A program made the translations under genes and the position numbers. The notes below the pieces were generated by a model, which ran no database searches, was not told the origin of the DNA, and worked only from the letters and a program-made list of their open reading frames with translations. Below, one piece after another: positions 1 to 64,000 of a DNA stretch of 64,000 nucleotides (position 1 is the stretch's first letter; every line of letters starts with the position of its first letter). The stretch lies in contig CBDCXM010000002.1 of the NCBI GenBank assembly GCA_965223855.1, forward strand, positions 192,001 through 256,000. The letters are read 5' to 3'. This DNA comes from Candidatus Multivoradales bacterium (GTDB taxonomy: Bacteria > Acidobacteriota > Thermoanaerobaculia > Multivoradales > JAHEKO01).

Positions 1-227
1 GCATCTTCTGGGATGACGGGTGCCGCGTCTATCCGGCGAGGCCGACGCAGTGCAGGACCTTTCCCTTCTGGCGTCAGAACCTGGTGACCGAGGGGAGCTG
101 GCAACAGGTGGCGCAGGAGAGTCCGGGGGTCGGACGTGGCAAGCTCTACTCGTTGGCCGAGATCGAGCAGCTGGTGGCCGGAATCGGAGAGACGGGAAGC
201 AGAGACGGAAAACGGAGCGAGCGATGA
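1..227 (+). CDS. YkgJ-family (CxxCxxCC) Zn/Fe-chelating protein, 3' part, truncated by the window edge
   Basis: Frame 3, not in the ORF track, reads IFWDDGCRVYPARPTQCRTFPFW...SPGVGRG and stops at TGA 225-227. The CxVYxxRPxQCRxFPFW motif is typical of this family. Confidence 0.8.
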   Translation, partial: IFWDDGCRVYPARPTQCRTFPFWRQNLVTEGSWQQVAQESPGVGRGKLYSLAEIEQLVAGIGETGSRDGKRSER

Positions 228-246
228 TGGAGCTGGAGACCCGACG

Positions 247-1989
247 ATGAAATGGGCGATGAGCGGCATGGCGCTGGTCCTTGCCTTCGGCACGGCCTGC
301 GCGCCGAGAGGTGGCGACGACGGCCCGAAGGCCGATCTCGTGCTGACCGGCGGGCGGGTCGTGACGATGGACGAATCACTCCCCGAGGCGGAGGCCGTCG
401 CCGTCGCCGGATCGAGGATCGTGGCGGTGGGGTCGGTCGAGGAGATCGCAGCATGGATCGGCGATACCACCCGGGTCATCGACCTCGAGGGCCGGCTGCT
501 CTCTCCGGGCTTCATCGAAGGCCACGGTCACTTTCTCGGCCTCGGTGAGGCGGAGATGATCCTCGATCTCTCTCAGGCGGCGAGCTGGCAGGAGATCGTC
601 GATCAGGTCGCTGCCGCAGTCGAGGAGGCGAGTCCCGGGGACTGGATCCTCGGTCGCGGGTGGCATCAGGAGAAGTGGGACGCTCCTCCCTCTCCGGCCG
701 TCGAGGGCAACCCGGTGCACGCCGGTCTGAGCGCCGTGAGCCCGGAGAATCCGGTGCTGCTGGGACATGCCAGCGGGCATGCGGCGTTCGCCAACGCCCG
801 GGCGATGGAGATGGCGGGTCTCACCGCCGACTCCGAGCCGCCCGCCGGAGGGGAGTTCGGGCGCGACGACTCGGGTGCGCTCACCGGGCTGCTGAGAGAA
901 ACGGCGCAGCGGGTCGTTCGCGCCGCGCTCGAGCAGAGCCGAAGCGAGCGGCCGCCGGAAGCGATCGAAGCGGAGCTGAGGCGCCGGGTCGAGCTCGCCG
1001 GGGAGGAGGCGCTGCGTCACGGAGTGACGAGCTTCCATGATGCCGGCGTCAGTTTCGAGACGATCGACTTCTTCCGTCGCCTCGAGGAGGAAGGGGCGTT
1101 GCCGATCCGTCTCTACGCGATGGTGCGCTACGCCTCGAACGACGAGCTGGCCGGGCGGCTGGCCGACTACTACTGGCCCGCCGAGGGTGACGACTACCTC
1201 ACGGTCCGGTCGATCAAGCGACAGATCGACGGCGCGCTCGGGGCCCATGGCGCCTGGCTGCTCGAGCCCTACGAGGACCTGCCGTCGAGCCACGGCCTCG
1301 TCCTGGAGTCGGAAGAGGAGATCCGCCGTACCGCCGAGGTGGCGATCGAAAACGGCTTTCAGGTCAATACGCACGCCATCGGTGACAGAGCCAACCGTGC
1401 AGTACTCGACATCTACGAGTCGGTCTTCGCGGCCGCCGGAGGGGAGGCGGATCTGCGCTGGCGCATCGAGCACGCTCAGCACGTCCACCCGGACGACCTC
1501 CTGCGCTTCGCTCCGCTGGGGGTCATCGCCTCGATGCAGGGTGTCCATTGCACGTCGGACGCCTCGTGGGTGCCGTTGAGGATCGGCGACGAGCGGGCCG
1601 CCAGCGGCGCCTACATGTGGCGCACCCTTCTCGACCTCGGTGTCGTCATCAACAACGGCACCGACGTGCCGGTGGAGAAGATCGACCCGATCGCCAGTTT
1701 CTATGCATCGGTGTCGCGCCGTCTGGCGGGCGGCTCGACGTTCTATCCCGAGCAGAGCATGACGCGCATGGAGGCGCTCGAGAGCTACACACTGAGCAAC
1801 GCCTACGCCGCCTTCGAGGAAGATCTCAAGGGCTCGATCACCGTCGGCAAGCTCGCCGATCTCGTGGTGCTCTCGCGCGACATCCTGGCGGTCGACGAGG
1901 ACGAGATTCCGGGCACCGAGATCGACTACACGATCCTGGGAGGCGAGGTTCGCTACGAGAGGGGGCCTTGGGTGGCTCCGAAGTCCTGA
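247..1989 (+). CDS. YtcJ-like amidohydrolase (Amidohydro_3), predicted lipoprotein
   Basis: Motifs PGFIEGHGH, GRGWHQ, DGALG, THAIGDRAN, RIEHAQ, GTDVPV, GKLAD. Signal peptide with lipobox FGTAC. GGAG precedes ATG 247. Confidence 0.88.
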   Translation: MKWAMSGMALVLAFGTACAPRGGDDGPKADLVLTGGRVVTMDESLPEAEAVAVAGSRIVAVGSVEEIAAWIGDTTRVIDLEGRLLSPGFIEGHGHFLGLGEAEMILDLSQAASWQEIVDQVAAAVEEASPGDWILGRGWHQEKWDAPPSPAVEGNPVHAGLSAVSPENPVLLGHASGHAAFANARAMEMAGLTADSEPPAGGEFGRDDSGALTGLLRETAQRVVRAALEQSRSERPPEAIEAELRRRVELAGEEALRHGVTSFHDAGVSFETIDFFRRLEEEGALPIRLYAMVRYASNDELAGRLADYYWPAEGDDYLTVRSIKRQIDGALGAHGAWLLEPYEDLPSSHGLVLESEEEIRRTAEVAIENGFQVNTHAIGDRANRAVLDIYESVFAAAGGEADLRWRIEHAQHVHPDDLLRFAPLGVIASMQGVHCTSDASWVPLRIGDERAASGAYMWRTLLDLGVVINNGTDVPVEKIDPIASFYASVSRRLAGGSTFYPEQSMTRMEALESYTLSNAYAAFEEDLKGSITVGKLADLVVLSRDILAVDEDEIPGTEIDYTILGGEVRYERGPWVAPKS

Positions 1990-2023
1990 CTGTGGAGAGA
2001 TCGTGGATCGAGGAGGGCGAGCG

Positions 2024-2371
2024 ATGATCGAACTCATCTGCACCCGCACCTGAACGACCTGCCGCAAGGCGGTCGCCTTGCTCGAAGAGAAAGGGGCCGA
2101 GTACCGCTACCGCGAGTACCGGAGCGATCCGCTTTCCGTCGATGAGATTCGCGCCGTCCTCGCCAAACTCGGCGTCGAGCCGGTCGAGGTGCTGCGAAGG
2201 CGTGACCGGGCGTGGAAGGAGCTCGACCTGACCGGCGAGGAGACCGCCGAGGACTGGATCGCCCACATGGCGGCGCATCCGACGCTGCTCCAGCGTCCGA
2301 TTGCCGTGCGCGGCGATCGCGCGGTGGTCGGCCGGCCGGTGGAGCGACTGCTCGAGCTGCTCGAAGACTGA
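2024..2371 (+). CDS. ArsC/Spx/YffB-family thioredoxin-fold protein, candidate selenoprotein (UxxC; in-frame TGA 2051-2053)
   Basis: SD AGGAGG at 2011-2016, then ATG 2024 reading MIELICTRT-TGA-TTCRKAVALLEEKG, in frame with ORF 2078-2371 (LLQRPI motif). TGA sits at the first Cys of the family CxxCRKA motif. Confidence 0.8.
2055..2094 (+). promoter_or_regulatory. Putative bacterial SECIS hairpin(s) 3' of the UGA
   Basis: CGACC-U-GCC[GCAA]GGC-GGUCG (2055-2075) followed by CCUU-G-CUC[GAA]GAG-A-AAGG (2076-2094). Both loops start with G. Confidence 0.5.
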
Positions 2372-2476
2372 GGAGCGGAGCTACCGGGTGCGAGTCGTCG
2401 GTACGGGGTCCAGGTCGGAGCGCAGTTCGAGGTGCAGTCGCAGGCCCGGTTCGAGATGCGGCCGGGTGACTCGAGC

Positions 2477-3751
2477 ATGACCCTCGAGCTCGCGGATCGG
2501 GATCGCGCCCGGCTTGCGGGAGAGGAGGGCGAGGCGGCGAGGCTCGCCATGCAGGTGCTCGTCGACATGGCCGAGATCTACGGTGCGCGACGGCTGCTCG
2601 ACATCGAGTCGGCGCACGTCGACGGCTGCCTCTACCACGGCGACTCGGGGATCGACTTTGCACAGCGCCTCGTCGCGGGCGGCGGCCGGGTCGCGGTTCC
2701 GACGACGCTCAATGTCGGGGCGCTCGACCTGCTGCATCCCGACGCGTTCCAGGGAGACGAGGTTCGCCGCGGCAAGGCGGGGCGGCTGATGGAGCTCTAT
2801 CGCGACCTCGGCTGCGAGCCGACCTGGACCTGTGCCCCCTACCAGATCGGCCATCGGCCGGCGCTGGGCGCGCAGGTCGCCTGGGCCGAGAGCAACGCGA
2901 TCGTCTTCGTCAATTCGGTCCTCGGTGCGCGCACGAACCGGTACGGCGATTTCATCGACATCTGCGCGGCGCTGACCGGCCGGGCTCCTGACTGCGGCCT
3001 CCACCAGCAGGGAGCGCGCCGCGCCACGCGCGTCTACCGTCTGGAGGGCTTTCCGCAGCGGCTGCTCGAGAGTCCGATGCTGGCGCCGGTGCTCGGCTAC
3101 GCCGTCGGGGCGGACTGCGCCGGTGCCGTTCCCGCCATCGTCGGTCTGCCACCGACGACGGGAGAGGATTTCCTGAAGGCTCTGGGCGCCGCTGCAGCCT
3201 CTTCCGGGGCGGTCGCCCTCTTCCACGCCGTCGGCGTGACGCCGGAGGCGCCCACCCTGGAAGCGGCGCTCCAGGGGGAGGAGCCGACGACGGAGAGGGT
3301 CCTGACGCCGGCCGACCTGGCACCGGTGCTGGCGAAGCTCTCGACCGTGCCCGACGGTGAGATCGCCGCCGTGGCGCTCGGCAGCCCTCACTTCTCCCTC
3401 GACGAGTTCGAGCGCCTGCTGCCGCTGGTGGAGGCGTACCCACCGTTGCCGTCGGTCGAGTTCGTCGTCTGCACGCATCGGGTTGCCCTTGCCGCTCTCG
3501 AGGCGCGGGGCGCCGCCGAGCGGCTCCGTCGCGCCGGGGTGCGGGTGATCGTCGATACCTGCGTGGTCGTGACCCCGATCCTGCGGACCGTCTCGGGGGC
3601 CCTGATGACCGATTCCGGCAAGTTCGCTCACTACACTCCGGGCAACACCGGTCTCGAAGTGATCTTCGGCTCGCTCGAAGAGTGCGTGCGCTCGGCCCAT
3701 CAGGGGACGGTGTGGCGCGATCGCGAGTTGTGGGCGGAGGCGACCTCGTGA
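2477..3751 (+). CDS. Aconitase X catalytic (large) subunit, DUF521
   Basis: Motifs AHVDGC, PTTLNV, TWTCAPY, AWAESNA, NSVLGARTNRYGD, GSPHFS, DTC, TDSGK. Start may be 2456. Confidence 0.88.
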   Translation: MTLELADRDRARLAGEEGEAARLAMQVLVDMAEIYGARRLLDIESAHVDGCLYHGDSGIDFAQRLVAGGGRVAVPTTLNVGALDLLHPDAFQGDEVRRGKAGRLMELYRDLGCEPTWTCAPYQIGHRPALGAQVAWAESNAIVFVNSVLGARTNRYGDFIDICAALTGRAPDCGLHQQGARRATRVYRLEGFPQRLLESPMLAPVLGYAVGADCAGAVPAIVGLPPTTGEDFLKALGAAAASSGAVALFHAVGVTPEAPTLEAALQGEEPTTERVLTPADLAPVLAKLSTVPDGEIAAVALGSPHFSLDEFERLLPLVEAYPPLPSVEFVVCTHRVALAALEARGAAERLRRAGVRVIVDTCVVVTPILRTVSGALMTDSGKFAHYTPGNTGLEVIFGSLEECVRSAHQGTVWRDRELWAEATS

Positions 3752-4218
3752 CCGGGGAGCGGACACCGGGTGGGCGGCCCGGAGGGAGAGGAGACGGCGC
3801 CGTGAGCTGCCGCAACCTCGTCGCCGGCAGTGCCGAAGGGAGAGTCGTCGTGCTGGAAGAGCCGCTGAGCTTCTGGGGCGGCTTCGACCCGGAGACCGGC
3901 CGGGTGATCGACCGGCGGCACCCGCAGAAGGGAGCCCGCCTGAGCGGCCGGATGGTCGCCCTCCCTGCCGGCCGCGGATCGAGCAGCGCCAGCAGCGTGC
4001 TGCTGGAGGCGATCCGGCTCGGAACGGCGCCCGCGGCTCTGCTGCTCGGCGAGGCCGACGGCATCCTGGCGCTGGGCGCGGTCGTCGGGCGTGAGCTCTA
4101 CGGCACGGCGCCCGCGCTGGTCGTCGTGCCGGCCGCCGCCCACGGCGAACTGCGGGACGGCGCCTTGGCCGTCGTCGACGAGTCGGGGCTCCTCACCGTC
4201 GACGGCCGGGAGTCGTGA
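3748..4218 (+). CDS. Aconitase X swivel (small) subunit, DUF126
   Basis: PLSFWGGFDPETG...HP...GRGSSSAS. GTGA overlap with the large subunit. Alternative start 3802. Confidence 0.88.
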   Translation: MTGERTPGGRPGGRGDGAVSCRNLVAGSAEGRVVVLEEPLSFWGGFDPETGRVIDRRHPQKGARLSGRMVALPAGRGSSSASSVLLEAIRLGTAPAALLLGEADGILALGAVVGRELYGTAPALVVVPAAAHGELRDGALAVVDESGLLTVDGRES

Positions 4219-5984
4219 TAAGTCTGACGACAGCCAAGCCCGGGATGGGGACCGGGGGTGGAGGTCGCGTGAGGCGAGGATCCAAGGTCGAGCAGGTGTG
4301 CCGCAGGCAGAGCGCCTGCGTGCAGGTCGTCGGTATGCTGGCGGTCGGCGCAGCACTGTGGCTCGGCTGCGCCCGTACCGAGCAGGTGGATCTGGTGCTG
4401 CGGGGCGGCACGCTCTACGACGGCTCAGGCTCCGCGCCCCGTGTCGGCGACGTGGCGATCGACGGCGACCGGATCCTGGCGGTCGCCGAGACGCTCGACG
4501 GGTACCGGGGTGTCGAGGAGATCGACGTCAGCGGGCTCGCGGTCGCGCCCGGTTTCGTCAACATGCTCAGTTGGGCGACCGAGAGCCTGCTCGAGGATCC
4601 GCGCGCTCAAAGCGACATCCGCCAGGGCGTGACCCTGGAGGTCTTCGGGGAGGGCTGGTCGATGGGCCCTCTCAACGAAGCGATGACGGCGGAGATGGTC
4701 GAGCGCCAGGGGGACATCCGCTACGACATCGAATGGACGACGCTCGGCGGCTACCTCGAGCATCTGGAAGGGCGGGGGGTCGCTCCCAACGTGGCCTCCT
4801 ATGTCGGGGCGACGACGGTGCGGATCCACGAGCTCGGCTACGAGGATCGCGCTCCGACCGCCGAGGAGCTCGATCGCATGAGGGGCCTCGTCGCGGCGGC
4901 GATGAAGGAGGGGGCGCTCGGCGTCGGCTCGTCGCTGATCTACGCGCCCGCCTACTACGCCTCGACCGACGAGCTGGTGGCGCTGGCGAGCGAGGCCGCG
5001 AGCTACGGAGGGCTCTACGTCTCCCACATCCGCAGCGAGGGTGACGGGCTGCTCGAGGCGATCGACGAGCTGGTCGAGATCTCGCGGCGATCCGGCGCTC
5101 GCGCGGAGATCTACCACCTCAAGGCGTCGCGCCCCGACAACTGGTCGAAGCTCGAGCCGGCGATCGAGAAGATCGAGGCGGCGCGGCGCTCCGGGCTCGA
5201 CATCGCCGCCAACATCTACACCTATCCGGCGAGCGCGACCGGGCTCGACGCCGCGATGCCGGCCTGGGTCCAGGAAGGGGGGCACGAGGCGTGGGTCGCG
5301 CGTCTGAAGGACCCGGCGGTGCGCGATCGTCTGCGCGAGGAGCTGGATCTCCTGCCTCCCGAGAAGATGCTCTTCATCGATTTCCGCAACGAGGCGCTGG
5401 CACCGCTGATCGGCAAGACGCTGGCGGAGGTCTCCGAGATCCGCGGCACCACACCCGAGGACACGGTGATGGATCTCGTCATCGAGGACGACAGCCGAGT
5501 CGGCACGATCTACTTCTCGATGTCCGAGGAGAACGTGCGCCGCAAGGTCGCCGTTCCGTGGGTGAGCTTCGGTTCCGACGCCGGGGCCCCATCGACCGAA
5601 GGGGTGTTCATCGAGTCGAGCACCCATCCTCGCGCCTACGGCACCTTCGCGCGGCTCCTCGGGCGCTATGTGCGCGAAGAGCGGGTCATCCCGCTCGAGG
5701 AGGCGGTTCGACGCCTCACCTCATGGCCGGCGACGAGGCTCGGCATCGAGGAGCGGGGGCGGCTCGAAGCGGGTCTCTACGCCGACCTGGCGGTCTTCGA
5801 TCCGGACGAGGTGGGGGATCGGGCGACTTTCGAGGCGCCCCATCAGTACTCGGTCGGGATGAAGCATGTCCTCGTCAACGGCATCGCGGTTCTAAAGAAC
5901 GGCGAGCCGACCGGCGCGACACCGGGGCGTTTCGTGCGGGGGCCGGGATATGAGCGCCCGCCCGCGCAGGAGGGGGCGAGTTGA
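4215..5984 (+). CDS. N-acyl-D-amino-acid deacylase (D-aminoacylase family), probable lipoprotein
   Basis: APGFVNMLSW, QGVTLEVFGEG, SHIRSEG, IYHLK, GSDAG, HPRAYG, ADLAVFD. Lipobox LWLGC. The true start is probably further downstream (e.g. 4335). Confidence 0.85.
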   Translation: MISLTTAKPGMGTGGGGRVRRGSKVEQVCRRQSACVQVVGMLAVGAALWLGCARTEQVDLVLRGGTLYDGSGSAPRVGDVAIDGDRILAVAETLDGYRGVEEIDVSGLAVAPGFVNMLSWATESLLEDPRAQSDIRQGVTLEVFGEGWSMGPLNEAMTAEMVERQGDIRYDIEWTTLGGYLEHLEGRGVAPNVASYVGATTVRIHELGYEDRAPTAEELDRMRGLVAAAMKEGALGVGSSLIYAPAYYASTDELVALASEAASYGGLYVSHIRSEGDGLLEAIDELVEISRRSGARAEIYHLKASRPDNWSKLEPAIEKIEAARRSGLDIAANIYTYPASATGLDAAMPAWVQEGGHEAWVARLKDPAVRDRLREELDLLPPEKMLFIDFRNEALAPLIGKTLAEVSEIRGTTPEDTVMDLVIEDDSRVGTIYFSMSEENVRRKVAVPWVSFGSDAGAPSTEGVFIESSTHPRAYGTFARLLGRYVREERVIPLEEAVRRLTSWPATRLGIEERGRLEAGLYADLAVFDPDEVGDRATFEAPHQYSVGMKHVLVNGIAVLKNGEPTGATPGRFVRGPGYERPPAQEGAS

Positions 5985-8014
5985 GCCGGAGAAGGCCCTT
6001 CGGGAGGTGGGTCCTGCCGGCGCTTCTCCTGTCGTCGGGAGCAGTCACGGCCCAGGAGTCCGAGACCCCGGTGCAGGAGGCTCTCTCTCCCCGCAACGCC
6101 AACTACACGATCGAGGTGCAACTCGATCCGACGACCCGGCTTCTCACCGGCCGGCAGCTTCTGACCTGGACGAATCTGCAGGAGGCACCGACCCGGCGAC
6201 TCTGGTTTCACCTCTACTGGAACGGCTGGCGCAACCGCCACAGCACGTGGATGCGGGAGGATCGGATTCGCGGTCGAAGCAGCCTGGGAGAGAAGGTAGA
6301 CCTCGATGACTGGAGCTACATCGACATCGAGTCGGTCCGCCTGCCCGACACCGGGCAGGATCTGACCCGCACCCTCTATTTCGCCTTCCCCGACGACCGC
6401 AACACCGCCGACCGGACCGTGGTCGTGGTCCTGCTGCCGGAAGCGGTGGCGCCGGGCGAGACGGTGCGACTGGAGATGGAGTGGGAAGCGAAGGTGCCCC
6501 GCACGTTCGCCCGCACCGGCTATCGCGGCGATTCCTACTTTCTGGCGCACTGGTTCCCCAAGCTGGCGGTCTACGAGGAGTCGGGCTGGAACAGCCACCA
6601 GTTCCATGCGGCGACCGAGTTCTACTCGGACTACGGCGTCTACGACGTCTCGATGACGGTGCCGGAAGGATGGGTCCTCGGTGCGACCGGTCGCGAGGTC
6701 GAGGTTCGCAGCAACGGTGACGGCACGGCGACGCACCGCTACCGGCAGGAGGACGTCCACGCCTTCACCTGGACGACCAGTCCCGACTACGTCGTGCTCG
6801 AGGAGCGCTTCGAACACGACGCTCTGCCACCCGTCGATCTGCGGCTGCTGCTGCAACCGGAGCACGTCTCACAGGCAGAGCGCCACTTCGCCGCCACCAG
6901 GGCGACCCTGGAGCGCTACGGCGAGTGGTTCGGCCCCTATCCGTACGGTCATCTGACGATCGTCGATCCCGCCTGGGGCGCGGGCTTCGGCGGCATGGAG
7001 TACCCGACGATCTTCACCTCGGGCACCAGGCTCTTCGCCCCGTTCGGCGGCGGCCGCCCGGAGGGGGTGACGGTTCACGAGGCGGGCCACCAGTTCTGGT
7101 ACGGCATCGTCGGCAACAACGAGTTCGAGTTCGCGTGGCTCGACGAGGGGATCAACACCTACGCCACCGCACGGACGATGATGGACGCCTTCGGGCCGTC
7201 GAAGTACACCTACCGCTTCTTCCGTCCGCCGGGGTTCCGGTCGAGCGGTTTCCTGGCCACCCTCGTCGACGGCTACGACTACGGGGGACGGATGCTCGCA
7301 GGCCGGGTCGGCCGCTACAGGAGGACCGCCGGCCACGACCTGCAGTCGAACCCGACCTGGCGCTACTACCCGGCGAGTGCCGGGAACATCAGCTACAGCA
7401 AGACCGCTCTGTGGCTCGCGACGCTCGAGAACTGGCTCGGCTGGGAGGTCTTCCAGGACGTGATGGCGACCTTCTTCGAGCGTTGGAGCTTCCGGCACCC
7501 GACGGCGGACGACTTCGTCGCCGTGGCGGAAGAGAGGACAGAGCCCGACGTCACCCCCTTCCTGGAGGCGGTGCTCGGCGACGCCGTTTTCGACTACTCG
7601 ATTCAGCAGGTCGCGACCTTCCCTGCCGGCAACGAGGGGTGGCTCAATGACGGCGACGAGCGGGTCCTCGAAGCGCGGCCCGAAGGCGAGCCGGAGCTCT
7701 ACCGCAGCGAGGTTGTCGTGCGGCGCCTCGGCACGGGCGTCTTCCCCGTCGAGGTGCTGATGGTGTTCGAGGACGGGCACGAGATCCGCACCCGCTGGTC
7801 GGGCGAGGAGCGCTGGAAGCTGCTCGTCGAGGAGCATGCGGCGCGGCTGGCATGGGCTGAAGTCGATCCCGATCGCGTGCTGCTGCTCGACACCCATCGC
7901 AACAACAACAGCCGGCAGGTGACTGGGGAGGCCGAGCTCCCGGCCACCAAGTGGGCTGCACGCTGGATGGTCTGGTTTCAGGACTTTCTGGCGACCTTCA
8001 CCGCCTTCGTCTGA
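5981..8014 (+). CDS. M1-family zinc metallopeptidase, secreted
   Basis: GGMEYP, HEAGH...WLDEG (HEXXH-X18-E), signal peptide. Confidence 0.9.
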   Translation: MSRRRPFGRWVLPALLLSSGAVTAQESETPVQEALSPRNANYTIEVQLDPTTRLLTGRQLLTWTNLQEAPTRRLWFHLYWNGWRNRHSTWMREDRIRGRSSLGEKVDLDDWSYIDIESVRLPDTGQDLTRTLYFAFPDDRNTADRTVVVVLLPEAVAPGETVRLEMEWEAKVPRTFARTGYRGDSYFLAHWFPKLAVYEESGWNSHQFHAATEFYSDYGVYDVSMTVPEGWVLGATGREVEVRSNGDGTATHRYRQEDVHAFTWTTSPDYVVLEERFEHDALPPVDLRLLLQPEHVSQAERHFAATRATLERYGEWFGPYPYGHLTIVDPAWGAGFGGMEYPTIFTSGTRLFAPFGGGRPEGVTVHEAGHQFWYGIVGNNEFEFAWLDEGINTYATARTMMDAFGPSKYTYRFFRPPGFRSSGFLATLVDGYDYGGRMLAGRVGRYRRTAGHDLQSNPTWRYYPASAGNISYSKTALWLATLENWLGWEVFQDVMATFFERWSFRHPTADDFVAVAEERTEPDVTPFLEAVLGDAVFDYSIQQVATFPAGNEGWLNDGDERVLEARPEGEPELYRSEVVVRRLGTGVFPVEVLMVFEDGHEIRTRWSGEERWKLLVEEHAARLAWAEVDPDRVLLLDTHRNNNSRQVTGEAELPATKWAARWMVWFQDFLATFTAFV

Positions 8015-8017
8015 AGA

Positions 8018-8956
8018 ATGCTGACGCGCGCTCTCGCCACCGGTTGTCGCCTCGTCGCCCGCTCCTGGGCGGTGGTGCTGCTCCTGTGGGCTCTGACCCT
8101 TCTCACGGCGCTGCCGGCGGCGTTGTGGATGAAGAGTGCGGTCGAACAGGGGATCGGGACGAGCCGGGTCCACCTCGATCTGCGGCAGAGGATGGACCTC
8201 GCCTGGCTGAGCGAGTTCCATGCCCGAGCCGGAGAGCTCGGCGACACTCTCGACGCCACGACGACCAGCAGGGTCGATCGCCTCAAGAACCTGGAGTCGC
8301 TGCTGACGGGCGGCCTGTTCGAAAAGGCTCCGGGACTGGTCGCCCTCGGCGTCCTGTTCGCGCTCTTCTGGTTGCTGCTCCAGGGAGGGGTGATCGATCG
8401 CCTGGCGCGAGGCGGCGGGGCGCCGCTGGCGGGACCGTTCCTCGGTGCCTGCGGTCGCTACTGCGGCCGCCTGCTGAGGGTGACGCTCCTCTCGCTGCCG
8501 ATCTACTGGGGCCTCTACGAGCTTGCCGCCTGGTCCTTCGACCGGGTGCAGACCGCGGCGCGAGACGTGACCGCCGAGACGACGGTGTTCGTCTGGTCGC
8601 TGGGCGTCGCCCTCCCGCTCGTAGTGCTGGCGGTGCTGGTCGGAGCGTTCTTCGACTACGCCAGGGTCGCGTCGGTGGCGGCCGAAGAGTCGTCGGCGCT
8701 GCGCTCTCTGGGGCACGCCGCCAGGGTCTTCAGGCGCCACGCGGTCGCCGTCCCCGTGCTCGCCTTGCTGTTCGCGATGCTGGCTGCCGGACTGGTGGCG
8801 CTCCGCTTCGCGATCGACCTGCCGCCGTCCGAAGCGACCGCCGGGGGCATCCTCGCGATCTTCGCCATCGGCCAGCTCCACCTGCTGGCTCGGCTGGCGC
8901 TCGGTCTTTGGGCGACGGCGGCGCAACTCACGGTGTTTCGCTCGGCCAGCCGCTAG
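8018..8956 (+). CDS. Polytopic membrane protein of unknown function
   Basis: About 6 hydrophobic segments. Starts 3 nt after the M1 peptidase stop. Confidence 0.7.
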   Translation: MLTRALATGCRLVARSWAVVLLLWALTLLTALPAALWMKSAVEQGIGTSRVHLDLRQRMDLAWLSEFHARAGELGDTLDATTTSRVDRLKNLESLLTGGLFEKAPGLVALGVLFALFWLLLQGGVIDRLARGGGAPLAGPFLGACGRYCGRLLRVTLLSLPIYWGLYELAAWSFDRVQTAARDVTAETTVFVWSLGVALPLVVLAVLVGAFFDYARVASVAAEESSALRSLGHAARVFRRHAVAVPVLALLFAMLAAGLVALRFAIDLPPSEATAGGILAIFAIGQLHLLARLALGLWATAAQLTVFRSASR

Positions 8957-8982
8957 CCGCTAGCCGCAGAGGGGCTCGCCAC

Positions 8983-9503
8983 GCCTGTCTTCCTTCGCTT
9001 CTTCAGGCAGGGCAGGGCCGACCTCGCGCCCGACGAGAGACGCGAGTCCGCCCTCCCGAGGCGACTTCCGGATTCCGTTCAGCGATGACGGTGTACTCGC
9101 CGCGGAGGAAGACGCGTGCATGCTGGAGTACCTGAAGGCCTTTCTCCAGGTTGGTGCAGGGCGTGGATTCTGCCATCGGCGCCAGGTTCTCGGAGGTTCT
9201 CGGAGGGCTCGGTCTCGGTCGGTCGAGGCCGGGGCTGCGACGTTCTCGGCCTTTCCATGTCGGCTCTTCCAGGTAAGGCGAAAGACAGGCAGTTTCGCGA
9301 TCGTCGAGAGAGGCGAGTCCGTGGTCCTCGCTCGACTTGGAGCTCCCATGGAGCGATCGCGCTCTCATGCACCGAGTACGTTCCGTGGCCTGCTGTCGTA
9401 CCTGGAGTTCTTTCGCGAAGGTCTACCGAAGATCGAGATGGGCTTTCCTCGAGAGAACCGGGAGGCCAGGGAGGACCGAGCGTTCACACGCCGGCCTCTC
9501 GAC
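8983..9503. repeat. Two consecutive long imperfect inverted repeats in the intergenic region
   Basis: 8983-8998 pairs with 9278-9290 and 9050-9060 with 9199-9208. In the second unit 9303-9310 pairs with 9496-9503 and 9323-9329 with 9471-9477. Confidence 0.4.
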
Positions 9504-9559
9504 CTCTCGCACCGACGACCCGCTCGCCGGCTGAGAGGGAGGCGATGGCGCAGTTCAGG

Positions 9560-12088
9560 CTAGATCCGCTCCATCAACCTGGCCAGCGCGCCGGTCAGAT
9601 CGGGAGTCGTCTCGAGCATTCCGCGCCAGGGGTCCTTCTTCTGCCGTCGGAGTCGTGTCGGCACCGTCCGGATGTCGAAACGGCTCGGGTCGAGCCTGTT
9701 GTTGACCTCGCGCCAGTGGAGCGGGGTCGAGACGGTGGCGCCCGGGCGCGGACGGACGCTGAAGGGGGAGACGAGCAACTTGCCGTGGCCGTTCTGGATG
9801 GCGTCGACGTAGACCTTCCCTTCGCGTCGTGCGGGGGAGCGGGCGATCGAGGCGGCTTCCGGCAGTTCCTGGCTGACGAGCTGTGCCAGGAGAAACGCCA
9901 ACTGCTTCGACTGCTCGTGGGTGCATTGCCCGCCGAGGGGCAGCAGCACGTGCATGCCGGTGGCACCGCTCGTCTTGGCGAAGGTCGGCAGGCCGATGTC
10001 TTCGCACAGCCGATGGAGGGCCCGGGCGACGGCGACGACCTGCTCGAAGGTGGCGTCCTTGGCGTCGAGGTCGAGGATGCACCAGTCTGGTGCCTGAAGC
10101 GCGCCGAGCCGGCTCGACCAGATGTGGAGAGGGATGGCGGCGGAGTTGACGAGGTAGGTCAGGGTGTCGATGTCGTCGCAGACGAAGTAGCGGGTCTCGT
10201 TGCCGTCGTCGTCCGACCAGACCGGTTCGGTGCGCACCCAATCAGGGGCGAACGAGGGGGCGTTCTTCTGAAAGAACGACTTGCCGAGATAGCCGTCCGG
10301 ATAGCGGTCGAGCACGAGAGGACGGTCGGTGAGGTAGGGGAGGAGGTGGTCGGCGACCGCGCGGTAGTAGCCGATCAGATCGCCCTTGGTGTAGCCCTCT
10401 TCGGGCCAGAAGACCTTCTCGGGTCGCGAGATCTCGACCTTGCGAGGCGGTTGCCGGAGGTCGGGTGCCTCGGCGGTTGGAGTCGGCGGGAGGTCGTCGC
10501 GGCGGCAGTCGGAGACGCGCTTGTCGTCTCGTATTCTCACGAAGACCGGGTGGCGCAGGTGCCCGTCGCGGGTGTACTCGGTGTATCTCGCCTCGATGAC
10601 CTGCTGCGGCTCCACCCAGATGTGCTCGTCGCCCTTCGGCACGCCGCCGCTGCAGGCCGGCTCGGGACGGCGGAACGGTTCCAGCGAACTCCGCAGCGTC
10701 TCGAGCTTGCGCTCGTCGAAACCCGTACCGATCCGACCGGCGTAGACGAGGGAGCCGTCTTCCGCGGCGACAGCGACGTGGAGGGCGCCGAAGCCGGCCC
10801 GACTCCCCTTGGGGCGGGTGAATCCGACCACAGCGAAGTCACCGGTCGCCGCCGCCCTGACCTTCACCCACGCCTGGGAACGACCTCCGCGATAGGGGGC
10901 GTTGGCCCGCTTGGCGACCATACCCTCGAGATCCATCCGCTCGATCTCGCGATAGAAGTCCTCGCCCCTGTCGTCGATGTGGTCGACGAACCTCACCGGT
11001 CCGTGAGGCGGAAGCACCTCGCGCAGGATCGCCTTGCGCTCGGCCAGCGGCAGCGGCCGGAGGTCGTACCCCTCGAGCGCCAGAAGGTCGAAGGCGAAGA
11101 GGGTGGCGGGCTGTCGTGCCGCAGCGCGCTGGACGTCGAGCGGCCGGCTCAGGCGCGCCCGCTGCTGCAGCGCCTGAAAGGAAGGGCGCCCCGACGGATC
11201 GAGGACGACGACTTCGCCGTCGAGCAGGAGGCCGTCGAACGGCAGCGAGCGGATCGCCAGGGCGAGATCGGGGAACAGGGCGGTCGCGTCGAGACCACTG
11301 CGATAGCGCAGGTGCACCTTCGGCGCTGCCGAGGGGCGGCCGCCACCGGAGCGGCCGGCGAGCAGACGGTAGCCGTCGTACTTGATTTCGAAGACCCACC
11401 CGCGGCGCGAGAAGGGCGCCGGCTCCAGGGTGGCGAGCATCGGCTTGAGCTTCGCCCCGTCCACCCGCCGCTTCGGTGCACCCAGCTCGTCGAGGGTCGA
11501 GCGCAGCGCCTTCGCCCGGTCCGAACCGTTTCGCATCTCTTCGACGGAGAGCCCGGAGAGCACCGATCGCGGGTCGAGGTCGGTGGCGTCCTCGCCCGTG
11601 GCTTCGGCGTCGGGCTTCTTGATCAGGAGCCACTCCTTTTCGCCGCGCGACGTCTTGACGAGCGTCCAGAGGCCTCGGAGCTTGTAGCCTCGCAGCTCGA
11701 AGAGCAGCTTCCCCTCGCGAGTTCCCTCGACCGGATCGAGATGGTGGATCGTCGGACCGCGGTCCCACAGGATCACCGCACCGGCGCCGTAGTTGTCCTC
11801 GGGGATAACCCCCTCGAAATCCCCGTACTCGAGAGGATGATCTTCCGTCAGAACGGCGAGTCGCTTTTCCGCGGGGTCGAGCGACGGGCCCTTCGGGACC
11901 GCCCACGAGCGAAGCACCCCCTCCATCTCGAGCCGCAGGTCGTAGTGCAGCCGCCGGGCCGAGTGTTTCTGCACGACGAAGAGGCCGGGGCGGGCGACCT
12001 CTCCGTCTCCGAACGGCTCCGGGGTCGCACCGGCGGAGCGCTTGCGACGATAGTCGTCGAGGGTCGAGGACGGGCGGTGAGGGCTCAT
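9560..12088 (-). CDS. ligD: DNA ligase D (phosphoesterase-ligase-polymerase), NHEJ
   Basis: PE domain: QKHSARRLHYDLRLE, WAVPKG, TEDHP. Ligase: FEIKYDGYR, EGMVAK, WVKV. Pol domain: RYPDG, DLD, KTSG..GMH, SVRPRPGA. Confidence 0.95.
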   Translation of the reverse strand: MSPHRPSSTLDDYRRKRSAGATPEPFGDGEVARPGLFVVQKHSARRLHYDLRLEMEGVLRSWAVPKGPSLDPAEKRLAVLTEDHPLEYGDFEGVIPEDNYGAGAVILWDRGPTIHHLDPVEGTREGKLLFELRGYKLRGLWTLVKTSRGEKEWLLIKKPDAEATGEDATDLDPRSVLSGLSVEEMRNGSDRAKALRSTLDELGAPKRRVDGAKLKPMLATLEPAPFSRRGWVFEIKYDGYRLLAGRSGGGRPSAAPKVHLRYRSGLDATALFPDLALAIRSLPFDGLLLDGEVVVLDPSGRPSFQALQQRARLSRPLDVQRAAARQPATLFAFDLLALEGYDLRPLPLAERKAILREVLPPHGPVRFVDHIDDRGEDFYREIERMDLEGMVAKRANAPYRGGRSQAWVKVRAAATGDFAVVGFTRPKGSRAGFGALHVAVAAEDGSLVYAGRIGTGFDERKLETLRSSLEPFRRPEPACSGGVPKGDEHIWVEPQQVIEARYTEYTRDGHLRHPVFVRIRDDKRVSDCRRDDLPPTPTAEAPDLRQPPRKVEISRPEKVFWPEEGYTKGDLIGYYRAVADHLLPYLTDRPLVLDRYPDGYLGKSFFQKNAPSFAPDWVRTEPVWSDDDGNETRYFVCDDIDTLTYLVNSAAIPLHIWSSRLGALQAPDWCILDLDAKDATFEQVVAVARALHRLCEDIGLPTFAKTSGATGMHVLLPLGGQCTHEQSKQLAFLLAQLVSQELPEAASIARSPARREGKVYVDAIQNGHGKLLVSPFSVRPRPGATVSTPLHWREVNNRLDPSRFDIRTVPTRLRRQKKDPWRGMLETTPDLTGALARLMERI

Positions 12089-12169
12089 GAAAAAGGGGGC
12101 TTTTCAGCGAGTAGGCGAGGTGGTCGAAAGTCGTTTGTTTATCAGACTTTATGGTACGCTTTCCTGACT

Positions 12170-13036
12170 ATGCCTGCACGTCCGCTCGGTTCCGGAATGA
12201 TCTCCTTCGGGCTCGTCGCCATCCCGGTGAAGCTCTACAGCACCGGGGAGAGTTCGTCTGCGGTGCGCTTCAACATGGTGCACGCCGACTGCGGTACCAG
12301 AGTCAAGTACCGCTACTACTGCCCGACCGACGATCGCTTCGTCGAGCGCGAAGAGATCTCGAAGGGGTACGAGTTCGCGAAGAACCAGTACGTCCTGTTC
12401 AGCGACGACGAGCTCAAGGTGCTGCAGCCGGAGGCTACGAACGCGATCGAGATCACCGAGTTCGTGCCACTCGAACAGGTCGATCCGATCTACTTCGAGA
12501 AGTCCTACTACCTCGGCCCCGGACAGGGCGGCGACAAGCCCTACCGGCTGCTGTCGAGTGTGATGAAGGAGACCTCACGGGCGGCTCTGGCGCGCTACGC
12601 CGCTCGCGGCAAGGGGTACCTGGTGCTGCTGCGCCCCTTCGAGAGCGGATTGATCATGCAGCAGCTCCGCTTCTCGGACGAGATTCGCTCGTTCGACGAG
12701 GTGCCGGTCGGTGATGCCGAGGTCGCCGATTCGGAACTCGATCTGGCACGACAGCTGGTGGAGCAGAGCGCTTCCGAGGCGTTCGATCCGAGCGGCTATC
12801 GAGACGAGGTGAGACACCAGGTGCTCGAGCTGATCGACAAGAAGGTGCAGGGCGAGGAGATCGTCGCGCCGCCGGAAGAGTCGCCGAAGGCTCAGGTCAT
12901 CGACCTGATGGAAGCACTCAAGGCGAGCCTCGGCGAGGAGACCGGTGAGAAGGCCGCAGCGAAGAAGGCGAGCAAACGGCCGAAGCGCGCCTCCAAGGCG
13001 ACACCCGGGAAGAAGACGAAGAGCAGCGGCGGCTGA
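12170..13036 (+). CDS. ku: Ku protein (NHEJ)
   Basis: GMISFGLVAIPVKLY, KGYE, VDPIYFEKSYYL, VIDLMEALKASL, basic C-terminal tail. Confidence 0.95.
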   Translation: MPARPLGSGMISFGLVAIPVKLYSTGESSSAVRFNMVHADCGTRVKYRYYCPTDDRFVEREEISKGYEFAKNQYVLFSDDELKVLQPEATNAIEITEFVPLEQVDPIYFEKSYYLGPGQGGDKPYRLLSSVMKETSRAALARYAARGKGYLVLLRPFESGLIMQQLRFSDEIRSFDEVPVGDAEVADSELDLARQLVEQSASEAFDPSGYRDEVRHQVLELIDKKVQGEEIVAPPEESPKAQVIDLMEALKASLGEETGEKAAAKKASKRPKRASKATPGKKTKSSGG

Positions 13037-13073
13037 GGGGCCGAGCCGGAAGGTGAGCGGGCCCGGATTCGGC

Positions 13074-13922
13074 ATGAGCCTCACAACGGACACCACCGCG
13101 GGCTTCCCGACCCGGCAGGTGCTGCGCATGCTCGATCTGAGCGAGGGGCGCCTGCGCTACTGGGTGCGTAGCGGCTTCGTCGATCCGGCGCGCGGCCCGG
13201 GCAATCGATACCGCTTTCGGTTTCAGGATCTGATCGTCCTGCGCACCGCTCAGGCGCTGATGCAGGCCGGCCTCCCTGCACGCCGGGTGCGGTTGGCCCT
13301 CGACGCCCTGCGGCGCGAGCTGCCCGTAGGGCGCAGTCTGTCGGCCGTTCGGGTCCTCGCGAAGCGCGGTGAGGTCGTCGTTCAGGAGGGGGGGCGGTCA
13401 TGGGAACCCGCGACCGGCCAGTGGCTGCTCGATCTCGACGCCGGCGAGCTGGCGGCGGCCGCCGAGCCGCTGTCGCGAGCCGCAGTGGCGCGACTGCCCG
13501 AGGATCGGGAGGAGTTGATCGCGGCCGAATGGTACGAGCTGGGCCTCGATCTGGAGGCGGTACTGCCCGAGGAGGCCGAGCGGGCCTACCGCCACGCGAT
13601 CGATCGCGATCCGTCTCTGGCAGCGGCCTATCTGAACCTCGGCCGCCTGCGTCACGAGGAGGGCGATCTCGAGGAGGCGGAGGCGCTCTACCGTGGGGCT
13701 CGAGATTGTTCTCCCACGGACCCGACGGCGGCTTTCAATCTGGGGGTCGTGCTGCAGGATGCGGGCCGCTGGGCCGAAGCGGCGAAGGCATACCGCTGCG
13801 CCATCGACCTCGACTCCGGCTACGCGGACGCCTACTTCAACCTGGCCGCGGTCTACGAGCAGCTCGGCGAGGCTGCCGTCGCTCTGCAGAGCCTGCAGGC
13901 GTATCGAAGACTGATCCGCTGA
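13074..13922 (+). CDS. MerR-type HTH plus TPR-repeat protein
   Basis: N-terminal LRYWVRSGFVDPARG..YRFRFQDL is a MerR-like wHTH. C-terminal TPRs (AYLNLG, AAFNLG, AYFNLA). Confidence 0.8.
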   Translation: MSLTTDTTAGFPTRQVLRMLDLSEGRLRYWVRSGFVDPARGPGNRYRFRFQDLIVLRTAQALMQAGLPARRVRLALDALRRELPVGRSLSAVRVLAKRGEVVVQEGGRSWEPATGQWLLDLDAGELAAAAEPLSRAAVARLPEDREELIAAEWYELGLDLEAVLPEEAERAYRHAIDRDPSLAAAYLNLGRLRHEEGDLEEAEALYRGARDCSPTDPTAAFNLGVVLQDAGRWAEAAKAYRCAIDLDSGYADAYFNLAAVYEQLGEAAVALQSLQAYRRLIR

Positions 13923-13965
13923 GCGCCCCTCCGGGGGAGGTCAGGGGCCCTGCTCCGGTTGCCGC

Positions 13966-14232
13966 TCAGAGTTCGCGCAGGTACTTGCCGGGCTTGAAAC
14001 GGACCGTCTTGCCGGGCGCGATCTCGACCTCGACTCCGGTCTTCGGGTTGCGGCCGATGCCACGCTTGCGATCCCGAACCTGGAAGACACCGAAGCCTCG
14101 CAGCTCGATTCGCTGACCCTCGCCGAGGGCCGCCTTGAGCGAACCGAAGATGGTCTCGACGGCGCGGGCGGCGACCGCTCGCGGGATTTCAGCCGCCTCG
14201 GCGACGCGGTTGACGAGGTCAGCTTTGATCAT
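13966..14232 (-). CDS. HU/IHF-family DNA-binding protein
   Basis: MIKADLV...IELRGFGVF...GRNPKTG...VRFKPGK. Confidence 0.95.
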   Translation of the reverse strand: MIKADLVNRVAEAAEIPRAVAARAVETIFGSLKAALGEGQRIELRGFGVFQVRDRKRGIGRNPKTGVEVEIAPGKTVRFKPGKYLREL

Positions 14233-14257
14233 GGGGACTCCGGCGAGCGGAGAGCGG

Positions 14258-14286
14258 AGTGTAGCAACGGCCCCATGGGGTGTCAA
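14258..14286 (-). promoter_or_regulatory. Sigma70 promoter for the HU gene
   Basis: TTGACA-N17-TACACT with an extended TG on the minus strand. Confidence 0.75.
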
Positions 14287-14362
14287 TCGCCCTCGGGGGA
14301 GCCTAACTTCAAATTTCCCAGCGGTTTGAGTGACCCTCGGCCCAGTCGCTGCGGACGCCCTT

Positions 14363-15640
14363 TCAGGCCGGATCCGGTGCCGATCCTGCCGTGACCTCAC
14401 CGCCTGTGCGGTGGGCGAGAATCCACCGTTCGAGCGCCATCCCGGTGAGGATCGACCCCTGGCGCAGCGTCGCCGACAGGCCCGGCGATGCGTCGAGGCC
14501 GACCGTGACGGCGAGCCCCGCCAGACGCCCCCCGACGTCGATTCTCGTCAGGACCGCCTCGGCTCCGGCTTCGGTGCCCAACCGATCCGGCAGCCCGGCC
14601 GCCTCGGCGGACGGGTCGAGTTCGACCGTCGCCACCGGCTGCGTCCCCACGAGTTCTCGCCAGTGCTTGGAGAGACCGGGTCCGAGCAGAAGTTCCCGTG
14701 TCGAAGATGAGTCGCTTTCGACCTCACCGGCGAGCCAGCCTCTCAGGAGTGCCCCCTCCGGCCGGAACAGAAGGGTCGAATCGCCGAAGCCCGTCAGCAG
14801 GTCGAGGAAGGCGCGGCAGACTCCCGTCGGCGAGTCCGCCCTCCGCAGCTCGCGATCGAGCTCGGCGAGGTCCCTGCCCTCGGCGGACGGAGGGAGCCCG
14901 CCGTCGGAAGCTGCCTGCCGCTCATCGAAAACCTCCGGAACCTCGCTCCCTTCCGACGAGTCTGTCTCGGACGAACCGAAGATCGCTGCTCGCTCGGCCG
15001 GGGTCAGCTCGATCTTGCGATGCGGGTCGGGCTCCGTGGGCGGGCGGAGTCGGTGGCGAACCGAGCGCCGTTCCGGCACGCCGAGCGGCGGACTGGCGAG
15101 GTCGAAGCGGGTCACGCGACGTTCCACGAGAGGCTCGGTCGGGCCGGTCTCCTGAGGAGGCTGCACGAGGCCGCGCTCTAGCCGATCCAGCAGGTGACGG
15201 AGGTGCCCCGTCATCGGCACCGAGTAGTGCGTCTCCAGCGCCTCCGCCAGTCTCGGCTCCGAGGCGACATGCAGTCGCACCCGCTGGCTGAGCACGAACG
15301 CGAGCTCGTCCAGCTGGCCGGGGTCGAGGGCGCTGGCGACCGCGAGATCGATCCGGCTGGGACCGGCAGCGAACGGTACTGCGGAGTAGCGTTGGGCCAA
15401 CTGGGGGCTGAACAGCCCGATGACAGCCTCTGGGATCCCGGCGAGGTCGGCCCGACGGGCGGGCGGCAGGCCGTGATGCCGGGAGAGGGCGTCCTCGAGC
15501 TGAGGCTCCGTGAGATAGCCGGCCTCGAGCAGCGAGGTGTCGATCCGGCCGCCGATGCGGGCGGCGCGGGCTTCAGCTTCGGTCAGCGCGGATTCCGGTA
15601 GCTCGACGAGCTCGCGGAGGATGTCCACGATCGAGGTCAA
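14363..15640 (-). CDS. T2SSE_N/MshEN-like N-terminal domain protein without an ATPase domain
   Basis: GGRIDTSLLEAGYLTE..L...HG...P.LA.RY.AVP...LAVA..LD...LDELAF. No Walker A motif seen. Confidence 0.65.
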   Translation of the reverse strand: MTSIVDILRELVELPESALTEAEARAARIGGRIDTSLLEAGYLTEPQLEDALSRHHGLPPARRADLAGIPEAVIGLFSPQLAQRYSAVPFAAGPSRIDLAVASALDPGQLDELAFVLSQRVRLHVASEPRLAEALETHYSVPMTGHLRHLLDRLERGLVQPPQETGPTEPLVERRVTRFDLASPPLGVPERRSVRHRLRPPTEPDPHRKIELTPAERAAIFGSSETDSSEGSEVPEVFDERQAASDGGLPPSAEGRDLAELDRELRRADSPTGVCRAFLDLLTGFGDSTLLFRPEGALLRGWLAGEVESDSSSTRELLLGPGLSKHWRELVGTQPVATVELDPSAEAAGLPDRLGTEAGAEAVLTRIDVGGRLAGLAVTVGLDASPGLSATLRQGSILTGMALERWILAHRTGGEVTAGSAPDPA

Positions 15641-15684
15641 GGGTTGAAGTTCCTCTTGATAAAGGACTTACGATGAGGCGGGGA

Positions 15685-15713
15685 AGTATAGGCAGGGGCC
15701 TGGCGGTTGTAAA
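15685..15713 (-). promoter_or_regulatory. Sigma70 promoter
   Basis: TTTACA-N17-TATACT on the minus strand, in an AT-rich patch. Confidence 0.6.
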
Positions 15714-15837
15714 GGAGATGCGTGACACCGCGCCACACCCCGGCTGTGCAGGGCTCAGCCGCTCCACCGAGGCCTCGGCACCACGGCACATGAGCCGAAG
15801 CGGAAGGGGGATGCCCGGCTTTGCTATCCTGCGCGCC

Positions 15838-17622
15838 ATGCGCCGGCTGCTCGTCACCCTTTCCGTGCTGGCGGTACCGGTCTGCGCGTCGGCGGTCGAG
15901 AGTGCCGGCGCCTATCACTTCACCCTGGCCAAGATCCTCGTCGATCAGGGGAAGTACCGTGAGGCGGGAGAGAACTTCGAAGCGGCCCTCGACGAGGTGG
16001 CGGACGATCCGTTCCTGCGCGTGGAGTACGCCGAGTTCCTGCTCAACGGTGGTCGGACGACTCGAGCGCTCGAGCAGCTCGCCGTGGCGCGCGGACTGTC
16101 GCCCAGCGACCCGCAGATCGCCAAGGCGTACGGCGAGCTCCAGCTCCAGGCAGCGAGGGAAGACGAGAGCGCCTTCGTCGAGGCGAGACGGGCCTTCGAG
16201 CAGCTCCGTCTGCTGACGCCGGAGGATCCCGAGGCGATGTCGACCCTCGGCAGGATCTACCTGAGCGAGGACCGCTTCGCCGAGGCTGCCGAGGTGTTCG
16301 CAGAGGCCCTGACCTACTGGCCCCGCAGTCGCGGCCTCCATGGATCGCGGATCGATGCGCTGTTGCGATCGGGAGACAACGAAGCCGCCCACGATGCGCT
16401 GGTCGAGTTCCTCGAAGTCGACCCTGCGTCGTTGCGGGCGAGACTGACTCTGGTCGACCTCAAGGAGTCGCAGGACGACGAGGAAGGGGCGAGGGAAGTC
16501 CTGCTCTCGACTCCCCGCGACTCTTCGGGGGACGGCGAGATGTTCCGCCGGCTCGCGGTCGGGCTCTACGAGGCGCGAGCGTTCGACGAAGCGCTCTACT
16601 GGCTCGACCGCAGTCTCGATCAAGCTGAGGACGGGCCGCAGCCGCAGACGCTCTTCCTTCGCGCTCTCCTGCTCACGGCGACTGATCGGAACGCCGAGGC
16701 GAGATCGGAGCTGGAAGCCCTGCTGGTCCTCGAGCCGCAGCGGCGGGACGCCCTCGAGCTCCTGGTCAGGCATCAGCTCGAGGCGGAACTGTGGCAGGAG
16801 GCATTGACGAGACTCGCTCCGATGCTCGAGGACGACAGTGCGGGGGGAGAAGGGCTCGAGGAGCGGGCAGAGCTGGTGATGCTCTACGCCGATGCACTGG
16901 TCGGCGACGATCGAGCGGAGGAGGCGCTCGACTGGCTCTCCCGGCTCTCGCGCTTCGAAGGGGTGGGACGCAGGGCTGTCGCTCGGCAGGCGGGGCTCCT
17001 GTTCACGCTCGATCGAGCCGCGGACGCCGATCGACTGCTCGACGACCTGACCGCGGACGGGGCTCCCCAGAATCTCCTGCTGGCTGCGGAGGTCTGTCAG
17101 CGCAACGAGGAATACGAGCGCGCCATCCCCTGGCTCGAACAGGCTCTCGATGGCGGCGACGAGCCGCTGCAGGCGCTCTTCTGGCTGGGCGCCGCCTACG
17201 AACGGACCGGCAGGATCGCCGACGCCGAGGAGCAGTTCCTGCGGTTTCTCGACATCGAGCCCGACTCCGCACCGGTGCTCAACTACCTCGGTTACATGTG
17301 GGCGGATCACGACATCAATCTCGCCCAGGCGCTCGTCTATGTGGAACGGGCGGTCGCGCTGGACCCTGACAACGGCGCCTACGTCGACTCGCTCGGCTGG
17401 GCGCACTACCGGCTCGGCAACTTCGAGGAGGCCCGGGGGCACCTGGAGCGAGCTGCCGGCCTCGTCGGCGATGACGCCGTTGTCCTCGAGCATCTGGGAG
17501 ACGTCTACAGCGCCCTCGGCGAGACCGACGACGCCCTGCGCCTCTACCGCCAGGCGCTCGACCTCGAGGGCGAGAACGCAGCCGAGATCGAGAAGAAGCT
17601 GCAGCACCTCGACCGTCCGTGA
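15838..17622 (+). CDS. Exported TPR-repeat protein
   Basis: Signal peptide and multiple TPRs. C-terminal LNYLGY.WAD...DSLGWAHY...EHLGDVY is typical of the TPR gene upstream of lolB-ispE. Confidence 0.88.
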   Translation: MRRLLVTLSVLAVPVCASAVESAGAYHFTLAKILVDQGKYREAGENFEAALDEVADDPFLRVEYAEFLLNGGRTTRALEQLAVARGLSPSDPQIAKAYGELQLQAAREDESAFVEARRAFEQLRLLTPEDPEAMSTLGRIYLSEDRFAEAAEVFAEALTYWPRSRGLHGSRIDALLRSGDNEAAHDALVEFLEVDPASLRARLTLVDLKESQDDEEGAREVLLSTPRDSSGDGEMFRRLAVGLYEARAFDEALYWLDRSLDQAEDGPQPQTLFLRALLLTATDRNAEARSELEALLVLEPQRRDALELLVRHQLEAELWQEALTRLAPMLEDDSAGGEGLEERAELVMLYADALVGDDRAEEALDWLSRLSRFEGVGRRAVARQAGLLFTLDRAADADRLLDDLTADGAPQNLLLAAEVCQRNEEYERAIPWLEQALDGGDEPLQALFWLGAAYERTGRIADAEEQFLRFLDIEPDSAPVLNYLGYMWADHDINLAQALVYVERAVALDPDNGAYVDSLGWAHYRLGNFEEARGHLERAAGLVGDDAVVLEHLGDVYSALGETDDALRLYRQALDLEGENAAEIEKKLQHLDRP

Positions 17623-18314
17623 CCACGCCTCTGCTCAGGCTGCTGGCGGTGTGCTGGCTCGCCGCGGCGCTGGCTGCCTGTGCGAGCCTGCCGCCGCCAG
17701 AAGGGGCCGCTAGACCCGAGGAACCACCGGCTGCTCGCAGCGGGCCGGGCACCCAGTCTCTCTTCCGGCTGGTCTACGACAGCGGCGAGGGCCGGGTCTC
17801 CACCAGGGTGGTACTGCGCCGGCTCGGACCGGACGACTTCCAGTTGCTCGCTTCCGACGTGGCGGGTCGACCGGCGTGGGGCCTCGATCTGCGGGGGGAG
17901 CGCTCCGTCCTCGTCGATCACCGGCAGCGCCTCTACTGCGTCGGTGGAGAGGAGCTGCGGCTCGATGCCCTTCACCCTTCCGAGTTGCCGCTCACCGCGC
18001 TGCCCCGGATCCTCGACGGCGCGCTGCCGTTCCCGCCGCCGGACGACCTGGCGACCCGGGACGGTGAGGTCGAGTGGATCGATGAGGCCGATCGCCAGTG
18101 GAGCGCGGCCTTCGAGGGCGGCGCCCTCCGGCGGTGGACGCTGCTGCGCGCCGGCGAGCCCACCCTCTGGTGGACTGCGAGCGAGGGCGACGCCATTCTC
18201 TCGCGCAGAGGAGGCGAGCAGTATCGCTGGAGCCGGGTCGCTCGCGAGGAGGTGAGCCTCCGCCTCGACAGTCCCGTCCCTGATGGGTTCGAAGAAGGAG
18301 TTTGCGGTGACTGA
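17619..18314 (+). CDS. Lipoprotein, LolB-like by position
   Basis: Lipobox LAAC. Occupies the lolB slot between the TPR gene and ispE. Confidence 0.55.
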   Translation: MTTPLLRLLAVCWLAAALAACASLPPPEGAARPEEPPAARSGPGTQSLFRLVYDSGEGRVSTRVVLRRLGPDDFQLLASDVAGRPAWGLDLRGERSVLVDHRQRLYCVGGEELRLDALHPSELPLTALPRILDGALPFPPPDDLATRDGEVEWIDEADRQWSAAFEGGALRRWTLLRAGEPTLWWTASEGDAILSRRGGEQYRWSRVAREEVSLRLDSPVPDGFEEGVCGD

Positions 18315-19203
18315 GCACAGCTACCGGAGCTTCGCCAAGATCAATCTCCACCTCGCCGTCGTCGGGCGAAGGGCCGACGGCTATCACGAGCTGCGGACGG
18401 TCTTCCAGACGATCGAGTCTCATGACCGGGTGAGAGTGGCGGTGCGGCCGGGGCGCGGAGTCTCGGTGGTGGTGCCGGGCGGAGGAGCTCCCGAGGGTGA
18501 CTCCAACCTGGCGTACCGGGCCGCGGCGCTGCTGCTCGACGAGCATGGTGTGGAGAAGAAGATCGAGATCGAGATCGAGAAGCGGATTCCCGCCGGCGGA
18601 GGACTGGGGGGTGGGAGCAGCAACGCGGCGACCGTCCTGTTCGCGCTCGACGAGCTACTGGATCTCGGCACGGGGGTCGAACGACTGGCGGCGCTCGGCC
18701 GGCAGCTCGGGGCTGACGTTCCCTACTTTCTCTTCGGCGGAGCGGCCCTCGGCACCGAGCGGGGAGACGTCATCACGCCCCTGCAGGAGGGGGCCCCTTT
18801 CGAGCTCTTCCTGGGTCTGCCGGGGGTGGCGGTGCCGACCGTCGATGTGTTCCGTCGTCTGCGGTTGCCTCCGGAGAGGCCGGACCCACCGGAACTGACC
18901 CGCTGGCTGGAGGGCGTCCCCCCTTCCGAGCCCTCGCTTCCGGATGGTTGGAACGACCTCGAGGAGCCTGTCCTGGCCCACTACGAGGCGGTGGCGGGCG
19001 TATATAATGCGCTGCGCCGAGCGGGAGCTTCGATGGTGCGTCTTTCGGGTAGTGGAGGGACGGTGTTCGCGGTCTTCGGGCCGGACGATGAGACCGTGCC
19101 GCCGACGATCGAGCGTGTCGCTTCTCAGCTTCCGGGAGGCGCGCAGCTCCGGAGGACGAAGACCCTGACCAGGGAGGAGTTCGAGCGACGGCGGCGCGGG
19201 TAG
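18307..19203 (+). CDS. ispE: 4-(cytidine 5'-diphospho)-2-C-methyl-D-erythritol kinase
   Basis: AKINLHL..GRRADGYHEL, KRIPAGGGLGGGSSNAA, LGADVP, NDLE, SGSG. Confidence 0.95.
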   Translation: MTEHSYRSFAKINLHLAVVGRRADGYHELRTVFQTIESHDRVRVAVRPGRGVSVVVPGGGAPEGDSNLAYRAAALLLDEHGVEKKIEIEIEKRIPAGGGLGGGSSNAATVLFALDELLDLGTGVERLAALGRQLGADVPYFLFGGAALGTERGDVITPLQEGAPFELFLGLPGVAVPTVDVFRRLRLPPERPDPPELTRWLEGVPPSEPSLPDGWNDLEEPVLAHYEAVAGVYNALRRAGASMVRLSGSGGTVFAVFGPDDETVPPTIERVASQLPGGAQLRRTKTLTREEFERRRRG

Positions 19204-19294
19204 CCTGCCGTCGGGACGAATCGATCGAAGCCTTCGTGGTGCACGACGAGAGGTGCGTCGGCCCGGGACGAGTCGGCAGTTGCGCGGTGCCGTT

Positions 19295-19744
19295 ATGCGA
19301 GTGACAGAAGTCAAGATCTTCCCCGTCAAGGACCCGAAGCTGAGGGCCTTCGTGTCCGTCGTCTTCGACCATTGCTTCATGGTGAACGACATCAAGGTGA
19401 TCGAGGGGCGAGAGGGACGCTTCATCAGCATGCCGAGCCGTCGCAAGCGCAATGGCAGATTCAAGGACATCGCGCACCCGCTCAACAGCGATACGAGGGC
19501 GATGCTCGAGAGCGAGATCCTCGCTGCCTACGAGGCGTCGATCGGCGACGGCCGCAGCTCCGTTTCCAGAGAGCCGACTCGTGAGGAAGCGCGCGAGGAG
19601 GTGGTGGCCGACGGCGGGACGGGTGCAGTCGCTGAGCCGGCCGGGGATGCGGCCCCGGACCGGGAGCCGTCATCCGACACTGAACCGAGAACCCTCGAGG
19701 AAGTCACGGAGAAGCACCTGAGCGACTCCTTCTGGACGAGCTGA
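19295..19744 (+). CDS. spoVG: SpoVG-family nucleic-acid-binding protein with an acidic C-terminal extension
   Basis: MRVTEVKI...LRAFVSVVFD..F.VNDIKVIEG..G.FISMPSR...FKDIAHP. Confidence 0.92.
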   Translation: MRVTEVKIFPVKDPKLRAFVSVVFDHCFMVNDIKVIEGREGRFISMPSRRKRNGRFKDIAHPLNSDTRAMLESEILAAYEASIGDGRSSVSREPTREEAREEVVADGGTGAVAEPAGDAAPDREPSSDTEPRTLEEVTEKHLSDSFWTS

Positions 19745-19776
19745 GCGACGAAGAGAGCCTGAGACCACAGCCATTC

Positions 19777-19851
19777 TGGGGCGTCGCCAAGCGGTAAGGC
19801 ACCGGCCTTTGGAGCCGGCATTCGTAGGTTCGAATCCTACCGCCCCAGCCA
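19777..19851 (+). tRNA. tRNA-Gln (anticodon TTG)
   Basis: TGGGGCG...CGCCCCA acceptor stem, D-arm GCCAAGCGGTAAGGC, anticodon arm CCGGC-CTTTGGA-GCCGG, GGTTCGAATCC, encoded CCA. Confidence 0.97.
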
Positions 19852-19932
19852 CTGACTTCACCCGGCGCCCGGCCCGACGAATCGAGTTCCAGACGACCGA
19901 CATCCCCAAAGAGCGACGAAAGAGAAGGAACC

Positions 19933-20883
19933 ATGACCTCTGCCTACGGTGAACTGAAGGTGTTCAGTGGCCGCGCCCATCCGGCGCTGGCAACCGAGAT
20001 CTGCGAGAGCCTGGGGATTCCGCTCGGCAAGGTCCACGCGCGCAACTTCCTCGACGGCGAGATCTTCTGCCAGATCCAGGAGAACGTTCGCGGGCGAGAC
20101 GTCTTCGTCGTCCAGCCGATCACCAAGCCGGTGAACGAGAACCTGGTCGAGCTGCTCATCCTTCTCGACGCCTTCCGCCGCTCCTCGGCGGCGCGCATCA
20201 CCGCCGTGATCCCCTACTACGGCTATTCGCGCCAGGACAAGAAGGACCAGCCGCGAGTGGCGATCACCGCCAAGCTGGTCGCCAACCTGCTCTCGGGGGC
20301 GGGGGCGGACAGGATTCTCACCATGGATCTCCATGCCGGGCAGATCCAGGGGTACTTCGACATTCCCGTGGACCACCTGTTTGCCGCCCCGGTGCTGCTC
20401 GATGCGCTCAGTGAGCTCCAGATCCCCGATCTCGTGATCGTGTCGCCCGATGCCGGAGGCGTGGCGAGAGCCCGAGCGATCGCGAAGCGGCTCGGTGTCG
20501 GTATCGCGATCGTCGACAAGAGGCGCACCGCTCCCAACGAGGCCGAGGTGATGAACGTCGTCGGCGACGTCAAGGGGAAGAATCTTCTGATCATTGATGA
20601 CATCATCGACACGGCGGGGACGCTCGTTCACACCGTCGAGGCGCTGCGTGCCAAGGGTGGGCAGCGAGTGCTCGCCGCCGGAATCCACGCCATCCTTTCG
20701 GGACCTGCGCTCGAGCGACTCGAAGAGTCGAGCGTCGAGTCGGTCCTCGTCACCAACACCACACCGCTGGAAGAGAAGCTCGCGGGCTGTTCCAAACTCA
20801 AGCCACTGACCGTGGCACCGTTGCTGGGGGATGCCATTCAGCGCATCCACGAGGACAGTTCAGTGAGCTCATTGTTCGTTTAG
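19933..20883 (+). CDS. prs: Ribose-phosphate pyrophosphokinase
   Basis: F.DGE, PYYGYSRQD, DLHA.QIQG.F, VSPDAGG, IDDIIDTAGT. Confidence 0.97.
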   Translation: MTSAYGELKVFSGRAHPALATEICESLGIPLGKVHARNFLDGEIFCQIQENVRGRDVFVVQPITKPVNENLVELLILLDAFRRSSAARITAVIPYYGYSRQDKKDQPRVAITAKLVANLLSGAGADRILTMDLHAGQIQGYFDIPVDHLFAAPVLLDALSELQIPDLVIVSPDAGGVARARAIAKRLGVGIAIVDKRRTAPNEAEVMNVVGDVKGKNLLIIDDIIDTAGTLVHTVEALRAKGGQRVLAAGIHAILSGPALERLEESSVESVLVTNTTPLEEKLAGCSKLKPLTVAPLLGDAIQRIHEDSSVSSLFV

Positions 20884-20893
20884 AGGAGTTGTC

Positions 20894-21580
20894 ATGAGCG
20901 AGACCACAGTTGTCGTCCAGAGCCGGGAAGAGACCGGCAAGAACTCGAATCGCCGGTTGCGTGCGGGCGGATCGATCCCGGCCGTCGTCTACGGCGCGGG
21001 CAAGGACTCCGTGCCGATCACCGTCGACGAGAAGAGCATGCGCGAGTTTCTGCAGGAGACCGGGAGTGAGAACTCGGTCTTTCTGCTCAAGCTCGGCGAG
21101 TCCGGCAAGAGCCGGCACGCGATGATTCGCGACCTGCAGATCGACCCGATCTCCCGCACCATCGAGCACATCGATTTCCAACGCGTACTGATGGACGAGA
21201 AGGTCAAGGTGACCGTCGGGATCGGTCTCGAAGGCACCCCGACCGGCGTGAAGGACGAGGGCGGGGTGCTCGACTTCGTCATGCGCGACGTCGAGATCGA
21301 GTCGCTGCCGGGGAACATTCCGGCCGAGCTGGTGATCGACATCAGCGCTCTCGCGGTCGGCGACCACGTCGAGGCGAGCGACATCGAGCTCCCCGAGGGC
21401 GTCGAGCTGATGACCGAGGGTTCGAGGGTCGTCGCCTCGGTGGCGCACAGCCGCGTCGCCCAGGATCTCGAGGAGGCCGAGGCGGCCGCCGAGGAGGGCG
21501 CGGGTCTCATCGAGGAGATGCCGAGCGAGCCGGAGGTCATCGGTCGCGACAAGGAAGACGAGGTCGAGGACGAAGACTGA
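20894..21580 (+). CDS. rplY: 50S ribosomal protein L25/Ctc
   Basis: RRLR..G.IPAVVYG, HIDF, GVKDEGG, acidic tail. Confidence 0.95.
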   Translation: MSETTVVVQSREETGKNSNRRLRAGGSIPAVVYGAGKDSVPITVDEKSMREFLQETGSENSVFLLKLGESGKSRHAMIRDLQIDPISRTIEHIDFQRVLMDEKVKVTVGIGLEGTPTGVKDEGGVLDFVMRDVEIESLPGNIPAELVIDISALAVGDHVEASDIELPEGVELMTEGSRVVASVAHSRVAQDLEEAEAAAEEGAGLIEEMPSEPEVIGRDKEDEVEDED

Positions 21581-21596
21581 GGAGACCCCACGGCGG

Positions 21597-22145
21597 CTGG
21601 TCGTCGGTCTCGGGAATCCGGGGGATCGCTACGAGGCGACCCGGCACAACATCGGGTTCCAGGTCATCGACGAGCTGGCGAGCCGCTCCGGCAGGTCGCT
21701 CGATCGGGCGCTGTGCAACGCGTTGATCTCCGTAGGGGATCCCTTGCTCGTCGCGCCGCAGACCTACATGAACCGGAGTGGCTACGCCGTGCGCTGCCTC
21801 ACCGAGCGTTTCGAGGTCGCGGCCGAGGATTGCCTGGTGGTCTACGACGAGGTTCACCTGCCGCTCGGCCGGATGCGCCTGCGCACCGCCGGCAGCCCCG
21901 GCGGTCATCGAGGGATGGAGTCGATCATCAACAACCTCAGGAGCCGGTCCGTGCCGCGATTGCGTCTGGGGGTCGGTCCCGACGAGGGCGAGGTCGACGG
22001 CGAGCTACTCGCCGAGTATGTGCTCGAGCCGTTTCGTGCGGACGAAGAGGAGACAGTGCAGGGCCTGGTCTCGAGGGCGGCGGACGCCTGCGAGGCCTGG
22101 CTCGAAGAGGATCCGGAAAGGGTCATGAACCGCTTCAACGGGTAG
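21597..22145 (+). CDS. pth: Peptidyl-tRNA hydrolase (non-canonical start, probably CTG)
   Basis: In frame upstream of ORF 21723: LVVGLGNPG.RYEATRHNIGF. Also PQTYMNRSG, GGHRG, RLRLGVG, MNRFN. Confidence 0.9.
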   Translation: MVVGLGNPGDRYEATRHNIGFQVIDELASRSGRSLDRALCNALISVGDPLLVAPQTYMNRSGYAVRCLTERFEVAAEDCLVVYDEVHLPLGRMRLRTAGSPGGHRGMESIINNLRSRSVPRLRLGVGPDEGEVDGELLAEYVLEPFRADEEETVQGLVSRAADACEAWLEEDPERVMNRFNG

Positions 22146-22181
22146 CGCGAGCCGTCCGTTCAAGAGTTGGAGGGAAGTCAC

Positions 22182-24254
22182 GTGGAGATGCAAACGATGT
22201 TGTACCTGGTGCCGGTGTGCGGCGTGCTCGCGCTGCTGTTCGGACTCATGAGAAGCAAGTGGATCGGCGGTCAGGACGCCGGCGACGAGAAGATGACGAC
22301 GATCGCGGGGCACATCCGCGAGGGCGCGATGGCGTTCCTCGGTCGCGAGTACCGTGTGCTGGCGGTTTTCGTCCTAGTCGTGGCGGCGCTGCTCGCCTGG
22401 TCGAACGCCGGCAAGGAGGGGAGTTCCCCTCTGGTCGGCCTGTCGGTGATCGCCGGTGCCGTCTGCTCCGGCCTGGCCGGCTTCTTCGGCATGCGGATCG
22501 CCACCGCCGCCAACGTCCGGACGGCCGCGGCCGCTCGCACCAGCCTCAACGGTGCGCTCAAGGTCGCCTTCTCGGGCGGCGCCGTGATGGGCTTCTCGGT
22601 CGTCGGCCTCGGCGTGCTCGGCCTGTCGCTGCTCTACCTGCTCTACAACGGCCTGTTCCAGAGCGGTGACGCGCAGCTCGACATGATCACCGTCGTCACC
22701 GTGCTCACCGGCTTTTCCTTCGGTGCCAGTTCGATCGCGCTCTTCGCCCGCGTCGGTGGCGGCATCTACACCAAGGCGGCGGACGTCGGCGCGGACCTCG
22801 TCGGTAAGGTCGAGGCGGGGATCCCCGAGGACGACCCGCGCAATCCGGCGGTGATCGCCGACAATGTCGGCGACAACGTCGGTGACGTCGCCGGCATGGG
22901 TGCCGACCTCTTCGAGTCGTATGTCGGCTCCATCATCGGCGCGCTCGTTCTGGGCGTCAATGCGACGGCCGCCGACGGCACGAGCTACACGCCGGCGCTG
23001 GTGCTGCTGCCGCTGATGATCGCGGGGGTCGGCATCGTCGTCTCGCTCGCCGGCACCCTGCTCGTGAAGACGAAGGAGGGGGGCAACCCGGCCCACGCTC
23101 TGGATCGCGGCACCTTCGGCGCTGCGATCGTGATGCTGGGGATGATCTGGTGGCTGTCGCGCACGATGCTCGACGGGACCTACATCCTGGGCGATACCGA
23201 GTTCGGTGCCACCGGAGTCTTCCTCGCGACCGTGGCAGGCCTCGCCGGTGGCGTCGCGATCGGCAAGATCACCGAGTACTACACCTCTGAGGCGAAGAAG
23301 CCGGCACAGGCGATCGCCAAGGACAGCCAGACCGGCTCCGCGACCAACATCATCTCCGGGCTCGCGGTCGGCATGCGTTCGACCGCGCTGCCGTCGGTAG
23401 TCCTGGTGGCGGCCATTCTCGTCGCCTACAACCAGGCGGGCCTCTACGGCATCGCCATCGCCGCACTCGGCATGCTTTCGACCACCGGGATTCAGCTCGC
23501 CGTCGACGCGTACGGCCCGATTGCCGACAACGCCGGCGGCATCGCCGAGATGGCGGCGTTGGGTTCCGACGTCCGCGCCCGCACCGACAAGCTCGACGCG
23601 GTGGGCAACACGACAGCGGCGATCGGCAAGGGCTTCGCGATCGGTTCGGCAGCGCTGACGGCGCTGGCGCTCTTCGCGGCGTTCCGGACGACGGTCGGGA
23701 TCGAGTCGATCGACGTCGCCAATCCGAAGGTGATGGGCGGCCTCTTCATCGGCGCCATGATGCCGTTCCTCTTCTCGTCGATGGCGATGCAGGCGGTCGG
23801 CCGCGCGGCGTTCGAGATGATCGAGGAGGTCCGTCGCCAGTTCAAGTCGATCCCCGGCTTGATGGAAGGGAAGGCGACCGCCGAGTACGCCAAGTGCGTC
23901 GATATCTCGACCCAGGCGGCGATTCGCGAGATGGTCGTTCCCGGCCTGCTGGCCGTCGTCGCTCCGGTCGCCGTCGGCTTCTACGACACCGCGGCTCTTG
24001 GCGGGCTGCTGGCCGGCGTCACCGCCTCGGGCGTGATGATGGCGATCTTCATGGCCAACGCCGGCGGTGCGTGGGACAACGCCAAGAAGTACATCGAAGG
24101 CGGTGCCTACGGCGGCAAGGGGTCCGATGCCCACAAGGCGGCGGTTGTCGGTGACACGGTCGGTGATCCGTTCAAGGACACGGCCGGGCCGAGCCTCAAC
24201 ATCCTCATCAAGCTGATGACGGTGGTGGCGCTGGTCATCGCGCCGCTGCTCTAG
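22182..24254 (+). CDS. hppA: Membrane-bound ion-translocating pyrophosphatase, K+-dependent type, probably Na+-PPase
   Basis: [41 protein letters not shown] (Ala marks the K+-dependent class), [11 protein letters not shown]. Confidence 0.95.
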
Positions 24255-24280
24255 CCTGACGTCTCAGGTTGCGGAAGCAG

Positions 24281-24313
24281 AGCCTGCCGGCCCTGGGGGT
24301 CGGCAGGCTTTTC
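24281..24313 (+). terminator. Intrinsic terminator after hppA
   Basis: AGCCTGCCGGCC / GGTCGGCAGGCT stem followed by a T-run. Confidence 0.75.
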
Positions 24314-24335
24314 CCGTTCCGGCCAGGAGTTGAGG

Positions 24336-26666
24336 CTAGAGCTTCTTGACGTCGGCGATCACCGCGTCGCCGGCGTTGAAGGTCACCTTCTTCGGCCGCG
24401 AGGGAAGCGGGAACTCGAAAGTCTTGCGTGGCTGATCGACGAACAGGAGCAGCTCACCCTTCCTGTCCTTGCCGAAGTCGACCTCGAGCGGGATCCCCAT
24501 CCTGAATCCGGGGGCGACGTCCTCCTGTTCGACCTCCACCCGCAGGACCGTCTGCCCCTCGTGGCGGACGATCTCGTGGCGCCAGCGATACGTAGGGATC
24601 TCGGCGCCGTAGACCCACTGGTCGAAGAACCACGACCAGTCGGCCGGCACGTTGCGCTCGAGCGCCGCCTGGAAGTCCTCGGTGCTGGCGTAGCCGCCTG
24701 CGTTCGTGGCCACGAAATCGCGCAGGGTGGCGATGAAGGCGTCGTCCGACTTGGTCATCAGCCTCGTCATTGTACGGAGCATGTGCAGCACCATCGCCCC
24801 CTTGTAGTAGGCGAGAGTGGAGTAGGCGGTCGGGGCCTCCCCGACGCCGGCCCGGAAGCCGTGGCCGATCGGTCCCATCCGCTCCGCCCCCCGCGCCGAC
24901 AGCAACGCATAGCCGGGGCGGGCGAAGCTGCTGAACGCCGCCTCGAGGGAGCCACGGACCTCGTTGTTGTAGGCGGTGATCGCCTTCTGGAACTGGCGCG
25001 CGCCGTCGTCCATCGAGGCCTCGACGAACATCAGGGCGGTGTACTCGGCGAAGCCCTCGCTCAGCCACTGGTCGCGGTAGCTGTTCCAGCCGACGATGTG
25101 ACCCCACCACTGGTGACCGACTTCGTGGGCGCGAAAGCCCTCCACGGCGGCTGCCGAGTCGACGGCGGTGGTGAGCTCGGAGAGGTGGAGAAAGCCCGGG
25201 AAGGCCTGGCCGTGGCCGGCCGGAATCAGGGTGGCGAAGAACTGCTCGTCGGCTAGCGGCGAAGCGAGCAGGTTCTGCAGGAAGTTGGTGGCGTTGACCG
25301 TGTCACCCGCGACGTCGTCGATCCGCTCTTCGTTGAGGACTCGCCTGCCGTCGCTGAGGTCTCCGACGGTCACGATCCGCGGCAGACCTTCGAACTCCAG
25401 CTCCTTGCGGTAGCCGGTCTTCTGCATCGCGAAGGTGGCCATCTTGGCGGGACGGTCGATCTCCCAGACGCTGATCTTGCGGTCGCCTTCTTCACGGCTC
25501 TCGACCAGCGACCCCATCGACTGCAGGTCGTAGCGATCGTCGGTCGTGAAGGTGAAGCGGGCGGTGTGGCGATCCTTCAGGCCGTTGAAGTCCAGCAGGC
25601 CCGGGTACCACGAGCGGCCGGAGGCGTAGCGGGGGAGCGACAGCTCGTAGTAGACGGTGAGCGAGTAGCGCTCGCCGGCCGCGAGCGAACGTCCGGTCAG
25701 GACGATGAGATCGCTGGCGTAGACTTTCTTGTCGATCGTCGAGCTGCGAGAGCCGATGTGGTCGCGAACGAAGTCGAGCTCCTCCCCGGCGGTATCGACG
25801 ACCTTCTCGACCTTGGCACGCGACCGCAGGTAGAGGGGCACGGCCGTCAGCCCTTCGCGCAGGATCTCGACGTCGAGCCGTGCCTCGAACTTGCCGGCGA
25901 GCCTTCGAGGCGCCTGCGAATCGGTCTCCGAGAGGTCGCCGTCGAGATCGACGTGCTGGATGTCGAGTGGGGGGCGCTCGCGGCCGGAAGGTCTCCCATC
26001 TTCGCGACGGTCTTCTTCGCGGTCGAGCGAGAGCCAGCTCTCGACGTAACTGTGCTTGCGATTGAACTGCAGCACGGTCAGCTCCTCGCTGCGGGAGCTG
26101 TCGAAGGTGACCGTCACCCAGCCGTGCTCGCTGGTCTCGATCTCGGCGCGCCAGTAGAAGCCCTCGGGGTCTCCCAGGGCAGCGAGGATCCGAGCGTCGA
26201 TGTCGAGACGCCGCAACTCGAGCGCGTGCTCGTGTCGCTCGTCGTAGATCGCTTCGCGCTCTCCATCCGCCGGTGATGCGCCGAAGCTGGCGAACGGCGG
26301 CCCGCCCGAGGCACGCAGCACCATGCGCTCGAAGGTCAGTTCGAGTTCTTCGACCGCGGGGTCCCTCAGGAAGCGGCGAAGCTGTCGCAGCTCGACTCTG
26401 TCCGGCACCGGGATCGTCACCTTCCCGCGGCCGGAGAAGTAGAGGCCGGCCGGGCTCTCGCCGGGGCCGAGCTGGAGACGCACCGTCCCGGAGTCGAGCC
26501 GCCAGCGGGAGACGTCGACCTCCCACTCGATGCCGACGGACGGCACCGGGACTTCCGGACCGAGCTCGTGGCGGGTGAGGGTCTCGTAGGCGGCGAGGTC
26601 GAGCGTGCTCGAGGCAGCGGGCGCCGCGAGAAGTACCAGCAGCAGACAGCATAGATTTCGAGACAT
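24336..26666 (-). CDS. M1-family (gluzincin) aminopeptidase, secreted
   Basis: HEVGHQWWG...WLSEGFAEY, YYKG..VLHMLR, FF.QWVYG, signal peptide. Confidence 0.88.
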   Translation of the reverse strand: MSRNLCCLLLVLLAAPAASSTLDLAAYETLTRHELGPEVPVPSVGIEWEVDVSRWRLDSGTVRLQLGPGESPAGLYFSGRGKVTIPVPDRVELRQLRRFLRDPAVEELELTFERMVLRASGGPPFASFGASPADGEREAIYDERHEHALELRRLDIDARILAALGDPEGFYWRAEIETSEHGWVTVTFDSSRSEELTVLQFNRKHSYVESWLSLDREEDRREDGRPSGRERPPLDIQHVDLDGDLSETDSQAPRRLAGKFEARLDVEILREGLTAVPLYLRSRAKVEKVVDTAGEELDFVRDHIGSRSSTIDKKVYASDLIVLTGRSLAAGERYSLTVYYELSLPRYASGRSWYPGLLDFNGLKDRHTARFTFTTDDRYDLQSMGSLVESREEGDRKISVWEIDRPAKMATFAMQKTGYRKELEFEGLPRIVTVGDLSDGRRVLNEERIDDVAGDTVNATNFLQNLLASPLADEQFFATLIPAGHGQAFPGFLHLSELTTAVDSAAAVEGFRAHEVGHQWWGHIVGWNSYRDQWLSEGFAEYTALMFVEASMDDGARQFQKAITAYNNEVRGSLEAAFSSFARPGYALLSARGAERMGPIGHGFRAGVGEAPTAYSTLAYYKGAMVLHMLRTMTRLMTKSDDAFIATLRDFVATNAGGYASTEDFQAALERNVPADWSWFFDQWVYGAEIPTYRWRHEIVRHEGQTVLRVEVEQEDVAPGFRMGIPLEVDFGKDRKGELLLFVDQPRKTFEFPLPSRPKKVTFNAGDAVIADVKKL

Positions 26667-26678
26667 GCATGGATTCTA

Positions 26679-26857
26679 GCCCGGGCTTCTCATGCCGGTG
26701 TGCTCTGGTAGGTTGTAGGTTGCTGGAGATACAAGGCTTCCGTTCGTGAGCACCACAGACATAGCCGTAGCTACGTCGAGGAGCGCAGCGAACGGAAAAC
26801 GAAGTAGATTCAGTGACATACGGCCTACCAGAGCGCGGTGGCGTGAGAAGTCCGGGC
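26679..26857 (+). repeat. 179-nt rod-like inverted repeat (REPIN-like element or structured ncRNA)
   Basis: About 54-bp outer stem with about 10 G.T pairs and 4 mismatches, a perfect inner stem TTCCGTTCG/CGAACGGAA and an apical TAGC/GCTA hairpin. Confidence 0.75.
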
Positions 26858-26971
26858 CAGCCCGCACTTCTCCCGACGTCTCCGCAGCAGTCCCGAAGAA
26901 GGCGTCCTCCCGTGCCGTTCTCGCCTCTCGCAAGGGACCTGCTCCGGTCAGCACTTCGGCGCTTCCAGAGC

Positions 26972-26999
26972 TTGCAAAAGGGGCCGCGATCAGTACAAT
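26972..26999 (+). promoter_or_regulatory. Sigma70 promoter of the rpsF operon
   Basis: TTGCAA-N16-TACAAT. Confidence 0.7.
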
Positions 27000-27044
27000 T
27001 CCGCGTTCCGACAGCGGAGTCGTCCGGCTTCGCCCCATCCCGCA

Positions 27045-27085
27045 CTTCCTGTTCCCGCCGAGGGGACTTCACAGCCATAGGGAGG
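27045..27085 (+). promoter_or_regulatory. S6:S18-binding leader RNA of rpsF
   Basis: CTTCCT pairs with AGGGAG(G), sequestering the SD. Inner stems CTGT/ACAG and TCCC/GGGA. Unpaired CC just 5' of the SD helix, as in the described S6:S18 element. Confidence 0.65.
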
Positions 27086-27090
27086 CACCA

Positions 27091-27453
27091 TTGAGACTGT
27101 ACGAGTTGATGTTCGTCGTGGACCCTCGGGTTCCCGATGAGGAGGTCGTCGCTCTGACCGACGACGTCAAAGAGCTGCTCACCGAAGGTGGCGGCGAGAT
27201 CGCCAAAGAGCAGAGCTGGGGCAAGCGCAAGCTCGCCTACGAGATCAACAAGCTGACGGAGGGGAAGTACGTCCTGCTGCACGTCCGCGTGCCGGAGGGC
27301 AAGACTCCCTTCCCGTTGCTCGAGCAGCGCATGCAGCAGAACGAGAAGATTCTCCGATTCCTGACCGTGCGCACGGACGTGGGCCGCATGCGGATGCCGT
27401 TCGAGCCTGACCAGGCGCCTGAGCCGGCGGTTGCCGCAGGGAGTGAGAGCTGA
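27091..27453 (+). CDS. rpsF: 30S ribosomal protein S6
   Basis: TTG start after [17 protein letters not shown]...[10 protein letters not shown]...G.Y...ILRFL. Confidence 0.95.
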
Positions 27454-27686
27454 TGCCTCGCAAGAAGGACAAGTACCCCCGCCGTCGCAAGGTGTGTCGC
27501 CTGTGTGCCGACAAGAAGACATCGGTCGACTACAAGGACACACGCTTCCTCCAGAACTACATCGTCGAGCGGTCGAAGATCCTCCCGCGGAGGATCTCCG
27601 GCAACTGCGCCCGCCACCAGAGGATGGTGCAGCAGGCGATCAAGCGCGCCCGTCACGTGGCACTGCTGGCGTACGTTTCGGACTGA
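27453..27686 (+). CDS. rpsR: 30S ribosomal protein S18 (Cys-containing form)
   Basis: RRKVC.LC...DYKD...[15 protein letters not shown]...IKRAR. Confidence 0.97.
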
Positions 27687-27696
27687 GGAGACAGCC

Positions 27697-28143
27697 ATGC
27701 AACTCATTCTTCTCCGTGACGTGCGGAGCCTCGGCACCCGTGGCGATGTCGTCAACGTCAAGCCGGGCTACGCCCGCAACTACCTCATTCCCAAGGGCTA
27801 CGGCCTTCTCGCCACGCCGGCGAACGTCAACTACTACGAGCAGCAGAAGAAGAAGATCGACGCTCGCCACGTGGAGCAGCGAGACGCCGCTGCTGCGCGT
27901 GCCGCCGAGATGGCCGGAATCCACCTCGAGATCGCCAAGCGCGTCGGCGACTCCGAGACGCTCTACGGCTCGGTGACGCCGGCGGACGTCGAGGCTGCGC
28001 TCGCCGAGAAGGGGGTCGAGATCGACAAGCGTCGTCTCGATCTCGGAGGCGGGATCAAGACGCTGGGCGATCACGTCGTGCGGATCGATCTGCATCCCGA
28101 GGTGATCGCGGAAGTCCAGCTCACCGTCGTCGCGGAAGAGTAG
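27697..28143 (+). CDS. rplI: 50S ribosomal protein L9
   Basis: MQLILL.DV..LG..GDVVNVKPGYARNYLIP, LYGSVT, IKTLG. Confidence 0.97.
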   Translation: MQLILLRDVRSLGTRGDVVNVKPGYARNYLIPKGYGLLATPANVNYYEQQKKKIDARHVEQRDAAAARAAEMAGIHLEIAKRVGDSETLYGSVTPADVEAALAEKGVEIDKRRLDLGGGIKTLGDHVVRIDLHPEVIAEVQLTVVAEE

Positions 28144-28147
28144 TCGT

Positions 28148-28657
28148 TTGAGCGACGAGGCCGAGCGGGACCTGTCGCCGGGCCTCGAAGTCTTCGTCGA
28201 AGGTCGCACCGACGCCGCCGAGGACTGGCGCCGGCTCTGGGAGGGGGACCTCGAGTTCCCCATCCGCAGCGAGTCGGGCCTGCGCGGGCGCGTCGTGGTG
28301 GCGCTGAAGCGGCTGCTGCGACCGTTCGTCCGAGCTCCTCAGGCGGACCTGTGGGAGCGCCAGCGGGTGTTCAACCTCGTTATGGTGCGCTCCCTCGAGC
28401 GAATCGTCGCGCTGCAGACCCAGGCAGACGAGATCCACCGCGACCTGACCGAGGTCCGCGCCGACCTCCTGAAGGACATCAAGGAGCACCACCGCCGGCT
28501 GGCACATCTCGAAGAGTTCAAGCGCACCGGTCTCGGCGACTTCGCGCGTCACACCGACGGCCTCTTCGCGCACGTCGATCAGAAGCTCGACCGCTATCGC
28601 CGCGAAAGCCGGGAACTCGCGGAGAGGATCCGGTCGATGCTGCCCGACGACGGCTGA
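28148..28657 (+). CDS. Hypothetical coiled-coil protein
   Basis: ORF 4 nt after rplI, with helical/coiled-coil composition and coding-like codon usage. Confidence 0.6.
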   Translation: MSDEAERDLSPGLEVFVEGRTDAAEDWRRLWEGDLEFPIRSESGLRGRVVVALKRLLRPFVRAPQADLWERQRVFNLVMVRSLERIVALQTQADEIHRDLTEVRADLLKDIKEHHRRLAHLEEFKRTGLGDFARHTDGLFAHVDQKLDRYRRESRELAERIRSMLPDDG

Positions 28658-28660
28658 GGC

Positions 28661-31147
28661 TCAGCCGTCCGCCCAGGCTCGCTCGACGAGACTCCAGTCT
28701 TCGATGTCGTCGGGCATCCGCTCGCCGTCCTTGGGCAGATAGAAGGCTCGCTGCTGGAACCACGGCAGGCGGGCGATGCGCGCCCACTTGAGGTCGTAGT
28801 GCTGGGCCGGTTCGGTCCCGGTGAGGAACGCCTCGTCGACGATCTGCTCGGCGCCGGCTCCGGGCAGCAGCCCGGTGCGGTGCTCGATCGGCGCGAAGGA
28901 GATGCCGGCGGGAACCGCGAACCGCTCTCCCTTGGCGATCCACCCCTCCTCGAGCCCCGCCTCGACGAACGCCTGCCAGATCGGCAGCGCCGCCTCGGCT
29001 CCCGTCATGTTGGTGCCGATCCGTCGTTTCTGATCGTGGCCGACCCAGGTGACGATGGTGTAGCGCGGTGTGAAGCCGGCGAACCAGGCGTCGGTGAAGT
29101 CGTCGGTCGTGCCGGTCTTGCCCGCCAGATCGACGTCGAGGTTGCGCATCCGCTTGCCTGTGCCGCGATCGACGACCCCTTCGAGTATGTGGGTCAGCAG
29201 GTAGGCGATCTGCGGCTCCATCGCCTTGCTCGCCTGGGGGACGTGCTGTTCGAGGACGACATCGTTGCGATCGGTCACCCGCTCGATGAGGTAGGGCTCG
29301 AGCGCGATCCCCTGGTTGGCGATCGCCGCATACGCGGCGGCAACCTGCATCGGGCTGAGATCGGTCACGCCGAGGGCGAGCGATGCATACGGCTGGAGCT
29401 CCGCGTCGACGCCACAGCGGCGGGCGAAGTCGATCACCCGGTCACCGCCGATCAGGTCCTGTAGCTTGACCGCCGTTACGTTGTAGGAGAGTTCCAGCGC
29501 CTGGCGCAGAGTCGAGATGCCGTGGTACTCGCGGTAGAAGTTGCGCGGGCTGTAGCTCATCTGCCGGGTTGCGCCTGCGAAGACGACGGGGGCGTCGAAG
29601 ATGGTGTCGGCCGGCGTGAAGCCGGACTCTAGCGCGGCGCCGTAGACGAAAGGCTTGAAAGCCGAGCCGGTCTGGCGCTTCGCCTGGGTGGCGCGGTTGA
29701 ACTGCGTGCGACCGAAGTCCCACCCGCCGACCATCGCCCGCACGGCTCCGGTCGCCGACTCGATCACCACCGTCGCCGCCTCGAGATTCGGTTGCCGTTG
29801 CAGCTGGAGCACCGCCGGGGCCGCCCCTTCGGCGGACTCGAGGAGCGAGAACCAGCCGAGGTTCCCTCGCTCGACGACGTCGGACACGCGCGAGCGGCCG
29901 GTCCACTCGACTCCGGGCCGCGTCAGCTCGAAGGTGAAGGCTCCGGCCCGGACCGTCGCCGACTCGGGGGTCGCGTCGAGCACGAGTCCGCGAAACCAAT
30001 CGCCACCGGTGGGGTCGAGGCGGCTCCAGGTCGGATGTTCGTAGGTCTCGATCTCCGCCTCGGGAATGCTCTCCTCGACTCCGCGCCACCGCCGCAGACG
30101 CCGGTCGAGGGCGATGAGATGGTCGCGAGTCGCCTTCTCGGCGGCGCGCTGAAGGCGCGGATCGACCGTCGTCTCGACCTGCAGGCCGCGCTGCAGCAGC
30201 CGTTCGCTGCCGTAGCGCGCCTCCAGATCCCGCCGTATCTCCTCGGCGAAGAACGGCGCCACCTGCTCGCGGGCACGCCGCGGGAGCACCTCGAGCGGCG
30301 ACTGCTCCGCGATCGCGTGCTGCTCGGCAGTGAGGAAACCCTCTTCCAGCATCCGCCGCAGGACGTAGTTGCGCCGCTTCACCACCAGGTCGGGCCGGTT
30401 GTACGGGCTGTACGAGCTCGGCCGCTGGAGGATGCCGGCGAGGGTCGCCGCTTCGGTGGCGTCGAGCTCCGGCGCCCCCTTGCCGAAGAAGTCGCGCGCC
30501 GCGGCCTCGAAGCCGTAGTTGCCGTGCCCGAGGTACATCAGGTTGGCGTAGAGGGTGAGGATCTGCGGCTTGCTGTAGTTCTTCTCGATCTCGACGGTGA
30601 GGAGGGCCTCCTCGATCTTGCGTCGCCAGGTCTTTTCCGGAGTCAGATAGAGCTTGCGAGCGAGCTGCATCGTCAGAGTCGATCCGCCGACGCGGCTTCC
30701 CTCGAGAACGTTCTTGATGACAGACCGGAGCACGCCCTGGGGATCGACTCCGCCATGCTCGAAGAAGTTTGCGTCCTCCGCGGCCAGAATCGCCTGCTGC
30801 ACGGTCTCGGGCACTTCGCCCTCGGGGATCAGCTCGCGGCGCTCCTGAGCGTAGGAGGCGAACTCCTCGCCCTCCCGGTCGTAGAAGCGCGAGATCACTC
30901 CGAGCGCGACCTCGTCGAGGGTGTCGACCCGAGGCATACGAATGACCGCTGCGAAGGCGACCCCGCCGAGCGCCCCGATGGCGAGCACCACGAGCGGCAG
31001 CCACAGCGCCCGCCGAACTCGGCCGTCGGGGCGACGCCACCAGGCGTCGTCGCGCTGCTGCACTCGCGGCTGAACTACAGGTCGCGTCGGAGTCTCGGCG
31101 GCCGCTGCCTCCGATGGCGACGGGCGATCTGCAGGAGCGTCGGACAT
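28661..31147 (-). CDS. Class A penicillin-binding protein 1A
   Basis: Transglycosylase EDANFFEHGG, GGSTLTMQL, RK..E. Transpeptidase SAFK, SYN, KTGT. N-terminal TM helix. Confidence 0.95.
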   Translation of the reverse strand: MSDAPADRPSPSEAAAAETPTRPVVQPRVQQRDDAWWRRPDGRVRRALWLPLVVLAIGALGGVAFAAVIRMPRVDTLDEVALGVISRFYDREGEEFASYAQERRELIPEGEVPETVQQAILAAEDANFFEHGGVDPQGVLRSVIKNVLEGSRVGGSTLTMQLARKLYLTPEKTWRRKIEEALLTVEIEKNYSKPQILTLYANLMYLGHGNYGFEAAARDFFGKGAPELDATEAATLAGILQRPSSYSPYNRPDLVVKRRNYVLRRMLEEGFLTAEQHAIAEQSPLEVLPRRAREQVAPFFAEEIRRDLEARYGSERLLQRGLQVETTVDPRLQRAAEKATRDHLIALDRRLRRWRGVEESIPEAEIETYEHPTWSRLDPTGGDWFRGLVLDATPESATVRAGAFTFELTRPGVEWTGRSRVSDVVERGNLGWFSLLESAEGAAPAVLQLQRQPNLEAATVVIESATGAVRAMVGGWDFGRTQFNRATQAKRQTGSAFKPFVYGAALESGFTPADTIFDAPVVFAGATRQMSYSPRNFYREYHGISTLRQALELSYNVTAVKLQDLIGGDRVIDFARRCGVDAELQPYASLALGVTDLSPMQVAAAYAAIANQGIALEPYLIERVTDRNDVVLEQHVPQASKAMEPQIAYLLTHILEGVVDRGTGKRMRNLDVDLAGKTGTTDDFTDAWFAGFTPRYTIVTWVGHDQKRRIGTNMTGAEAALPIWQAFVEAGLEEGWIAKGERFAVPAGISFAPIEHRTGLLPGAGAEQIVDEAFLTGTEPAQHYDLKWARIARLPWFQQRAFYLPKDGERMPDDIEDWSLVERAWADG

Positions 31148-31244
31148 GAGGCGATTATACGGGCGTCCGGTGGCCGCGATGCGTCGCCGCTGAAGGGCTC
31201 CAACGAGACGTTTTGTGCGGGTGGTATCGTCCTCGGGAAGCACG

Positions 31245-31700
31245 ATGAGCGAACCCCTGGAACCCCAGACCCCGTTCTCGCCCGAGGGGCCCAAGCGGGC
31301 CTCTCCCGGCTGCGGGCGGTGGGCCCTGATCGGCTGCGGCGGGCTCCTGCTGCTGCTGGCGATCGCCCTCGTCGCCTTCTTTCTCAACATCGAGAAGCTG
31401 ACGACCTGGAGCCTCGGGCTGTACGAGAGGCAGGTCATGGCGCGGCTGCCGGCCGACACGACCGACGACGAGGTGCGACGGATTCGCGACGGCTTCGCCG
31501 CCGTCAACCAGGCGGTCGCGGACAGGACGATCGACCCGATCGCGCTTCAGCGGTTGCCGCCCGTGGTGGCGCGGTTCGCCGGCCGCGAACGGCCGACCCG
31601 AGAAGACGTGGAGACCCTGATCGAGGTGCTCGAACAGGCATCGGGGATCGCCGACGTCTCGTCGACGCCGGGGCCAAGGCCCTGGCCGGCTTTCGCCTGA
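31245..31700 (+). CDS. Hypothetical single-TM protein
   Basis: [16 protein letters not shown] motif. Extended -10 TGGTATCGT at 31222-31230. Confidence 0.65.
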
Positions 31701-31710
31701 GTCGCCCGTC

Positions 31711-33702
<1,992 letters not shown>

Positions 33703-33773
33703 GCGGTTGTTCTCACACCTGCCGGACCGCGGACTTCGGCGAGGAAAGTGGCCCGCGACGAAAGGAAGCCGGG

Positions 33774-34295
33774 ATGTTCAACGAGTTCAAGAAGTTCATC
33801 ATGCGCGGCAACTTCGTCGATCTGGCGATCGGCTTCACCGTGGGGGCCGCGTTCACCACCGTCGTCAAGTCGGCGGTCAACGATCTCCTCATGCCGCCGA
33901 TCGGCATGGCGCTCGGGTCGGTGGAGTTCGAGGACTCCTTCTGGCTGCTGCGCGACGGCGATCCCGCTGCCCCCTACCGAACGCTCGAGGCGGCCCAGGA
34001 GGCGGGGGCGGTCACCGTCAACTACGGCGTCTTCGTCAACAACGTCATCTCGCTGCTGTTCGTCGGTCTGGCCCTCTTCGTGATCGTCCGCCTCGTCAAC
34101 CGGCTCGACAGCGCGATGGACGAAGTCATCGACCACGAGCCGGTGCCCGAGGGCGAGCCGGCGCACAAGAAGTGCCCCTACTGCCGCTCGCAGATCGCCT
34201 TTCGCGCCGTGCGGTGCCGCGAATGTACATCGAGACTCGAGGGGTTCGAGCAGGTGGCGCTCGAGACGGCGGGGCCGACGACCGAGGCGGGCTGA
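33774..34295 (+). CDS. mscL: Large-conductance mechanosensitive channel with a C-terminal Zn-ribbon
   Basis: EFKKFIMRGNFVDLAIG, NYG.F. Tail CPYC...CREC. Confidence 0.93.
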   Translation: MFNEFKKFIMRGNFVDLAIGFTVGAAFTTVVKSAVNDLLMPPIGMALGSVEFEDSFWLLRDGDPAAPYRTLEAAQEAGAVTVNYGVFVNNVISLLFVGLALFVIVRLVNRLDSAMDEVIDHEPVPEGEPAHKKCPYCRSQIAFRAVRCRECTSRLEGFEQVALETAGPTTEAG

Positions 34296-34361
34296 CCCGG
34301 CGGCTCCTCGATCGCGGAGAAGGCCCCCGGTGGCTGTTCGAGCAGTCGGTGTGAAGGGACT

Positions 34362-34547
34362 CGGGTAGGGAAGAGGCCCCGGGCACGTTTCTCTCGGAGT
34401 CTTCGGGCAAGCCCGGGTAGTTCGAATTTGGGACGTCGCGAGAGGAGGCCTTGCTCCAGCGGCCCGCTCCGGTCGCATGTCTCGCGGAGGGTCGGTCGTG
34501 CAGGAGTGGGGTCGGAGCGAGGCTCGTGGCGGCTCTTGCCCTACCTG
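34362..34547. repeat. Long imperfect inverted repeat with GGTAGG/CCTACC ends
   Basis: CGGGTAGGGAAGAGG pairs with GCTCTTGCCCTACCTG. Further nested pairs such as CGCGAGA/TCTCGCG. Confidence 0.5.
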
Positions 34548-34700
34548 GAAAGCGTGCGTGGCGGGCCTGCCAACGGTTCATGAACGCCTGGGACCTCGGC
34601 GATTCCTCCGTCAGCGTAGATCGTCAAGGCGTTCGGCAGCACCGAGGACGGACGGCGGCTCCGCACTCGACCACTCACTCGGTCTCGTAGAATCGATCTC

Positions 34701-35666
34701 GTGAGTTCACTAAAGGGCAATATGTCGGGGCGCAGGCGTGGCCGCGTTCGCGGAGGCCTGCTTCTGGCGCTGGCGGTTGCCGCTCTGATCGCCGCGAGTC
34801 CCGGGACCGTCGTCGCCGCCTGGGAAAGGGTCGTCCGGTTTTTCTCCGTCAGCGGCGACCCCATCCCCACGGGCCCGCCCGTCCTGTCGGACCACGAGAT
34901 CGAGCGGATCGCGGAGATGGAGCCACAGCAGCAGGCCGAGACGCTCCTGAAGCGGTCGATTCACGGGTTCGCCGGAGCGCGAGAGCTTCTCGAAGCGGAG
35001 CTGCCGAACTGGCTCGGTGCGATCGAGATGACCCCCGAGCTTCGGAACGTCTACTGGATGGCGATGAACGCCCCGAATCTCAGGACGAGGGCCGCGGGGA
35101 TCGAGGTCTACCTGGCGGCCTACCGGTACGCGAAGACGACCGAAGAGATCGACGTGCTGATCGACCGGATCGAGGACTCCCCGGAGGGCCGTCCGAGTCG
35201 TCTCTCCGTGCTCGGGCTCCTGGCGAACCGCGGGGTCGAGCCGGACCGGGCGTTCGAGACGCTGAGCGCATTCGTTGGGTCCGGCACTCGCGACGAACGC
35301 TACTGGGCGGTCCAGGGACTCGCCTACTCGGGCGACGTGCGCCAGATCCCGGTGCTGCTCGAGGTCTTCCGCAGCGATCCGGATCCGACCGTCCGGGAGC
35401 GCGCGGCCTGCAATCTTGCCCAATCGGGGATGCTGCAATGGGCTGATCGATGGAAGAGCCTGCCCGGCTTGCTCGCCATGGCCGAGGATTCCGGGATCGT
35501 CGACCCGACGCGCAAGTGGGTCTTCCAGGCACTTCGGGACATCACCGGAGAGAGCTTCCAGCGGGACGCATCGCGATGGCGCGAGTGGTGGGAGAACGGA
35601 GGTCGCGAGCAGCGGCCGGAGGGTCGGGCGGGCGAAAGGGCTGGACCAACATTGGGACGGGCGTAG
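34701..35666 (+). CDS. HEAT-repeat protein with N-terminal membrane anchor or signal
   Basis: ERYWAVQGLAY, DPDPTVRERAACNLAQSG, ALRDITG..F..D...W..WW. Confidence 0.75.
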   Translation: MSSLKGNMSGRRRGRVRGGLLLALAVAALIAASPGTVVAAWERVVRFFSVSGDPIPTGPPVLSDHEIERIAEMEPQQQAETLLKRSIHGFAGARELLEAELPNWLGAIEMTPELRNVYWMAMNAPNLRTRAAGIEVYLAAYRYAKTTEEIDVLIDRIEDSPEGRPSRLSVLGLLANRGVEPDRAFETLSAFVGSGTRDERYWAVQGLAYSGDVRQIPVLLEVFRSDPDPTVRERAACNLAQSGMLQWADRWKSLPGLLAMAEDSGIVDPTRKWVFQALRDITGESFQRDASRWREWWENGGREQRPEGRAGERAGPTLGRA

Positions 35667-35767
35667 CGAGACGAACCGACTCAGGCCGGAGGACCGAGGG
35701 CGTGGCGTGCCGAGGCGCTCGACGACGGCGCCAGGGACGAGGCCGCGATCGTCGGGGAGAAGGATCT

Positions 35768-35880
35768 CCGGGCAGGACGAGACGCAAGCCGGGAAACTCC
35801 CGGCTCGCTGAGCTGCCGCGGCCAACCCGATGGGCGCGGCAGCTGCCCACCCGTCTCCCAAGTTCTTCCTGCCTACCCGG
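35768..35880. repeat. Branched palindromic structure between convergent genes
   Basis: Outer stem GGCAGGA/TCCTGCC, then GAGACG/CGTCTC enclosing two hairpins (AGCCGGG/CCCGGCT and AGCTGCCGCG/CGCGGCAGCT). The 3' arm ends in CCTACCCGG. Confidence 0.5.
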
Positions 35881-35931
35881 ACAGCGACGGTAGCGCTCAG
35901 GGAGAGGTTCGGGTGCCGATCCCGCCGTCCT

Positions 35932-37047
35932 TCAACCTCCGGCCGACAACGTCAGCAACGGCGCCGCGCTCGACGGCTCGGACTGCAGGGAGAAGAGGTA
36001 TTTCAGCAGCCCGAAGCTGGTCTTCGAGTTGAGGTCGCTGTCGTCGAGGTAGAACCAGTGGCCGCGGTAGAGGACCTTGACGAAGGCGTTGGTCGGCATG
36101 TCGGGCGACGTGTGGACCCGGAGCAGTCTGCCGGAGAGTTCGTCCCAGTCGAAGCGGCTGCCGTCGGTGTGGCGGGTGACGGTGACCCAGCCGGCTTCTT
36201 CGTGGGCGGATGGGACTTCGACCGATTGTGAAAGGAAGAACAGCGTGCCCATCAGCGAGCGGCCGACGACTCCGATCTCGCTCTCCCCGCGATCGAGGAC
36301 GGCGTCGCTGATCTCGAACTCGGAAGCGCCGGTAGGCAGCTCGAGAAGCTCCCGAAGTCGCCGCAGCTTGCTCTCGAGCCCTTCGTAGCCCGCGGTCGAG
36401 GTGTGAGGAAGGAACGACAGCACGACCCGCTGCCCGCCCTCTCCGGCAGCGGAGCGCCGTCGGATCGTCGCCTGGATCCAGCCGGCGACCTGGAGCTCCC
36501 GCAGCAGCGCGCTCGCCTCCTGGAACTCGCGGTAGTGCGGCGGCTCGTAGGACGGCGTCGGCCCCGCGGCGCTCGGGGCGTTGCGCAGTCCGTTGATCTG
36601 ATGGACACAGCACAACATCAGCCGCTCGATGCTCCAGCCCGACTGGGACAGCAACGTCAGCACCCGGGGCTCGAACGGCGCCAGCACCCGCTGGGCGAAG
36701 GCGGTGCCGTGGAGCGGGGTGTAGGAGATCGTCGGCGTCTCGGTGTAGGCGACACCAAGCGACGCTCCGGCACTGTCGCCGCCGGCGCCAAGATCGAAGT
36801 CGCCGCCGGCCCCCGCCGCCGCCTCGAACGTGAGCTGGGTGGTGACGCCGGCAACCTCGAGGAACTGCGGGTTGTCGCGATAGCGCAGCCTCACGAGGTT
36901 GAGGAGCATCTGCTCGTTCCACGAGCGTGAGATCGCCTCGTTGTAGCTGATCCGCGCCCCGGGCAACGACTTCGGCCCCAGGTGGGCTCCGCAGCCCGCC
37001 AGGGCGAGCGGTATCAGGATGAGGGTGAGTCGTCGGATCTTCGTCAC
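35932..37047 (-). CDS. Conserved hypothetical lipoprotein
   Basis: AAAGGA SD, GTG start, lipobox LAGC. YNEAI..SW.EQ.LLN.VRLRY.D, PTISYTPL.G, YRGHWFY.DD.D..SK. Confidence 0.75.
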   Translation of the reverse strand: MTKIRRLTLILIPLALAGCGAHLGPKSLPGARISYNEAISRSWNEQMLLNLVRLRYRDNPQFLEVAGVTTQLTFEAAAGAGGDFDLGAGGDSAGASLGVAYTETPTISYTPLHGTAFAQRVLAPFEPRVLTLLSQSGWSIERLMLCCVHQINGLRNAPSAAGPTPSYEPPHYREFQEASALLRELQVAGWIQATIRRRSAAGEGGQRVVLSFLPHTSTAGYEGLESKLRRLRELLELPTGASEFEISDAVLDRGESEIGVVGRSLMGTLFFLSQSVEVPSAHEEAGWVTVTRHTDGSRFDWDELSGRLLRVHTSPDMPTNAFVKVLYRGHWFYLDDSDLNSKTSFGLLKYLFSLQSEPSSAAPLLTLSAGG

Positions 37048-37208
37048 TTTTGGTCCTTTCGGGCAGGCGGGACGGCTGCTCTGGAACTCGCGAGCATGAG
37101 CTCCTCGAAGCCTCAGGCGTCGTACGGCTCGATTTGTCACCCGATGCTGGTCTCTGCCGGGAGAAGGTGCAAGTGCCTGGCACCCCCCGAGGGTGGCGGG
37201 TCCAGGCG

Positions 37209-37904
37209 TTACGGTGTGGGCTGGTCGTTGCTGAAGGCGTCGCTGCGCGGATCCCAGAACGGATCGTCGAGGCCCAGATCGGCGAAGATCGCCACCATCT
37301 CGGCAGGATCGGGACGGCGGCTGTCGGGCTGCAACCGGGTCGAGTACCAGGTTTCGGCCAGGTGCCAGAGCTGATCCATCGTGACCAGCGGGCGCTTCGG
37401 GTGATTCCCCGCTGTGCACCATTCGACGACCGCCTCCTCCGACCGGAAGAAGAGCATGTTGTGTCAGGTGAAGACGAGGTCGTCCCACCAGTGCGCGGCC
37501 GGGACGAGGCAGTGGAACAGCCAGTCGCTCGGCGGAGGGCCGTCGGCACCGACCTCGAGAGACAGAGGCTCGAGCGTCTGCTCGCAGCGCGAGCGCACCG
37601 AGCAGGATTGCTGCAGCGCCGCCGGGATGCCGAGCGCGTCCCAGGCACAGTTGGCGAAGTAACGGCGGTCCGCGGACTCGACGAAGTGCTGGGTCTCGGC
37701 GGCGGAGAACGGGGGTGCCATGCGAATGCGACGACCGCCGGCCTCGAGGTAGAGCACTCTGGCCACCCGGAGTCGACCGAATCCGGCGACGACGTCGTCC
37801 TCCACGACGCCGAGCTGCGAGGCGAGTTGGCGCGGGGTGGGTGCGTCGCCGGTGTCGGCGAAGTGCCGGTAGACGGCCAGCTTGAGATCGAGGTCGAAGC
37901 TCAT
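37209..37904 (-). CDS. Organomercurial lyase MerB-like protein, candidate selenoprotein (in-frame TGA at 37464-37466)
   Basis: N-terminal wHTH, MAPPFS..T.H, NCAWDALG (Cys96/Asp99 equivalent), then WWDDLVFT-TGA-HNMLFFRSEE continuing in frame into ORF 37209-37457. Confidence 0.85.
37433..37452 (-). promoter_or_regulatory. Putative bacterial SECIS for the MerB-like gene
   Basis: CUUCUUCC[GGUC]GGAGGAGG: an 8-bp stem with a G-starting tetraloop 19 nt after the UGA. Confidence 0.6.
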
Positions 37905-38341
37905 CGGGAGCCTCGTCGTGCGAGGGTCGTGAGAACCGCGCCGTAGGAGACGACGACCGCTCCCTCCCACGCCGTCCAGAGGGTCGGCATGCCGGCGCGC
38001 AGGTCGATGACGAACAGAGTCGCTCCCAGCAGGCCGAACGCCGCTCCGATGTAGAGGATCACTGTGCGGAGCCGCTCGATGTCGCCGGCGACCACCCAAA
38101 GCAGGCCGCCGAGCAGCGCGTAGAGGGCCGAGCTCGAACGCGCGAGGTAGTCGGCGATCGGCAGGTCGGGGTAGGCACCGATGCCGAGCCGGTCGTGGAT
38201 CGCCCGGAACCACGACGTCGGTGCCCAGACGAAGATCAACGCAGTCAGAGAGAGGGTGCCGATGGCCCGCAGCACGAAGGCGAGCAGGCGGTCGCTGCCG
38301 GCCGTGCTGGGTGTGCGAGTGTGTGCAGGATCTTCGTTCAC
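37901..38341 (-). CDS. Small 4-TM membrane protein, translationally coupled to the MerB-like gene
   Basis: Hydrophobic helices and YLARSSSALY. Its TGA overlaps the MerB-like ATG (ATGA). Confidence 0.7.
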   Translation of the reverse strand: MNEDPAHTRTPSTAGSDRLLAFVLRAIGTLSLTALIFVWAPTSWFRAIHDRLGIGAYPDLPIADYLARSSSALYALLGGLLWVVAGDIERLRTVILYIGAAFGLLGATLFVIDLRAGMPTLWTAWEGAVVVSYGAVLTTLARRGSR

Positions 38342-38438
38342 CGGTGGCTCCGACGGACGGGAGGGTAGCAGGCGCGCGCCGGAGGCGACCTTCTCCCGAC
38401 GATGGCCGGTGGGTCGATAAGCTCGCCGCCGCCACGCC

Positions 38439-40256
38439 ATGCGACCGGAACTGATCGAGCAGACTCGCCGCCTCCCGGACAAGCCCGGGATCTACGTCTT
38501 TCGCGATGCCGAGGGGCGGCCGCTCTACGTCGGCAAGGCGAAGTCGCTGCGCAAGCGGGTCGCCAGCTACCGGCGGCGCGCGGACGACCTGCGCCTCGCG
38601 ACGATGGTCGCCGAGGCGTCCGAGGTCGAGACGGTCGTTACCGGCTCCGAGGCCGAGGCGCTGCTGCTCGAGAACAACTGGATCAAGAAGCATCGGCCGC
38701 GTTACAACGTGCTGCTGCGCGACGACAAGACCTACCCCTACGTGAAGCTGACGATGCGAGACGGCTACCCTCGGATCACCTTCACCCGCCGCATCCGCCG
38801 TGACGGCGCCGAGTACTTCGGTCCTTTCCTCCCGGGCGGCCTGGCGCGCCGGGCGATCAAGCTGACGCAGAAGCTCTTCGGCATCCGGGTCTGCACGATC
38901 GAGATCGACGGTTCGTTGCCGCGCCCGTGCCTCTACTACGACATGAAACGCTGCTTGGGCCCGTGCGTCGACGGGCTGACGACGCAGGACGCCTACGACG
39001 CGGCGGTCGAGGACGCGCGGCTCTTCCTCGGCGGCCGGACGCAGGAGCTGACCGCCCGCCTCAAGCGCGAGATGAAGGCCGCCTCCGAAGCCCTCGAGTT
39101 CGAGCAGGCGGCGCGCCTGCGCGACACGCTTCTCGACATCGACTCGGTGACCCAGCGACGCAGCCTCGCCTCGCTGTCGGGAGAGGACGTCGACATCTAC
39201 GGCTGCCATCTGGCCGGCGGCAATGCGGCGGTCACCGTGCTGGTGATGCGGGGCGGCCGGGTGCTCGATCGTCGCGAGCTGTTCTGGGAGCGGCGCCCCG
39301 ACCTGACCGCTGAGCGCCTGCTGTCCGAACTGCTGCCGCAGGTCTACGAGCGGACCACCTTCATCCCCAAGGAGATCCACCTGCCGGTGGCGATCGACGG
39401 TGGTGACGCGCTGCTCGACTGGTTGAGTGAACGCAAGGGCGAGAAGGTCTACCTGCGCTGGCCGGTGCGCGGCAGCAAGGCGCAGCGGCTCGGGATTGCG
39501 CGCCGCAACGCCGAGCTCGCCCATCGACGTCGCTTTCGCACCGACCTTAACGAGATGCGGGGCGCCGAGGCGCTGGCGAAGGCGCTCCGGCTGCCGGAGC
39601 CGCCGCAGCGCATCGAAGGAATCGACATCTCCAACCTTCAGGGGACGGAGATGGTCGGCTCGCTGGTCGTGTGGGAGGGGGGGCGGATCCTGAAGAAGGA
39701 CTACCGCAGTTTCAACATCTCGAACCTCTCCGGGCAGGACGACTTCGCGGCGATCGCGCAGGTGGTGCGGCGGCGGTACACGCGGGTGCTCGAAGAAGTC
39801 GGCTCGATGCCCGACCTGGTGCTGATCGACGGCGGTCGGGGGCAGCTCAACGCCGCGCTCGAGGCGCTCGCCGAGCTGGGCGTCGAGGAGACGCCGATCG
39901 TCGCCCTTGCCAAGAAAGAGGAGGAGCTCTACCTGCCGGCAACGCCGGAACCGCTGCGGCTCGCGCGCTCGAACGCCGGTCTCAAGCTGCTGCAGCAGGT
40001 GCGCGACGAGGCGCACCGCTTCGCCGTCGATCGCCATCGCAGGCGCCGCTCCCGCACCGCCCTGACTTCGCGCCTCGACGGGCTGCCGGGGATCGGCAGC
40101 TACCGGCGCAAGGCGCTGCTGAAGCGCTTCGGCAGCGTCGAAGGGGTCCGGCAGGCGTCGCTGGCACAGCTGCAGGATCTCGTCGGGCCGGTGCTCGGTC
40201 ACCGGGTCTTCACACTGCTGCGGGCCGAGGAGGAGAGTCGCGATGCCGACGCCTGA
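38439..40256 (+). CDS. uvrC: Excinuclease ABC subunit C
   Basis: GIY-YIG (PGIY..LYVGKAKSLRKRV), Cys cluster, RIEGIDISN, DGGRGQ, RDEAHRFA, HhH. Confidence 0.97.
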   Translation: MRPELIEQTRRLPDKPGIYVFRDAEGRPLYVGKAKSLRKRVASYRRRADDLRLATMVAEASEVETVVTGSEAEALLLENNWIKKHRPRYNVLLRDDKTYPYVKLTMRDGYPRITFTRRIRRDGAEYFGPFLPGGLARRAIKLTQKLFGIRVCTIEIDGSLPRPCLYYDMKRCLGPCVDGLTTQDAYDAAVEDARLFLGGRTQELTARLKREMKAASEALEFEQAARLRDTLLDIDSVTQRRSLASLSGEDVDIYGCHLAGGNAAVTVLVMRGGRVLDRRELFWERRPDLTAERLLSELLPQVYERTTFIPKEIHLPVAIDGGDALLDWLSERKGEKVYLRWPVRGSKAQRLGIARRNAELAHRRRFRTDLNEMRGAEALAKALRLPEPPQRIEGIDISNLQGTEMVGSLVVWEGGRILKKDYRSFNISNLSGQDDFAAIAQVVRRRYTRVLEEVGSMPDLVLIDGGRGQLNAALEALAELGVEETPIVALAKKEEELYLPATPEPLRLARSNAGLKLLQQVRDEAHRFAVDRHRRRRSRTALTSRLDGLPGIGSYRRKALLKRFGSVEGVRQASLAQLQDLVGPVLGHRVFTLLRAEEESRDADA

Positions 40257-41148
40257 GCTGCTGCTGGTCGACGCCAGCCCCTACCTGTTTCGCGCCCACT
40301 TCGCGCTGCCGTCGTCGATCGTCGATCGCGAGGGGCGGCCCGCCAACGCGGTCTACGGGTTCATGACCTTCCTGCTGAAGTTGCTGGCTGAGGAGCGGCC
40401 GACCCATCTGGCGATCGCCTTCGACGCCAGCCTGACGACCAGCTTCCGGAACCGGCTCTACGCCGACTACAAGGCGCAGCGCGAGCCGCCGCCGGCCGAG
40501 CTCGAGGATCAGTCCGTGGCGGCCCTCGGGCTGTGCCGCGCCTGCGGATGGTGGGCGGGCGCCGTCGACGGCTACGAGGCGGACGACATCCTCGGCGCCC
40601 TGTGCGCGCGCCTCGTAGATCGAGCCGGCCGGGCACGAGTCAGGGCGACGGTGGTGACTTCCGACAAGGACCTCGCGCAGCTCGTCTCGGACCGGGTCAC
40701 CTGGCTCGACGCCCGGAAGGGAGAGCGCTACGGCCCCCGCGAGGTCGAGGCTCGCCTCGGCGTGGCTCCCGGGCAGGTGGTCGATCTCCTGGCGCTGGCC
40801 GGCGATCCGGTGGACAACATCCCGGGCGTGCCGGGGATCGGAGCGAAGACCGCCCTCCGCCTGTTGGAGCTCTTCGGTTCGCTCGAGCGGACCCTGGAGC
40901 GCCTCGACGAGCTGCCGTCCAGCGGTCTGCGGGGTGCCGCCCGTCTCGCCGGGTTGCTCGACGAGCATCGCGATCAGGCGCTTCTCTCGCGACGACTCGC
41001 GACCGTGGAGCGGGAAGTCGAAGGCGCGACTCCGGCTCTCGAGGCGTTGCGGATCGGGCCCCCGGACGCGACCGCGGTCCGCGAGTGGTGCGATCGTCTC
41101 GGCTTCGAATCGCTCCGCGATCGGCTGCTGGCGGGGGTGATCCGGTAG
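40243..41148 (+). CDS. Stand-alone 5'-3' exonuclease / flap endonuclease (PolI N-terminal-like)
   Basis: LVDAS.Y.FRA, FD...FR...Y..YKA.R, EADD, SDKDLAQL, GD..DNIPGVPGIG.KTA. Confidence 0.92.
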   Translation: MPTPELLLVDASPYLFRAHFALPSSIVDREGRPANAVYGFMTFLLKLLAEERPTHLAIAFDASLTTSFRNRLYADYKAQREPPPAELEDQSVAALGLCRACGWWAGAVDGYEADDILGALCARLVDRAGRARVRATVVTSDKDLAQLVSDRVTWLDARKGERYGPREVEARLGVAPGQVVDLLALAGDPVDNIPGVPGIGAKTALRLLELFGSLERTLERLDELPSSGLRGAARLAGLLDEHRDQALLSRRLATVEREVEGATPALEALRIGPPDATAVREWCDRLGFESLRDRLLAGVIR

Positions 41149-41193
41149 GGCCGGCAGTCCGCGGCCGGGCCGACCCGCGTGCTAGATTGAGGT

Positions 41194-42042
41194 ATGGCCT
41201 CAGAGGGTGACGAGTACCTGCATGGCACCCACGAGGAAGAGCGCCGACGGCTGGCTCGGCTCAACGAACTGTTGAACGCGCGGGCGTTGCGCGACCTCGC
41301 ACTGGAGCCTGCGGACCGGGTGCTCGACGTCGGCAGCGGGCTCGGATTGCTGACCCAGGCGATCGCCCGTCGGGTGGGCCCGCACGGCTCAGTGCTGGGC
41401 ATCGAGAAGGACAAGGTGCAGCTCGCCTCGGCGCTTCAGAGCTGCGAGGCGCCTTCGGAGCTCGCGGCGCCGGTCGAGTTCCGGCGGGGCGACGCCCAGA
41501 GTCTGCCGCTGCGACCGGGCGAGTGGGGACAGTTCGACGTCGCCCACTGCCGCTTCGTCCTCGAGCACGTCGCCGAGCCGCAGAAGGTGGTCGAGGGGAT
41601 GGCGCAGGCGGTGCGACCCGGCGGCCGAGTGGTGCTCGAAGACGACGACCACGACCTCCTGCGGCTGTGGCCCGCGCTGCCCGAGTTCGAGCAGCTCTGG
41701 TCCGCCTACGTCGAGTCGTATCGCAGGCTTGGCTGCGATCCGTTCGTCGGCCGCCGGCTCGTCGATCTGCTGCAGCGCTCCGGCCTCGAGCCGACCGGCA
41801 TGGAGCTGCGCCGCTTCGGGAGTCACGAGGGAGCAGCCGACTGGCCGACCTACATGGAGAACCTCGAGGGACTGCTGGTCGGTGCCGAAGAAGCGATCCG
41901 CGACGCGGGCGAGATCGACGCCGAGACGTTCGGCGCCGCGATCCGCTCGTTGAGGCGGTGGTCGGAGCGCCCGGGGGCGGCGCTGTGGTACGTCACCTGC
42001 TGGGCCGAGGGGCACCGCGGTCGGCGCGGGACGGCCGCCTGA
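41194..42042 (+). CDS. Class I SAM-dependent methyltransferase
   Basis: VLDVGSGLG, GDAQ, FDVAHCRFVLEH, RPGG. Confidence 0.88.
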   Translation: MASEGDEYLHGTHEEERRRLARLNELLNARALRDLALEPADRVLDVGSGLGLLTQAIARRVGPHGSVLGIEKDKVQLASALQSCEAPSELAAPVEFRRGDAQSLPLRPGEWGQFDVAHCRFVLEHVAEPQKVVEGMAQAVRPGGRVVLEDDDHDLLRLWPALPEFEQLWSAYVESYRRLGCDPFVGRRLVDLLQRSGLEPTGMELRRFGSHEGAADWPTYMENLEGLLVGAEEAIRDAGEIDAETFGAAIRSLRRWSERPGAALWYVTCWAEGHRGRRGTAA

Positions 42043-42053
42043 GCCGGCGCTCG

Positions 42054-42866
42054 ATGCTGCGACGGGTCTGGAACCAGGTCGCGAGGCCGCTGAACCGCCA
42101 CCGTCTGCGGGCTTTCCGTCCGGTGCTGTCGGGTCGCCTCGGCAGGGCTCGTGGGGTCGCTCCGGTGTTCGTCGTTGCCGTGTCGGGTACCGTGGGATGG
42201 CTCGAGCCGTGTCTCAAGCTCGTTCCCCCGGCGAGACCACTGTGGGTCTTCGACAACGGGCTGACGCCCGGTGAGCGAAAGTGGGTGCGCAGCCTCAAGC
42301 TCCCACGTGCGCCGCGACTCGTGCGCCTACCGGTGTTGCCGGCGACGCTCGCTCCTCATGGGACCGTGCTCGACTTGCTCTTCGCTTCCGCGGCCGGCGA
42401 CTTCGTTCTGCTCGACCACGACTGCTACGTGCTCGAGCCTGCACTGTTCGAGCCGCCCGAATGGGACGAGAGGGAGATGGTCGCCGGCATCGATCGTCAG
42501 GGCTTCGTGATGATCAACGCCGCAGCCGATCTCAAGTACCCGCGCTCTCATTTCCTCGTGGTCCGTGGGGACGCGGTGCGTGCGCTGATGAAGAGCCACG
42601 CCGTCGGTTGCGAGAAGGCGACCTCGACGCCCGCCCACCTCGCCTCGCTCGTGGGGTCGATCGGCATCGGGGACCACAACTTCCCGCCACCTCATCTGGC
42701 CTTCTACGACACGCTGCAGTTGTTGTGGTCGGTCGGCTTCGCCGACGGCTGGTCGGTCCGCTGGAGAGCGGCCGACGAGGGGGCGATTTCCCATGTCGGC
42801 GGGACGACCCGAATGGCGAGGGAGGGCATGACCGGGGGTGCGGCCGAGGTGCGCCGGGCAGGTTGA
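42054..42866 (+). CDS. Hypothetical GT-A-like protein
   Basis: VFDNG, HG..LD, FVLLDHDCYV (DxD-like motif). Confidence 0.55.
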   Translation: MLRRVWNQVARPLNRHRLRAFRPVLSGRLGRARGVAPVFVVAVSGTVGWLEPCLKLVPPARPLWVFDNGLTPGERKWVRSLKLPRAPRLVRLPVLPATLAPHGTVLDLLFASAAGDFVLLDHDCYVLEPALFEPPEWDEREMVAGIDRQGFVMINAAADLKYPRSHFLVVRGDAVRALMKSHAVGCEKATSTPAHLASLVGSIGIGDHNFPPPHLAFYDTLQLLWSVGFADGWSVRWRAADEGAISHVGGTTRMAREGMTGGAAEVRRAG

Positions 42867-42898
42867 GGTAGCCTCGCGTCTCACGAGGGAGGAGAGCG

Positions 42899-43396
42899 AT
42901 GGCGATTCAGCGAGGCGCGAGAGTGCCCGACGTTACCCTGCGTCGGGTGGGGCCGGAGGGAGTCGAGGAGGTGACGACCGGGAACTGGCTCGCCGGGCGG
43001 CGGGTGGTTCTGTTCGCCGTGCCCGGCGCCTTCACCTCGACCTGCTCGGACGTCCATCTGCCCGGCTTCGTCGCCCAGCGTGACGCCTTCCTCGCGGCCG
43101 GTATCGACGCGGTCGCCTGTACCGCCGTGAACGACGCCTCGGTGCTGGGAGCCTGGGGCCGCTCGACCGGCGCTCTCGACCACCTCGCGATGCTGGCGGA
43201 CGGCAACGGCGATCTGGCCCGCGCCCTCGGCCTCGAGGTCGACCTCAGCCGCTTCGGCATGGGGGTGCGCTCGAAACGCTGGGCGGCCGTGATCGACGAC
43301 GGTGTCGTGACCTACCTGGGTGTGGAAGACGGGCCTGAGGTCTCGGTCAGCGGTGCCGAAGCCGTCCTCGCCGCTCTCACCGCGGCCCGGGACTGA
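42899..43396 (+). CDS. Peroxiredoxin (Prx5 family)
   Basis: VLFAVPGAFT.TCS..HLPG, VND..V..AW, ADGN, RSKR. Confidence 0.93.
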   Translation: MAIQRGARVPDVTLRRVGPEGVEEVTTGNWLAGRRVVLFAVPGAFTSTCSDVHLPGFVAQRDAFLAAGIDAVACTAVNDASVLGAWGRSTGALDHLAMLADGNGDLARALGLEVDLSRFGMGVRSKRWAAVIDDGVVTYLGVEDGPEVSVSGAEAVLAALTAARD

Positions 43397-43432
43397 GCTA
43401 TCCGGGACTGAGCAACCACCAGGCCGAGTTCG

Positions 43433-44806
43433 TCAGCGCAGCGCCTCGACCTCGATGTCGGTCAGTACGACCTCGGAGATCGGTCGGAAGTCTTCGATCG
43501 CCCCGGGGACGATCCGATCGACGCTGAACGGGCCTTCGCCGTCGATCCCCAGGTTTGCGGCGTCGAAGAAGAGAATGCCTCCGACCTCGCGATAGTTCGA
43601 CAGCCGACGGAACCGCAGCCCGCCGCGCTCGGCGTCGGTGCCGAAGCTGTACGCGTACTGCTCCAGACGGCCGGTCTCGGGATCGAACCAGTAGGCGTAC
43701 TCGTCGGAGGCGTCAGTGCTGCTGCCGGGGGCGAAGGTCACCTTGACCCGCCGTAGCGACCGGCCCTCCCAGCTCTCCAGCCCCTGATCGTCCGTCGTCA
43801 CCGAGGGTGCCTCGAGGCCGTAGGGGAGAAACGGGAAGTAGACACGGGCGTTGACGAAGTCCCGGGCGCGCGACGCTCCTTCGTCGTCGAGTTCCACGGC
43901 GACGCCGTCGACCGACCGCGAGACCGTGTCGTTGGTGAGTCGGGTGATGCGCTCCGATTCGTCGCGCCGCTCGCGCACGGTGTAATCGAAACTGCCGCCG
44001 TCACGGATGACCTCGAGGTCGAAGCCGCCGGACTTGGAGGTGACGGTCAGCCGGCTTCGGCTCGCCTCGTAGCGGGCTCCGCCGTGGCGCTCGATCGCCG
44101 CCGCGACGACGTCGGCGGCGCTGTCGCCGGGCGCCGAGCCTACTGCGTCCTCGGTCTCGGCGCCGGTCTCGCCCGCCGACTCGCCGACCGGGGCGTAGCT
44201 ATCCCCGTAGCTGCGCTCGACGACCGAGGAGTCGCCGTCCGAACGGAAGGTGACGAGGAACAGCCGGTCGTACTCGTCCTCCTCGATGCGGATCGGGTCG
44301 AAGGCGCCGCCGCCGAGTCGCCCGATCATCCGCGGCACGGTGTTGCTGTGGCCGACGACCAGCACGGTGCCGCCGGCGTGCTGCTCGAGGATCCAGGACA
44401 GGAGGTCGGCGGCGCTCGACATCGCCGGATCGAGGAAGAAGGTCACGCTTCGGATCGGGGGGTCGCACCCCTCGAGGTCGGCGCTGCTGCTGCCGGACGC
44501 CTGGACCGCGATCGGCACACCGATCGCCTGGGCGGTCGGCTCCGCGGTCTGGGCGGTGCGGCACAGATCGGTGGAGTAGACCGCCTCGACACCCCACTCC
44601 AGAGCGATGTCCCGCAGTGCCGCGGCGCGCTCGAGCCCTCGCTCGGTCAGGTCGGGGTTGCCGGCGTCGCTCTGCTTCTCGGCGTGTCGGGCGAAGAGGA
44701 AGAGCGTCTCTTCCGCACCGGCCGAAGGAAGGGAGCAGGCGAGGAGGGCGAGGGCGAGGACCGGGCCCCGGCGGAGGCGACGTGGGTCGAGCAGGCGGAT
44801 CTTCAT
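43433..44806 (-). CDS. Exported histidine-phosphatase-domain protein fused to a DUF6503-like domain
   Basis: ARHAEK, S...RT.QTA, VVGHSNT. Second half has AIERHGG..Y, N...YF..LP..L, Y.YWFD. Confidence 0.7.
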   Translation of the reverse strand: MKIRLLDPRRLRRGPVLALALLACSLPSAGAEETLFLFARHAEKQSDAGNPDLTERGLERAAALRDIALEWGVEAVYSTDLCRTAQTAEPTAQAIGVPIAVQASGSSSADLEGCDPPIRSVTFFLDPAMSSAADLLSWILEQHAGGTVLVVGHSNTVPRMIGRLGGGAFDPIRIEEDEYDRLFLVTFRSDGDSSVVERSYGDSYAPVGESAGETGAETEDAVGSAPGDSAADVVAAAIERHGGARYEASRSRLTVTSKSGGFDLEVIRDGGSFDYTVRERRDESERITRLTNDTVSRSVDGVAVELDDEGASRARDFVNARVYFPFLPYGLEAPSVTTDDQGLESWEGRSLRRVKVTFAPGSSTDASDEYAYWFDPETGRLEQYAYSFGTDAERGGLRFRRLSNYREVGGILFFDAANLGIDGEGPFSVDRIVPGAIEDFRPISEVVLTDIEVEALR

Positions 44807-44885
44807 GAGTCGATGTTAGCCCGCAGCTGTCGCCGCCGCCGCCGCTGGCGTCCCGGCGCGCCGTCTGCGAAAGTGACGCCTCGCC

Positions 44886-45848
44886 ATGACCGAGGAGACC
44901 AGCCGACCCGCTCGCCGACCGGGAGCCGTCGTCCTCGCGGCGGCGGCGTTCGGCCTCTTCCTCGTCTGGAGCAACAGCTTCGTGGCGGTGGAGTACCTGC
45001 TGGAACCGCCGGCGGAGCGGTTCGACTGGCTGTCGCTGACGGTGGCGCGCTTCGTGCCGGCGGCGCTGGTGTGCGGTCTCTACCTCGGCTGGCGCCGCCG
45101 CCGGGAGGCGTGGCAGGTGGCGAGCGGTCACCCGCTCCGCCTGCTCGCCTGCGCCGCCCTCGCGGTGCCGCTCTACAATTTCGCGCTCGGCTTCGGTCAG
45201 GAGCACGGAGTGCCCGCACCGATCGCTTCGCTGACGACCACGCTCGCTCCGCTCTTCATCCTCGTCCTCGCGACCGTCTTCCTCGGGGAGCGGCCCTCGC
45301 GCCGGATGCTCGCCGGCTTCGCGCTGGCGCTGGCAGGCATGGTCGTGCTGGCGGTGGCGCGATCGACCGAGGGCGCTACCGGCTACGTCGCCGCGCTGGT
45401 CACCGCCGCCGGAGCGCCGCTCTCGTGGGCGTGCTTTTCGGTCCTCAGCAAGCCGCTGACCGAGCGGGTTTCACCGGTGGTGTGGAGTTACCTCGCCACG
45501 GCGCTCGGAGGAGTGATGGTGCTGCCGCTCCTTCCCGGCGCGGTTTGGGAGCAGTGGAGCCGGCTCGACGCTTCCGGCTGGGGGGCCCTGCTCTATCTCA
45601 GCCTCCCGTGCACCGTGCTCGGATTCGCGCTCTGGACCTGGCTGCTGCGCTACCTGCCGGCGTTCGTCGTCGGATTGCTGGTCTTCCTCAACCCGCCGCT
45701 GACGACGATCTCGAAGAAGGTCCTCGCCGCGTTGTGGCCGGCGACGTTCGACTTCTCGATCCTGCCGGGCGAATGGTGGGGAGGTGCGGTGGTGCTCGTC
45801 GGCCTGGCGGTGGCGCTCATCCGTCGGCCGGGCGCTCGACGTGCATGA
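44886..45848 (+). CDS. DMT/EamA-family transporter
   Basis: 10 TM helices, two EamA repeats (LTVARF, LGER, FLNP). Confidence 0.88.
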   Translation: MTEETSRPARRPGAVVLAAAAFGLFLVWSNSFVAVEYLLEPPAERFDWLSLTVARFVPAALVCGLYLGWRRRREAWQVASGHPLRLLACAALAVPLYNFALGFGQEHGVPAPIASLTTTLAPLFILVLATVFLGERPSRRMLAGFALALAGMVVLAVARSTEGATGYVAALVTAAGAPLSWACFSVLSKPLTERVSPVVWSYLATALGGVMVLPLLPGAVWEQWSRLDASGWGALLYLSLPCTVLGFALWTWLLRYLPAFVVGLLVFLNPPLTTISKKVLAALWPATFDFSILPGEWWGGAVVLVGLAVALIRRPGARRA

Positions 45849-46320
45849 ACTGCAGCGCCAGCAGGGAGACGAGGCAGTAGGCGGTGAAGTAGTAGAAGCC
45901 CGGTTCGGCGACGGCGTCGAGCATGTCGGTCGCCTTGGCGGCGAGGTAGGCGACGTAGACTCCGACGACGAAGACGTCGGCCATCGACCACTTGCTGATC
46001 GAGCGGACGAAGCGGAACAGCCGGAAGCGCCGGGCGGCGTCGCGCAGCGCGAAGCAGACGAGCAGCAGCACCCCCTTGGCGACCGGCACGATGACGCTGA
46101 AGAGCAGAATCAGACCGGCGACGAAATCATTGCCGGACTCGTGGAGGTTACGGACTGTCTGAAGGATGCTGCGGGTCTCGCGGAACAGCTCCCGGGTGTT
46201 GCCCATGAAGTCGATCGATGCGGTGATGGTGAGGAGCGGCTGCGTGAGGCCGGGGACGAGCAGGCCGAACGACACGAGGATCAGTGCGATGGCGACGAAG
46301 TTGCGAGTACGGGCTGACAT
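45817..46320 (-). CDS. Paraquat-inducible protein A-like membrane protein (stand-alone)
   Basis: FSVIVPVAK...KWSMADVFVV motif. Confidence 0.85.
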   Translation of the reverse strand: MSARTRNFVAIALILVSFGLLVPGLTQPLLTITASIDFMGNTRELFRETRSILQTVRNLHESGNDFVAGLILLFSVIVPVAKGVLLLVCFALRDAARRFRLFRFVRSISKWSMADVFVVGVYVAYLAAKATDMLDAVAEPGFYYFTAYCLVSLLALQFMHVERPADG

Positions 46321-47719
46321 ACGGCGGATTCTACGCACGCTGGTGTGGATGGTTGCGGTAGGGGCCTCCGCTGCGGGCGCCACGGAGTTCGCTCCCGGTG
46401 AGCTGGTCGAGGAAGTCGTCTCGGTCGTCGATCCCGAGCACAGCTATGCTCTCTACCTGCCTTCGAACTTCAGCTCGGATCGCTCGTGGCCCATCCTCTA
46501 CCTCTTCGAAGCGCGGCGCCGCGGGGCCGAGTTCGCCCGCCGCCACCAGCAGGCTGCCGAGCGGCTCGGCTGGATCCTCGCGAGCTCCAACAACTCGGAG
46601 AGCGACGGCGACTTCGAGCCCAACCGGCGGGCGATGATCGCGATGTGGGAGGACACCCACAGCCGCTTTCCGATCGATCCGCGCCGTCGCTATGCCGGTG
46701 GGTTCTCCGGCGGCGCCCGTGTGGCGGCGATCCTCGCGTTCACCCGCAAGGGAGAGGTCGCCGGTGTGCTCGGCTGGGGAGCGGGGCTTCCGCTGCAGTT
46801 CCGACCGGTCGAGAGCCGCCCGCCGTTCCACTTCTTCGGCGGCGTCGGTGACGCCGACTTCAACTACTCCGAGCTCGACGAGCTGGCGACTCAGCTCGAA
46901 GCCGTCGGAGCGAAGCATCATGTCGCGGTGTTCGACGGCGCCCACGTCTGGCCTCCGATCGAGGTGGCGACGCAGGCGATGACGTGGATGGAGATGCAGG
47001 CGATGCGTCAGGGGCTGCGCGACAACGACGCCGGTCTGGTGGCCGAAGTCGTGGCGGCCGCGACCGCACGGGCGGCCTCTCTCGAGGACGCCGGCGATCT
47101 GCTGGCGGCCGCGACCGAGCTTCGCTCGCTGGCCGAGCTGGTGGCGGGCTTTCACGACACACTACCGATCGAGGAGTCGATCGCCCGGCTCGAGGGGAGC
47201 GACTCCTGGGGTGCTCTCGAAGAGCGCAGGGAGGAAGCGCTCGCCTGGGAGAGCCGGACCTTCGAGCGCATCAAGCAGGCGTTCAACGCTACGGCGAAGG
47301 ACGCACCGGTGCGCCTCGACCTCTCGGAGGTGCTCCAGATCGTCGACGTGGATGGGCTGCGACGGCTGAGCGAGACCGGTGAGCCGCGGGAGAAGGCGCT
47401 GGCCGCCCGGCGGATGCTCTCCCGCCTCGCGGGCCAGACCGCCTTCATGCTGCCGCAACTCATGACTCGGCAGGGGGATCACGAGCGGGCCCTTCTGATG
47501 CTGGAGGTGGGCGTGCGGGTCGTGCCCGACTCCGCTCGGACCTGGGCCGAGCTGGGGCGGACGGCACTGCGCACCGGCGATTCGCATCGCGCGATGGACG
47601 CCCTCGAAAAGGCGCTCGACCTCGGCTGGGAGGGCCGCTCGGAGCTCGAGTTGGACCCGCTGTGGGAGCCGATCCGGGGCACCGCCCGCTTCGCTGCGCT
47701 GCTGGCCGGCGGCGGCTGA
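46289..47719 (+). CDS. Exported alpha/beta-hydrolase with C-terminal TPR
   Basis: SYALYLP, GFSGGA nucleophile elbow, GD.DFN, F.GAH.W, TPR tail. Start uncertain (46289-46349). Confidence 0.75.
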   Translation: MATKLRVRADIRRILRTLVWMVAVGASAAGATEFAPGELVEEVVSVVDPEHSYALYLPSNFSSDRSWPILYLFEARRRGAEFARRHQQAAERLGWILASSNNSESDGDFEPNRRAMIAMWEDTHSRFPIDPRRRYAGGFSGGARVAAILAFTRKGEVAGVLGWGAGLPLQFRPVESRPPFHFFGGVGDADFNYSELDELATQLEAVGAKHHVAVFDGAHVWPPIEVATQAMTWMEMQAMRQGLRDNDAGLVAEVVAAATARAASLEDAGDLLAAATELRSLAELVAGFHDTLPIEESIARLEGSDSWGALEERREEALAWESRTFERIKQAFNATAKDAPVRLDLSEVLQIVDVDGLRRLSETGEPREKALAARRMLSRLAGQTAFMLPQLMTRQGDHERALLMLEVGVRVVPDSARTWAELGRTALRTGDSHRAMDALEKALDLGWEGRSELELDPLWEPIRGTARFAALLAGGG

Positions 47720-47851
47720 TTCGGCCGCCGTCGCGGCGGAGGGATGGCGCTCGTCGTCCCCCGACTCGCCGGCGGCCGCCGGTGGCGTAGTCTTGCCCCC
47801 GGGCTCCGGCGGCGAGCGGCCGCAGGAGCGACCGGAAGAGGAGACCGAGGG

Positions 47852-49842
47852 ATGTCGAAGAGAGCCACGCCCGACGCGGTGCAGCCCGAGACCGCGGGAG
47901 CCGACGAGTTCGCCGAAGAGCCGCTCGACCTGGCGTCGATCTTTCTCGGCCCGAAGGGCGAGAACGCCGACTACTTCGAGCGACTGCTTCTCGAGGCGCT
48001 GCGCGATCACGTCTTCTGGCGTCGCAACTTCCACCCCGAGGACGGTTTCCTCGTCGGCGACCGCGGGAAGCGTAGCGACGCCTATCAGCGCAGCCTCGCC
48101 GTGCTCTCGGAGGAGCTGCTGAACCTGCTCGGTGAGCTCAAGGCGGGCGTTCCGTTCTTCAGCCCGCGCTACATCGGCCACATGAACTCCGACCTGACGA
48201 TGGCGAGTCTCATCGGCTACTTCGCGACGATGCTCTACAACCCGAACAACGTCGCAGCCGAGGCCTCGCCGGTGACGACCCGCATGGAGCTCGAGGTCGG
48301 CCGGCAGCTCGCCGAGATGATCGGCTATCCGGTGGAGACCCACTGGGGCCACCTGACGTCGGGCGGCACCGTGGCCAACTTCGAGGCGTTGTGGGCGGCT
48401 CGCAACGTCAAGTACCTCCCCGTCGCCCTGCGCGGGGCGGCGCGCTCGCTCGGACTCGACGATCTCGAGGTGGCGCTGCCGACGGGAGAGAGAGCGCGGC
48501 TGATCGACCTCGACCTGTGGCAGCTCCTCAATGTCGAGACAGGAGCGACCCTCGATCTGGCGGCCGACCTCGATGCGGCCGCCGGATCTCAGGAGGCGGC
48601 GGCCGAGGCGGTCGCCGAACACTCTCTCGCTCGCCTCGGCTACCAGGAGTATGCGCGTCGGCTGACGGCCGCTTTCGGCAATGCGCTCCCCGACAGCGTC
48701 GTCCTCGTGCCGTCGACGGCGCACTACTCGTGGGAGAAGATCTGCCAGTCGTTGGGGATCGGCTCTCACCAGCTCGTCCACGTCCCCGTCGACCGGCAGT
48801 TCCGCATGGATGCCGGGGCGCTGGAAGAGACCTGTCACCGTCTCGCCCGGACCCACCACAGCGTGATCGCCTGTGTCGCGGTGCTCGGCACGACCGAGGA
48901 GAGCGCGGTCGATCGGGTGGACCTGATCGCCGATGTGCGACGGCGCCTCGCCCGGGAGCACGGACTCGCCTTTCACCTCCACACCGACGGCGCCTGGGGC
49001 GGCTACGCGATCTCGGTCACCCGCGACCGTTCCGGTGCACGGCGCGAGCATGCCGCGGCGCTGGCGGACGCGCGGCCTCACGTCTGGCCGCGCGAAGGGG
49101 TCTACCGCGCGCTGTGTGCCGTCGAGCGCACCGACTCGACGACCATCGACCCGCACAAGCTGGGCTTCGTCCCCTATCCGGCGGGGGCGATCGTCTTCCG
49201 TGACCGGCGGGTGCGGGATCTCCTCGCGGTCGACGCCCCCTATCTGTTTCACCGCGGTGCTTCGGAGTGGGGGTACATCGGCCGCTTCATCTTCGAGGGT
49301 TCGAAGCCGGAGCGGCGGCCGCCGGGGTCTGGATGTCGCACAAGGTGCTGCCGCTCGACGAGCGCGGCTACGGTCGACTGATCAGCGAGACGTCGCGCGG
49401 CGCCCTGGCGCTGTGGCAGCACCTGCGCGAGCGCGACTTCGGGGCGTTCCGGCTCGTCCTGTTGCCGGAGCCCGACCTCAACATCGTCTGCTTCGCCGTC
49501 GCCCATCCCAAGCTGCAGTCGCTCGAAGCGGCCAACGCCTTCGTCGATCGCCTCTACGCCGCCATGAGCATCCAGCCCGAAAACGACAGCCGCCGCCTCG
49601 ACTACTTCGTCACCAAGACGGTGCTGCGCTGCGGCGAGTACGGCAGCTCGATCGATCCGCTGGCCGAGGCGCTCGGCTTCGATGCGGCCGAATGCCTCGC
49701 GGCGGGCGGAGTCAGCGTGATCCGGTGCACCCTCATGGACCCGTTCGTCGCTTCGCGTCGCGGAGAGGTGGACTACATCGAAGGCTTCGCCACCAATCTC
49801 GAGACGATCCTCACCCGCGAGCTGGACGCCGTCGCGTCCTGA
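47852..49842 (+). pseudogene. Group II PLP-dependent decarboxylase (tyrosine-decarboxylase-like), split by a 1-nt frameshift near 49310
   Basis: GHMNSD, MLYNPNNV, HLTSGGT, HTDGAWGGY, DPHK. EGSKP continues as GAAAAGVWMSH in the -1 frame. Confidence 0.8.
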
Positions 49843-50168
49843 CCGTGCCGGGGTGGCTGCCCAGCGGGTGGAGGTCGAGGTGATGGACTTCGCCGCGGCG
49901 ACCGCTCGGGCTTGCGGCTCCTCGCGGCGAAGGGCTTCCGGGTAGGCCGACGTTCCGGAAGGTCGCTCCGGCAGGGGCGTCGCGACAGGGCCCGTTGCGG
50001 GTCGGTCGAGAGCAAGGATCGGCCGGACTTCGCCGCTCTTCTGCTTGGCGAACCTCCAGGAAGGGGCTCGGAGGCCGCCGAGCGCCTTGCCGCACTGGGA
50101 GGGGAAGTCTCGTAACTCGCCCTTTTTCAGAGGTTTGATCTTCTCCCCACAATCTTTTTCGCGAATCC

Positions 50169-50198
50169 TGTAACGAAACGTCGCGTTTTTGCGCCTAT
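50169..50198 (+). promoter_or_regulatory. Putative ECF-sigma promoter
   Basis: TGTAAC-N17-CGCCTAT in an AT-rich patch. Confidence 0.45.
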
Positions 50199-50218
50199 AC
50201 GGGTGAAGGGCGCAGGTA

Positions 50219-50476
50219 GTGAGTCCACTCGACCAGGTTTCCCGGTTTGCGACTCCGTTCTCGGACGGTGGCGGGCCGTGGCTCGTGGCTGTCGTCGTGA
50301 GTCTGCTGCTCGTACCGGTCGTGGCGGCTCTCGCGGCGCTGTGGAAGCGCAAGCTGCTGGCTGCGGATCCGTTCCGCCGTCTGGCTGCTCCTGCAGGGCC
50401 GCTGACTTTCGCCGAACCGCCTGCCAGTCAGGCGACGAGGGCGGCCATCGGGAGGATCTCCGACCGGCGCGCCTGA
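50219..50476 (+). CDS. Small single-TM protein
   Basis: WLVAVVVSLLLVPVVAALAALWKRK (TM followed by positive-inside residues). Lies between the ECF-like promoter and a terminator. Confidence 0.5.
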   Translation: MSPLDQVSRFATPFSDGGGPWLVAVVVSLLLVPVVAALAALWKRKLLAADPFRRLAAPAGPLTFAEPPASQATRAAIGRISDRRA

Positions 50477-50491
50477 ATCCCAGAACAGAAC

Positions 50492-50574
50492 CGACTCGAC
50501 CGCCGTCCCTCAGTCGAGTCGCTTCGGTGGGTTGGTCGGGTCCCGGCCCCGGGGCGACCAACCCACCCTTTTTT
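50492..50574 (+). terminator. Tandem hairpin plus strong intrinsic terminator
   Basis: CGACTCGAC/GTCGAGTCG, then GGTGGGTTGGTCG/CGACCAACCCACC followed by CTTTTTT. Confidence 0.8.
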
Positions 50575-50816
50575 CTGGGAGAAGTCCAGCCCGCTCACTT
50601 TGGGAGGTTCCTGTTGCAAGGCCGAAGGCCCGCCCTCTCGGGCCGTCCTCGCTCCGTGGCGTCGGGTACCCACTCCTCCGAGGCTCGTTGCCGCGGTCGG
50701 CACGATCTGACGGGCACTCAGACCCTTCGCGACGAGACCGGGTGAAGTGTCCGGGCAGGAACGATTCCAACCGAACGCGCCATCCGGTACTCTCCCCGGG
50801 CGAACAAGGAGGCTCG

Positions 50817-51818
50817 ATGTCGGAAGAAAAGGTCTGGTACGCAGCAGTCGGAGGAGAACAGCAGGGGCCCTACACCCTGGACGAGCTCAAGAGCGCGGTC
50901 TCTGGCGGCTCGGTGCCCCGGGACGCTCATGTCTACGGTCCGGGGATGAGCGAGTGGGAGCCGATGTCCGGCCGACCCGAGTTCGGCGCCGTTGCGCCTC
51001 CGCCCGCCCCTCCGGGGCCGGTGGGCGCGCACGAGATCGACTACGAGGTCATCGGCGAGGAGATGCAGTTCGTGGAGATCACGCTCGACCCCAACGAGGC
51101 TTGTGTGGCGGAAGCGGGCTCCTTCATGTACATGGATCCGGGCATCGAGATGCAGACGATCTTCGGCGACGGCTCCGGCAAGGACGAAGAGGGCGGACTG
51201 CTCGGCAAGATGCTCGGTGGAGCGAAGCGCGTCCTGACCGGCGAGTCGCTCTTCATGACGCTCTTCGGCAACACCGGCAGCGGGCGTCAGAAGGTCGCTT
51301 TCGCGGCGCCCTATCCCGGCGGCATCATCCCGGTCGACCTCAAGAAGCTCGGGGGAGCGCTGCTGTGCCAGAAGCAGGCCTTCCTGTGTGCCGCCAAGGG
51401 GATCTCGGTCGGTATCGCCTTGCAGCGCAAGCTGGGAGCGGGTCTCTTCGGCGGGGAGGGATTCATCCTCCAGAAGCTCGAAGGGGACGGGCTCGCTTTC
51501 CTGCATGCCGGGGGCACGGTCGTTTCGCGAGAGCTGGCCGCAGGTGAGGTTCTGCGCCTCGATACCGGCTGTCTGGTCGCGTTCGACGCCGGCGTCGACT
51601 ACGACATCCAGAGTGTGCCGGGGATCAAGACGGCGCTCTTCGGCGGTGAGGGGCTGTTCTTCGCCCGCCTCACCGGCCCGGGCACGGTCTGGATCCAGTC
51701 GCTGCCCTTCAGCCGCCTCGCTTCGCGGGTCTACGCCGCCGCGCCGCAGACGGGCGGCAAGCGCACCGGTGAGGGTTCCGTGCTGGGTGGCCTCGGCGAC
51801 GTGCTGATGGGGGACTGA
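50817..51818 (+). CDS. TIGR00266/AIM24-family protein with N-terminal GYF_2 domain
   Basis: WY...G.Q.GP...L...G...V..PGM.EW (GYF_2). AEAG, GESLF, FGGEGF, GPG.V.IQSLP. AAGGAGG SD. Confidence 0.9.
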   Translation: MSEEKVWYAAVGGEQQGPYTLDELKSAVSGGSVPRDAHVYGPGMSEWEPMSGRPEFGAVAPPPAPPGPVGAHEIDYEVIGEEMQFVEITLDPNEACVAEAGSFMYMDPGIEMQTIFGDGSGKDEEGGLLGKMLGGAKRVLTGESLFMTLFGNTGSGRQKVAFAAPYPGGIIPVDLKKLGGALLCQKQAFLCAAKGISVGIALQRKLGAGLFGGEGFILQKLEGDGLAFLHAGGTVVSRELAAGEVLRLDTGCLVAFDAGVDYDIQSVPGIKTALFGGEGLFFARLTGPGTVWIQSLPFSRLASRVYAAAPQTGGKRTGEGSVLGGLGDVLMGD

Positions 51819-51822
51819 TCCG

Positions 51823-52347
51823 GTGACCTCGACAACCGGGCTTCGCCCCATTCCGTGGTCACTCGCCCGGTGCCTGGTCGGCGCCCTGTCGCTCGTCCTG
51901 CTGGTGGTGGGAGGAGCGGTCTCAGGACCTTCCGCCGATGCGGATGCCGGCTCCAGGAGCTGGACCGACATCGCATGGTTCGACGACTCCGACGGCTACC
52001 GCGCCGGCTCGCAGCAGGCCTCCGAGAGCGGCAAGGCGATGCTGGTCTACTTCTACACCGACTGGTGCGGCTACTGCCGACAGCTCAACAACACGCTGCT
52101 GAACACGGCCGAGGTGCAGACCGAGATGGAGGGTCTGGTCGCCGTTCGCATCAACCCGGACAACGGCGAAGAGGAACGCGCGATCGCCGCCAGTTACGGT
52201 GTGCGCGGGTATCCCTCTCTGATCGTCGAGACGGCGGCTGGAAGAAGGCCGCTACGCCGGACGGTCGGTGCCGAGGGCGGGGTCCGGCTGAAGACGCCGG
52301 AAGAGTTCGCGGCCACGTTGGCGGCCGTCCGCGAGAACGCGGGCTAG
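51823..52347 (+). CDS. Exported thioredoxin-family protein
   Basis: FYTDWCGYC, YGVRGYP, signal/TM segment. Confidence 0.85.
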   Translation: MTSTTGLRPIPWSLARCLVGALSLVLLVVGGAVSGPSADADAGSRSWTDIAWFDDSDGYRAGSQQASESGKAMLVYFYTDWCGYCRQLNNTLLNTAEVQTEMEGLVAVRINPDNGEEERAIAASYGVRGYPSLIVETAAGRRPLRRTVGAEGGVRLKTPEEFAATLAAVRENAG

Positions 52348-53477
52348 CGTTCCCAGCCGGCAACCAGCGGAATCCGGAACTCGCGGATACCGTCGGAGTC
52401 GACTTCGAGTGCGGGCAGGCTGGACTCCCGCCCGCCGGCGCCCTCGGAGCAGGGTCCGAGGAGCAGCCAGCGGTCGGGTGGCAGTTCAAAGATGTGCTCG
52501 ATCGGGAAGGCGGCGTTCGCTCCGCGCGGCAACTTCGCTTCGCTGCGCCAGGTGCCGTCGTCGCTGCGGCGGCTGAGCACTAACTCCGGGGTAGAGCGGT
52601 CGCGGTCGTCGAACCACAGCAGGGGGAAGCTCGACCAGGAGAGCGACAGCACGCTGTCGGTCCAGTAGTCGCGGCCCGCTTCCCACAGCGTCACCCCGCG
52701 ACGCTCGGTCGGCCACGGAGCCCAGCGCTCGCGACGCCAGGTGCCCCCCGCGTCGGTGGAGGTGAAGATCCGCGAGTCGGCGGTGAGGTAGAGGGCCGAG
52801 CCCGCGCGCTGATGGAGTTGCGCCCCGGAAGTGCTCGGCAGGGCGGGGAGTGCCGACAACCAGTACTCCGGGGGCTCGTCGGCGCGGAAGCGGCCGGTAC
52901 CGACGAGGATCGAGGAGCGCCCATCCCGATCGGGGCGGGCTGCCGGCGTGCCGACCGCCTGCACTCGAAGGTGTCCCTTCGGGTGCCAGACGCCGTCCTC
53001 GAGCCTCCAGGCGTCGACACTGACGACTTCGGCCACCTCCGTCGCGCGATGATTCGTCAGCCATGGTGCCCCCGATCGGTCCCGTGCGAAGTGGACCGAG
53101 CCGGCGGCCCCAACCTCGACCGCCGGGCCGAGTGGGCTCCAGCCGTCGCCCGTCCACGAGAGGGGCTGCAGGCAGGTCTCGCCGCAGCCGTGGGCGGCGA
53201 GGAACGGTCCGGGGCCCGTCGACCCTCCGACGCGAGACCCCTTGAGGGCGTCCGGATACAGGGTCGCACGAGGGGGAGAGGCCGCCACCCGCAACAGCCA
53301 CCCGCCGAGCTCGTCGCCGTCGGTGTCCATGGCGAACAGGAACTCGCTCTCGTTCGAATCGGTCGCGAGGAGGGTGAGAACACCGGAGTCCTCGCAGACT
53401 CCGGCCGACGCCACCCGCGAAGGGGTGAGGCACAGGGCGAAGGAGAGAAGCGGCAGGAGGCGGCTCAGTCGGGCCAT
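52344..53477 (-). CDS. Exported hypothetical protein (possible beta-propeller)
   Basis: Signal peptide and BNR-like motifs STDAGGTW and SDDGTW. Confidence 0.6.
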   Translation of the reverse strand: MARLSRLLPLLSFALCLTPSRVASAGVCEDSGVLTLLATDSNESEFLFAMDTDGDELGGWLLRVAASPPRATLYPDALKGSRVGGSTGPGPFLAAHGCGETCLQPLSWTGDGWSPLGPAVEVGAAGSVHFARDRSGAPWLTNHRATEVAEVVSVDAWRLEDGVWHPKGHLRVQAVGTPAARPDRDGRSSILVGTGRFRADEPPEYWLSALPALPSTSGAQLHQRAGSALYLTADSRIFTSTDAGGTWRRERWAPWPTERRGVTLWEAGRDYWTDSVLSLSWSSFPLLWFDDRDRSTPELVLSRRSDDGTWRSEAKLPRGANAAFPIEHIFELPPDRWLLLGPCSEGAGGRESSLPALEVDSDGIREFRIPLVAGWER

Positions 53478-53818
53478 TCGTCTCCGTAATCGAAGGTGAT
53501 CTCCTCGCCGGCTGCGATATCGCGCGCCGCGAAGAGCATGTAGCCGTCGAAGTAGGCGTTGGGGGTCTTGGAGTGGTTGAGGAACTTGAGTGGTGGATCT
53601 CCGTCCCGCGCACTCCAGTGGTCGCCCTCATCGACCCAGAGGACGTGGGTGCCGTCGACGTCCGTCTCCCTCCCGGTGTACTCGCCGATCCGCGAGTCGG
53701 CGGCGATCCCGTTGCGGGCAAAGACCCCCCGGCCGTGCAGCGGAGAGGGGCGAACGTCGACCTCGCCGGGGACTGTCTCGGCGCCGGCTCGGCTGCGCGC
53801 AGAGGGTGATCGGGTCAT
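53465..53818 (-). CDS. SET-domain protein
   Basis: SPLHGRGVFA, EYTG, FLNHSKTPN, AARDIAAGEEITFDY. Confidence 0.9.
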   Translation of the reverse strand: MTRSPSARSRAGAETVPGEVDVRPSPLHGRGVFARNGIAADSRIGEYTGRETDVDGTHVLWVDEGDHWSARDGDPPLKFLNHSKTPNAYFDGYMLFAARDIAAGEEITFDYGDEWPD

Positions 53819-53884
53819 GAGCCGATCGTATCGGGTCGCCGCGGATCGGGCACGGCTCACCCGGGCGAGCCCCGGGGGGAGACG

Positions 53885-53913
53885 AAAACGGCCCCGCCGG
53901 AGAGGCGGGGCCG
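53885..53913 (-). terminator. Intrinsic terminator after hsp20
   Basis: GGCCCCGCC/GGCGGGGCC stem followed by GTTTT on the minus strand. Confidence 0.75.
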
Positions 53914-53937
53914 GAAGGAAGAACGCTCGTCGGGGCG

Positions 53938-54390
53938 TCAGCCGATCTCGAGACGCCGCGGCTTGGCCTCGGCGGTCTTGGGAACCGCGATCTCGAGCAC
54001 GCCGTTGTCGAACCGCGCGGTCGCCTGCGCGGAGTCGACGTTCGACGGCAGGTGGAAGGTGCGGCTGAACGAGCCGTGTGCGCGCTCGATCCGATGGTAG
54101 TGGGTGGACTCCTCGTCGCGCTCGAACTTGCGCTCGCCGCGCAGGCTGAGGCTGTTGTCCTCGAGAGTGATCTCGACGTCGTCCTTCGTCATGCCCGGCA
54201 TTTCGACGAGGAAGCGGAGCGCCTCGTCGTCCTCGGAGATGTCGACGGCCGGCGCCCACGCCTCGCCGCCGGCCTGGAAGGCGGACTGAGCGGGGGCGAG
54301 GAAGTCGTTGAAGGCGTCGTCCACCAGGCGGCTCATGCGTGAGCGGATGAGGTCACCGGTGGGATTCCAGCGGATGAGAGAACGGGTCAT
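53938..54390 (-). CDS. Small heat-shock protein Hsp20
   Basis: PAVDISE, EMPG, ER..GSFSR.F.LP, A.F.NGVL.I..PK. AAGGAGG SD. Confidence 0.95.
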   Translation of the reverse strand: MTRSLIRWNPTGDLIRSRMSRLVDDAFNDFLAPAQSAFQAGGEAWAPAVDISEDDEALRFLVEMPGMTKDDVEITLEDNSLSLRGERKFERDEESTHYHRIERAHGSFSRTFHLPSNVDSAQATARFDNGVLEIAVPKTAEAKPRRLEIG

Positions 54391-54579
54391 GGGTTCCTCC
54401 TTGTGTTGAGTGGGTTGTTTCTCGGCATCGCCTCTTCGGCGACGTCTGGAATATGATGTTATAACGCGCAGATTTTGTCAAGGGGGTTGAACCTGCGTCT
54501 TCGAATGTCAGATTCTATCGAGCCTGGTCCTCCTTCTCGACGGCGGCGAATCGAGCAAACTGCTAGAGTGCAAGTCCCG

Positions 54580-55434
54580 ATGACGGAGTCGAAGGGCTTT
54601 CTGGACCGGGAGATCGCGCGGCGCTTCGCCGACCGGATCTCCGAGTCGCTGGCGAGGGAGCCGGTGCATCTGCAGCCGGGCGCCCATCGCGAGCGCCTCA
54701 AGGCGCTGATGGAGAGCCTCGGCGATCTGACGTTCTACGAGCTGCTCGGAGTGCAGCCGGGTGCCGCCGAGGACGAGATCCACCGCGCCTACAGCGACCT
54801 TGCCCGCGTGGTGCATCCGAGTCACGCCTCGAAGCTGGGCATGACCGGTAGCAAGGCGGCGCTCGAACTCCTGTTCGAGCGGGCTACGGAGGCCTATCTG
54901 ACGCTCAACGATCCCGACCGGAGCCGGGTCTACCAGATGGCCACCGGCCACAAACCCGGACAGTCGATCCGTCCCAGCGCCGAGCAGCGCAGGGAGGAGC
55001 AGAAGAACCAGGGCGAGCGCTTCTTCAAGGTCGGCCGGCAGCTCGTTGCGGAGGCGCGCTACTACGACGCCGTGCAGACTCTCGAGCAGGCGGTGAAACT
55101 CGACCCGAAACCGGAGTACTACGGCCTCCTGGGGGAGTGTCTTTCGCACAATCCCAACTGGCTGACGCGGTCGGTCAAGGCCTACCAGTCGGCGGTCGAG
55201 CTCTCGCCGCACGACGCGGAGCTCAGAGCGGCCTACGGGCTGGTCCTCGAGCGGGCGGGCAATCCCGCCGGTGCGAAGGAACAGCTCAACTTCGCCCTCT
55301 CTCTCGATCCCGACACGCCCGACGCCGAGGCGGCGCTGGAGCGGTTCCGGGCTCAGGAGCGCGAAGCGCAGCGGGCGGCGAGCCCATGGTTCCGGATCAA
55401 GGAGTTCTTCACCCGGCCTTTGAGCAAGTCCTGA
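54580..55434 (+). CDS. J-domain-like plus TPR protein
   Basis: FYELLGV...EI.RAY..LA...HPS...F....EAY.TL.DP..R..Y followed by TPRs. Confidence 0.8.
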   Translation: MTESKGFLDREIARRFADRISESLAREPVHLQPGAHRERLKALMESLGDLTFYELLGVQPGAAEDEIHRAYSDLARVVHPSHASKLGMTGSKAALELLFERATEAYLTLNDPDRSRVYQMATGHKPGQSIRPSAEQRREEQKNQGERFFKVGRQLVAEARYYDAVQTLEQAVKLDPKPEYYGLLGECLSHNPNWLTRSVKAYQSAVELSPHDAELRAAYGLVLERAGNPAGAKEQLNFALSLDPDTPDAEAALERFRAQEREAQRAASPWFRIKEFFTRPLSKS

Positions 55435-55445
55435 TCCGCCGGGGT

Positions 55446-55454
55446 TGGTACAAT
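55446..55454 (+). promoter_or_regulatory. Extended -10 promoter of rnpB
   Basis: TGGTACAAT about 9 nt upstream of the RNA 5' end. Confidence 0.65.
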
Positions 55455-55463
55455 CCGTCGGGT

Positions 55464-55860
<397 letters not shown>

Positions 55861-55863
55861 CGT

Positions 55864-56817
55864 TTGACTCTCTCTCCGTCTCTTCCGCCTCCGCTGGTGC
55901 CCGGCAGCAAGGTCGGAATCGCGGCGCTGTCCGGCGCCGTGGAGCCGGGGAGACTCGATCGCGGTCTCGAGCGGCTGCGGTCGCTCGGCTACCGCCCGAT
56001 TCCGGCGACGAATCTAGGGCTGATCGACGGTCTGTTCGCGGGCAGCGAGGAGGAGAGGCTCGACGGCTTCTTCCGCCTCGTCGATGACGAAGACATCTCC
56101 GCCATCCTGTTCGCGCGGGGTGGCCACGGCCTGCTCCCCCTGTTGCCCCGCATCGACTGGGAGCGGCTCGGCCGGCGCGCCCGCTGGTACATCGGCTATT
56201 CGGACGTCACTCCGTTGCTCAACGAGGTCGTGCGGCGCCTCGGATGGGTCACGCTTCACGGTCCCATGGCGGCGGTGGAGTTCGCCGACGACGGCCCGTT
56301 CGACGAGGAGTGGTCCTCCCTGGGTGGGATCCTCGAGCGGGGTGAGGCGCCGGTGCTGGCAGCGGAAGGGATGGAGGGCTCCTGGTCCGAGGTCGAGGCG
56401 CCGCTCTCCGGCGGCTGTCTCAGCCTGCTGGCGGCGACCCAGGGGACCGAATGGGCGTTCCGCGCGGCCGGGACCGTGTTGTTCCTCGAGGATGTCGACG
56501 AGCCGCTCTACCGCATTGATCGCATGTTGCAGCAACTCCGTCTCGCCGGCGCGCTCGAGGGTGTCGCCGGGGTACTCGTCGGCGACCTGAAGGCCGCCGA
56601 CCTGGAGAGTGCCGGCCGGGAGGGCTCAGACCTGCCCGAGTCGCCTAGGACCACGGTGCTCGACCGTCTGCGGGAAGCGCTCGGTCCCGGGGTGCCGATC
56701 GCCTGGGGGTGTTCCAGCGGCCATTGCAGGCCCAATCTGACGGTTCCGCTCGGTGCGACCGTTCGGGCGGCAGCCGGAGGGTCGACCCTCGAACTGGCGC
56801 TGCCGGATCTGGCATGA
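55864..56817 (+). CDS. LD-carboxypeptidase (S66 family)
   Basis: ARGG.G, IGYSDVT, HGP, GGCL, FLEDVDE, GH. Confidence 0.92.
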   Translation: MTLSPSLPPPLVPGSKVGIAALSGAVEPGRLDRGLERLRSLGYRPIPATNLGLIDGLFAGSEEERLDGFFRLVDDEDISAILFARGGHGLLPLLPRIDWERLGRRARWYIGYSDVTPLLNEVVRRLGWVTLHGPMAAVEFADDGPFDEEWSSLGGILERGEAPVLAAEGMEGSWSEVEAPLSGGCLSLLAATQGTEWAFRAAGTVLFLEDVDEPLYRIDRMLQQLRLAGALEGVAGVLVGDLKAADLESAGREGSDLPESPRTTVLDRLREALGPGVPIAWGCSSGHCRPNLTVPLGATVRAAAGGSTLELALPDLA

Positions 56818-56898
56818 TCCGTGCTCCCCAACTGCGGAGACGAGCGAGGCCGGCCGGGTGATTGGTGGCCATTTCGGCCTGCTAGGGTCAGCGACGGA

Positions 56899-57675
56899 AT
56901 GAGCGAGGGACACAAGAGAGCGAGCTCGGCGTCCGAAGACGCGGTCAGGCGCTACGCGAGGGGCGAGGTCGTCTTCAGCGAGGGAGACCTCGGTACCGAG
57001 ATGTACGTCATCCACGAGGGCCAGGTCGAGATCCTGCGCACGGTGGCCGACGAGCGGCGCCAGATGGCCGTTCTCGAGAAGGGTGACTTCTTCGGCGAGA
57101 TGTCGCTGCTCGAGGAGCTGCCTCGCTCGGCAACGGCGCGTGCACTGGTCGACACGACCCTGATCGAGATCAACGGTGCGCTCTTCGATCGCATGCTGCG
57201 GCGCAACCCGGAGATCGGCGTCAGGATCATGCGCAAGCTGTCGAAGCGGGTACGGGAAGCCGACGAGTACTTCGGCCAGGTCGACTTCGAGGCGGCCGAT
57301 CCGCTGCAGGTGACGACGAGTGTCGGCTCGGATGCCTTTTTCTGTCGCCTCCGCCACGCCACGTCCGGCGTCGAGTACCAGCTCAACCTCGCCAATCCGG
57401 CGACCGTGGGTCGCATCGATCCCGTGACCGGCATTCAACCCGACCTCGATCTCAGTGCCCTCGATACCGAGCGATCGAGCAGCCGGCGCCACGCGAAGCT
57501 GCTGCTCGACGAGGGTGAGGTCTACGTCACCGAGGAGATCGGCACGCTGAACGGAACCTTCGTCAACGGCCGCCGGCTGCGGACCGCCGTGCCTGAAGAG
57601 GTGGTGGACGGTGACAAGGTCCGCTTCGGTCTCGTCGAGTTCGTCTTCGCGCTCGGTGCTCGAGAGGCCGACTGA
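56899..57675 (+). CDS. cNMP-binding domain plus FHA domain protein
   Basis: VF.EGD.G..MYVI..G.V...GDFFGEMSLL...PRSATA. FHA: GR.D...SRRHA...NGTFVNG. Confidence 0.88.
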   Translation: MSEGHKRASSASEDAVRRYARGEVVFSEGDLGTEMYVIHEGQVEILRTVADERRQMAVLEKGDFFGEMSLLEELPRSATARALVDTTLIEINGALFDRMLRRNPEIGVRIMRKLSKRVREADEYFGQVDFEAADPLQVTTSVGSDAFFCRLRHATSGVEYQLNLANPATVGRIDPVTGIQPDLDLSALDTERSSSRRHAKLLLDEGEVYVTEEIGTLNGTFVNGRRLRTAVPEEVVDGDKVRFGLVEFVFALGAREAD

Positions 57676-57734
57676 GTCGCCGCACGCTGTCGAGAGCCCC
57701 GGGCCGGAACCCGCCGACTCCCGGGGTCGTCCCC

Positions 57735-59803
<2,069 letters not shown>

Positions 59804-59807
<4 letters not shown>

Positions 59808-60997
59808 GCGGCTCGAGGAACGGCGGGCTGCGGGTGCTCCTCGTGGCCAACACCCTGCCCCCGGACGACCTTTCGGGGGTGGGGGAGCAGGTGATGCAGC
59901 TCGCCCGCGGGCTCCGGGAGGCGGGGCACGAGGTCGAGATCCTCGGGCGGGGGCCTCGGGGAGCGCGCGGCTCGAAGCTGCTCTTCCCGTTCACGTTGCT
60001 GCCCGCTTTCCTGCGGGCCCGCCGACGCTTCCGTCCGCACGTCGTCCAGGTGCACGAATCCGACGGCGCCGCGGCAGCCTTTGCGACCTCCGCCTTCCGG
60101 CAACTTTGGCAGCCGATCCCGGTACTGATCGCGTTGCTGCAAGTGAGCTACGTCGAGGAGATGCGTGCCGTGCGGCCGCTGAGGGATGGCAAGCGGGTGC
60201 TGGGACGCCCGGGCGGCGTGGAGCGCCGCTTCCTCTGGACCAAGGCGCCTCTGCAGGTCCTCCTCGGATGGCTCACCGGCTGGTGCGCCGATTGCGTGCT
60301 GACGCCGAGTGTCCGGACCGGCGAGGAGATCCGTCGCGACTACGGTGTGACGGCGACTTCGGTCCTGCCGAACGTCAAGGCCCGGATCGGCGAGAGATCC
60401 CCGCGCGACGAGGACGACGGCACCTTCCTGTTCGTCGGCAGGCTGCGGATCCGCAAGGGTGTCGAAGTGCTGTTCGATGCCCTGAGGCGACTGCGGAGAG
60501 GCGATTCGAACCCGCGACTCACGATCGTCGGCGACGGTGAGCATCGCGCTGCGCTCGAGGCGACTGCGAGGTCGATGGGGGTGGAGAGATGCGTCGACTT
60601 CCATGGGAGGGCGGATGCCGACGAAGTCCGCGCCATGATGCGCGGAGCCCGCGCCCTGGTCGTGCCGTCGACCTACGAGGGGATGCCGCTCGTGGTTCTC
60701 GAGGCGATGGAAGAGGGACTGCCGGTGATCGCCAGTGCGGTCAGTGGTATCCCGGAAGTGGTCTCGGATAGAGTCACCGGCTGGCTGGTGCCGCCGGAGG
60801 ACCCGACGGCGCTCGCGACGGCTCTGGAAGAGGCGTGGAGGGACGGAGCCGAGGCGCGGCGGCGCGGTGCGGCCGGACGCCGCCGCCTCGACGAGTGCTA
60901 CCGTCCGCGTCACGCCGTCGAGGCCTGGCAACGACGAATCGAAGCGTTGCCGGCGAGCCACCGACCAGCCGAGACCGAAGGAGACAGTGACCGATGA
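59804..60997 (+). CDS. Glycosyltransferase family 4
   Basis: FVGRL..RKG, PS.YEGMP.V.LEAM..G.PVIAS.V.G..E. Confidence 0.9.
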
Positions 60998-61497
60998 TGG
61001 GCCGTTCGTTGTTGATCGTGGGCGCGCTGGCGACCGTCGGGTTGCTGGTGACGGCGGTGCTCGGCTACCAGTTGGCGGAGCCGTTCGACATCGGCAGCGT
61101 GTCGAATCACCTGATCGCGGCGGTGATCACCTCACTGCTGCTGCTGTTCTCGCACTGTTGGATCCTCTTCTACCTGATCGGGACGGGGAAGGCGTTGAAG
61201 GACGCGGTGGCGGAGCACGGCCTCGAGTCGGAGATCGTCGAGCGGACGAAGGACTTCAAGCGCCGCTCGAGCGGACTGCTCACGCTGGCGATGCTGCTGG
61301 CGATGGCGACCTTCGTCGTCGGGGGCGGCGTCGCGACGGCGGCGATCGAGTCGTGGGTCCATCACACGCTCTTCCTTCTTGCCGCGGCCGTGCAGGTCTG
61401 GGCGTTGTGGGTCGAGGCTCAGGTGCTGACCGAGAACGAGCGATTGCTGCGCAGCGTCGACTCGCGCCTCAAGCGCCGCGCCGGCGAGGAGGGTTGA
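60994..61497 (+). CDS. 4-TM membrane protein with His residues in or near its helices
   Basis: Hydrophobic helices with NHL, SHC..LFYLIGTG, VHH. Overlaps the GT4 stop. Confidence 0.7.
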   Translation: MMGRSLLIVGALATVGLLVTAVLGYQLAEPFDIGSVSNHLIAAVITSLLLLFSHCWILFYLIGTGKALKDAVAEHGLESEIVERTKDFKRRSSGLLTLAMLLAMATFVVGGGVATAAIESWVHHTLFLLAAAVQVWALWVEAQVLTENERLLRSVDSRLKRRAGEEG

Positions 61498-61501
61498 CGT
61501 C

Positions 61502-62521
61502 ATGGGGGAGCGCAGGACGGTCGTCTCCGGGATGCGGGCCACCGGCCCGATGCATCTCGGCAACTACTTCGGCGCAGTCAGGAACTGGGTCGAGCTTCAG
61601 GACAGCTACGACTGCCACTACTTCGTCGCCGACTGGCACGCGCTGACGACCGACTATGCCGATCCGTCGGAGGTGACCGCCAACTCGCTCGAGGTGATCG
61701 CCGACGGCATCGCCGCCGGGCTCGACCCGGAGCGCTCCGTCCTCTTCCTCCAGTCGGCCGTTCCGGCGCACGCCGAGCTCCATCTGCTGTTCTCGATGAT
61801 GACTCCGCTGGGATGGTTGGAGCGTGTTCCGACCTACAAGGACCAGATCCGGCAGCTCGAGAAGAAGGATCTGACCACGCACGGGTTCCTCGGCTATCCG
61901 GTGCTCCAGGCGGCGGACATCCTGATCTATCGCGGAGAGTACGTGCCGGTCGGCGAGGACCAGGCGAGCCATCTCGAGCTGACCCGGGAGATCGCCCGCC
62001 GGTTCAACCACTTCTACGGCGACACCCTGCCGGAGCCGAAGGCGCTCTTCACTCCCACCGCCAAGGTGCCCGGCATCGACGGCCGCAAGATGTCGAAGTC
62101 GTACGGCAACGGGATCTATCTCGGCGACTCGCCCGACGAGATCCGGAGGAAGTGCAAGAGCATGTTCACCGACCCGACGCGGTTGCGCCGGGACGACCCG
62201 GGCCATCCCGAGACCTGCAACCTCTACCAGTTCCACGAGCTGCTGTCGCCGCCGGAGGTTCAGGAGCGGGTCGCTCGCGAGTGCCGGCTGGCGCAGATCG
62301 GCTGCGTCGACGACAAGGGGCTGATCGCCGACCAGATCATCGCCTTCCTCGAGCCGTTCCGGACGAAGCGCGAGGAGCTGATCGCCGACAAGGGAGAGTT
62401 GCTGCGGATCCTCGAGGAGGGCTCCGCCCGCGCGGCAGAGATCGCCGGCGAGACGATGGACGCCGTTCGCGGCGCCATGAAGCTCGACTACCGTGCTCTC
62501 GCCGGGGGTGGCTCCGCTTGA
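61502..62521 (+). CDS. trpS: Tryptophanyl-tRNA synthetase
   Basis: HLGN, ADWHA, GYPVLQAADI, VPVGEDQ, KMSKS. Confidence 0.97.
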   Translation: MGERRTVVSGMRATGPMHLGNYFGAVRNWVELQDSYDCHYFVADWHALTTDYADPSEVTANSLEVIADGIAAGLDPERSVLFLQSAVPAHAELHLLFSMMTPLGWLERVPTYKDQIRQLEKKDLTTHGFLGYPVLQAADILIYRGEYVPVGEDQASHLELTREIARRFNHFYGDTLPEPKALFTPTAKVPGIDGRKMSKSYGNGIYLGDSPDEIRRKCKSMFTDPTRLRRDDPGHPETCNLYQFHELLSPPEVQERVARECRLAQIGCVDDKGLIADQIIAFLEPFRTKREELIADKGELLRILEEGSARAAEIAGETMDAVRGAMKLDYRALAGGGSA

Positions 62522-63309
62522 CCGCCGCCGCTCCCGTCAACGCCGGCCTGCCGGCGGAGTGGCACGTCGCCCTGCCGGAGTTCGAGGGGCCGCTCGATCT
62601 GCTGCTCCATCTGGTGAGGGTCAACGAGGTCGAGCTCGTCGACATCCCGGTGGCGACGATCTGCGATCAGTTTCACGCGACGCTGGCGCTGATGGAGCAG
62701 CTCAACCTCGACATCGCGGCGGAGTACATCTACGAGGCCGCTCAGCTCATCTTCCTCAAGAGCCGGATGCTGCTGCCGCGACGCAAGGACGAATCCGGGG
62801 AGGACGTGGAGGGAGACCCGCGCGAGGAGCTGGTCCAGCGGCTCGTCGAGTACCAGAGGATCAAGGAGGCGGCGCAGTCGCTCGCCGAGATCCACAATCT
62901 CAGGAGGGGCGTGTGGACGCGCCGTCCGCAGCCGATCGACACCGGAGCCGAGGAGGGGGTCGATCTCGGCGAGGTCTCTCTCTACGACCTGCTGACCGCC
63001 TTCAAGACCGTGCTCGTGCGCTACGACCACGAGCACCCCGACCCGATGCTGCTGCACGCCGAGACCTTCTCGGTACGGGATCAGTTCGAGCGTCTCCTCC
63101 ATCGCCTCGATCCGAAGAAGCCGCTCGACCTCGTGGCCGATCTCAAGGGGCGCGGCAGCAGGGGAGAGGTGGTCGCCGCCTTCCTCGCGGTGCTCGAGAT
63201 GGTCCGACTCGCCGTCGTGAGGCTGCACCAGACCGACGGTGGGGACCTGCTCCTCTACCGCACGACCCGTGAGCTGGCGGGGCACGAGCTCGAGGCGATC
63301 CAGGGATGA
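62518..63309 (+). CDS. scpA: Segregation/condensation protein A
   Basis: FEGPLDLLLHL, KSR.LLP, DPR.EL, FLAVLE. Confidence 0.93.
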   Translation: MTAAAPVNAGLPAEWHVALPEFEGPLDLLLHLVRVNEVELVDIPVATICDQFHATLALMEQLNLDIAAEYIYEAAQLIFLKSRMLLPRRKDESGEDVEGDPREELVQRLVEYQRIKEAAQSLAEIHNLRRGVWTRRPQPIDTGAEEGVDLGEVSLYDLLTAFKTVLVRYDHEHPDPMLLHAETFSVRDQFERLLHRLDPKKPLDLVADLKGRGSRGEVVAAFLAVLEMVRLAVVRLHQTDGGDLLLYRTTRELAGHELEAIQG

Positions 63310-63905
63310 CCGAGCGCTCCGAGATCGAAGCGGCCGTCGAGGCGGTGCTGTTCGTCGCCAACGAGCCGATCGCCCGCGACAAGCTGCTCGAGATCTTCGG
63401 CCAGCGCGATCGCGCGGCGGTCGAGGAGGCGATCGACACCGTCCTCGCGCGCTACGACGGTGGCGAAGGGAGAGGGGTCGTGGCGGAGACGGTGGCCGGC
63501 GGCGTGCGGCTGGCGACCCGGCCCGAGTTGGGCGGCTACCTGCGCAAGATGTTCGAGGTCACCGGTCGCAACAAGCTCTCGATGGCGGCGCTCGAGACGC
63601 TGGCGATCGTCGCCTACCGGCAGCCGATCACGGCGCCGGAGGTACAGGAGCTGCGCGGTGTCAACTCGAAGGGAGTTCTGTCGACGCTTCTCGAGCATCG
63701 ACTGGTGAGACTCGCCGGGCGCCGGAAGATCGTCGGCAACCCGTTCCTCTACCGCACGACCAGGGAGTTCCTCGCTCATTTCGGTCTGGAGAGCCTGAAG
63801 GACCTGCCGCCTCTCGAGGAGTTCGAAGAGCTTCTCGGTGTCGATCTCGGCGGGGCGAACCTGCCGCTGCCGCTCGCCGGGGAGAGCGACGGGGAGGAGG
63901 AATGA
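63306..63905 (+). CDS. scpB: SMC-Scp complex subunit B
   Basis: EAVLF, LS.AALETLAI.AY.QP.T, RGV, G.P.LY.TT..FL..FGL..L.DLP. Confidence 0.95.
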   Translation: MTERSEIEAAVEAVLFVANEPIARDKLLEIFGQRDRAAVEEAIDTVLARYDGGEGRGVVAETVAGGVRLATRPELGGYLRKMFEVTGRNKLSMAALETLAIVAYRQPITAPEVQELRGVNSKGVLSTLLEHRLVRLAGRRKIVGNPFLYRTTREFLAHFGLESLKDLPPLEEFEELLGVDLGGANLPLPLAGESDGEEE

Positions 63906-64000
63906 GTACCGAGCGGCTGCAGAAGCTACTCGCGCGGGCGGGGTTCGGCTCGCGGCGGGCGAGCGAGGAGATCATCAGCGCCGGCCGCGTCACGGTGAAC
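63902..64000 (+). CDS. RluB-family pseudouridine synthase, 5' fragment
   Basis: MSTERLQKLLARAGFGSRRASEEIISAGRVTVN (S4 domain), in the usual position after scpB. Confidence 0.85.
   Translation, partial: MSTERLQKLLARAGFGSRRASEEIISAGRVTVN

What the first reader, a model, noticed from the sequence alone, without database searches (positions are those of the whole stretch)
2024..2371. ArsC/Spx-family protein with a UxxC redox motif (second candidate selenoprotein)
Seen: a strong SD (AGGAGG) and ATG 2024 give MIELICTRT-UGA-TTCRKA, in frame with the 97-aa ORF, which otherwise lacks the family's N-terminal active site. A stable hairpin CGACC(U)GCC[GCAA]GGCGGUCG starts 2 nt after the UGA, and a second G-loop hairpin has its loop about 30 nt downstream. 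Established: ArsC/Spx/YffB proteins carry CxxC/CxxS here, and Sec usually replaces the first Cys. The extra Cys 4 residues upstream (C-x3-U-x2-C) is unusual. Caveat: the first loop is closer (10 nt) than the canonical SECIS spacing.
Basis: partly seen in the sequence, partly recalled or inferred. Interest (0 to 1): 0.72.

Follow-up and report, generated by a model that had tools for sequence, protein, structure and literature searches.

The report
ArsC-like selenoprotein gene with SECIS
This is a genuine but ordinary selenoprotein gene: a small arsenate-reductase-like redox protein whose active-site residue is selenocysteine, encoded by a UGA that gene callers misread as a stop, and its family was already listed as a selenoprotein in 2008.

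Summary
The in-frame TGA at 2051-2053 is real and is best read as selenocysteine. 61 of 61 homologous genes I collected carry TGA at the same codon: 24 from genomes and 37 from metagenomes. Nine other homologs carry TGC or TGT there.

The genome has tRNA-Sec, selA, selB and selD.

It is a 7-bp stem with a GGUC loop at 2064-2081.
- It starts 10 nt after the UGA, and its loop starts 17 nt after.
- It is kept through synonymous sites in the Sec forms. All 7 pairs form in 58 of 61, and the loop is GGUC in 60 of 61.
- Three pairs show compensatory double changes.
- None of the 9 Cys forms has the full hairpin.

The protein is 115 aa, with the motif C6-x3-U10-x2-C13. It has the glutaredoxin-type ArsC fold (TM 0.90-0.92) and invariant arginines at 58, 91 and 104. 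It scores below the NCBIfam cut-offs for ArsC and Spx. It has no ars neighbours, and I found no arsenite pump in the genome. The substrate is therefore open.

A near-identical sequence is listed under "Arsenate reductase 2 (UxxC)" in the supplement of Zhang and Gladyshev 2008. This gene is thus a new, mis-annotated member of a known selenoprotein kind. Interest is low to moderate.

The parts
2010..2016 (+). Shine-Dalgarno-like GAGGAGG, 7 nt before the start codon
   Evidence: Read directly. An SD-like core lies within -20..-4 in 31 of 59 Sec-form homologs.
2024..2371 (+). Full coding sequence of the selenoprotein. It gives 115 aa with U at residue 10, and the terminal stop TGA is at 2369-2371.
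   Evidence: Translation with TGA=U. Pfam ArsC PF03960, 55.5 bits against a cut-off of 24. AlphaFold2 pLDDT 94.4. Homologs align from residue 1.
2039..2041 (+). Codon of Cys6, four residues before the Sec. It aligns with the His of the HNPxC motif in classical ArsC.
   Evidence: C in 24 of 24 genome-derived Sec forms. Nearly invariant (90% or more) in 36 aligned sequences, of which 35 are Cys forms. Alignment with the ArsC paralog L040, IYHNPRC.
2051..2053 (+). UGA read as selenocysteine (U10), the predicted catalytic nucleophile
   Evidence: TGA at this codon in 61 of 61 Sec-form homologs and TGC/TGT in 9 of 9 Cys-form loci. It aligns with the catalytic Cys of V. cholerae ArsC and with Cys10 of Spx.
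2060..2062 (+). Codon of Cys13, the predicted resolving cysteine of the UxxC motif
   Evidence: Invariant in alignment A5. It aligns with Spx Cys13 and with Ser of the CxxS motif in ArsC.
2064..2081 (+). Bacterial SECIS hairpin. The stem is 2064-2070 paired with 2075-2081 (GCAAGGC/GCCUUGC), and the apical loop GGUC is at 2071-2074.
   Evidence: RNAalifold predicts exactly this helix on 61 sequences. 99.3% of cells are paired, 3 pairs have compensatory changes, and 0 of 500 shuffles reach these values. Synonymous codons are frozen in Sec forms and free in Cys forms. Energy -12.5 kcal/mol.
2078..2371 (+). The truncated 97-aa ORF from TTG that gene callers report instead. It lacks strand beta-1 and the active site.
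   Evidence: ORF list. The database entry P0002 is exactly this call.
2195..2197 (+). Codon of Arg58, first of three invariant arginines
   Evidence: Invariant in A2 and A5. It aligns with an Arg of V. cholerae ArsC 3f0i and with Ser in Spx.
2294..2296 (+). Codon of Arg91, in the RPI motif
   Evidence: Invariant. It aligns with Arg in ArsC and in Spx.
2333..2335 (+). Codon of Arg104, in the GRP motif
   Evidence: Invariant. It aligns with Arg in ArsC 3f0i and 3rdw and with Tyr in Spx.

Best explanation
Window 2024-2371 (+) encodes a 115-residue selenoprotein of the ArsC/Spx/YffB thioredoxin-like superfamily.

Decoding. When the ribosome reaches the UGA at 2051-2053, about 10 nt downstream are held inside it. 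The next 18 nt (2064-2081) fold into a 7-bp hairpin with a GGUC loop. SelB, loaded with Sec-tRNA(Sec), binds this bacterial SECIS and delivers selenocysteine instead of termination. The hairpin lies inside the coding sequence for R-K-A-V-A-L-L and is written almost wholly through codon choice.

Chemistry (inferred, not shown). U10 sits at the N-terminal cap of helix 1, where ArsC has its catalytic Cys and Spx has Cys10. Its selenolate attacks the substrate. Cys13 resolves the adduct into an intramolecular selenenylsulfide, which a thioredoxin- or glutaredoxin-type reductant then re-reduces. Cys6 stands where ArsC has the His of HNPxC. It either tunes the active site or acts as a second resolving thiol.

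Substrate (not known). The three invariant arginines (58, 91, 104) match the arginines of glutaredoxin-type arsenate reductase, so an anionic or oxyanion substrate is most likely. I put this at about 45% for some oxyanion, of which about 25% for arsenate itself.
For: Sec decoding:
- TGA is at the same codon in 19 of 19 close homologs among 61 related genomes and in 5 of 5 more from a 401-genome phylum sample.
- 37 of 80 fetched metagenome loci proved homologous by their residue-22+ tail, and all 37 carry the hairpin.
- The 9 codons upstream of the TGA are conserved as protein. Non-majority letters by codon position are 99, 68 and 162. L4, I5, C6 and T9 are near-invariant in the genome-derived set.
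- Cys homologs have TGC or TGT at the site in 9 of 9 genome loci.
- The Sec machinery is in the same genome: tRNA-Sec at 72.7 bits, called SeC(tca) by ARAGORN; selB at 301 bits (327.6 with the C-terminal piece); selA at 486 bits; selD at 247 bits.

SECIS:
- RNAalifold on 61 sequences returns only the 14-20/25-31 helix.
- 99.3% of cells pair. Compensatory double changes occur at three different pairs: L025 AU>GC, L055 CG>UA, L142 GC>AU. There are 3 G-U wobbles. 0 of 500 shuffles reach these values.
- Codon choice is frozen in Sec forms: GCG 61/61, GTC 60/60, GCC 59/60, TTG 57/61.
- In the 9 Cys forms the same peptide uses GCC/GCG 4/4, GTC/GTG 5/4 and four different Leu codons. None of the 9 has the full hairpin, and 1 of 9 has a GGUC loop.
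- With UGA+10 nt held unpaired, the minimum-energy fold is exactly this hairpin.
- The geometry matches the E. coli fdhF element as described in PMC8659212 (passages read): an upper stem-loop at nt 15-31, 11 nt from the UGA, with G23 and U24 in the loop. Here the hairpin is at nt 14-31, 10 nt from the UGA, with loop GGUC at 21-24.
- A second candidate selenoprotein gene in the same window, MerB-like, has a GGUC-loop hairpin 19 nt after its UGA.

Protein:
- Pfam ArsC at 7e-15.
- AlphaFold2 pLDDT 94.4.
- Best structural matches are glutaredoxin-type ArsC: 3rdw, 3f0i and 1i9d at TMq 0.90-0.92, rmsd 1.3-1.8 A. Spx gives 0.75-0.83 and YffB 0.77.
- U10 aligns with the catalytic Cys, and R58, R91 and R104 align with arginines of ArsC. 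All three are invariant in 36 sequences.
Against: - There is no experimental evidence of selenium incorporation.
- No Rfam family matched the region at E <= 10 other than three chance-level hits.
- The stem has no bulged U like fdhF U17, and the loop is shifted 1 nt.
- 3 of 61 Sec forms have one mismatch in the stem (L057 C.A, L058 A.C, L059 A.G), and 1 of 61 has a GCUC loop (L026).
- For the 37 metagenome rows my search pattern fixed columns 1-3, 7-8 and 10-14. The 5' base of pair 14-31 was therefore fixed by construction in those rows.

Against an arsenate role:
- TIGR00014 scores 85.4 bits, below its cut-off of 106.05.
- No ars gene lies next to the gene here or in 31 other loci examined.
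- Neither Acr3 nor ArsB was found in this 92.5%-complete genome.

The numbering of the ArsC arginines (R60, R94, R107) and of His8 is recalled, not taken from a call. Only the PDB titles 'R60K', 'R60A' and 'C12S' support it.
Confidence: 0.85

Rival explanations
1. The UGA is a true stop. It ends a 9-codon leader peptide, and the real product is the 97-aa protein from TTG 2078, as gene callers report.
For: The database holds exactly this 97-aa call for the window (P0002). 79 of the 120 best-listed homologs are 94-105 aa calls covering 81-85% of the query. TTG 2078 is an allowed start.
Against: The 97-aa product would lack strand beta-1 and the whole active-site motif, which full-length Cys homologs keep. 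The 9 upstream codons are conserved as protein, with third-position-biased change. TTG 2078 is the Leu codon inside the conserved hairpin, and it is held as TTG in 57 of 61 Sec forms through pairing, not as a start. The truncated calls are what a caller that cannot read Sec would produce. I did not check their DNA.
Confidence: 0.04
2. The TGA is a nonsense mutation, a decaying pseudogene or an assembly error.
For: None beyond the presence of a stop codon in a single read of the window.
Against: The same TGA occurs in 24 of 24 genome-derived close homologs at 50-69% identity, from several families of the phylum, with intact frames on both sides. The downstream hairpin is under selection.
Confidence: 0.01
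3. The UGA is read through, but as another residue (Trp, Cys or Gly, by near-cognate decoding or a changed code), not as selenocysteine.
For: Two database homologs show W at the site (P0033, P0040). This could reflect a caller using a TGA=Trp table, or a real TGG. I did not check their DNA.
Against: TGA serves as an ordinary stop here. It ends the upstream amidohydrolase gene at 1987-1989 and this gene itself at 2369-2371. The full Sec machinery is present. The hairpin has the position and the GGUC loop of a SelB-binding element. The site is the redox-active Cys position, where Sec typically replaces Cys.
Confidence: 0.03
4. Function-level rival: it is a classical arsenic-detoxifying arsenate reductase that hands arsenite to an efflux pump.
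For: The best family and structure matches are glutaredoxin-type ArsC. The catalytic position and three arginines are conserved. It is the only PF03960 gene in the genome.
Against: It scores below the ArsC equivalog cut-off, 85.4 against 106.05 bits. It has UxxC rather than the CxxS of ArsC. There are no ars neighbours in this or 31 other loci. Neither Acr3 nor ArsB was found in the genome, which is 92.5% complete.
Confidence: 0.2
5. Function-level rival: it is an Spx/MgsR-like redox-sensing regulator that binds RNA polymerase and is not an enzyme.
For: Its redox motif has the same register as Spx C10-x-x-C13 followed by RKA. Spx structures match at E of about 1e-12 and TMq 0.75-0.83. TIGR01617 scores 65.6 bits.
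Against: It is below the TIGR01617 cut-off of 75.05. It is structurally closer to ArsC, at TMq 0.90-0.92. It keeps R58 and R104, where Spx has Ser and Tyr. Spx regulators are known from Firmicutes (recalled), whereas named homologs here come from Myxococcota and other Gram-negative lineages.
Confidence: 0.07

Closest known systems
'Arsenate reductase 2 (UxxC)' selenoprotein group of the GOS selenoproteome (Zhang & Gladyshev 2008, PMC2398784). The 2022 review PMC9312934 lists it as 'Arsenate reductase-like protein, COG1393, UxxC'.
   Same: Supplement file 3 lists, under this heading, a read that begins MLTLICKRTUTTCRKAVALL and continues colinearly to ...HPTLLQRPIG...GRPIENLL. It has the same C-x3-U-x2-C motif and the same length. 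By eye it is very close to metagenome locus L147 of my Sec-form set.
   Different: The GOS group is heterogeneous. Most reads shown in the passages returned under that heading have a different N-terminus (for example ...YMRGGUTTC...) and a different body. I saw only table rows and supplement passages. In what I read, the paper does not describe this subfamily's SECIS, its third Cys or its arginines.
Glutaredoxin-coupled arsenate reductase ArsC (E. coli R773 1i9d, V. cholerae 3f0i, Y. pestis 3rdw; NCBIfam TIGR00014)
   Same: The fold is the same, at TMq 0.90-0.92 and rmsd 1.3-1.8 A. The nucleophile is at the same position, and three arginines are aligned and invariant.
   Different: It has Sec instead of Cys, an intramolecular partner Cys13 where ArsC has Ser, and Cys6 where ArsC has His. 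It scores below the equivalog cut-off. It has no ars operon, and no arsenite pump was found.
Spx (B. subtilis, 1z3e/3gfk; TIGR01617)
   Same: It has a CxxC-type motif at residues 10 and 13 followed by RKA, and the same superfamily fold.
   Different: It is below the cut-off (65.6 against 75.05) and structurally less similar than ArsC. Spx lacks the equivalents of R58 and R104.
E. coli fdhF SECIS (upper stem-loop)
   Same: Both are hairpins inside the coding sequence just 3' of the UGA. The apical loop carries G and U at nearly the same distance: positions 22-23 here and 23-24 in fdhF. The stem base is 10 nt from the UGA here and 11 nt in fdhF.
   Different: The stem here is a perfect 7-bp helix with no bulged U17, and there is no conserved lower stem. 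That the fdhF loop reads GGUC is recalled, not taken from a call.
NCBIfam NF041106 'ArsC family (seleno)protein' (ArsC_rel_Se_1)
   Same: It is also an ArsC-superfamily model made for Sec/Cys proteins.
   Different: This protein scores only 20.3 bits against a cut-off of 85. It belongs to a different subfamily that no NCBIfam model covers, which fits its routine truncation in annotation.
YffB (P. aeruginosa PA3664, 1rw1)
   Same: Same superfamily. It is a CxxC-type protein of unknown substrate.
   Different: It is a much weaker match, at E = 2.3e-5 and TMq 0.77.

Membership tests
Bacterial selenoprotein gene (SelB/SECIS-dependent UGA recoding) | In-frame UGA with conserved coding sequence on both sides | tested here: met
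   TGA is at one codon in 24 of 24 genome-derived homologs, and the upstream 9 codons are conserved as protein.
Bacterial selenoprotein gene (SelB/SECIS-dependent UGA recoding) | Homologs with Cys at the UGA position | tested here: met
   9 of 9 loci from genome contigs have TGC or TGT. Further full-length Cys forms are in the protein database, but I did not check their DNA.
Bacterial selenoprotein gene (SelB/SECIS-dependent UGA recoding) | Stem-loop shortly 3' of the UGA, with G/U in the apical loop at about the fdhF distance, under selection | tested here: met
   The hairpin is at 2064-2081. It is 99.3% paired in 61 sequences, with 3 compensatory pairs and a GGUC loop in 60 of 61. The full hairpin is absent from the Cys forms.
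Bacterial selenoprotein gene (SelB/SECIS-dependent UGA recoding) | tRNA-Sec, SelA, SelB and SelD in the genome | tested here: met
   All four score over their cut-offs.
Bacterial selenoprotein gene (SelB/SECIS-dependent UGA recoding) | Selenium actually incorporated at the site | not testable with these tools
   This needs 75Se labelling or mass spectrometry.
ArsC/Spx/YffB superfamily (Pfam PF03960) | Profile match over the gathering score, and the thioredoxin-like ArsC fold | tested here: met
   55.5 bits against 24. Model pLDDT is 94.4, and TMq to ArsC structures is 0.90-0.92.
Glutaredoxin-type arsenate reductase ArsC (TIGR00014 equivalog) | Score over the curated cut-off | tested here: not met
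   85.4 bits against 106.05.
Glutaredoxin-type arsenate reductase ArsC (TIGR00014 equivalog) | Catalytic nucleophile at the Cys12 position and the three active-site arginines | tested here: met
   U10 aligns with the catalytic Cys, and R58, R91 and R104 align with Arg in 3f0i and are invariant. The R773 numbering is recalled.
Glutaredoxin-type arsenate reductase ArsC (TIGR00014 equivalog) | HNPxCxxSR active-site motif (His, single Cys, Ser) | tested here: not met
   The motif here is LICTRTUTTCR, with Cys for His and Cys for Ser.
Glutaredoxin-type arsenate reductase ArsC (TIGR00014 equivalog) | ars operon context, or an arsenite efflux pump in the genome | tested here: not met
   There are no ars genes beside this gene or in 31 other loci. 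Acr3 and ArsB were not found in the 92.5%-complete genome.
Spx/MgsR regulators (TIGR01617) | Score over the curated cut-off | tested here: not met
   65.6 bits against 75.05.
Spx/MgsR regulators (TIGR01617) | CxxC at residues 10 and 13 | tested here: met
   U10-x-x-C13 is in the same register.
Spx/MgsR regulators (TIGR01617) | Binding to the RNA polymerase alpha C-terminal domain | not tested
   I ran no complex prediction or assay.
NCBIfam NF041106 ArsC family (seleno)protein | Score over the curated cut-off | tested here: not met
   20.3 bits against 85.
GOS 'Arsenate reductase 2 (UxxC)' selenoproteins | ArsC-superfamily protein with a UxxC motif | tested here: met
   A listed read shares the N-terminal motif and a colinear body. 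I compared it by eye only and did not feed the paper's sequence to any tool.

The most novel reading that the evidence does not exclude
The protein may not be an arsenate-detoxifying enzyme at all. It could be a self-contained, glutathione-independent Cys6-Sec10-Cys13 relay reductase built on the glutaredoxin-type ArsC fold. On this reading the selenolate attacks an oxyanion held by the three arginines, possibly something other than arsenate, since the genome shows no arsenite pump. Two in-built cysteines then pass the oxidising equivalents out to thioredoxin. That would be analogous to the three-cysteine cascade of the unrelated thioredoxin-coupled (LMW-phosphatase-fold) arsenate reductases, and so a convergent solution on the other ArsC fold. 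A related and likelier side-claim is that the family flips between Sec and Cys repeatedly, using a SECIS written only in synonymous sites. The best quick tree needs 23 changes. Well-supported branches force only 4, or 1 when only DNA-verified rows are counted.
Probability: 0.12. Interest if true: 0.55.

Novelty: new member of a known kind. Interest (0 to 1): 0.3.

Why it matters
The practical value lies in annotation.
- This gene, and by inference many of its relatives, are stored in databases as 94-105 aa fragments without their active site. 79 of the 120 best-listed hits have that shape.
- No NCBIfam model covers the subfamily.
- Annotation pipelines could recognise the family by the 18-nt hairpin GCAAGGC-GGUC-GCCUUGC placed 10 nt after a TGA in the context LIC-x-x-T-TGA-x-T-C-R-K-A.

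The family is also a clean teaching case of a SECIS embedded in a conserved helix-coding segment. The same peptide is encoded with frozen codons in Sec forms and free codons in Cys forms.

Scientifically it adds no new kind of system. ArsC-like UxxC selenoproteins have been in print since 2005-2008.

Tried and rejected
- **Rfam scan** of 1900-2500 at E <= 10 gave only three chance-level hits and no SECIS family.
- **Neighbourhood analysis.** Synteny (amidohydrolase upstream, AcnX and its swivel subunit downstream) holds only within the genus and one family member. Pfam scans of stop-to-stop ORFs around 17 and 14 further loci found no recurring partner and no ars gene. Many of those ORFs had no Pfam hit and may be spurious in high-GC DNA.
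- **Earlier findings of this scan** near the place returned nothing.
- **Sec/Cys tree.** The tree is a quick one on 114 columns and is poorly resolved: 14 of 110 inner branches are starred. It holds 113 rows, and I dropped 7 partial Sec forms under 100 aa. It cannot show repeated Sec/Cys switching. With DNA-verified rows only (54 Sec, 9 Cys), the starred branches are compatible with a single change.
- **Sec machinery and the Cys forms.** The idea that Cys forms occur because Sec machinery is missing is rejected. 5 of 5 Cys-form genomes tested have SelA over the cut-off.
- **SelA in Sec-form genomes.** SelA was over the cut-off in 4 of 5. The fifth, G284, does have tRNA-Sec and SelB.
- **Residue numbering.** I tried to map residue numbers onto E. 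coli R773 ArsC through the plasmid collection. The top rows were other species, so I dropped the attempt.
- **Two malformed calls** were corrected: a structure string one character short; a search term with brackets.
Full report
**1. What is in the sequence**

- GAGGAGG lies at 2010-2016, and ATG follows at 2024.
- The frame reads MIELICTRT, then TGA at 2051-2053, then TTCRKAVALL. It continues in frame into the 97-aa ORF that the mechanical ORF list starts at TTG 2078.
- Read with TGA=U, the product is 115 residues and ends at a second TGA at 2369-2371.
- The upstream amidohydrolase gene also ends in TGA, at 1987-1989. TGA is therefore an ordinary stop in this organism.

**2. The TGA is conserved, not an accident**

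- A six-frame search of the window's genome plus 60 relatives found 19 loci, counting the window's own, with 54-69% identical homologs. In all 19 the single in-frame TGA falls on the same codon, in the context M-[IL]-x-L-I-C-x-x-T-TGA-x-T-C-R-K-A-V-A-L-L.
- Two further hits (L039, L040) are classical ArsC paralogs with HNPRCSKSR and no TGA there.
- A 401-genome sample of the phylum added 5 more Sec forms from three other families.
- A metagenome scan used a DNA pattern that fixes only I-C-x-x-T-TGA-x-T-C-R(CG). Of the 80 fetched, 37 are true homologs, judged by blastp of residues 22 onward. The other 43 are chance matches or too short.
- The nine codons upstream of the TGA change mainly at third positions: 99, 68 and 162 non-majority letters at positions 1, 2 and 3 in 59 sequences. 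That is the signature of translated sequence.
- The pattern itself fixed I5, C6 and T9 in the 37 metagenome rows. In the 24 genome-derived rows, C6 is present in 24 of 24.

**3. Cys forms exist**

- The large protein database holds full-length homologs of 109-130 aa with C-x3-C-x2-C.
- A scan of one genome per species found 9 such loci. Seven are titled Myxococcota or one of its lineages, one 'uncultured proteobacterium' and one simply 'bacterium'. All 9 have TGC or TGT at the site.
- 79 of the 120 best-listed database hits are 94-105 aa and cover only 81-85% of the query. The window's own database entry P0002 has the same shape. I take these to be Sec forms cut at the UGA, but I did not check their DNA.

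**4. The Sec machinery is present**

The same genome has 9 contigs, 4.52 Mb, and is 92.5% complete. It carries:
- tRNA-Sec at 72.7 bits, called SeC(tca) by ARAGORN;
- selB at 301 bits, or 327.6 with its C-terminal piece;
- selA at 486 bits;
- selD at 247 bits.

**5. The real SECIS**

- In the Sec forms, the DNA after the TGA is nearly invariant even at synonymous sites: TGY CGC AAG GCG GTC GCC TTG CTS.
- This encodes a perfect hairpin, GCAAGGC-[GGUC]-GCCUUGC. In window coordinates the stem is 2064-2070 paired with 2075-2081, and the loop is 2071-2074.
- RNAalifold on 61 Sec-form sequences returns exactly this helix and nothing else.

Pair counts on those 61 sequences:
- 99.3% of cells are paired.
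- Three different pairs have a compensatory double change: L025 A-U to G-C, L055 C-G to U-A, L142 G-C to A-U.
- There are three G-U wobbles and three single mismatches (L057, L058, L059).
- 0 of 500 shuffles reach the observed pairing, compensation or covariation values.

The best control is the Cys forms. They encode the same peptide CRKAVALL, but their codons vary:

| Codon | Sec forms | Cys forms (9 loci) |
|---|---|---|
| Ala (1st) | GCG 61/61 | GCC 4, GCG 4 |
| Val | GTC 60/60 | GTC 5, GTG 4 |
| Leu (1st) | TTG 57/61 | CTG 4, CTC 2, TTG 2, TTA 1 |

- Only 74.6% of cells pair in the Cys forms.
- None of the 9 has all seven pairs, against 58 of 61 Sec forms.
- 1 of 9 has a GGUC loop, against 60 of 61 Sec forms.

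The nucleotide conservation therefore belongs to the UGA, not to the protein.

**6.

- Both are the predicted minimum-energy fold of this particular sequence, at -19.0 kcal/mol.
- Across 61 sequences they are 77% and 69.6% paired and have no support over the controls. The two outer pairs of the first hairpin fail in 52 and 48 sequences.
- The first one overlaps the conserved hairpin and excludes it.
- If the UGA and the next 10 nt are held single-stranded, the minimum-energy fold becomes exactly the conserved hairpin, at -12.5 kcal/mol. The ribosome's footprint would hold them so when the UGA is in the A site. That footprint is established knowledge, not a call.
- A review describes the E. coli element as an upper stem-loop at nt 15-31, 11 nt from the UGA, with G23 and U24 in the loop and a bulged U17 (PMC8659212, passages read). 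Here the hairpin spans nt 14-31, starts 10 nt from the UGA, and has GGUC at 21-24. There is no bulge.

**7. Support from within the genome**

- I scanned the genome for TGA followed, 14-21 nt later, by a GGTC loop on a stem of at least 6 bp. This gave 19 hits.
- I followed up two with long open frames on both sides, this gene and one other. I did not examine the rest.
- The other is a MerB-like gene in the same window, at 37212-37904 (-), with its UGA at 37464-37466. It matches Pfam MerB at 1e-28, and its loop starts 19 nt after the UGA.
- 'Alkylmercury lyase MerB-like' appears in the list of prokaryotic selenoprotein families in PMC9312934 (passage seen).

**8. The protein**

- Pfam ArsC matches at 7e-15, with a weaker glutaredoxin hit.
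- No NCBIfam model reaches its cut-off:

| Model | Score (bits) | Cut-off (bits) |
|---|---|---|
| arsC TIGR00014 | 85.4 | 106.05 |
| Spx/MgsR TIGR01617 | 65.6 | 75.05 |
| ArsC_rel_Se_1 NF041106 | 20.3 | 85 |

- The AlphaFold2 model is confident: pLDDT 94.4, pTM 0.85, from 36 aligned sequences.
- It is closest to glutaredoxin-type ArsC structures. 3rdw, 3f0i and 1i9d give TMq 0.90-0.92 at rmsd 1.3-1.8 A. Spx gives 0.75-0.83 and YffB 0.77.
- In the sequence alignments U10 falls on the catalytic Cys of ArsC and on Cys10 of Spx. C13 falls on Spx Cys13 and on the Ser of ArsC.
- R58, R91 and R104 fall on arginines of V. cholerae ArsC, where Spx has Ser, Arg and Tyr. All three are invariant in 36 family members.
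- C6 aligns with the His of HNPxC.
- That these are ArsC Cys12, His8, Arg60, Arg94 and Arg107 is recalled knowledge. Only the PDB titles naming R60 and C12 mutants support it.

**9. What it does**

- Shown: the fold, the position of the Sec, and the conservation of C13 and the arginines.
- Inferred: a selenolate nucleophile, resolution by C13 to a selenenylsulfide, and re-reduction by a thioredoxin-like partner.
- The substrate is open. The arginines point to an oxyanion.
- Against arsenic detoxification: the gene is the only PF03960 member in the genome, it has no conserved neighbours and no ars neighbours in 32 loci, and I found neither Acr3 nor ArsB.
- An LMW-phosphatase-type ArsC-like hit exists elsewhere in the genome, below its cut-off at 117 against 174 bits.

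**10. Sec and Cys in the family**

- On a quick tree of 113 rows, the two forms are interleaved. I dropped 7 partial Sec forms and masked the Sec/Cys site.
- The best tree needs 23 changes, and starred branches force at least 4.
- With DNA-verified rows only (54 Sec, 9 Cys), 7 changes are needed, and the starred branches allow a single one. Repeated switching is therefore suggested, not shown.
- Cys forms are not explained by missing machinery: 5 of 5 Cys-form genomes tested have SelA.
- Of 5 Sec-form genomes, 4 have SelA over the cut-off. The fifth, G284, has tRNA-Sec and SelB.

**11. What is already known**

- ArsC-like selenoproteins appear in Zhang et al. 2006 (PMC1794560, table rows seen).
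- The GOS study lists 'Arsenate reductase (ArsC) 1, UxxS' and 'Arsenate reductase 2, UxxC' (PMC2398784, table rows seen).
- The 2022 review lists both kinds as well (PMC9312934, table rows and reference list seen).
- In supplement file 3 of the GOS paper, under 'Arsenate reductase 2 UxxC', one read begins MLTLICKRTUTTCRKAVALL and runs colinearly to the C-terminus of this family.
- This subfamily has therefore been in print as a predicted selenoprotein since 2008, although only as one sequence in a mixed group.
- In what I read, I found no description of its SECIS, its third cysteine or its arginines. I did not search specifically for such a description.

**12. Verdict**

The SECIS needed re-assigning. 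The gene is a new, mis-annotated member of a known kind of selenoprotein.

Noticed in passing
window 37212-37904 (-), UGA at 37464-37466: A second candidate selenoprotein: a 231-aa MerB-like (alkylmercury lyase family) ORF with an in-frame TGA in the context DDLVFT-U-HNMLFF. Pfam MerB matches at 1e-28, and the NCBIfam MerB models score below their cut-offs. A hairpin with a GGUC loop starts 19 nt after the UGA.
   Followed up: partly
L063, L069, L071, L074 (Sec) and L060, L061, L064, L066-L068, L070, L072, L073 (Cys), from the phylum sample: A second ArsC-like clade, 39-47% identical to this protein, has the motif [VI]YEKPT-[U/C]-x-x-C-R and no Cys at -4. It also alternates between TGA and TGY at the active site within one phylum. 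I did not examine its downstream RNA.
   Followed up: no
G000:C8:450164-451081 (-), locus L018: The selD match (247 bits) lies in a stop-to-stop open frame of 776 aa, more than twice the length of SelD. This suggests a fusion with another domain, or simply a long spurious upstream frame in high-GC DNA.
   Followed up: no
proteins P0033 and P0040: Two low-GC database homologs show Trp at the Sec/Cys position (LICTxxWGTCRKAVALL). This is either a real TGG or a TGA translated with a TGA=Trp table by the depositor's gene caller.
   Followed up: no
window 2369-2371 and 2432-3751: The gene's terminal TGA is in the same reading frame as the downstream AcnX gene, since 2432-2024 is a multiple of 3. 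I saw no reason to think the stop is read through. A weak 5-bp hairpin follows it.
   Followed up: no
window 2432-4218 (+): Aconitase X (PF04412, 5.5e-130) and its swivel-domain subunit (PF01989) lie directly downstream, between two Amidohydro_3 genes (136-1989 and 4215-5984). The arrangement is kept within the genus only.
   Followed up: partly
L057 (G284) and L058 (G304): The two Sec forms from one genus each carry a single, different mismatch in the SECIS stem (C.A and A.C). SelA was not found over the cut-off in G284, which is 95% complete, although tRNA-Sec and SelB are present in both genomes.
   Followed up: partly

Follow-up and report, generated by a model that had tools for sequence, protein, structure and literature searches.

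The question raised by this locus is whether a gene of the organomercurial lyase (MerB) family, divided by an in-frame TGA, encodes a single protein containing selenocysteine (Sec), and what such a protein would do. The gene lies at 37209..37904(-) in the window, the stretch of 64,000 nucleotides analyzed here, and all other features located below are on the same reverse strand. Translation from the ATG (37902-37904) to the TAA (37209-37211) gave 231 codons with one internal TGA, at codon 147 (37464..37466), in the context ...WWDDLVFT-U-HNMLFFRSEE.... Gene finders either call the part that follows as a separate 82-residue open reading frame (ORF; 37209-37457) or skip it. The sequence is one intact MerB-family gene, and the 84 codons past the TGA (37209..37463) are part of the same protein. 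The initial annotation had joined the two pieces into one frame, and translation bore out its coordinates and letters. The GC3 of the gene was 0.91 before the TGA and 0.86 after it. Only three TGA codons in the window were flanked on either side by sequence of coding-like composition. Besides this one, two marked ordinary junctions of adjacent genes, and the composition filter revealed no further selenoprotein genes in the window. No promoter or terminator was found in a scan of 36900-38600.

The read-through protein matched the Pfam MerB family (PF03243; 100.3 bits, cut-off 27). The match ran from residue 66 to residue 187, or positions 1-125 of the 126 in the profile, and thus spanned the TGA, as expected for the single 231-residue Cys/Sec protein proposed earlier. 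The NCAWD motif (N85-C86-A87-W88-D89; codons 37638..37652) was placed by aligning the protein to MerB structures, both with phmmer and with the profile. C86 and D89, whose codons read TGT and GAC, fell on MerB C96 and D99, the catalytic residues to which the motif had been assigned. The family profile set the U147 column on MerB Cys159 and on the single Cys of MerB2, in agreement with the position first suggested for the UGA, while phmmer from the single sequence wavered between Cys159 and Cys160. MerB2 was recovered by the profile search at an E-value of 4.9e-24. In our alignment A3 the U147 column was one of only two invariant columns and C86 was nearly invariant; H131 and W88 were nearly invariant in the MerB-like subfamily.

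The AlphaFold2 model of the read-through protein had a pLDDT of 94.8 and a pTM of 0.90, with high values across the junction and block means of 93-99 for residues 141-220. Foldseek returned 11 PDB matches with E <= 0.001, all of them MerB or MerB2 (TM 0.50-0.72), so the protein is confidently predicted to take the MerB fold. Compared with MerB of plasmid R831b (PDB 3F0P, 3F2F) and MerB2 (5C17), the fold is the same, with TM scores of 0.58-0.72 at 22-25% identity. The equivalents of Cys96 and Asp99 are shared, the third catalytic position is occupied, and C107 corresponds to MerB Cys117. In contrast to MerB, the protein has a Sec codon at Cys159 and lacks the second Cys (Cys160). It is also longer by about 40 conserved residues at the C-terminus (188-222), confidently folded in the model, and its gene stands outside any mer operon. 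The NCBIfam equivalog models for MerB scored 54.2 bits against a cut-off of 193 (NF009710) and 49.2 against 200 (NF033555), and no NCBIfam model reached its cut-off on the protein. Because these cut-offs were missed so widely, MerB-like chemistry is an extrapolation. With these equivalog scores, the Sec codon at position 159 and the missing mer operon, we rejected an assignment to the canonical organomercurial lyase (EC 4.99.1.2).

A Sec-containing MerB-like family is already in print, as had been stated. It is SaoL (NF040728), a selenoprotein of the SAO system described as a MerB-like organometallic lyase (Haft and Gwadz 2022 preprint; J Bacteriol 2023). SaoL resembles our protein in having the PF03243 MerB fold, Sec at the position of MerB Cys159 and an uncertain substrate, and both families are truncated at the UGA in databases. 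The SaoL model gave 39.4 bits on our protein, against a cut-off of 140, and covered residues 45-118 only. The motif is T-U here and C-U in SaoL. SaoL has 213 residues with CU at 161-162, compared with the 231 residues of our protein, of which truncation leaves 146. SaoL is described as sitting in a conserved nine-gene SAO neighborhood in exclusively anaerobic hosts skewed to Firmicutes, whereas our locus lacks this neighborhood, or any conserved neighbor, and the hosts of its relatives are labeled mostly Acidobacteriota, Verrucomicrobiota, Eiseniibacteriota, Gemmatimonadota and Chloroflexota. The score below cut-off, the Thr before U147 and the missing SAO neighborhood led us to reject SaoL as the identity of the protein. 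SaoL was the only MerB-like selenoprotein found in the literature in a search of main texts. MerB went unmentioned in the main texts of a 2008 GOS paper and a 2016 ISME J paper, and also in deep-Sep and BSepDB.

The reading that we prefer, with a probability of about 80% on comparative grounds, is that the gene specifies a Sec-decoded enzyme of MerB fold, in which Cys86, Asp89 and Sec147 would take the places of MerB Cys96, Asp99 and Cys159. As the ribosome nears codon 147, an mRNA hairpin 11 nt past the UGA, with a stem of 7-8 bp and a GGUC loop, would recruit SelB-GTP-Sec-tRNA(Sec). Sec would be inserted at this codon, and translation would run through 84 further codons. The Cys86 thiolate and the Sec147 selenolate would most likely bind an organometal between them, and Asp89 would protonate the carbon, breaking the C-metal bond. 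The default candidate substrate is an organomercurial such as methylmercury. The bound metal product would pass to cellular thiols or to an unlinked partner. Hg-Se bonds are very strong and could hinder product release. That the physiological reaction is C-Hg protonolysis may be put at even odds.

A MerB-fold selenoprotein could also have a role other than organomercurial cleavage, such as attack on another organometal or organometalloid, or the binding or transfer of metal or selenium. We take this as a serious contender, though we lean against it. The scores far under the equivalog cut-offs are in its favor, as are the nearly invariant H131 and W88 of the subfamily. Haft and Gwadz argue that the SaoL substrate is uncertain on account of the Sec at its metal site. 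The surroundings of the gene point the same way. No mer gene was detected among the 43 window ORFs scanned against Pfam, neither merR, merA or merT, as the initial annotation had noted, nor merP, and representatives of the 12 commonest neighbor clusters around related loci contained no mer domain. All-against-all clustering of neighbors found no family in more than 7 of the 80 sequences. The MerB-like gene thus stands alone, with no mer operon and no conserved neighbor. Against a non-mercury role, the three catalytic positions of MerB are filled by Cys, Asp and Sec/Cys, the fold matches mercury-bound MerB structures, and no result points to an alternative chemistry.

The gene had been proposed to form a two-gene organometal-handling module with the membrane-protein gene just upstream (37901..38341), and this proposal did not survive the comparison of loci. 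The two genes do share an ATGA overlap, with the upstream stop at 37901-37903 and the MerB-like ATG at 37902-37904. The 146-residue product has the four hydrophobic peaks expected from the description as a four-TM protein, at residues 22-38, 72-88, 94-112 and, more weakly, 124-141. It belongs to no Pfam or NCBIfam family; the Atlas placed it in unnamed clusters of 142-151 residues, with weak leads to BphX and DUF4345 at 0.91. A homologue was found upstream in 1 of the 79 other loci; in 73 of the 79, the upstream DNA available was 600 nt or longer. The locus with the homologue (L002) is closely related, with 81% identity in uvrC. Judged across these loci, the membrane protein is a lineage-specific neighbor and not a conserved partner. 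In the window the MerB-like gene is flanked by uvrC, the small membrane protein and a lipoprotein-like ORF. As conserved partners, uvrC and the downstream lipoprotein-like ORF were tested across loci and rejected; 40 matches to the downstream ORF were an artefact of its out-of-frame overlap with the MerB-like gene. Of the earlier interpretation as a whole, the Sec-containing MerB-like gene is retained and the module with the membrane protein is not.

The preferred reading, a Sec-decoded enzyme, draws its above-chance signal from comparison, namely the TGA in every related locus and the lack of any synonymous variation in the hairpin codons. We sampled 80 related loci by tblastn, with matches spanning query residues of about 1-225 and with the locus search patterns placed upstream of the TGA. 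All 80 had TGA at the position of codon 147, as did the window. The loci were labeled as at least 13 phyla (25 Acidobacteriota, 18 Verrucomicrobiota, 10 Eiseniibacteriota, 8 Chloroflexota, 8 Gemmatimonadota and 11 others), and their G+C content ranged from 52 to 72.5%. The residue before U147 was Thr in 80 of the 80 sequences counted. Residues +11 to +49 past the TGA were conserved, with ordinary synonymous variation; examples are W+15, C+16, P+22, R+24, W+33, W+39 and Y+40.

Relatives with a sense codon at this site were also informative. Cys occupied the U147 column in 44 of 53 full-length representatives, which were 27-39% identical to our protein. The remaining nine had Trp (two), Asn, Ser, His, Arg, Ala, Tyr or a gap (one each). 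The expectation that the column would hold only Cys or TGA was thus upheld at the 80 loci and in most, but not all, of the full-length relatives. Cys members such as P0123, P0126 and P0128 (220-235 residues) are full-length collinear homologues with the motif T/A-C-x-x-[ML]-L, compared with T-U-H-N-M-L in our protein. They differ in having Cys for Sec, and in 13 of 54 aligned rows the equivalent of Asp99 is also Cys (CAWC). In a quick tree the Sec-type and Cys-type rows were interspersed, requiring 16 changes, of which only 2 were forced by well-supported branches.

Downstream of the UGA, the hairpin described in the initial annotation was found in the sequence as claimed. The putative SECIS upper stem-loop (37433..37452) starts 11 nt after the UGA and reads CUUCUUCC (37452-37445), the loop GGUC (37444-37441) and GGAGGAGG (37440-37433). 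Two of the 8 pairs in the stem are G-U, and there are 19 nt between the UGA and the first G of the loop. The published bacterial SECIS (bSECIS) model specifies a loop of 3-9 nt with G in loop position 1 or 2, a distance of 16-37 nt from the UGA and an MFE <= -7.5 kcal/mol (PMC13188914). Our hairpin fits this model in all of these features, as had been suggested: it has a 4-nt loop with G in place and a distance of 19 nt, an MFE <= -7.5 kcal/mol was found in 80 of 80 sequences, and 77 of 80 MFE folds had the GGUC loop at 19 nt. An Rfam scan of 37150-37950 (E <= 10) contained no SECIS family and gave a single chance sRNA match (E 2.8). On its own the hairpin is not above chance, and its stability is unremarkable for a G+C-rich sequence. 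The 43 nt from the UGA had an MFE of -13.4 kcal/mol (z = -0.87), with 40 of 200 shuffles folding equally well or better, and the 27-nt hairpin core (z = -1.16) was not separable from shuffles in stability.

The conservation of the hairpin was more striking. Its core, UUCUUCC-GGUC-GGAAGA, was present in 80 of 81 sequences. Codons +5 to +8 were TTC (79/79), TTC (80/80), CGG (80/80) and TCG (80/80) in the window and 79 loci. Arg and Ser each have six codons, and at other sites of the gene the amino acids encoded here had a codon entropy of 0.6-2.0 bits. This invariance is not an artefact of the search, because the patterns searched for were located before the TGA. The one outlier, L052, has the hairpin UUCUUCA[GUUC]UGAAGA, in which the closing pair changed from C-G to A-U, a compensatory change that keeps the stem. 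Since the stem is otherwise almost invariant, the covariation comes from this locus alone. The SECIS of E. coli fdhF is likewise a coding-region hairpin just past the UGA, with an identical apical GGUC loop, starting 18 nt after the UGA compared with 19 nt here. SelB binds fdhF at this loop. However, the two stem sequences are unrelated, and the upper stem of our hairpin has no bulged U. Because the loop and its spacing are as in fdhF, it may be possible to test Sec insertion in E. coli itself.

An alternative in which the TGA is a true stop would split the gene into two, with an N-terminal product of 146 residues and a C-terminal one of 82 residues whose translation begins at an ATG 3 codons past the TGA. 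This ATG was kept in 79 of 80 sequences, so that, from sequence, a separate initiation of the C-terminal piece may occur. Gene callers do predict both pieces: among the best 150 cluster representatives (50% identity), 67 end exactly at the UGA site, and in 6 the match begins at query residue 150. Nevertheless, we consider a split gene improbable. It would leave an active site without the second nucleophile, although 44 of 53 contiguous relatives have Cys in this column, and it does not explain the invariant Arg CGG and Ser TCG in the hairpin or the compensatory pair in L052. A stable hairpin right after a start codon would also be an odd design, and no Shine-Dalgarno-like purine run was seen by eye in the 15 nt before this ATG.

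Translation of the TGA as Trp or Gly, through a changed code or general read-through, appears very improbable. Trp stands in the column of two full-length representatives and of P0003, as if so translated, and one locus (L076) is labeled Patescibacteria group. In the window organism, however, TGA is an ordinary stop, ending 26 of 37 confident, Pfam-supported genes. The loci are spread over many phyla, and these phyla use the standard genetic code. Furthermore, the homologous residue is Cys, and neither Trp nor Gly. A pseudogene, or a sequencing or assembly error for TGC or TGT, has nothing but the bare stop codon in its favor and is hardly credible against the same TGA in 80 of 80 independently assembled loci and a 231-codon frame that has no other interruption and is coding-like in composition before and after the TGA.

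The remaining reading is that the UGA encodes Sec at the active site and that the gene is a genuine Sec-encoding member of its family, which we hold to be very probable from this comparison. No selA, selB, selD or tRNA-Sec gene occurred within the 64-kb window. Among the 60 of the 80 loci scanned with ARAGORN, a tRNA-Sec gene was found only in L031, where it lies about 500 nt downstream of the orthologue (Rfam RF01852, 58.6 bits). An odd 97-nt 'tRNA-Gly' in L044 was considered as a tRNA-Sec and set aside, being unconfirmed by Rfam.

More tentatively, the family may represent a second, unrecognized Sec-containing MerB-like clade with a T-U motif and its own near-invariant SECIS. It would stand alone in hundreds of mostly soil species of Acidobacteriota, Verrucomicrobiota, Gemmatimonadota, Eiseniibacteriota and Chloroflexota, and it could demethylate methylmercury or another organometal with high affinity and independently of a mer operon; in this full form the proposal is speculative, and we would not bet on it. 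Table 1 of the widest survey of mer genes that we found has no MerB for Acidobacteria or Verrucomicrobia (PMC8261052). Acidobacteriota and Verrucomicrobiota are the phyla that most often carry the Sec gene among our 80 loci. If the enzyme cleaves methylmercury, the demethylation potential of soils is undercounted; merB surveys would miss the capacity of the Sec clade because database entries stop at the UGA. Cys and Sec also occur naturally as alternatives at a catalytic residue that binds metal, which offers a test of the benefit of selenium in C-metal bond cleavage. The family is widespread in soil bacteria and is cut short at the UGA in public databases, where its members appear as proteins of 146 residues named 'organomercurial lyase' or 'hypothetical protein'. 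A family model with corrected annotation would mend hundreds of these gene calls.

The MerB-like coding sequence (37209-37904, minus strand) translates as a single frame of 231 codons that ends with TAA. Only one TGA lies within the frame, at codon 147 (37464-37466, minus strand), in the context ...AAHWWDDLVFT-TGA-HNMLFFRSEE.... Standard ORF calling splits the gene into an N-terminal piece ending at this TGA and an 82-aa ORF (37209-37457), and the gene's start codon and the stop of the upstream ORF overlap as ATGA. Translation and direct reading reproduced the frame, the TGA, the hairpin and the ATGA overlap of the initial annotation in every particular. TGA is the commonest genuine stop in the window (68% G+C), where 37 Pfam-supported genes end with TGA 26 times, TAG 11 times and TAA never. 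A TGA flanked on both sides by coding-like third-position G+C occurs three times in the window, including the one in this gene; the other two are ordinary junctions of consecutive genes in the same frame.

A word-indexed protein search (E <= 0.001) returned 4200 clusters. Nearly all of the best 120 were 146 residues long, stopping at the residue preceding the TGA, and carried the source names 'organomercurial lyase', 'alkylmercury lyase' or 'hypothetical protein'; the T-U clade is cut short in public annotation. A one-genome-per-species scan confirmed 469 stretches, of which the best 80 were retrieved. Their tblastn matches cover query residues about 1-225, running straight through the stop. 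The aligned codon is TGA in 80/80 loci (79 by pattern, and L052, labelled Calditrichota, located separately). Having the greatest similarity to the query (58-66% identity), these loci demonstrate a uniform TGA for this clade and not for the whole subfamily. By label, 25 loci belong to Acidobacteriota, 18 to Verrucomicrobiota, 10 to Eiseniibacteriota, 8 each to Chloroflexota and Gemmatimonadota and 2 to Planctomycetota, with nine singletons; G+C across the 80 loci spans 52-72.5%. In a codon alignment of 79 loci and the window, residues after the TGA were kept while their codons varied, as at R+24 (CGG 45, CGA 13, CGC 11), counted in codons from the TGA, and at L+32, Y+40 (TAT 48, TAC 32) and R+43. 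Such a pattern marks, at the sequence level, a frame that is translated.

The opposite pattern was seen at codons +5 to +8 (Phe-Phe-Arg-Ser), which showed zero synonymous variation (TTC 79/79, TTC 80/80, CGG 80/80 and TCG 80/80), whereas at other sites of the gene the codons for Phe, Arg and Ser have 0.6-2.0 bits of entropy. The search did not produce this invariance, because the back-translated patterns sat upstream of the TGA. The invariant bases form the 5' arm and loop of the hairpin CUUCUUCC[GGUC]GGAGGAGG (37452-37433, minus strand), and the Glu-Glu codons (GAA/GAG) form its 3' arm. The hairpin begins 11 nt after the TGA and has eight pairs, two of them G-U, with the loop starting 19 nt after the UGA. 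The sole divergent sequence, that of L052, reads UUCUUCA[GUUC]UGAAGA; both bases of its loop-closing pair differ, giving A-U in place of C-G, and the hairpin keeps its register. The stability of the hairpin by itself does not exceed chance: folding of the 43 nt from the UGA gave z = -0.87, with 40/200 shuffles at least as stable, and the 27-nt core gave z = -1.16. As quoted in PMC13188914, the bacterial SECIS model places a G within the first two positions of an apical loop of 3-9 nt, 16-37 nt from the UGA, at an MFE <= -7.5 kcal/mol, and the window hairpin lies within all four bounds. The energy threshold was reached by 80/80 sequences, and 77/80 MFE folds had the GGUC loop at 19 nt from the UGA. 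Read directly, fdhF of E. coli K-12 has an identical GGUC loop 18 nt after its UGA, compared with 19 nt in the MerB-like gene. In E. coli, the fdhF loop is the SelB contact. Closer to the UGA (window codons 37466-37455, minus strand), the third codon after it is ATG in 79/80 sequences, and the codon right after it is AGC in 39/39 sequences encoding Ser there. These conserved bases may reflect a lower SECIS stem or UGA context rather than protein constraint.

The read-through protein, with C standing for U, scored 100.3 bits against Pfam MerB (PF03243) over residues 66-187, across the TGA. Its scores against the canonical MerB models of NCBIfam were far below the cut-offs (54.2 against 193, and 49.2 against 200), and the SaoL model gave 39.4 (cut-off 140) over residues 45-118 only. 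An AlphaFold2 model was built from an alignment of 67 rows, comprising the window protein, 32 read-through locus translations and 34 Cys-type representatives, from which rows lacking Cys in the column of U147 were excluded. It reached a pLDDT of 94.8 and a pTM of 0.90, and the part after the TGA was also packed: block means stayed at 93-99 as far as residue 220. Foldseek against the PDB (E <= 0.001) returned 11 matches, all MerB or MerB2 (TM 0.50-0.72, 22-25% identity). Cys96, Asp99 and Cys159 are essential in MerB, according to PMC8261052 and the Haft preprint. The first two align with C86 and D89, in agreement with the proposal that the NCAWD motif supplies them. For the third, single-sequence phmmer was split: two alignments paired U147 with Cys160 and the other one with Cys159. 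With the family profile, each of the three MerB alignments shown paired U147 with Cys159, as initially suggested, and the best match (E 4.9e-24) paired it with the single Cys of MerB2.

HMMER, run exhaustively against cluster representatives at 50% identity (E <= 0.001), found 1526 relatives. Among the best 150, 67 end exactly at the site, 6 start from the ATG that follows the TGA (query residue 150), 57 span the site and 20 are other fragments. The expectation that the column would hold only Cys or TGA was borne out by all 80 loci and by 44/53 representatives of at least 195 residues, which have Cys, but not by the remaining nine (W in two; N, S, H, R, A, Y and a gap in one each). A quick maximum-likelihood tree of the N-terminal 146 residues included 56/67 truncated rows, 40/44 Cys rows and the window, with fragments excluded; the truncated rows, known as protein sequences only, are called Sec-type from their truncation point. 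The window sits within a set of 8 rows that are all truncated (SH-aLRT 95). Across the tree, 16 Sec/Cys changes are needed, versus 31 with shuffled labels (0/500 shuffles as low); well-supported branches force only 2 of them, and 50/94 inner branches are weak. Separately, the column of D89, equivalent to Asp99, holds Cys in 13/54 aligned rows (motif CAWC; cluster representatives P0123-P0269). This would give a three-Cys site, and these rows may form a sub-group with different metal chemistry.

Overall, the comparison supports one frame with a conserved UGA, a constrained SECIS-like hairpin, a Cys/Sec column at MerB Cys159 and a MerB fold, and on these sequence features the hidden Cys/Sec MerB selenoprotein of the initial annotation is strongly supported. 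SelB-dependent insertion would place Sec at codon 147. By analogy with MerB, the Cys86 thiolate and the Sec147 selenolate would hold the organometal between them, and Asp89 would probably donate the proton.

No tRNA-Sec was found in the 64-kb window (of a 289,878-base contig), and no SelA, SelB or SelD domains among the 43 window ORFs scanned. In L031, a locus labelled as a Chloroflexia MAG, the orthologue (8001-8675) has a tRNA-Sec with anticodon TCA (9172-9267, minus strand) about 500 nt downstream, supported by ARAGORN and by Rfam RF01852 (58.6 bits; gathering score 47), so at least that carrier decodes Sec. No selA- or selB-sized ORF was obvious beside it on this contig, which ends at 10249. 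In another locus (L044:1526-1622, minus strand), ARAGORN called a 97-nt 'tRNA-Gly (TCC)' of unusual length with the anticodon at position 39, where Rfam at the gathering threshold gave no tRNA.

Sec at the MerB Cys159 position is already established by SaoL, which Haft and Gwadz describe as a MerB-like selenoprotein with a C-U motif, encoded in a nine-gene SAO operon and present in 52/15,511 representative genomes, all anaerobes. By the HMM score, motif and neighbourhood criteria of SaoL, the window clade falls outside on every count. The table passages covered from the selenoproteome reviews of 2022 and 2026 list no MerB-type entry other than SaoL, and it is the only MerB-like selenoprotein found in the literature covered; priority is not certain. 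The T-U clade is absent from deep-Sep, BSepDB, the GOS selenoproteome and the 2016 comparative study, in the passages covered. The clade is widespread and stand-alone, has a near-invariant SECIS of its own, and appears to have gone unrecognised.

Directly upstream in the window is a gene for a small membrane protein of 146 residues with four hydrophobic peaks (37901-38341, minus strand), followed by the divergent uvrC (38439-40256); downstream is a lipoprotein-like ORF without a family. The suggested two-gene organometal module with the membrane protein was rejected as a local accident of gene order, as a homologue lies upstream in only 1/79 loci (upstream DNA of at least 600 nt was present in 73/79). 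In that locus (L002, labelled Thermoanaerobaculia) the two genes are adjacent and do not overlap, and it is simply a close relative of the window, because uvrC is also common to both and identity is 81%. By a crude hydropathy count, 2/80 sequences have a small upstream ORF with at least three hydrophobic segments. All-against-all clustering of flanking ORFs gave no family in more than 7/80 sequences, the commonest being unrelated enzymes (amidohydrolase, esterase, methyltransferase, alcohol dehydrogenase and alpha/beta hydrolase). With no conserved neighbour and the membrane protein in a single other locus, the MerB-like gene is a stand-alone unit across the clade. The reported lack of merR, merA and merT nearby was confirmed, with no mer domain among the 43 window ORFs. 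Because there is no mer operon or conserved partner, and the scores are far below the MerB equivalog cut-offs, we put the odds that organomercurials are the physiological substrate at about even.

Elsewhere in the window, a class A bacterial RNase P RNA (55465-55862, plus strand; 295.9 bits) lies between DnaJ/TPR and LD-carboxypeptidase genes. Two overlapping plus-strand ORFs in different frames (47744-49381 and 49267-49842) carry a pyridoxal-dependent decarboxylase domain and its matching 'tyrosine decarboxylase C-terminal' domain, and the split could stem from a sequencing error, from a frameshift or from programmed shifting. Two stretches of 1.5-2.3 kb (12088-14363 and 26666-28148) hold at most one short coding-like ORF by the composition filter. 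A full-length LigD with phosphoesterase, ligase and primase-polymerase domains (9560-12088, minus strand) is a sign that the organism has a non-homologous end-joining system.
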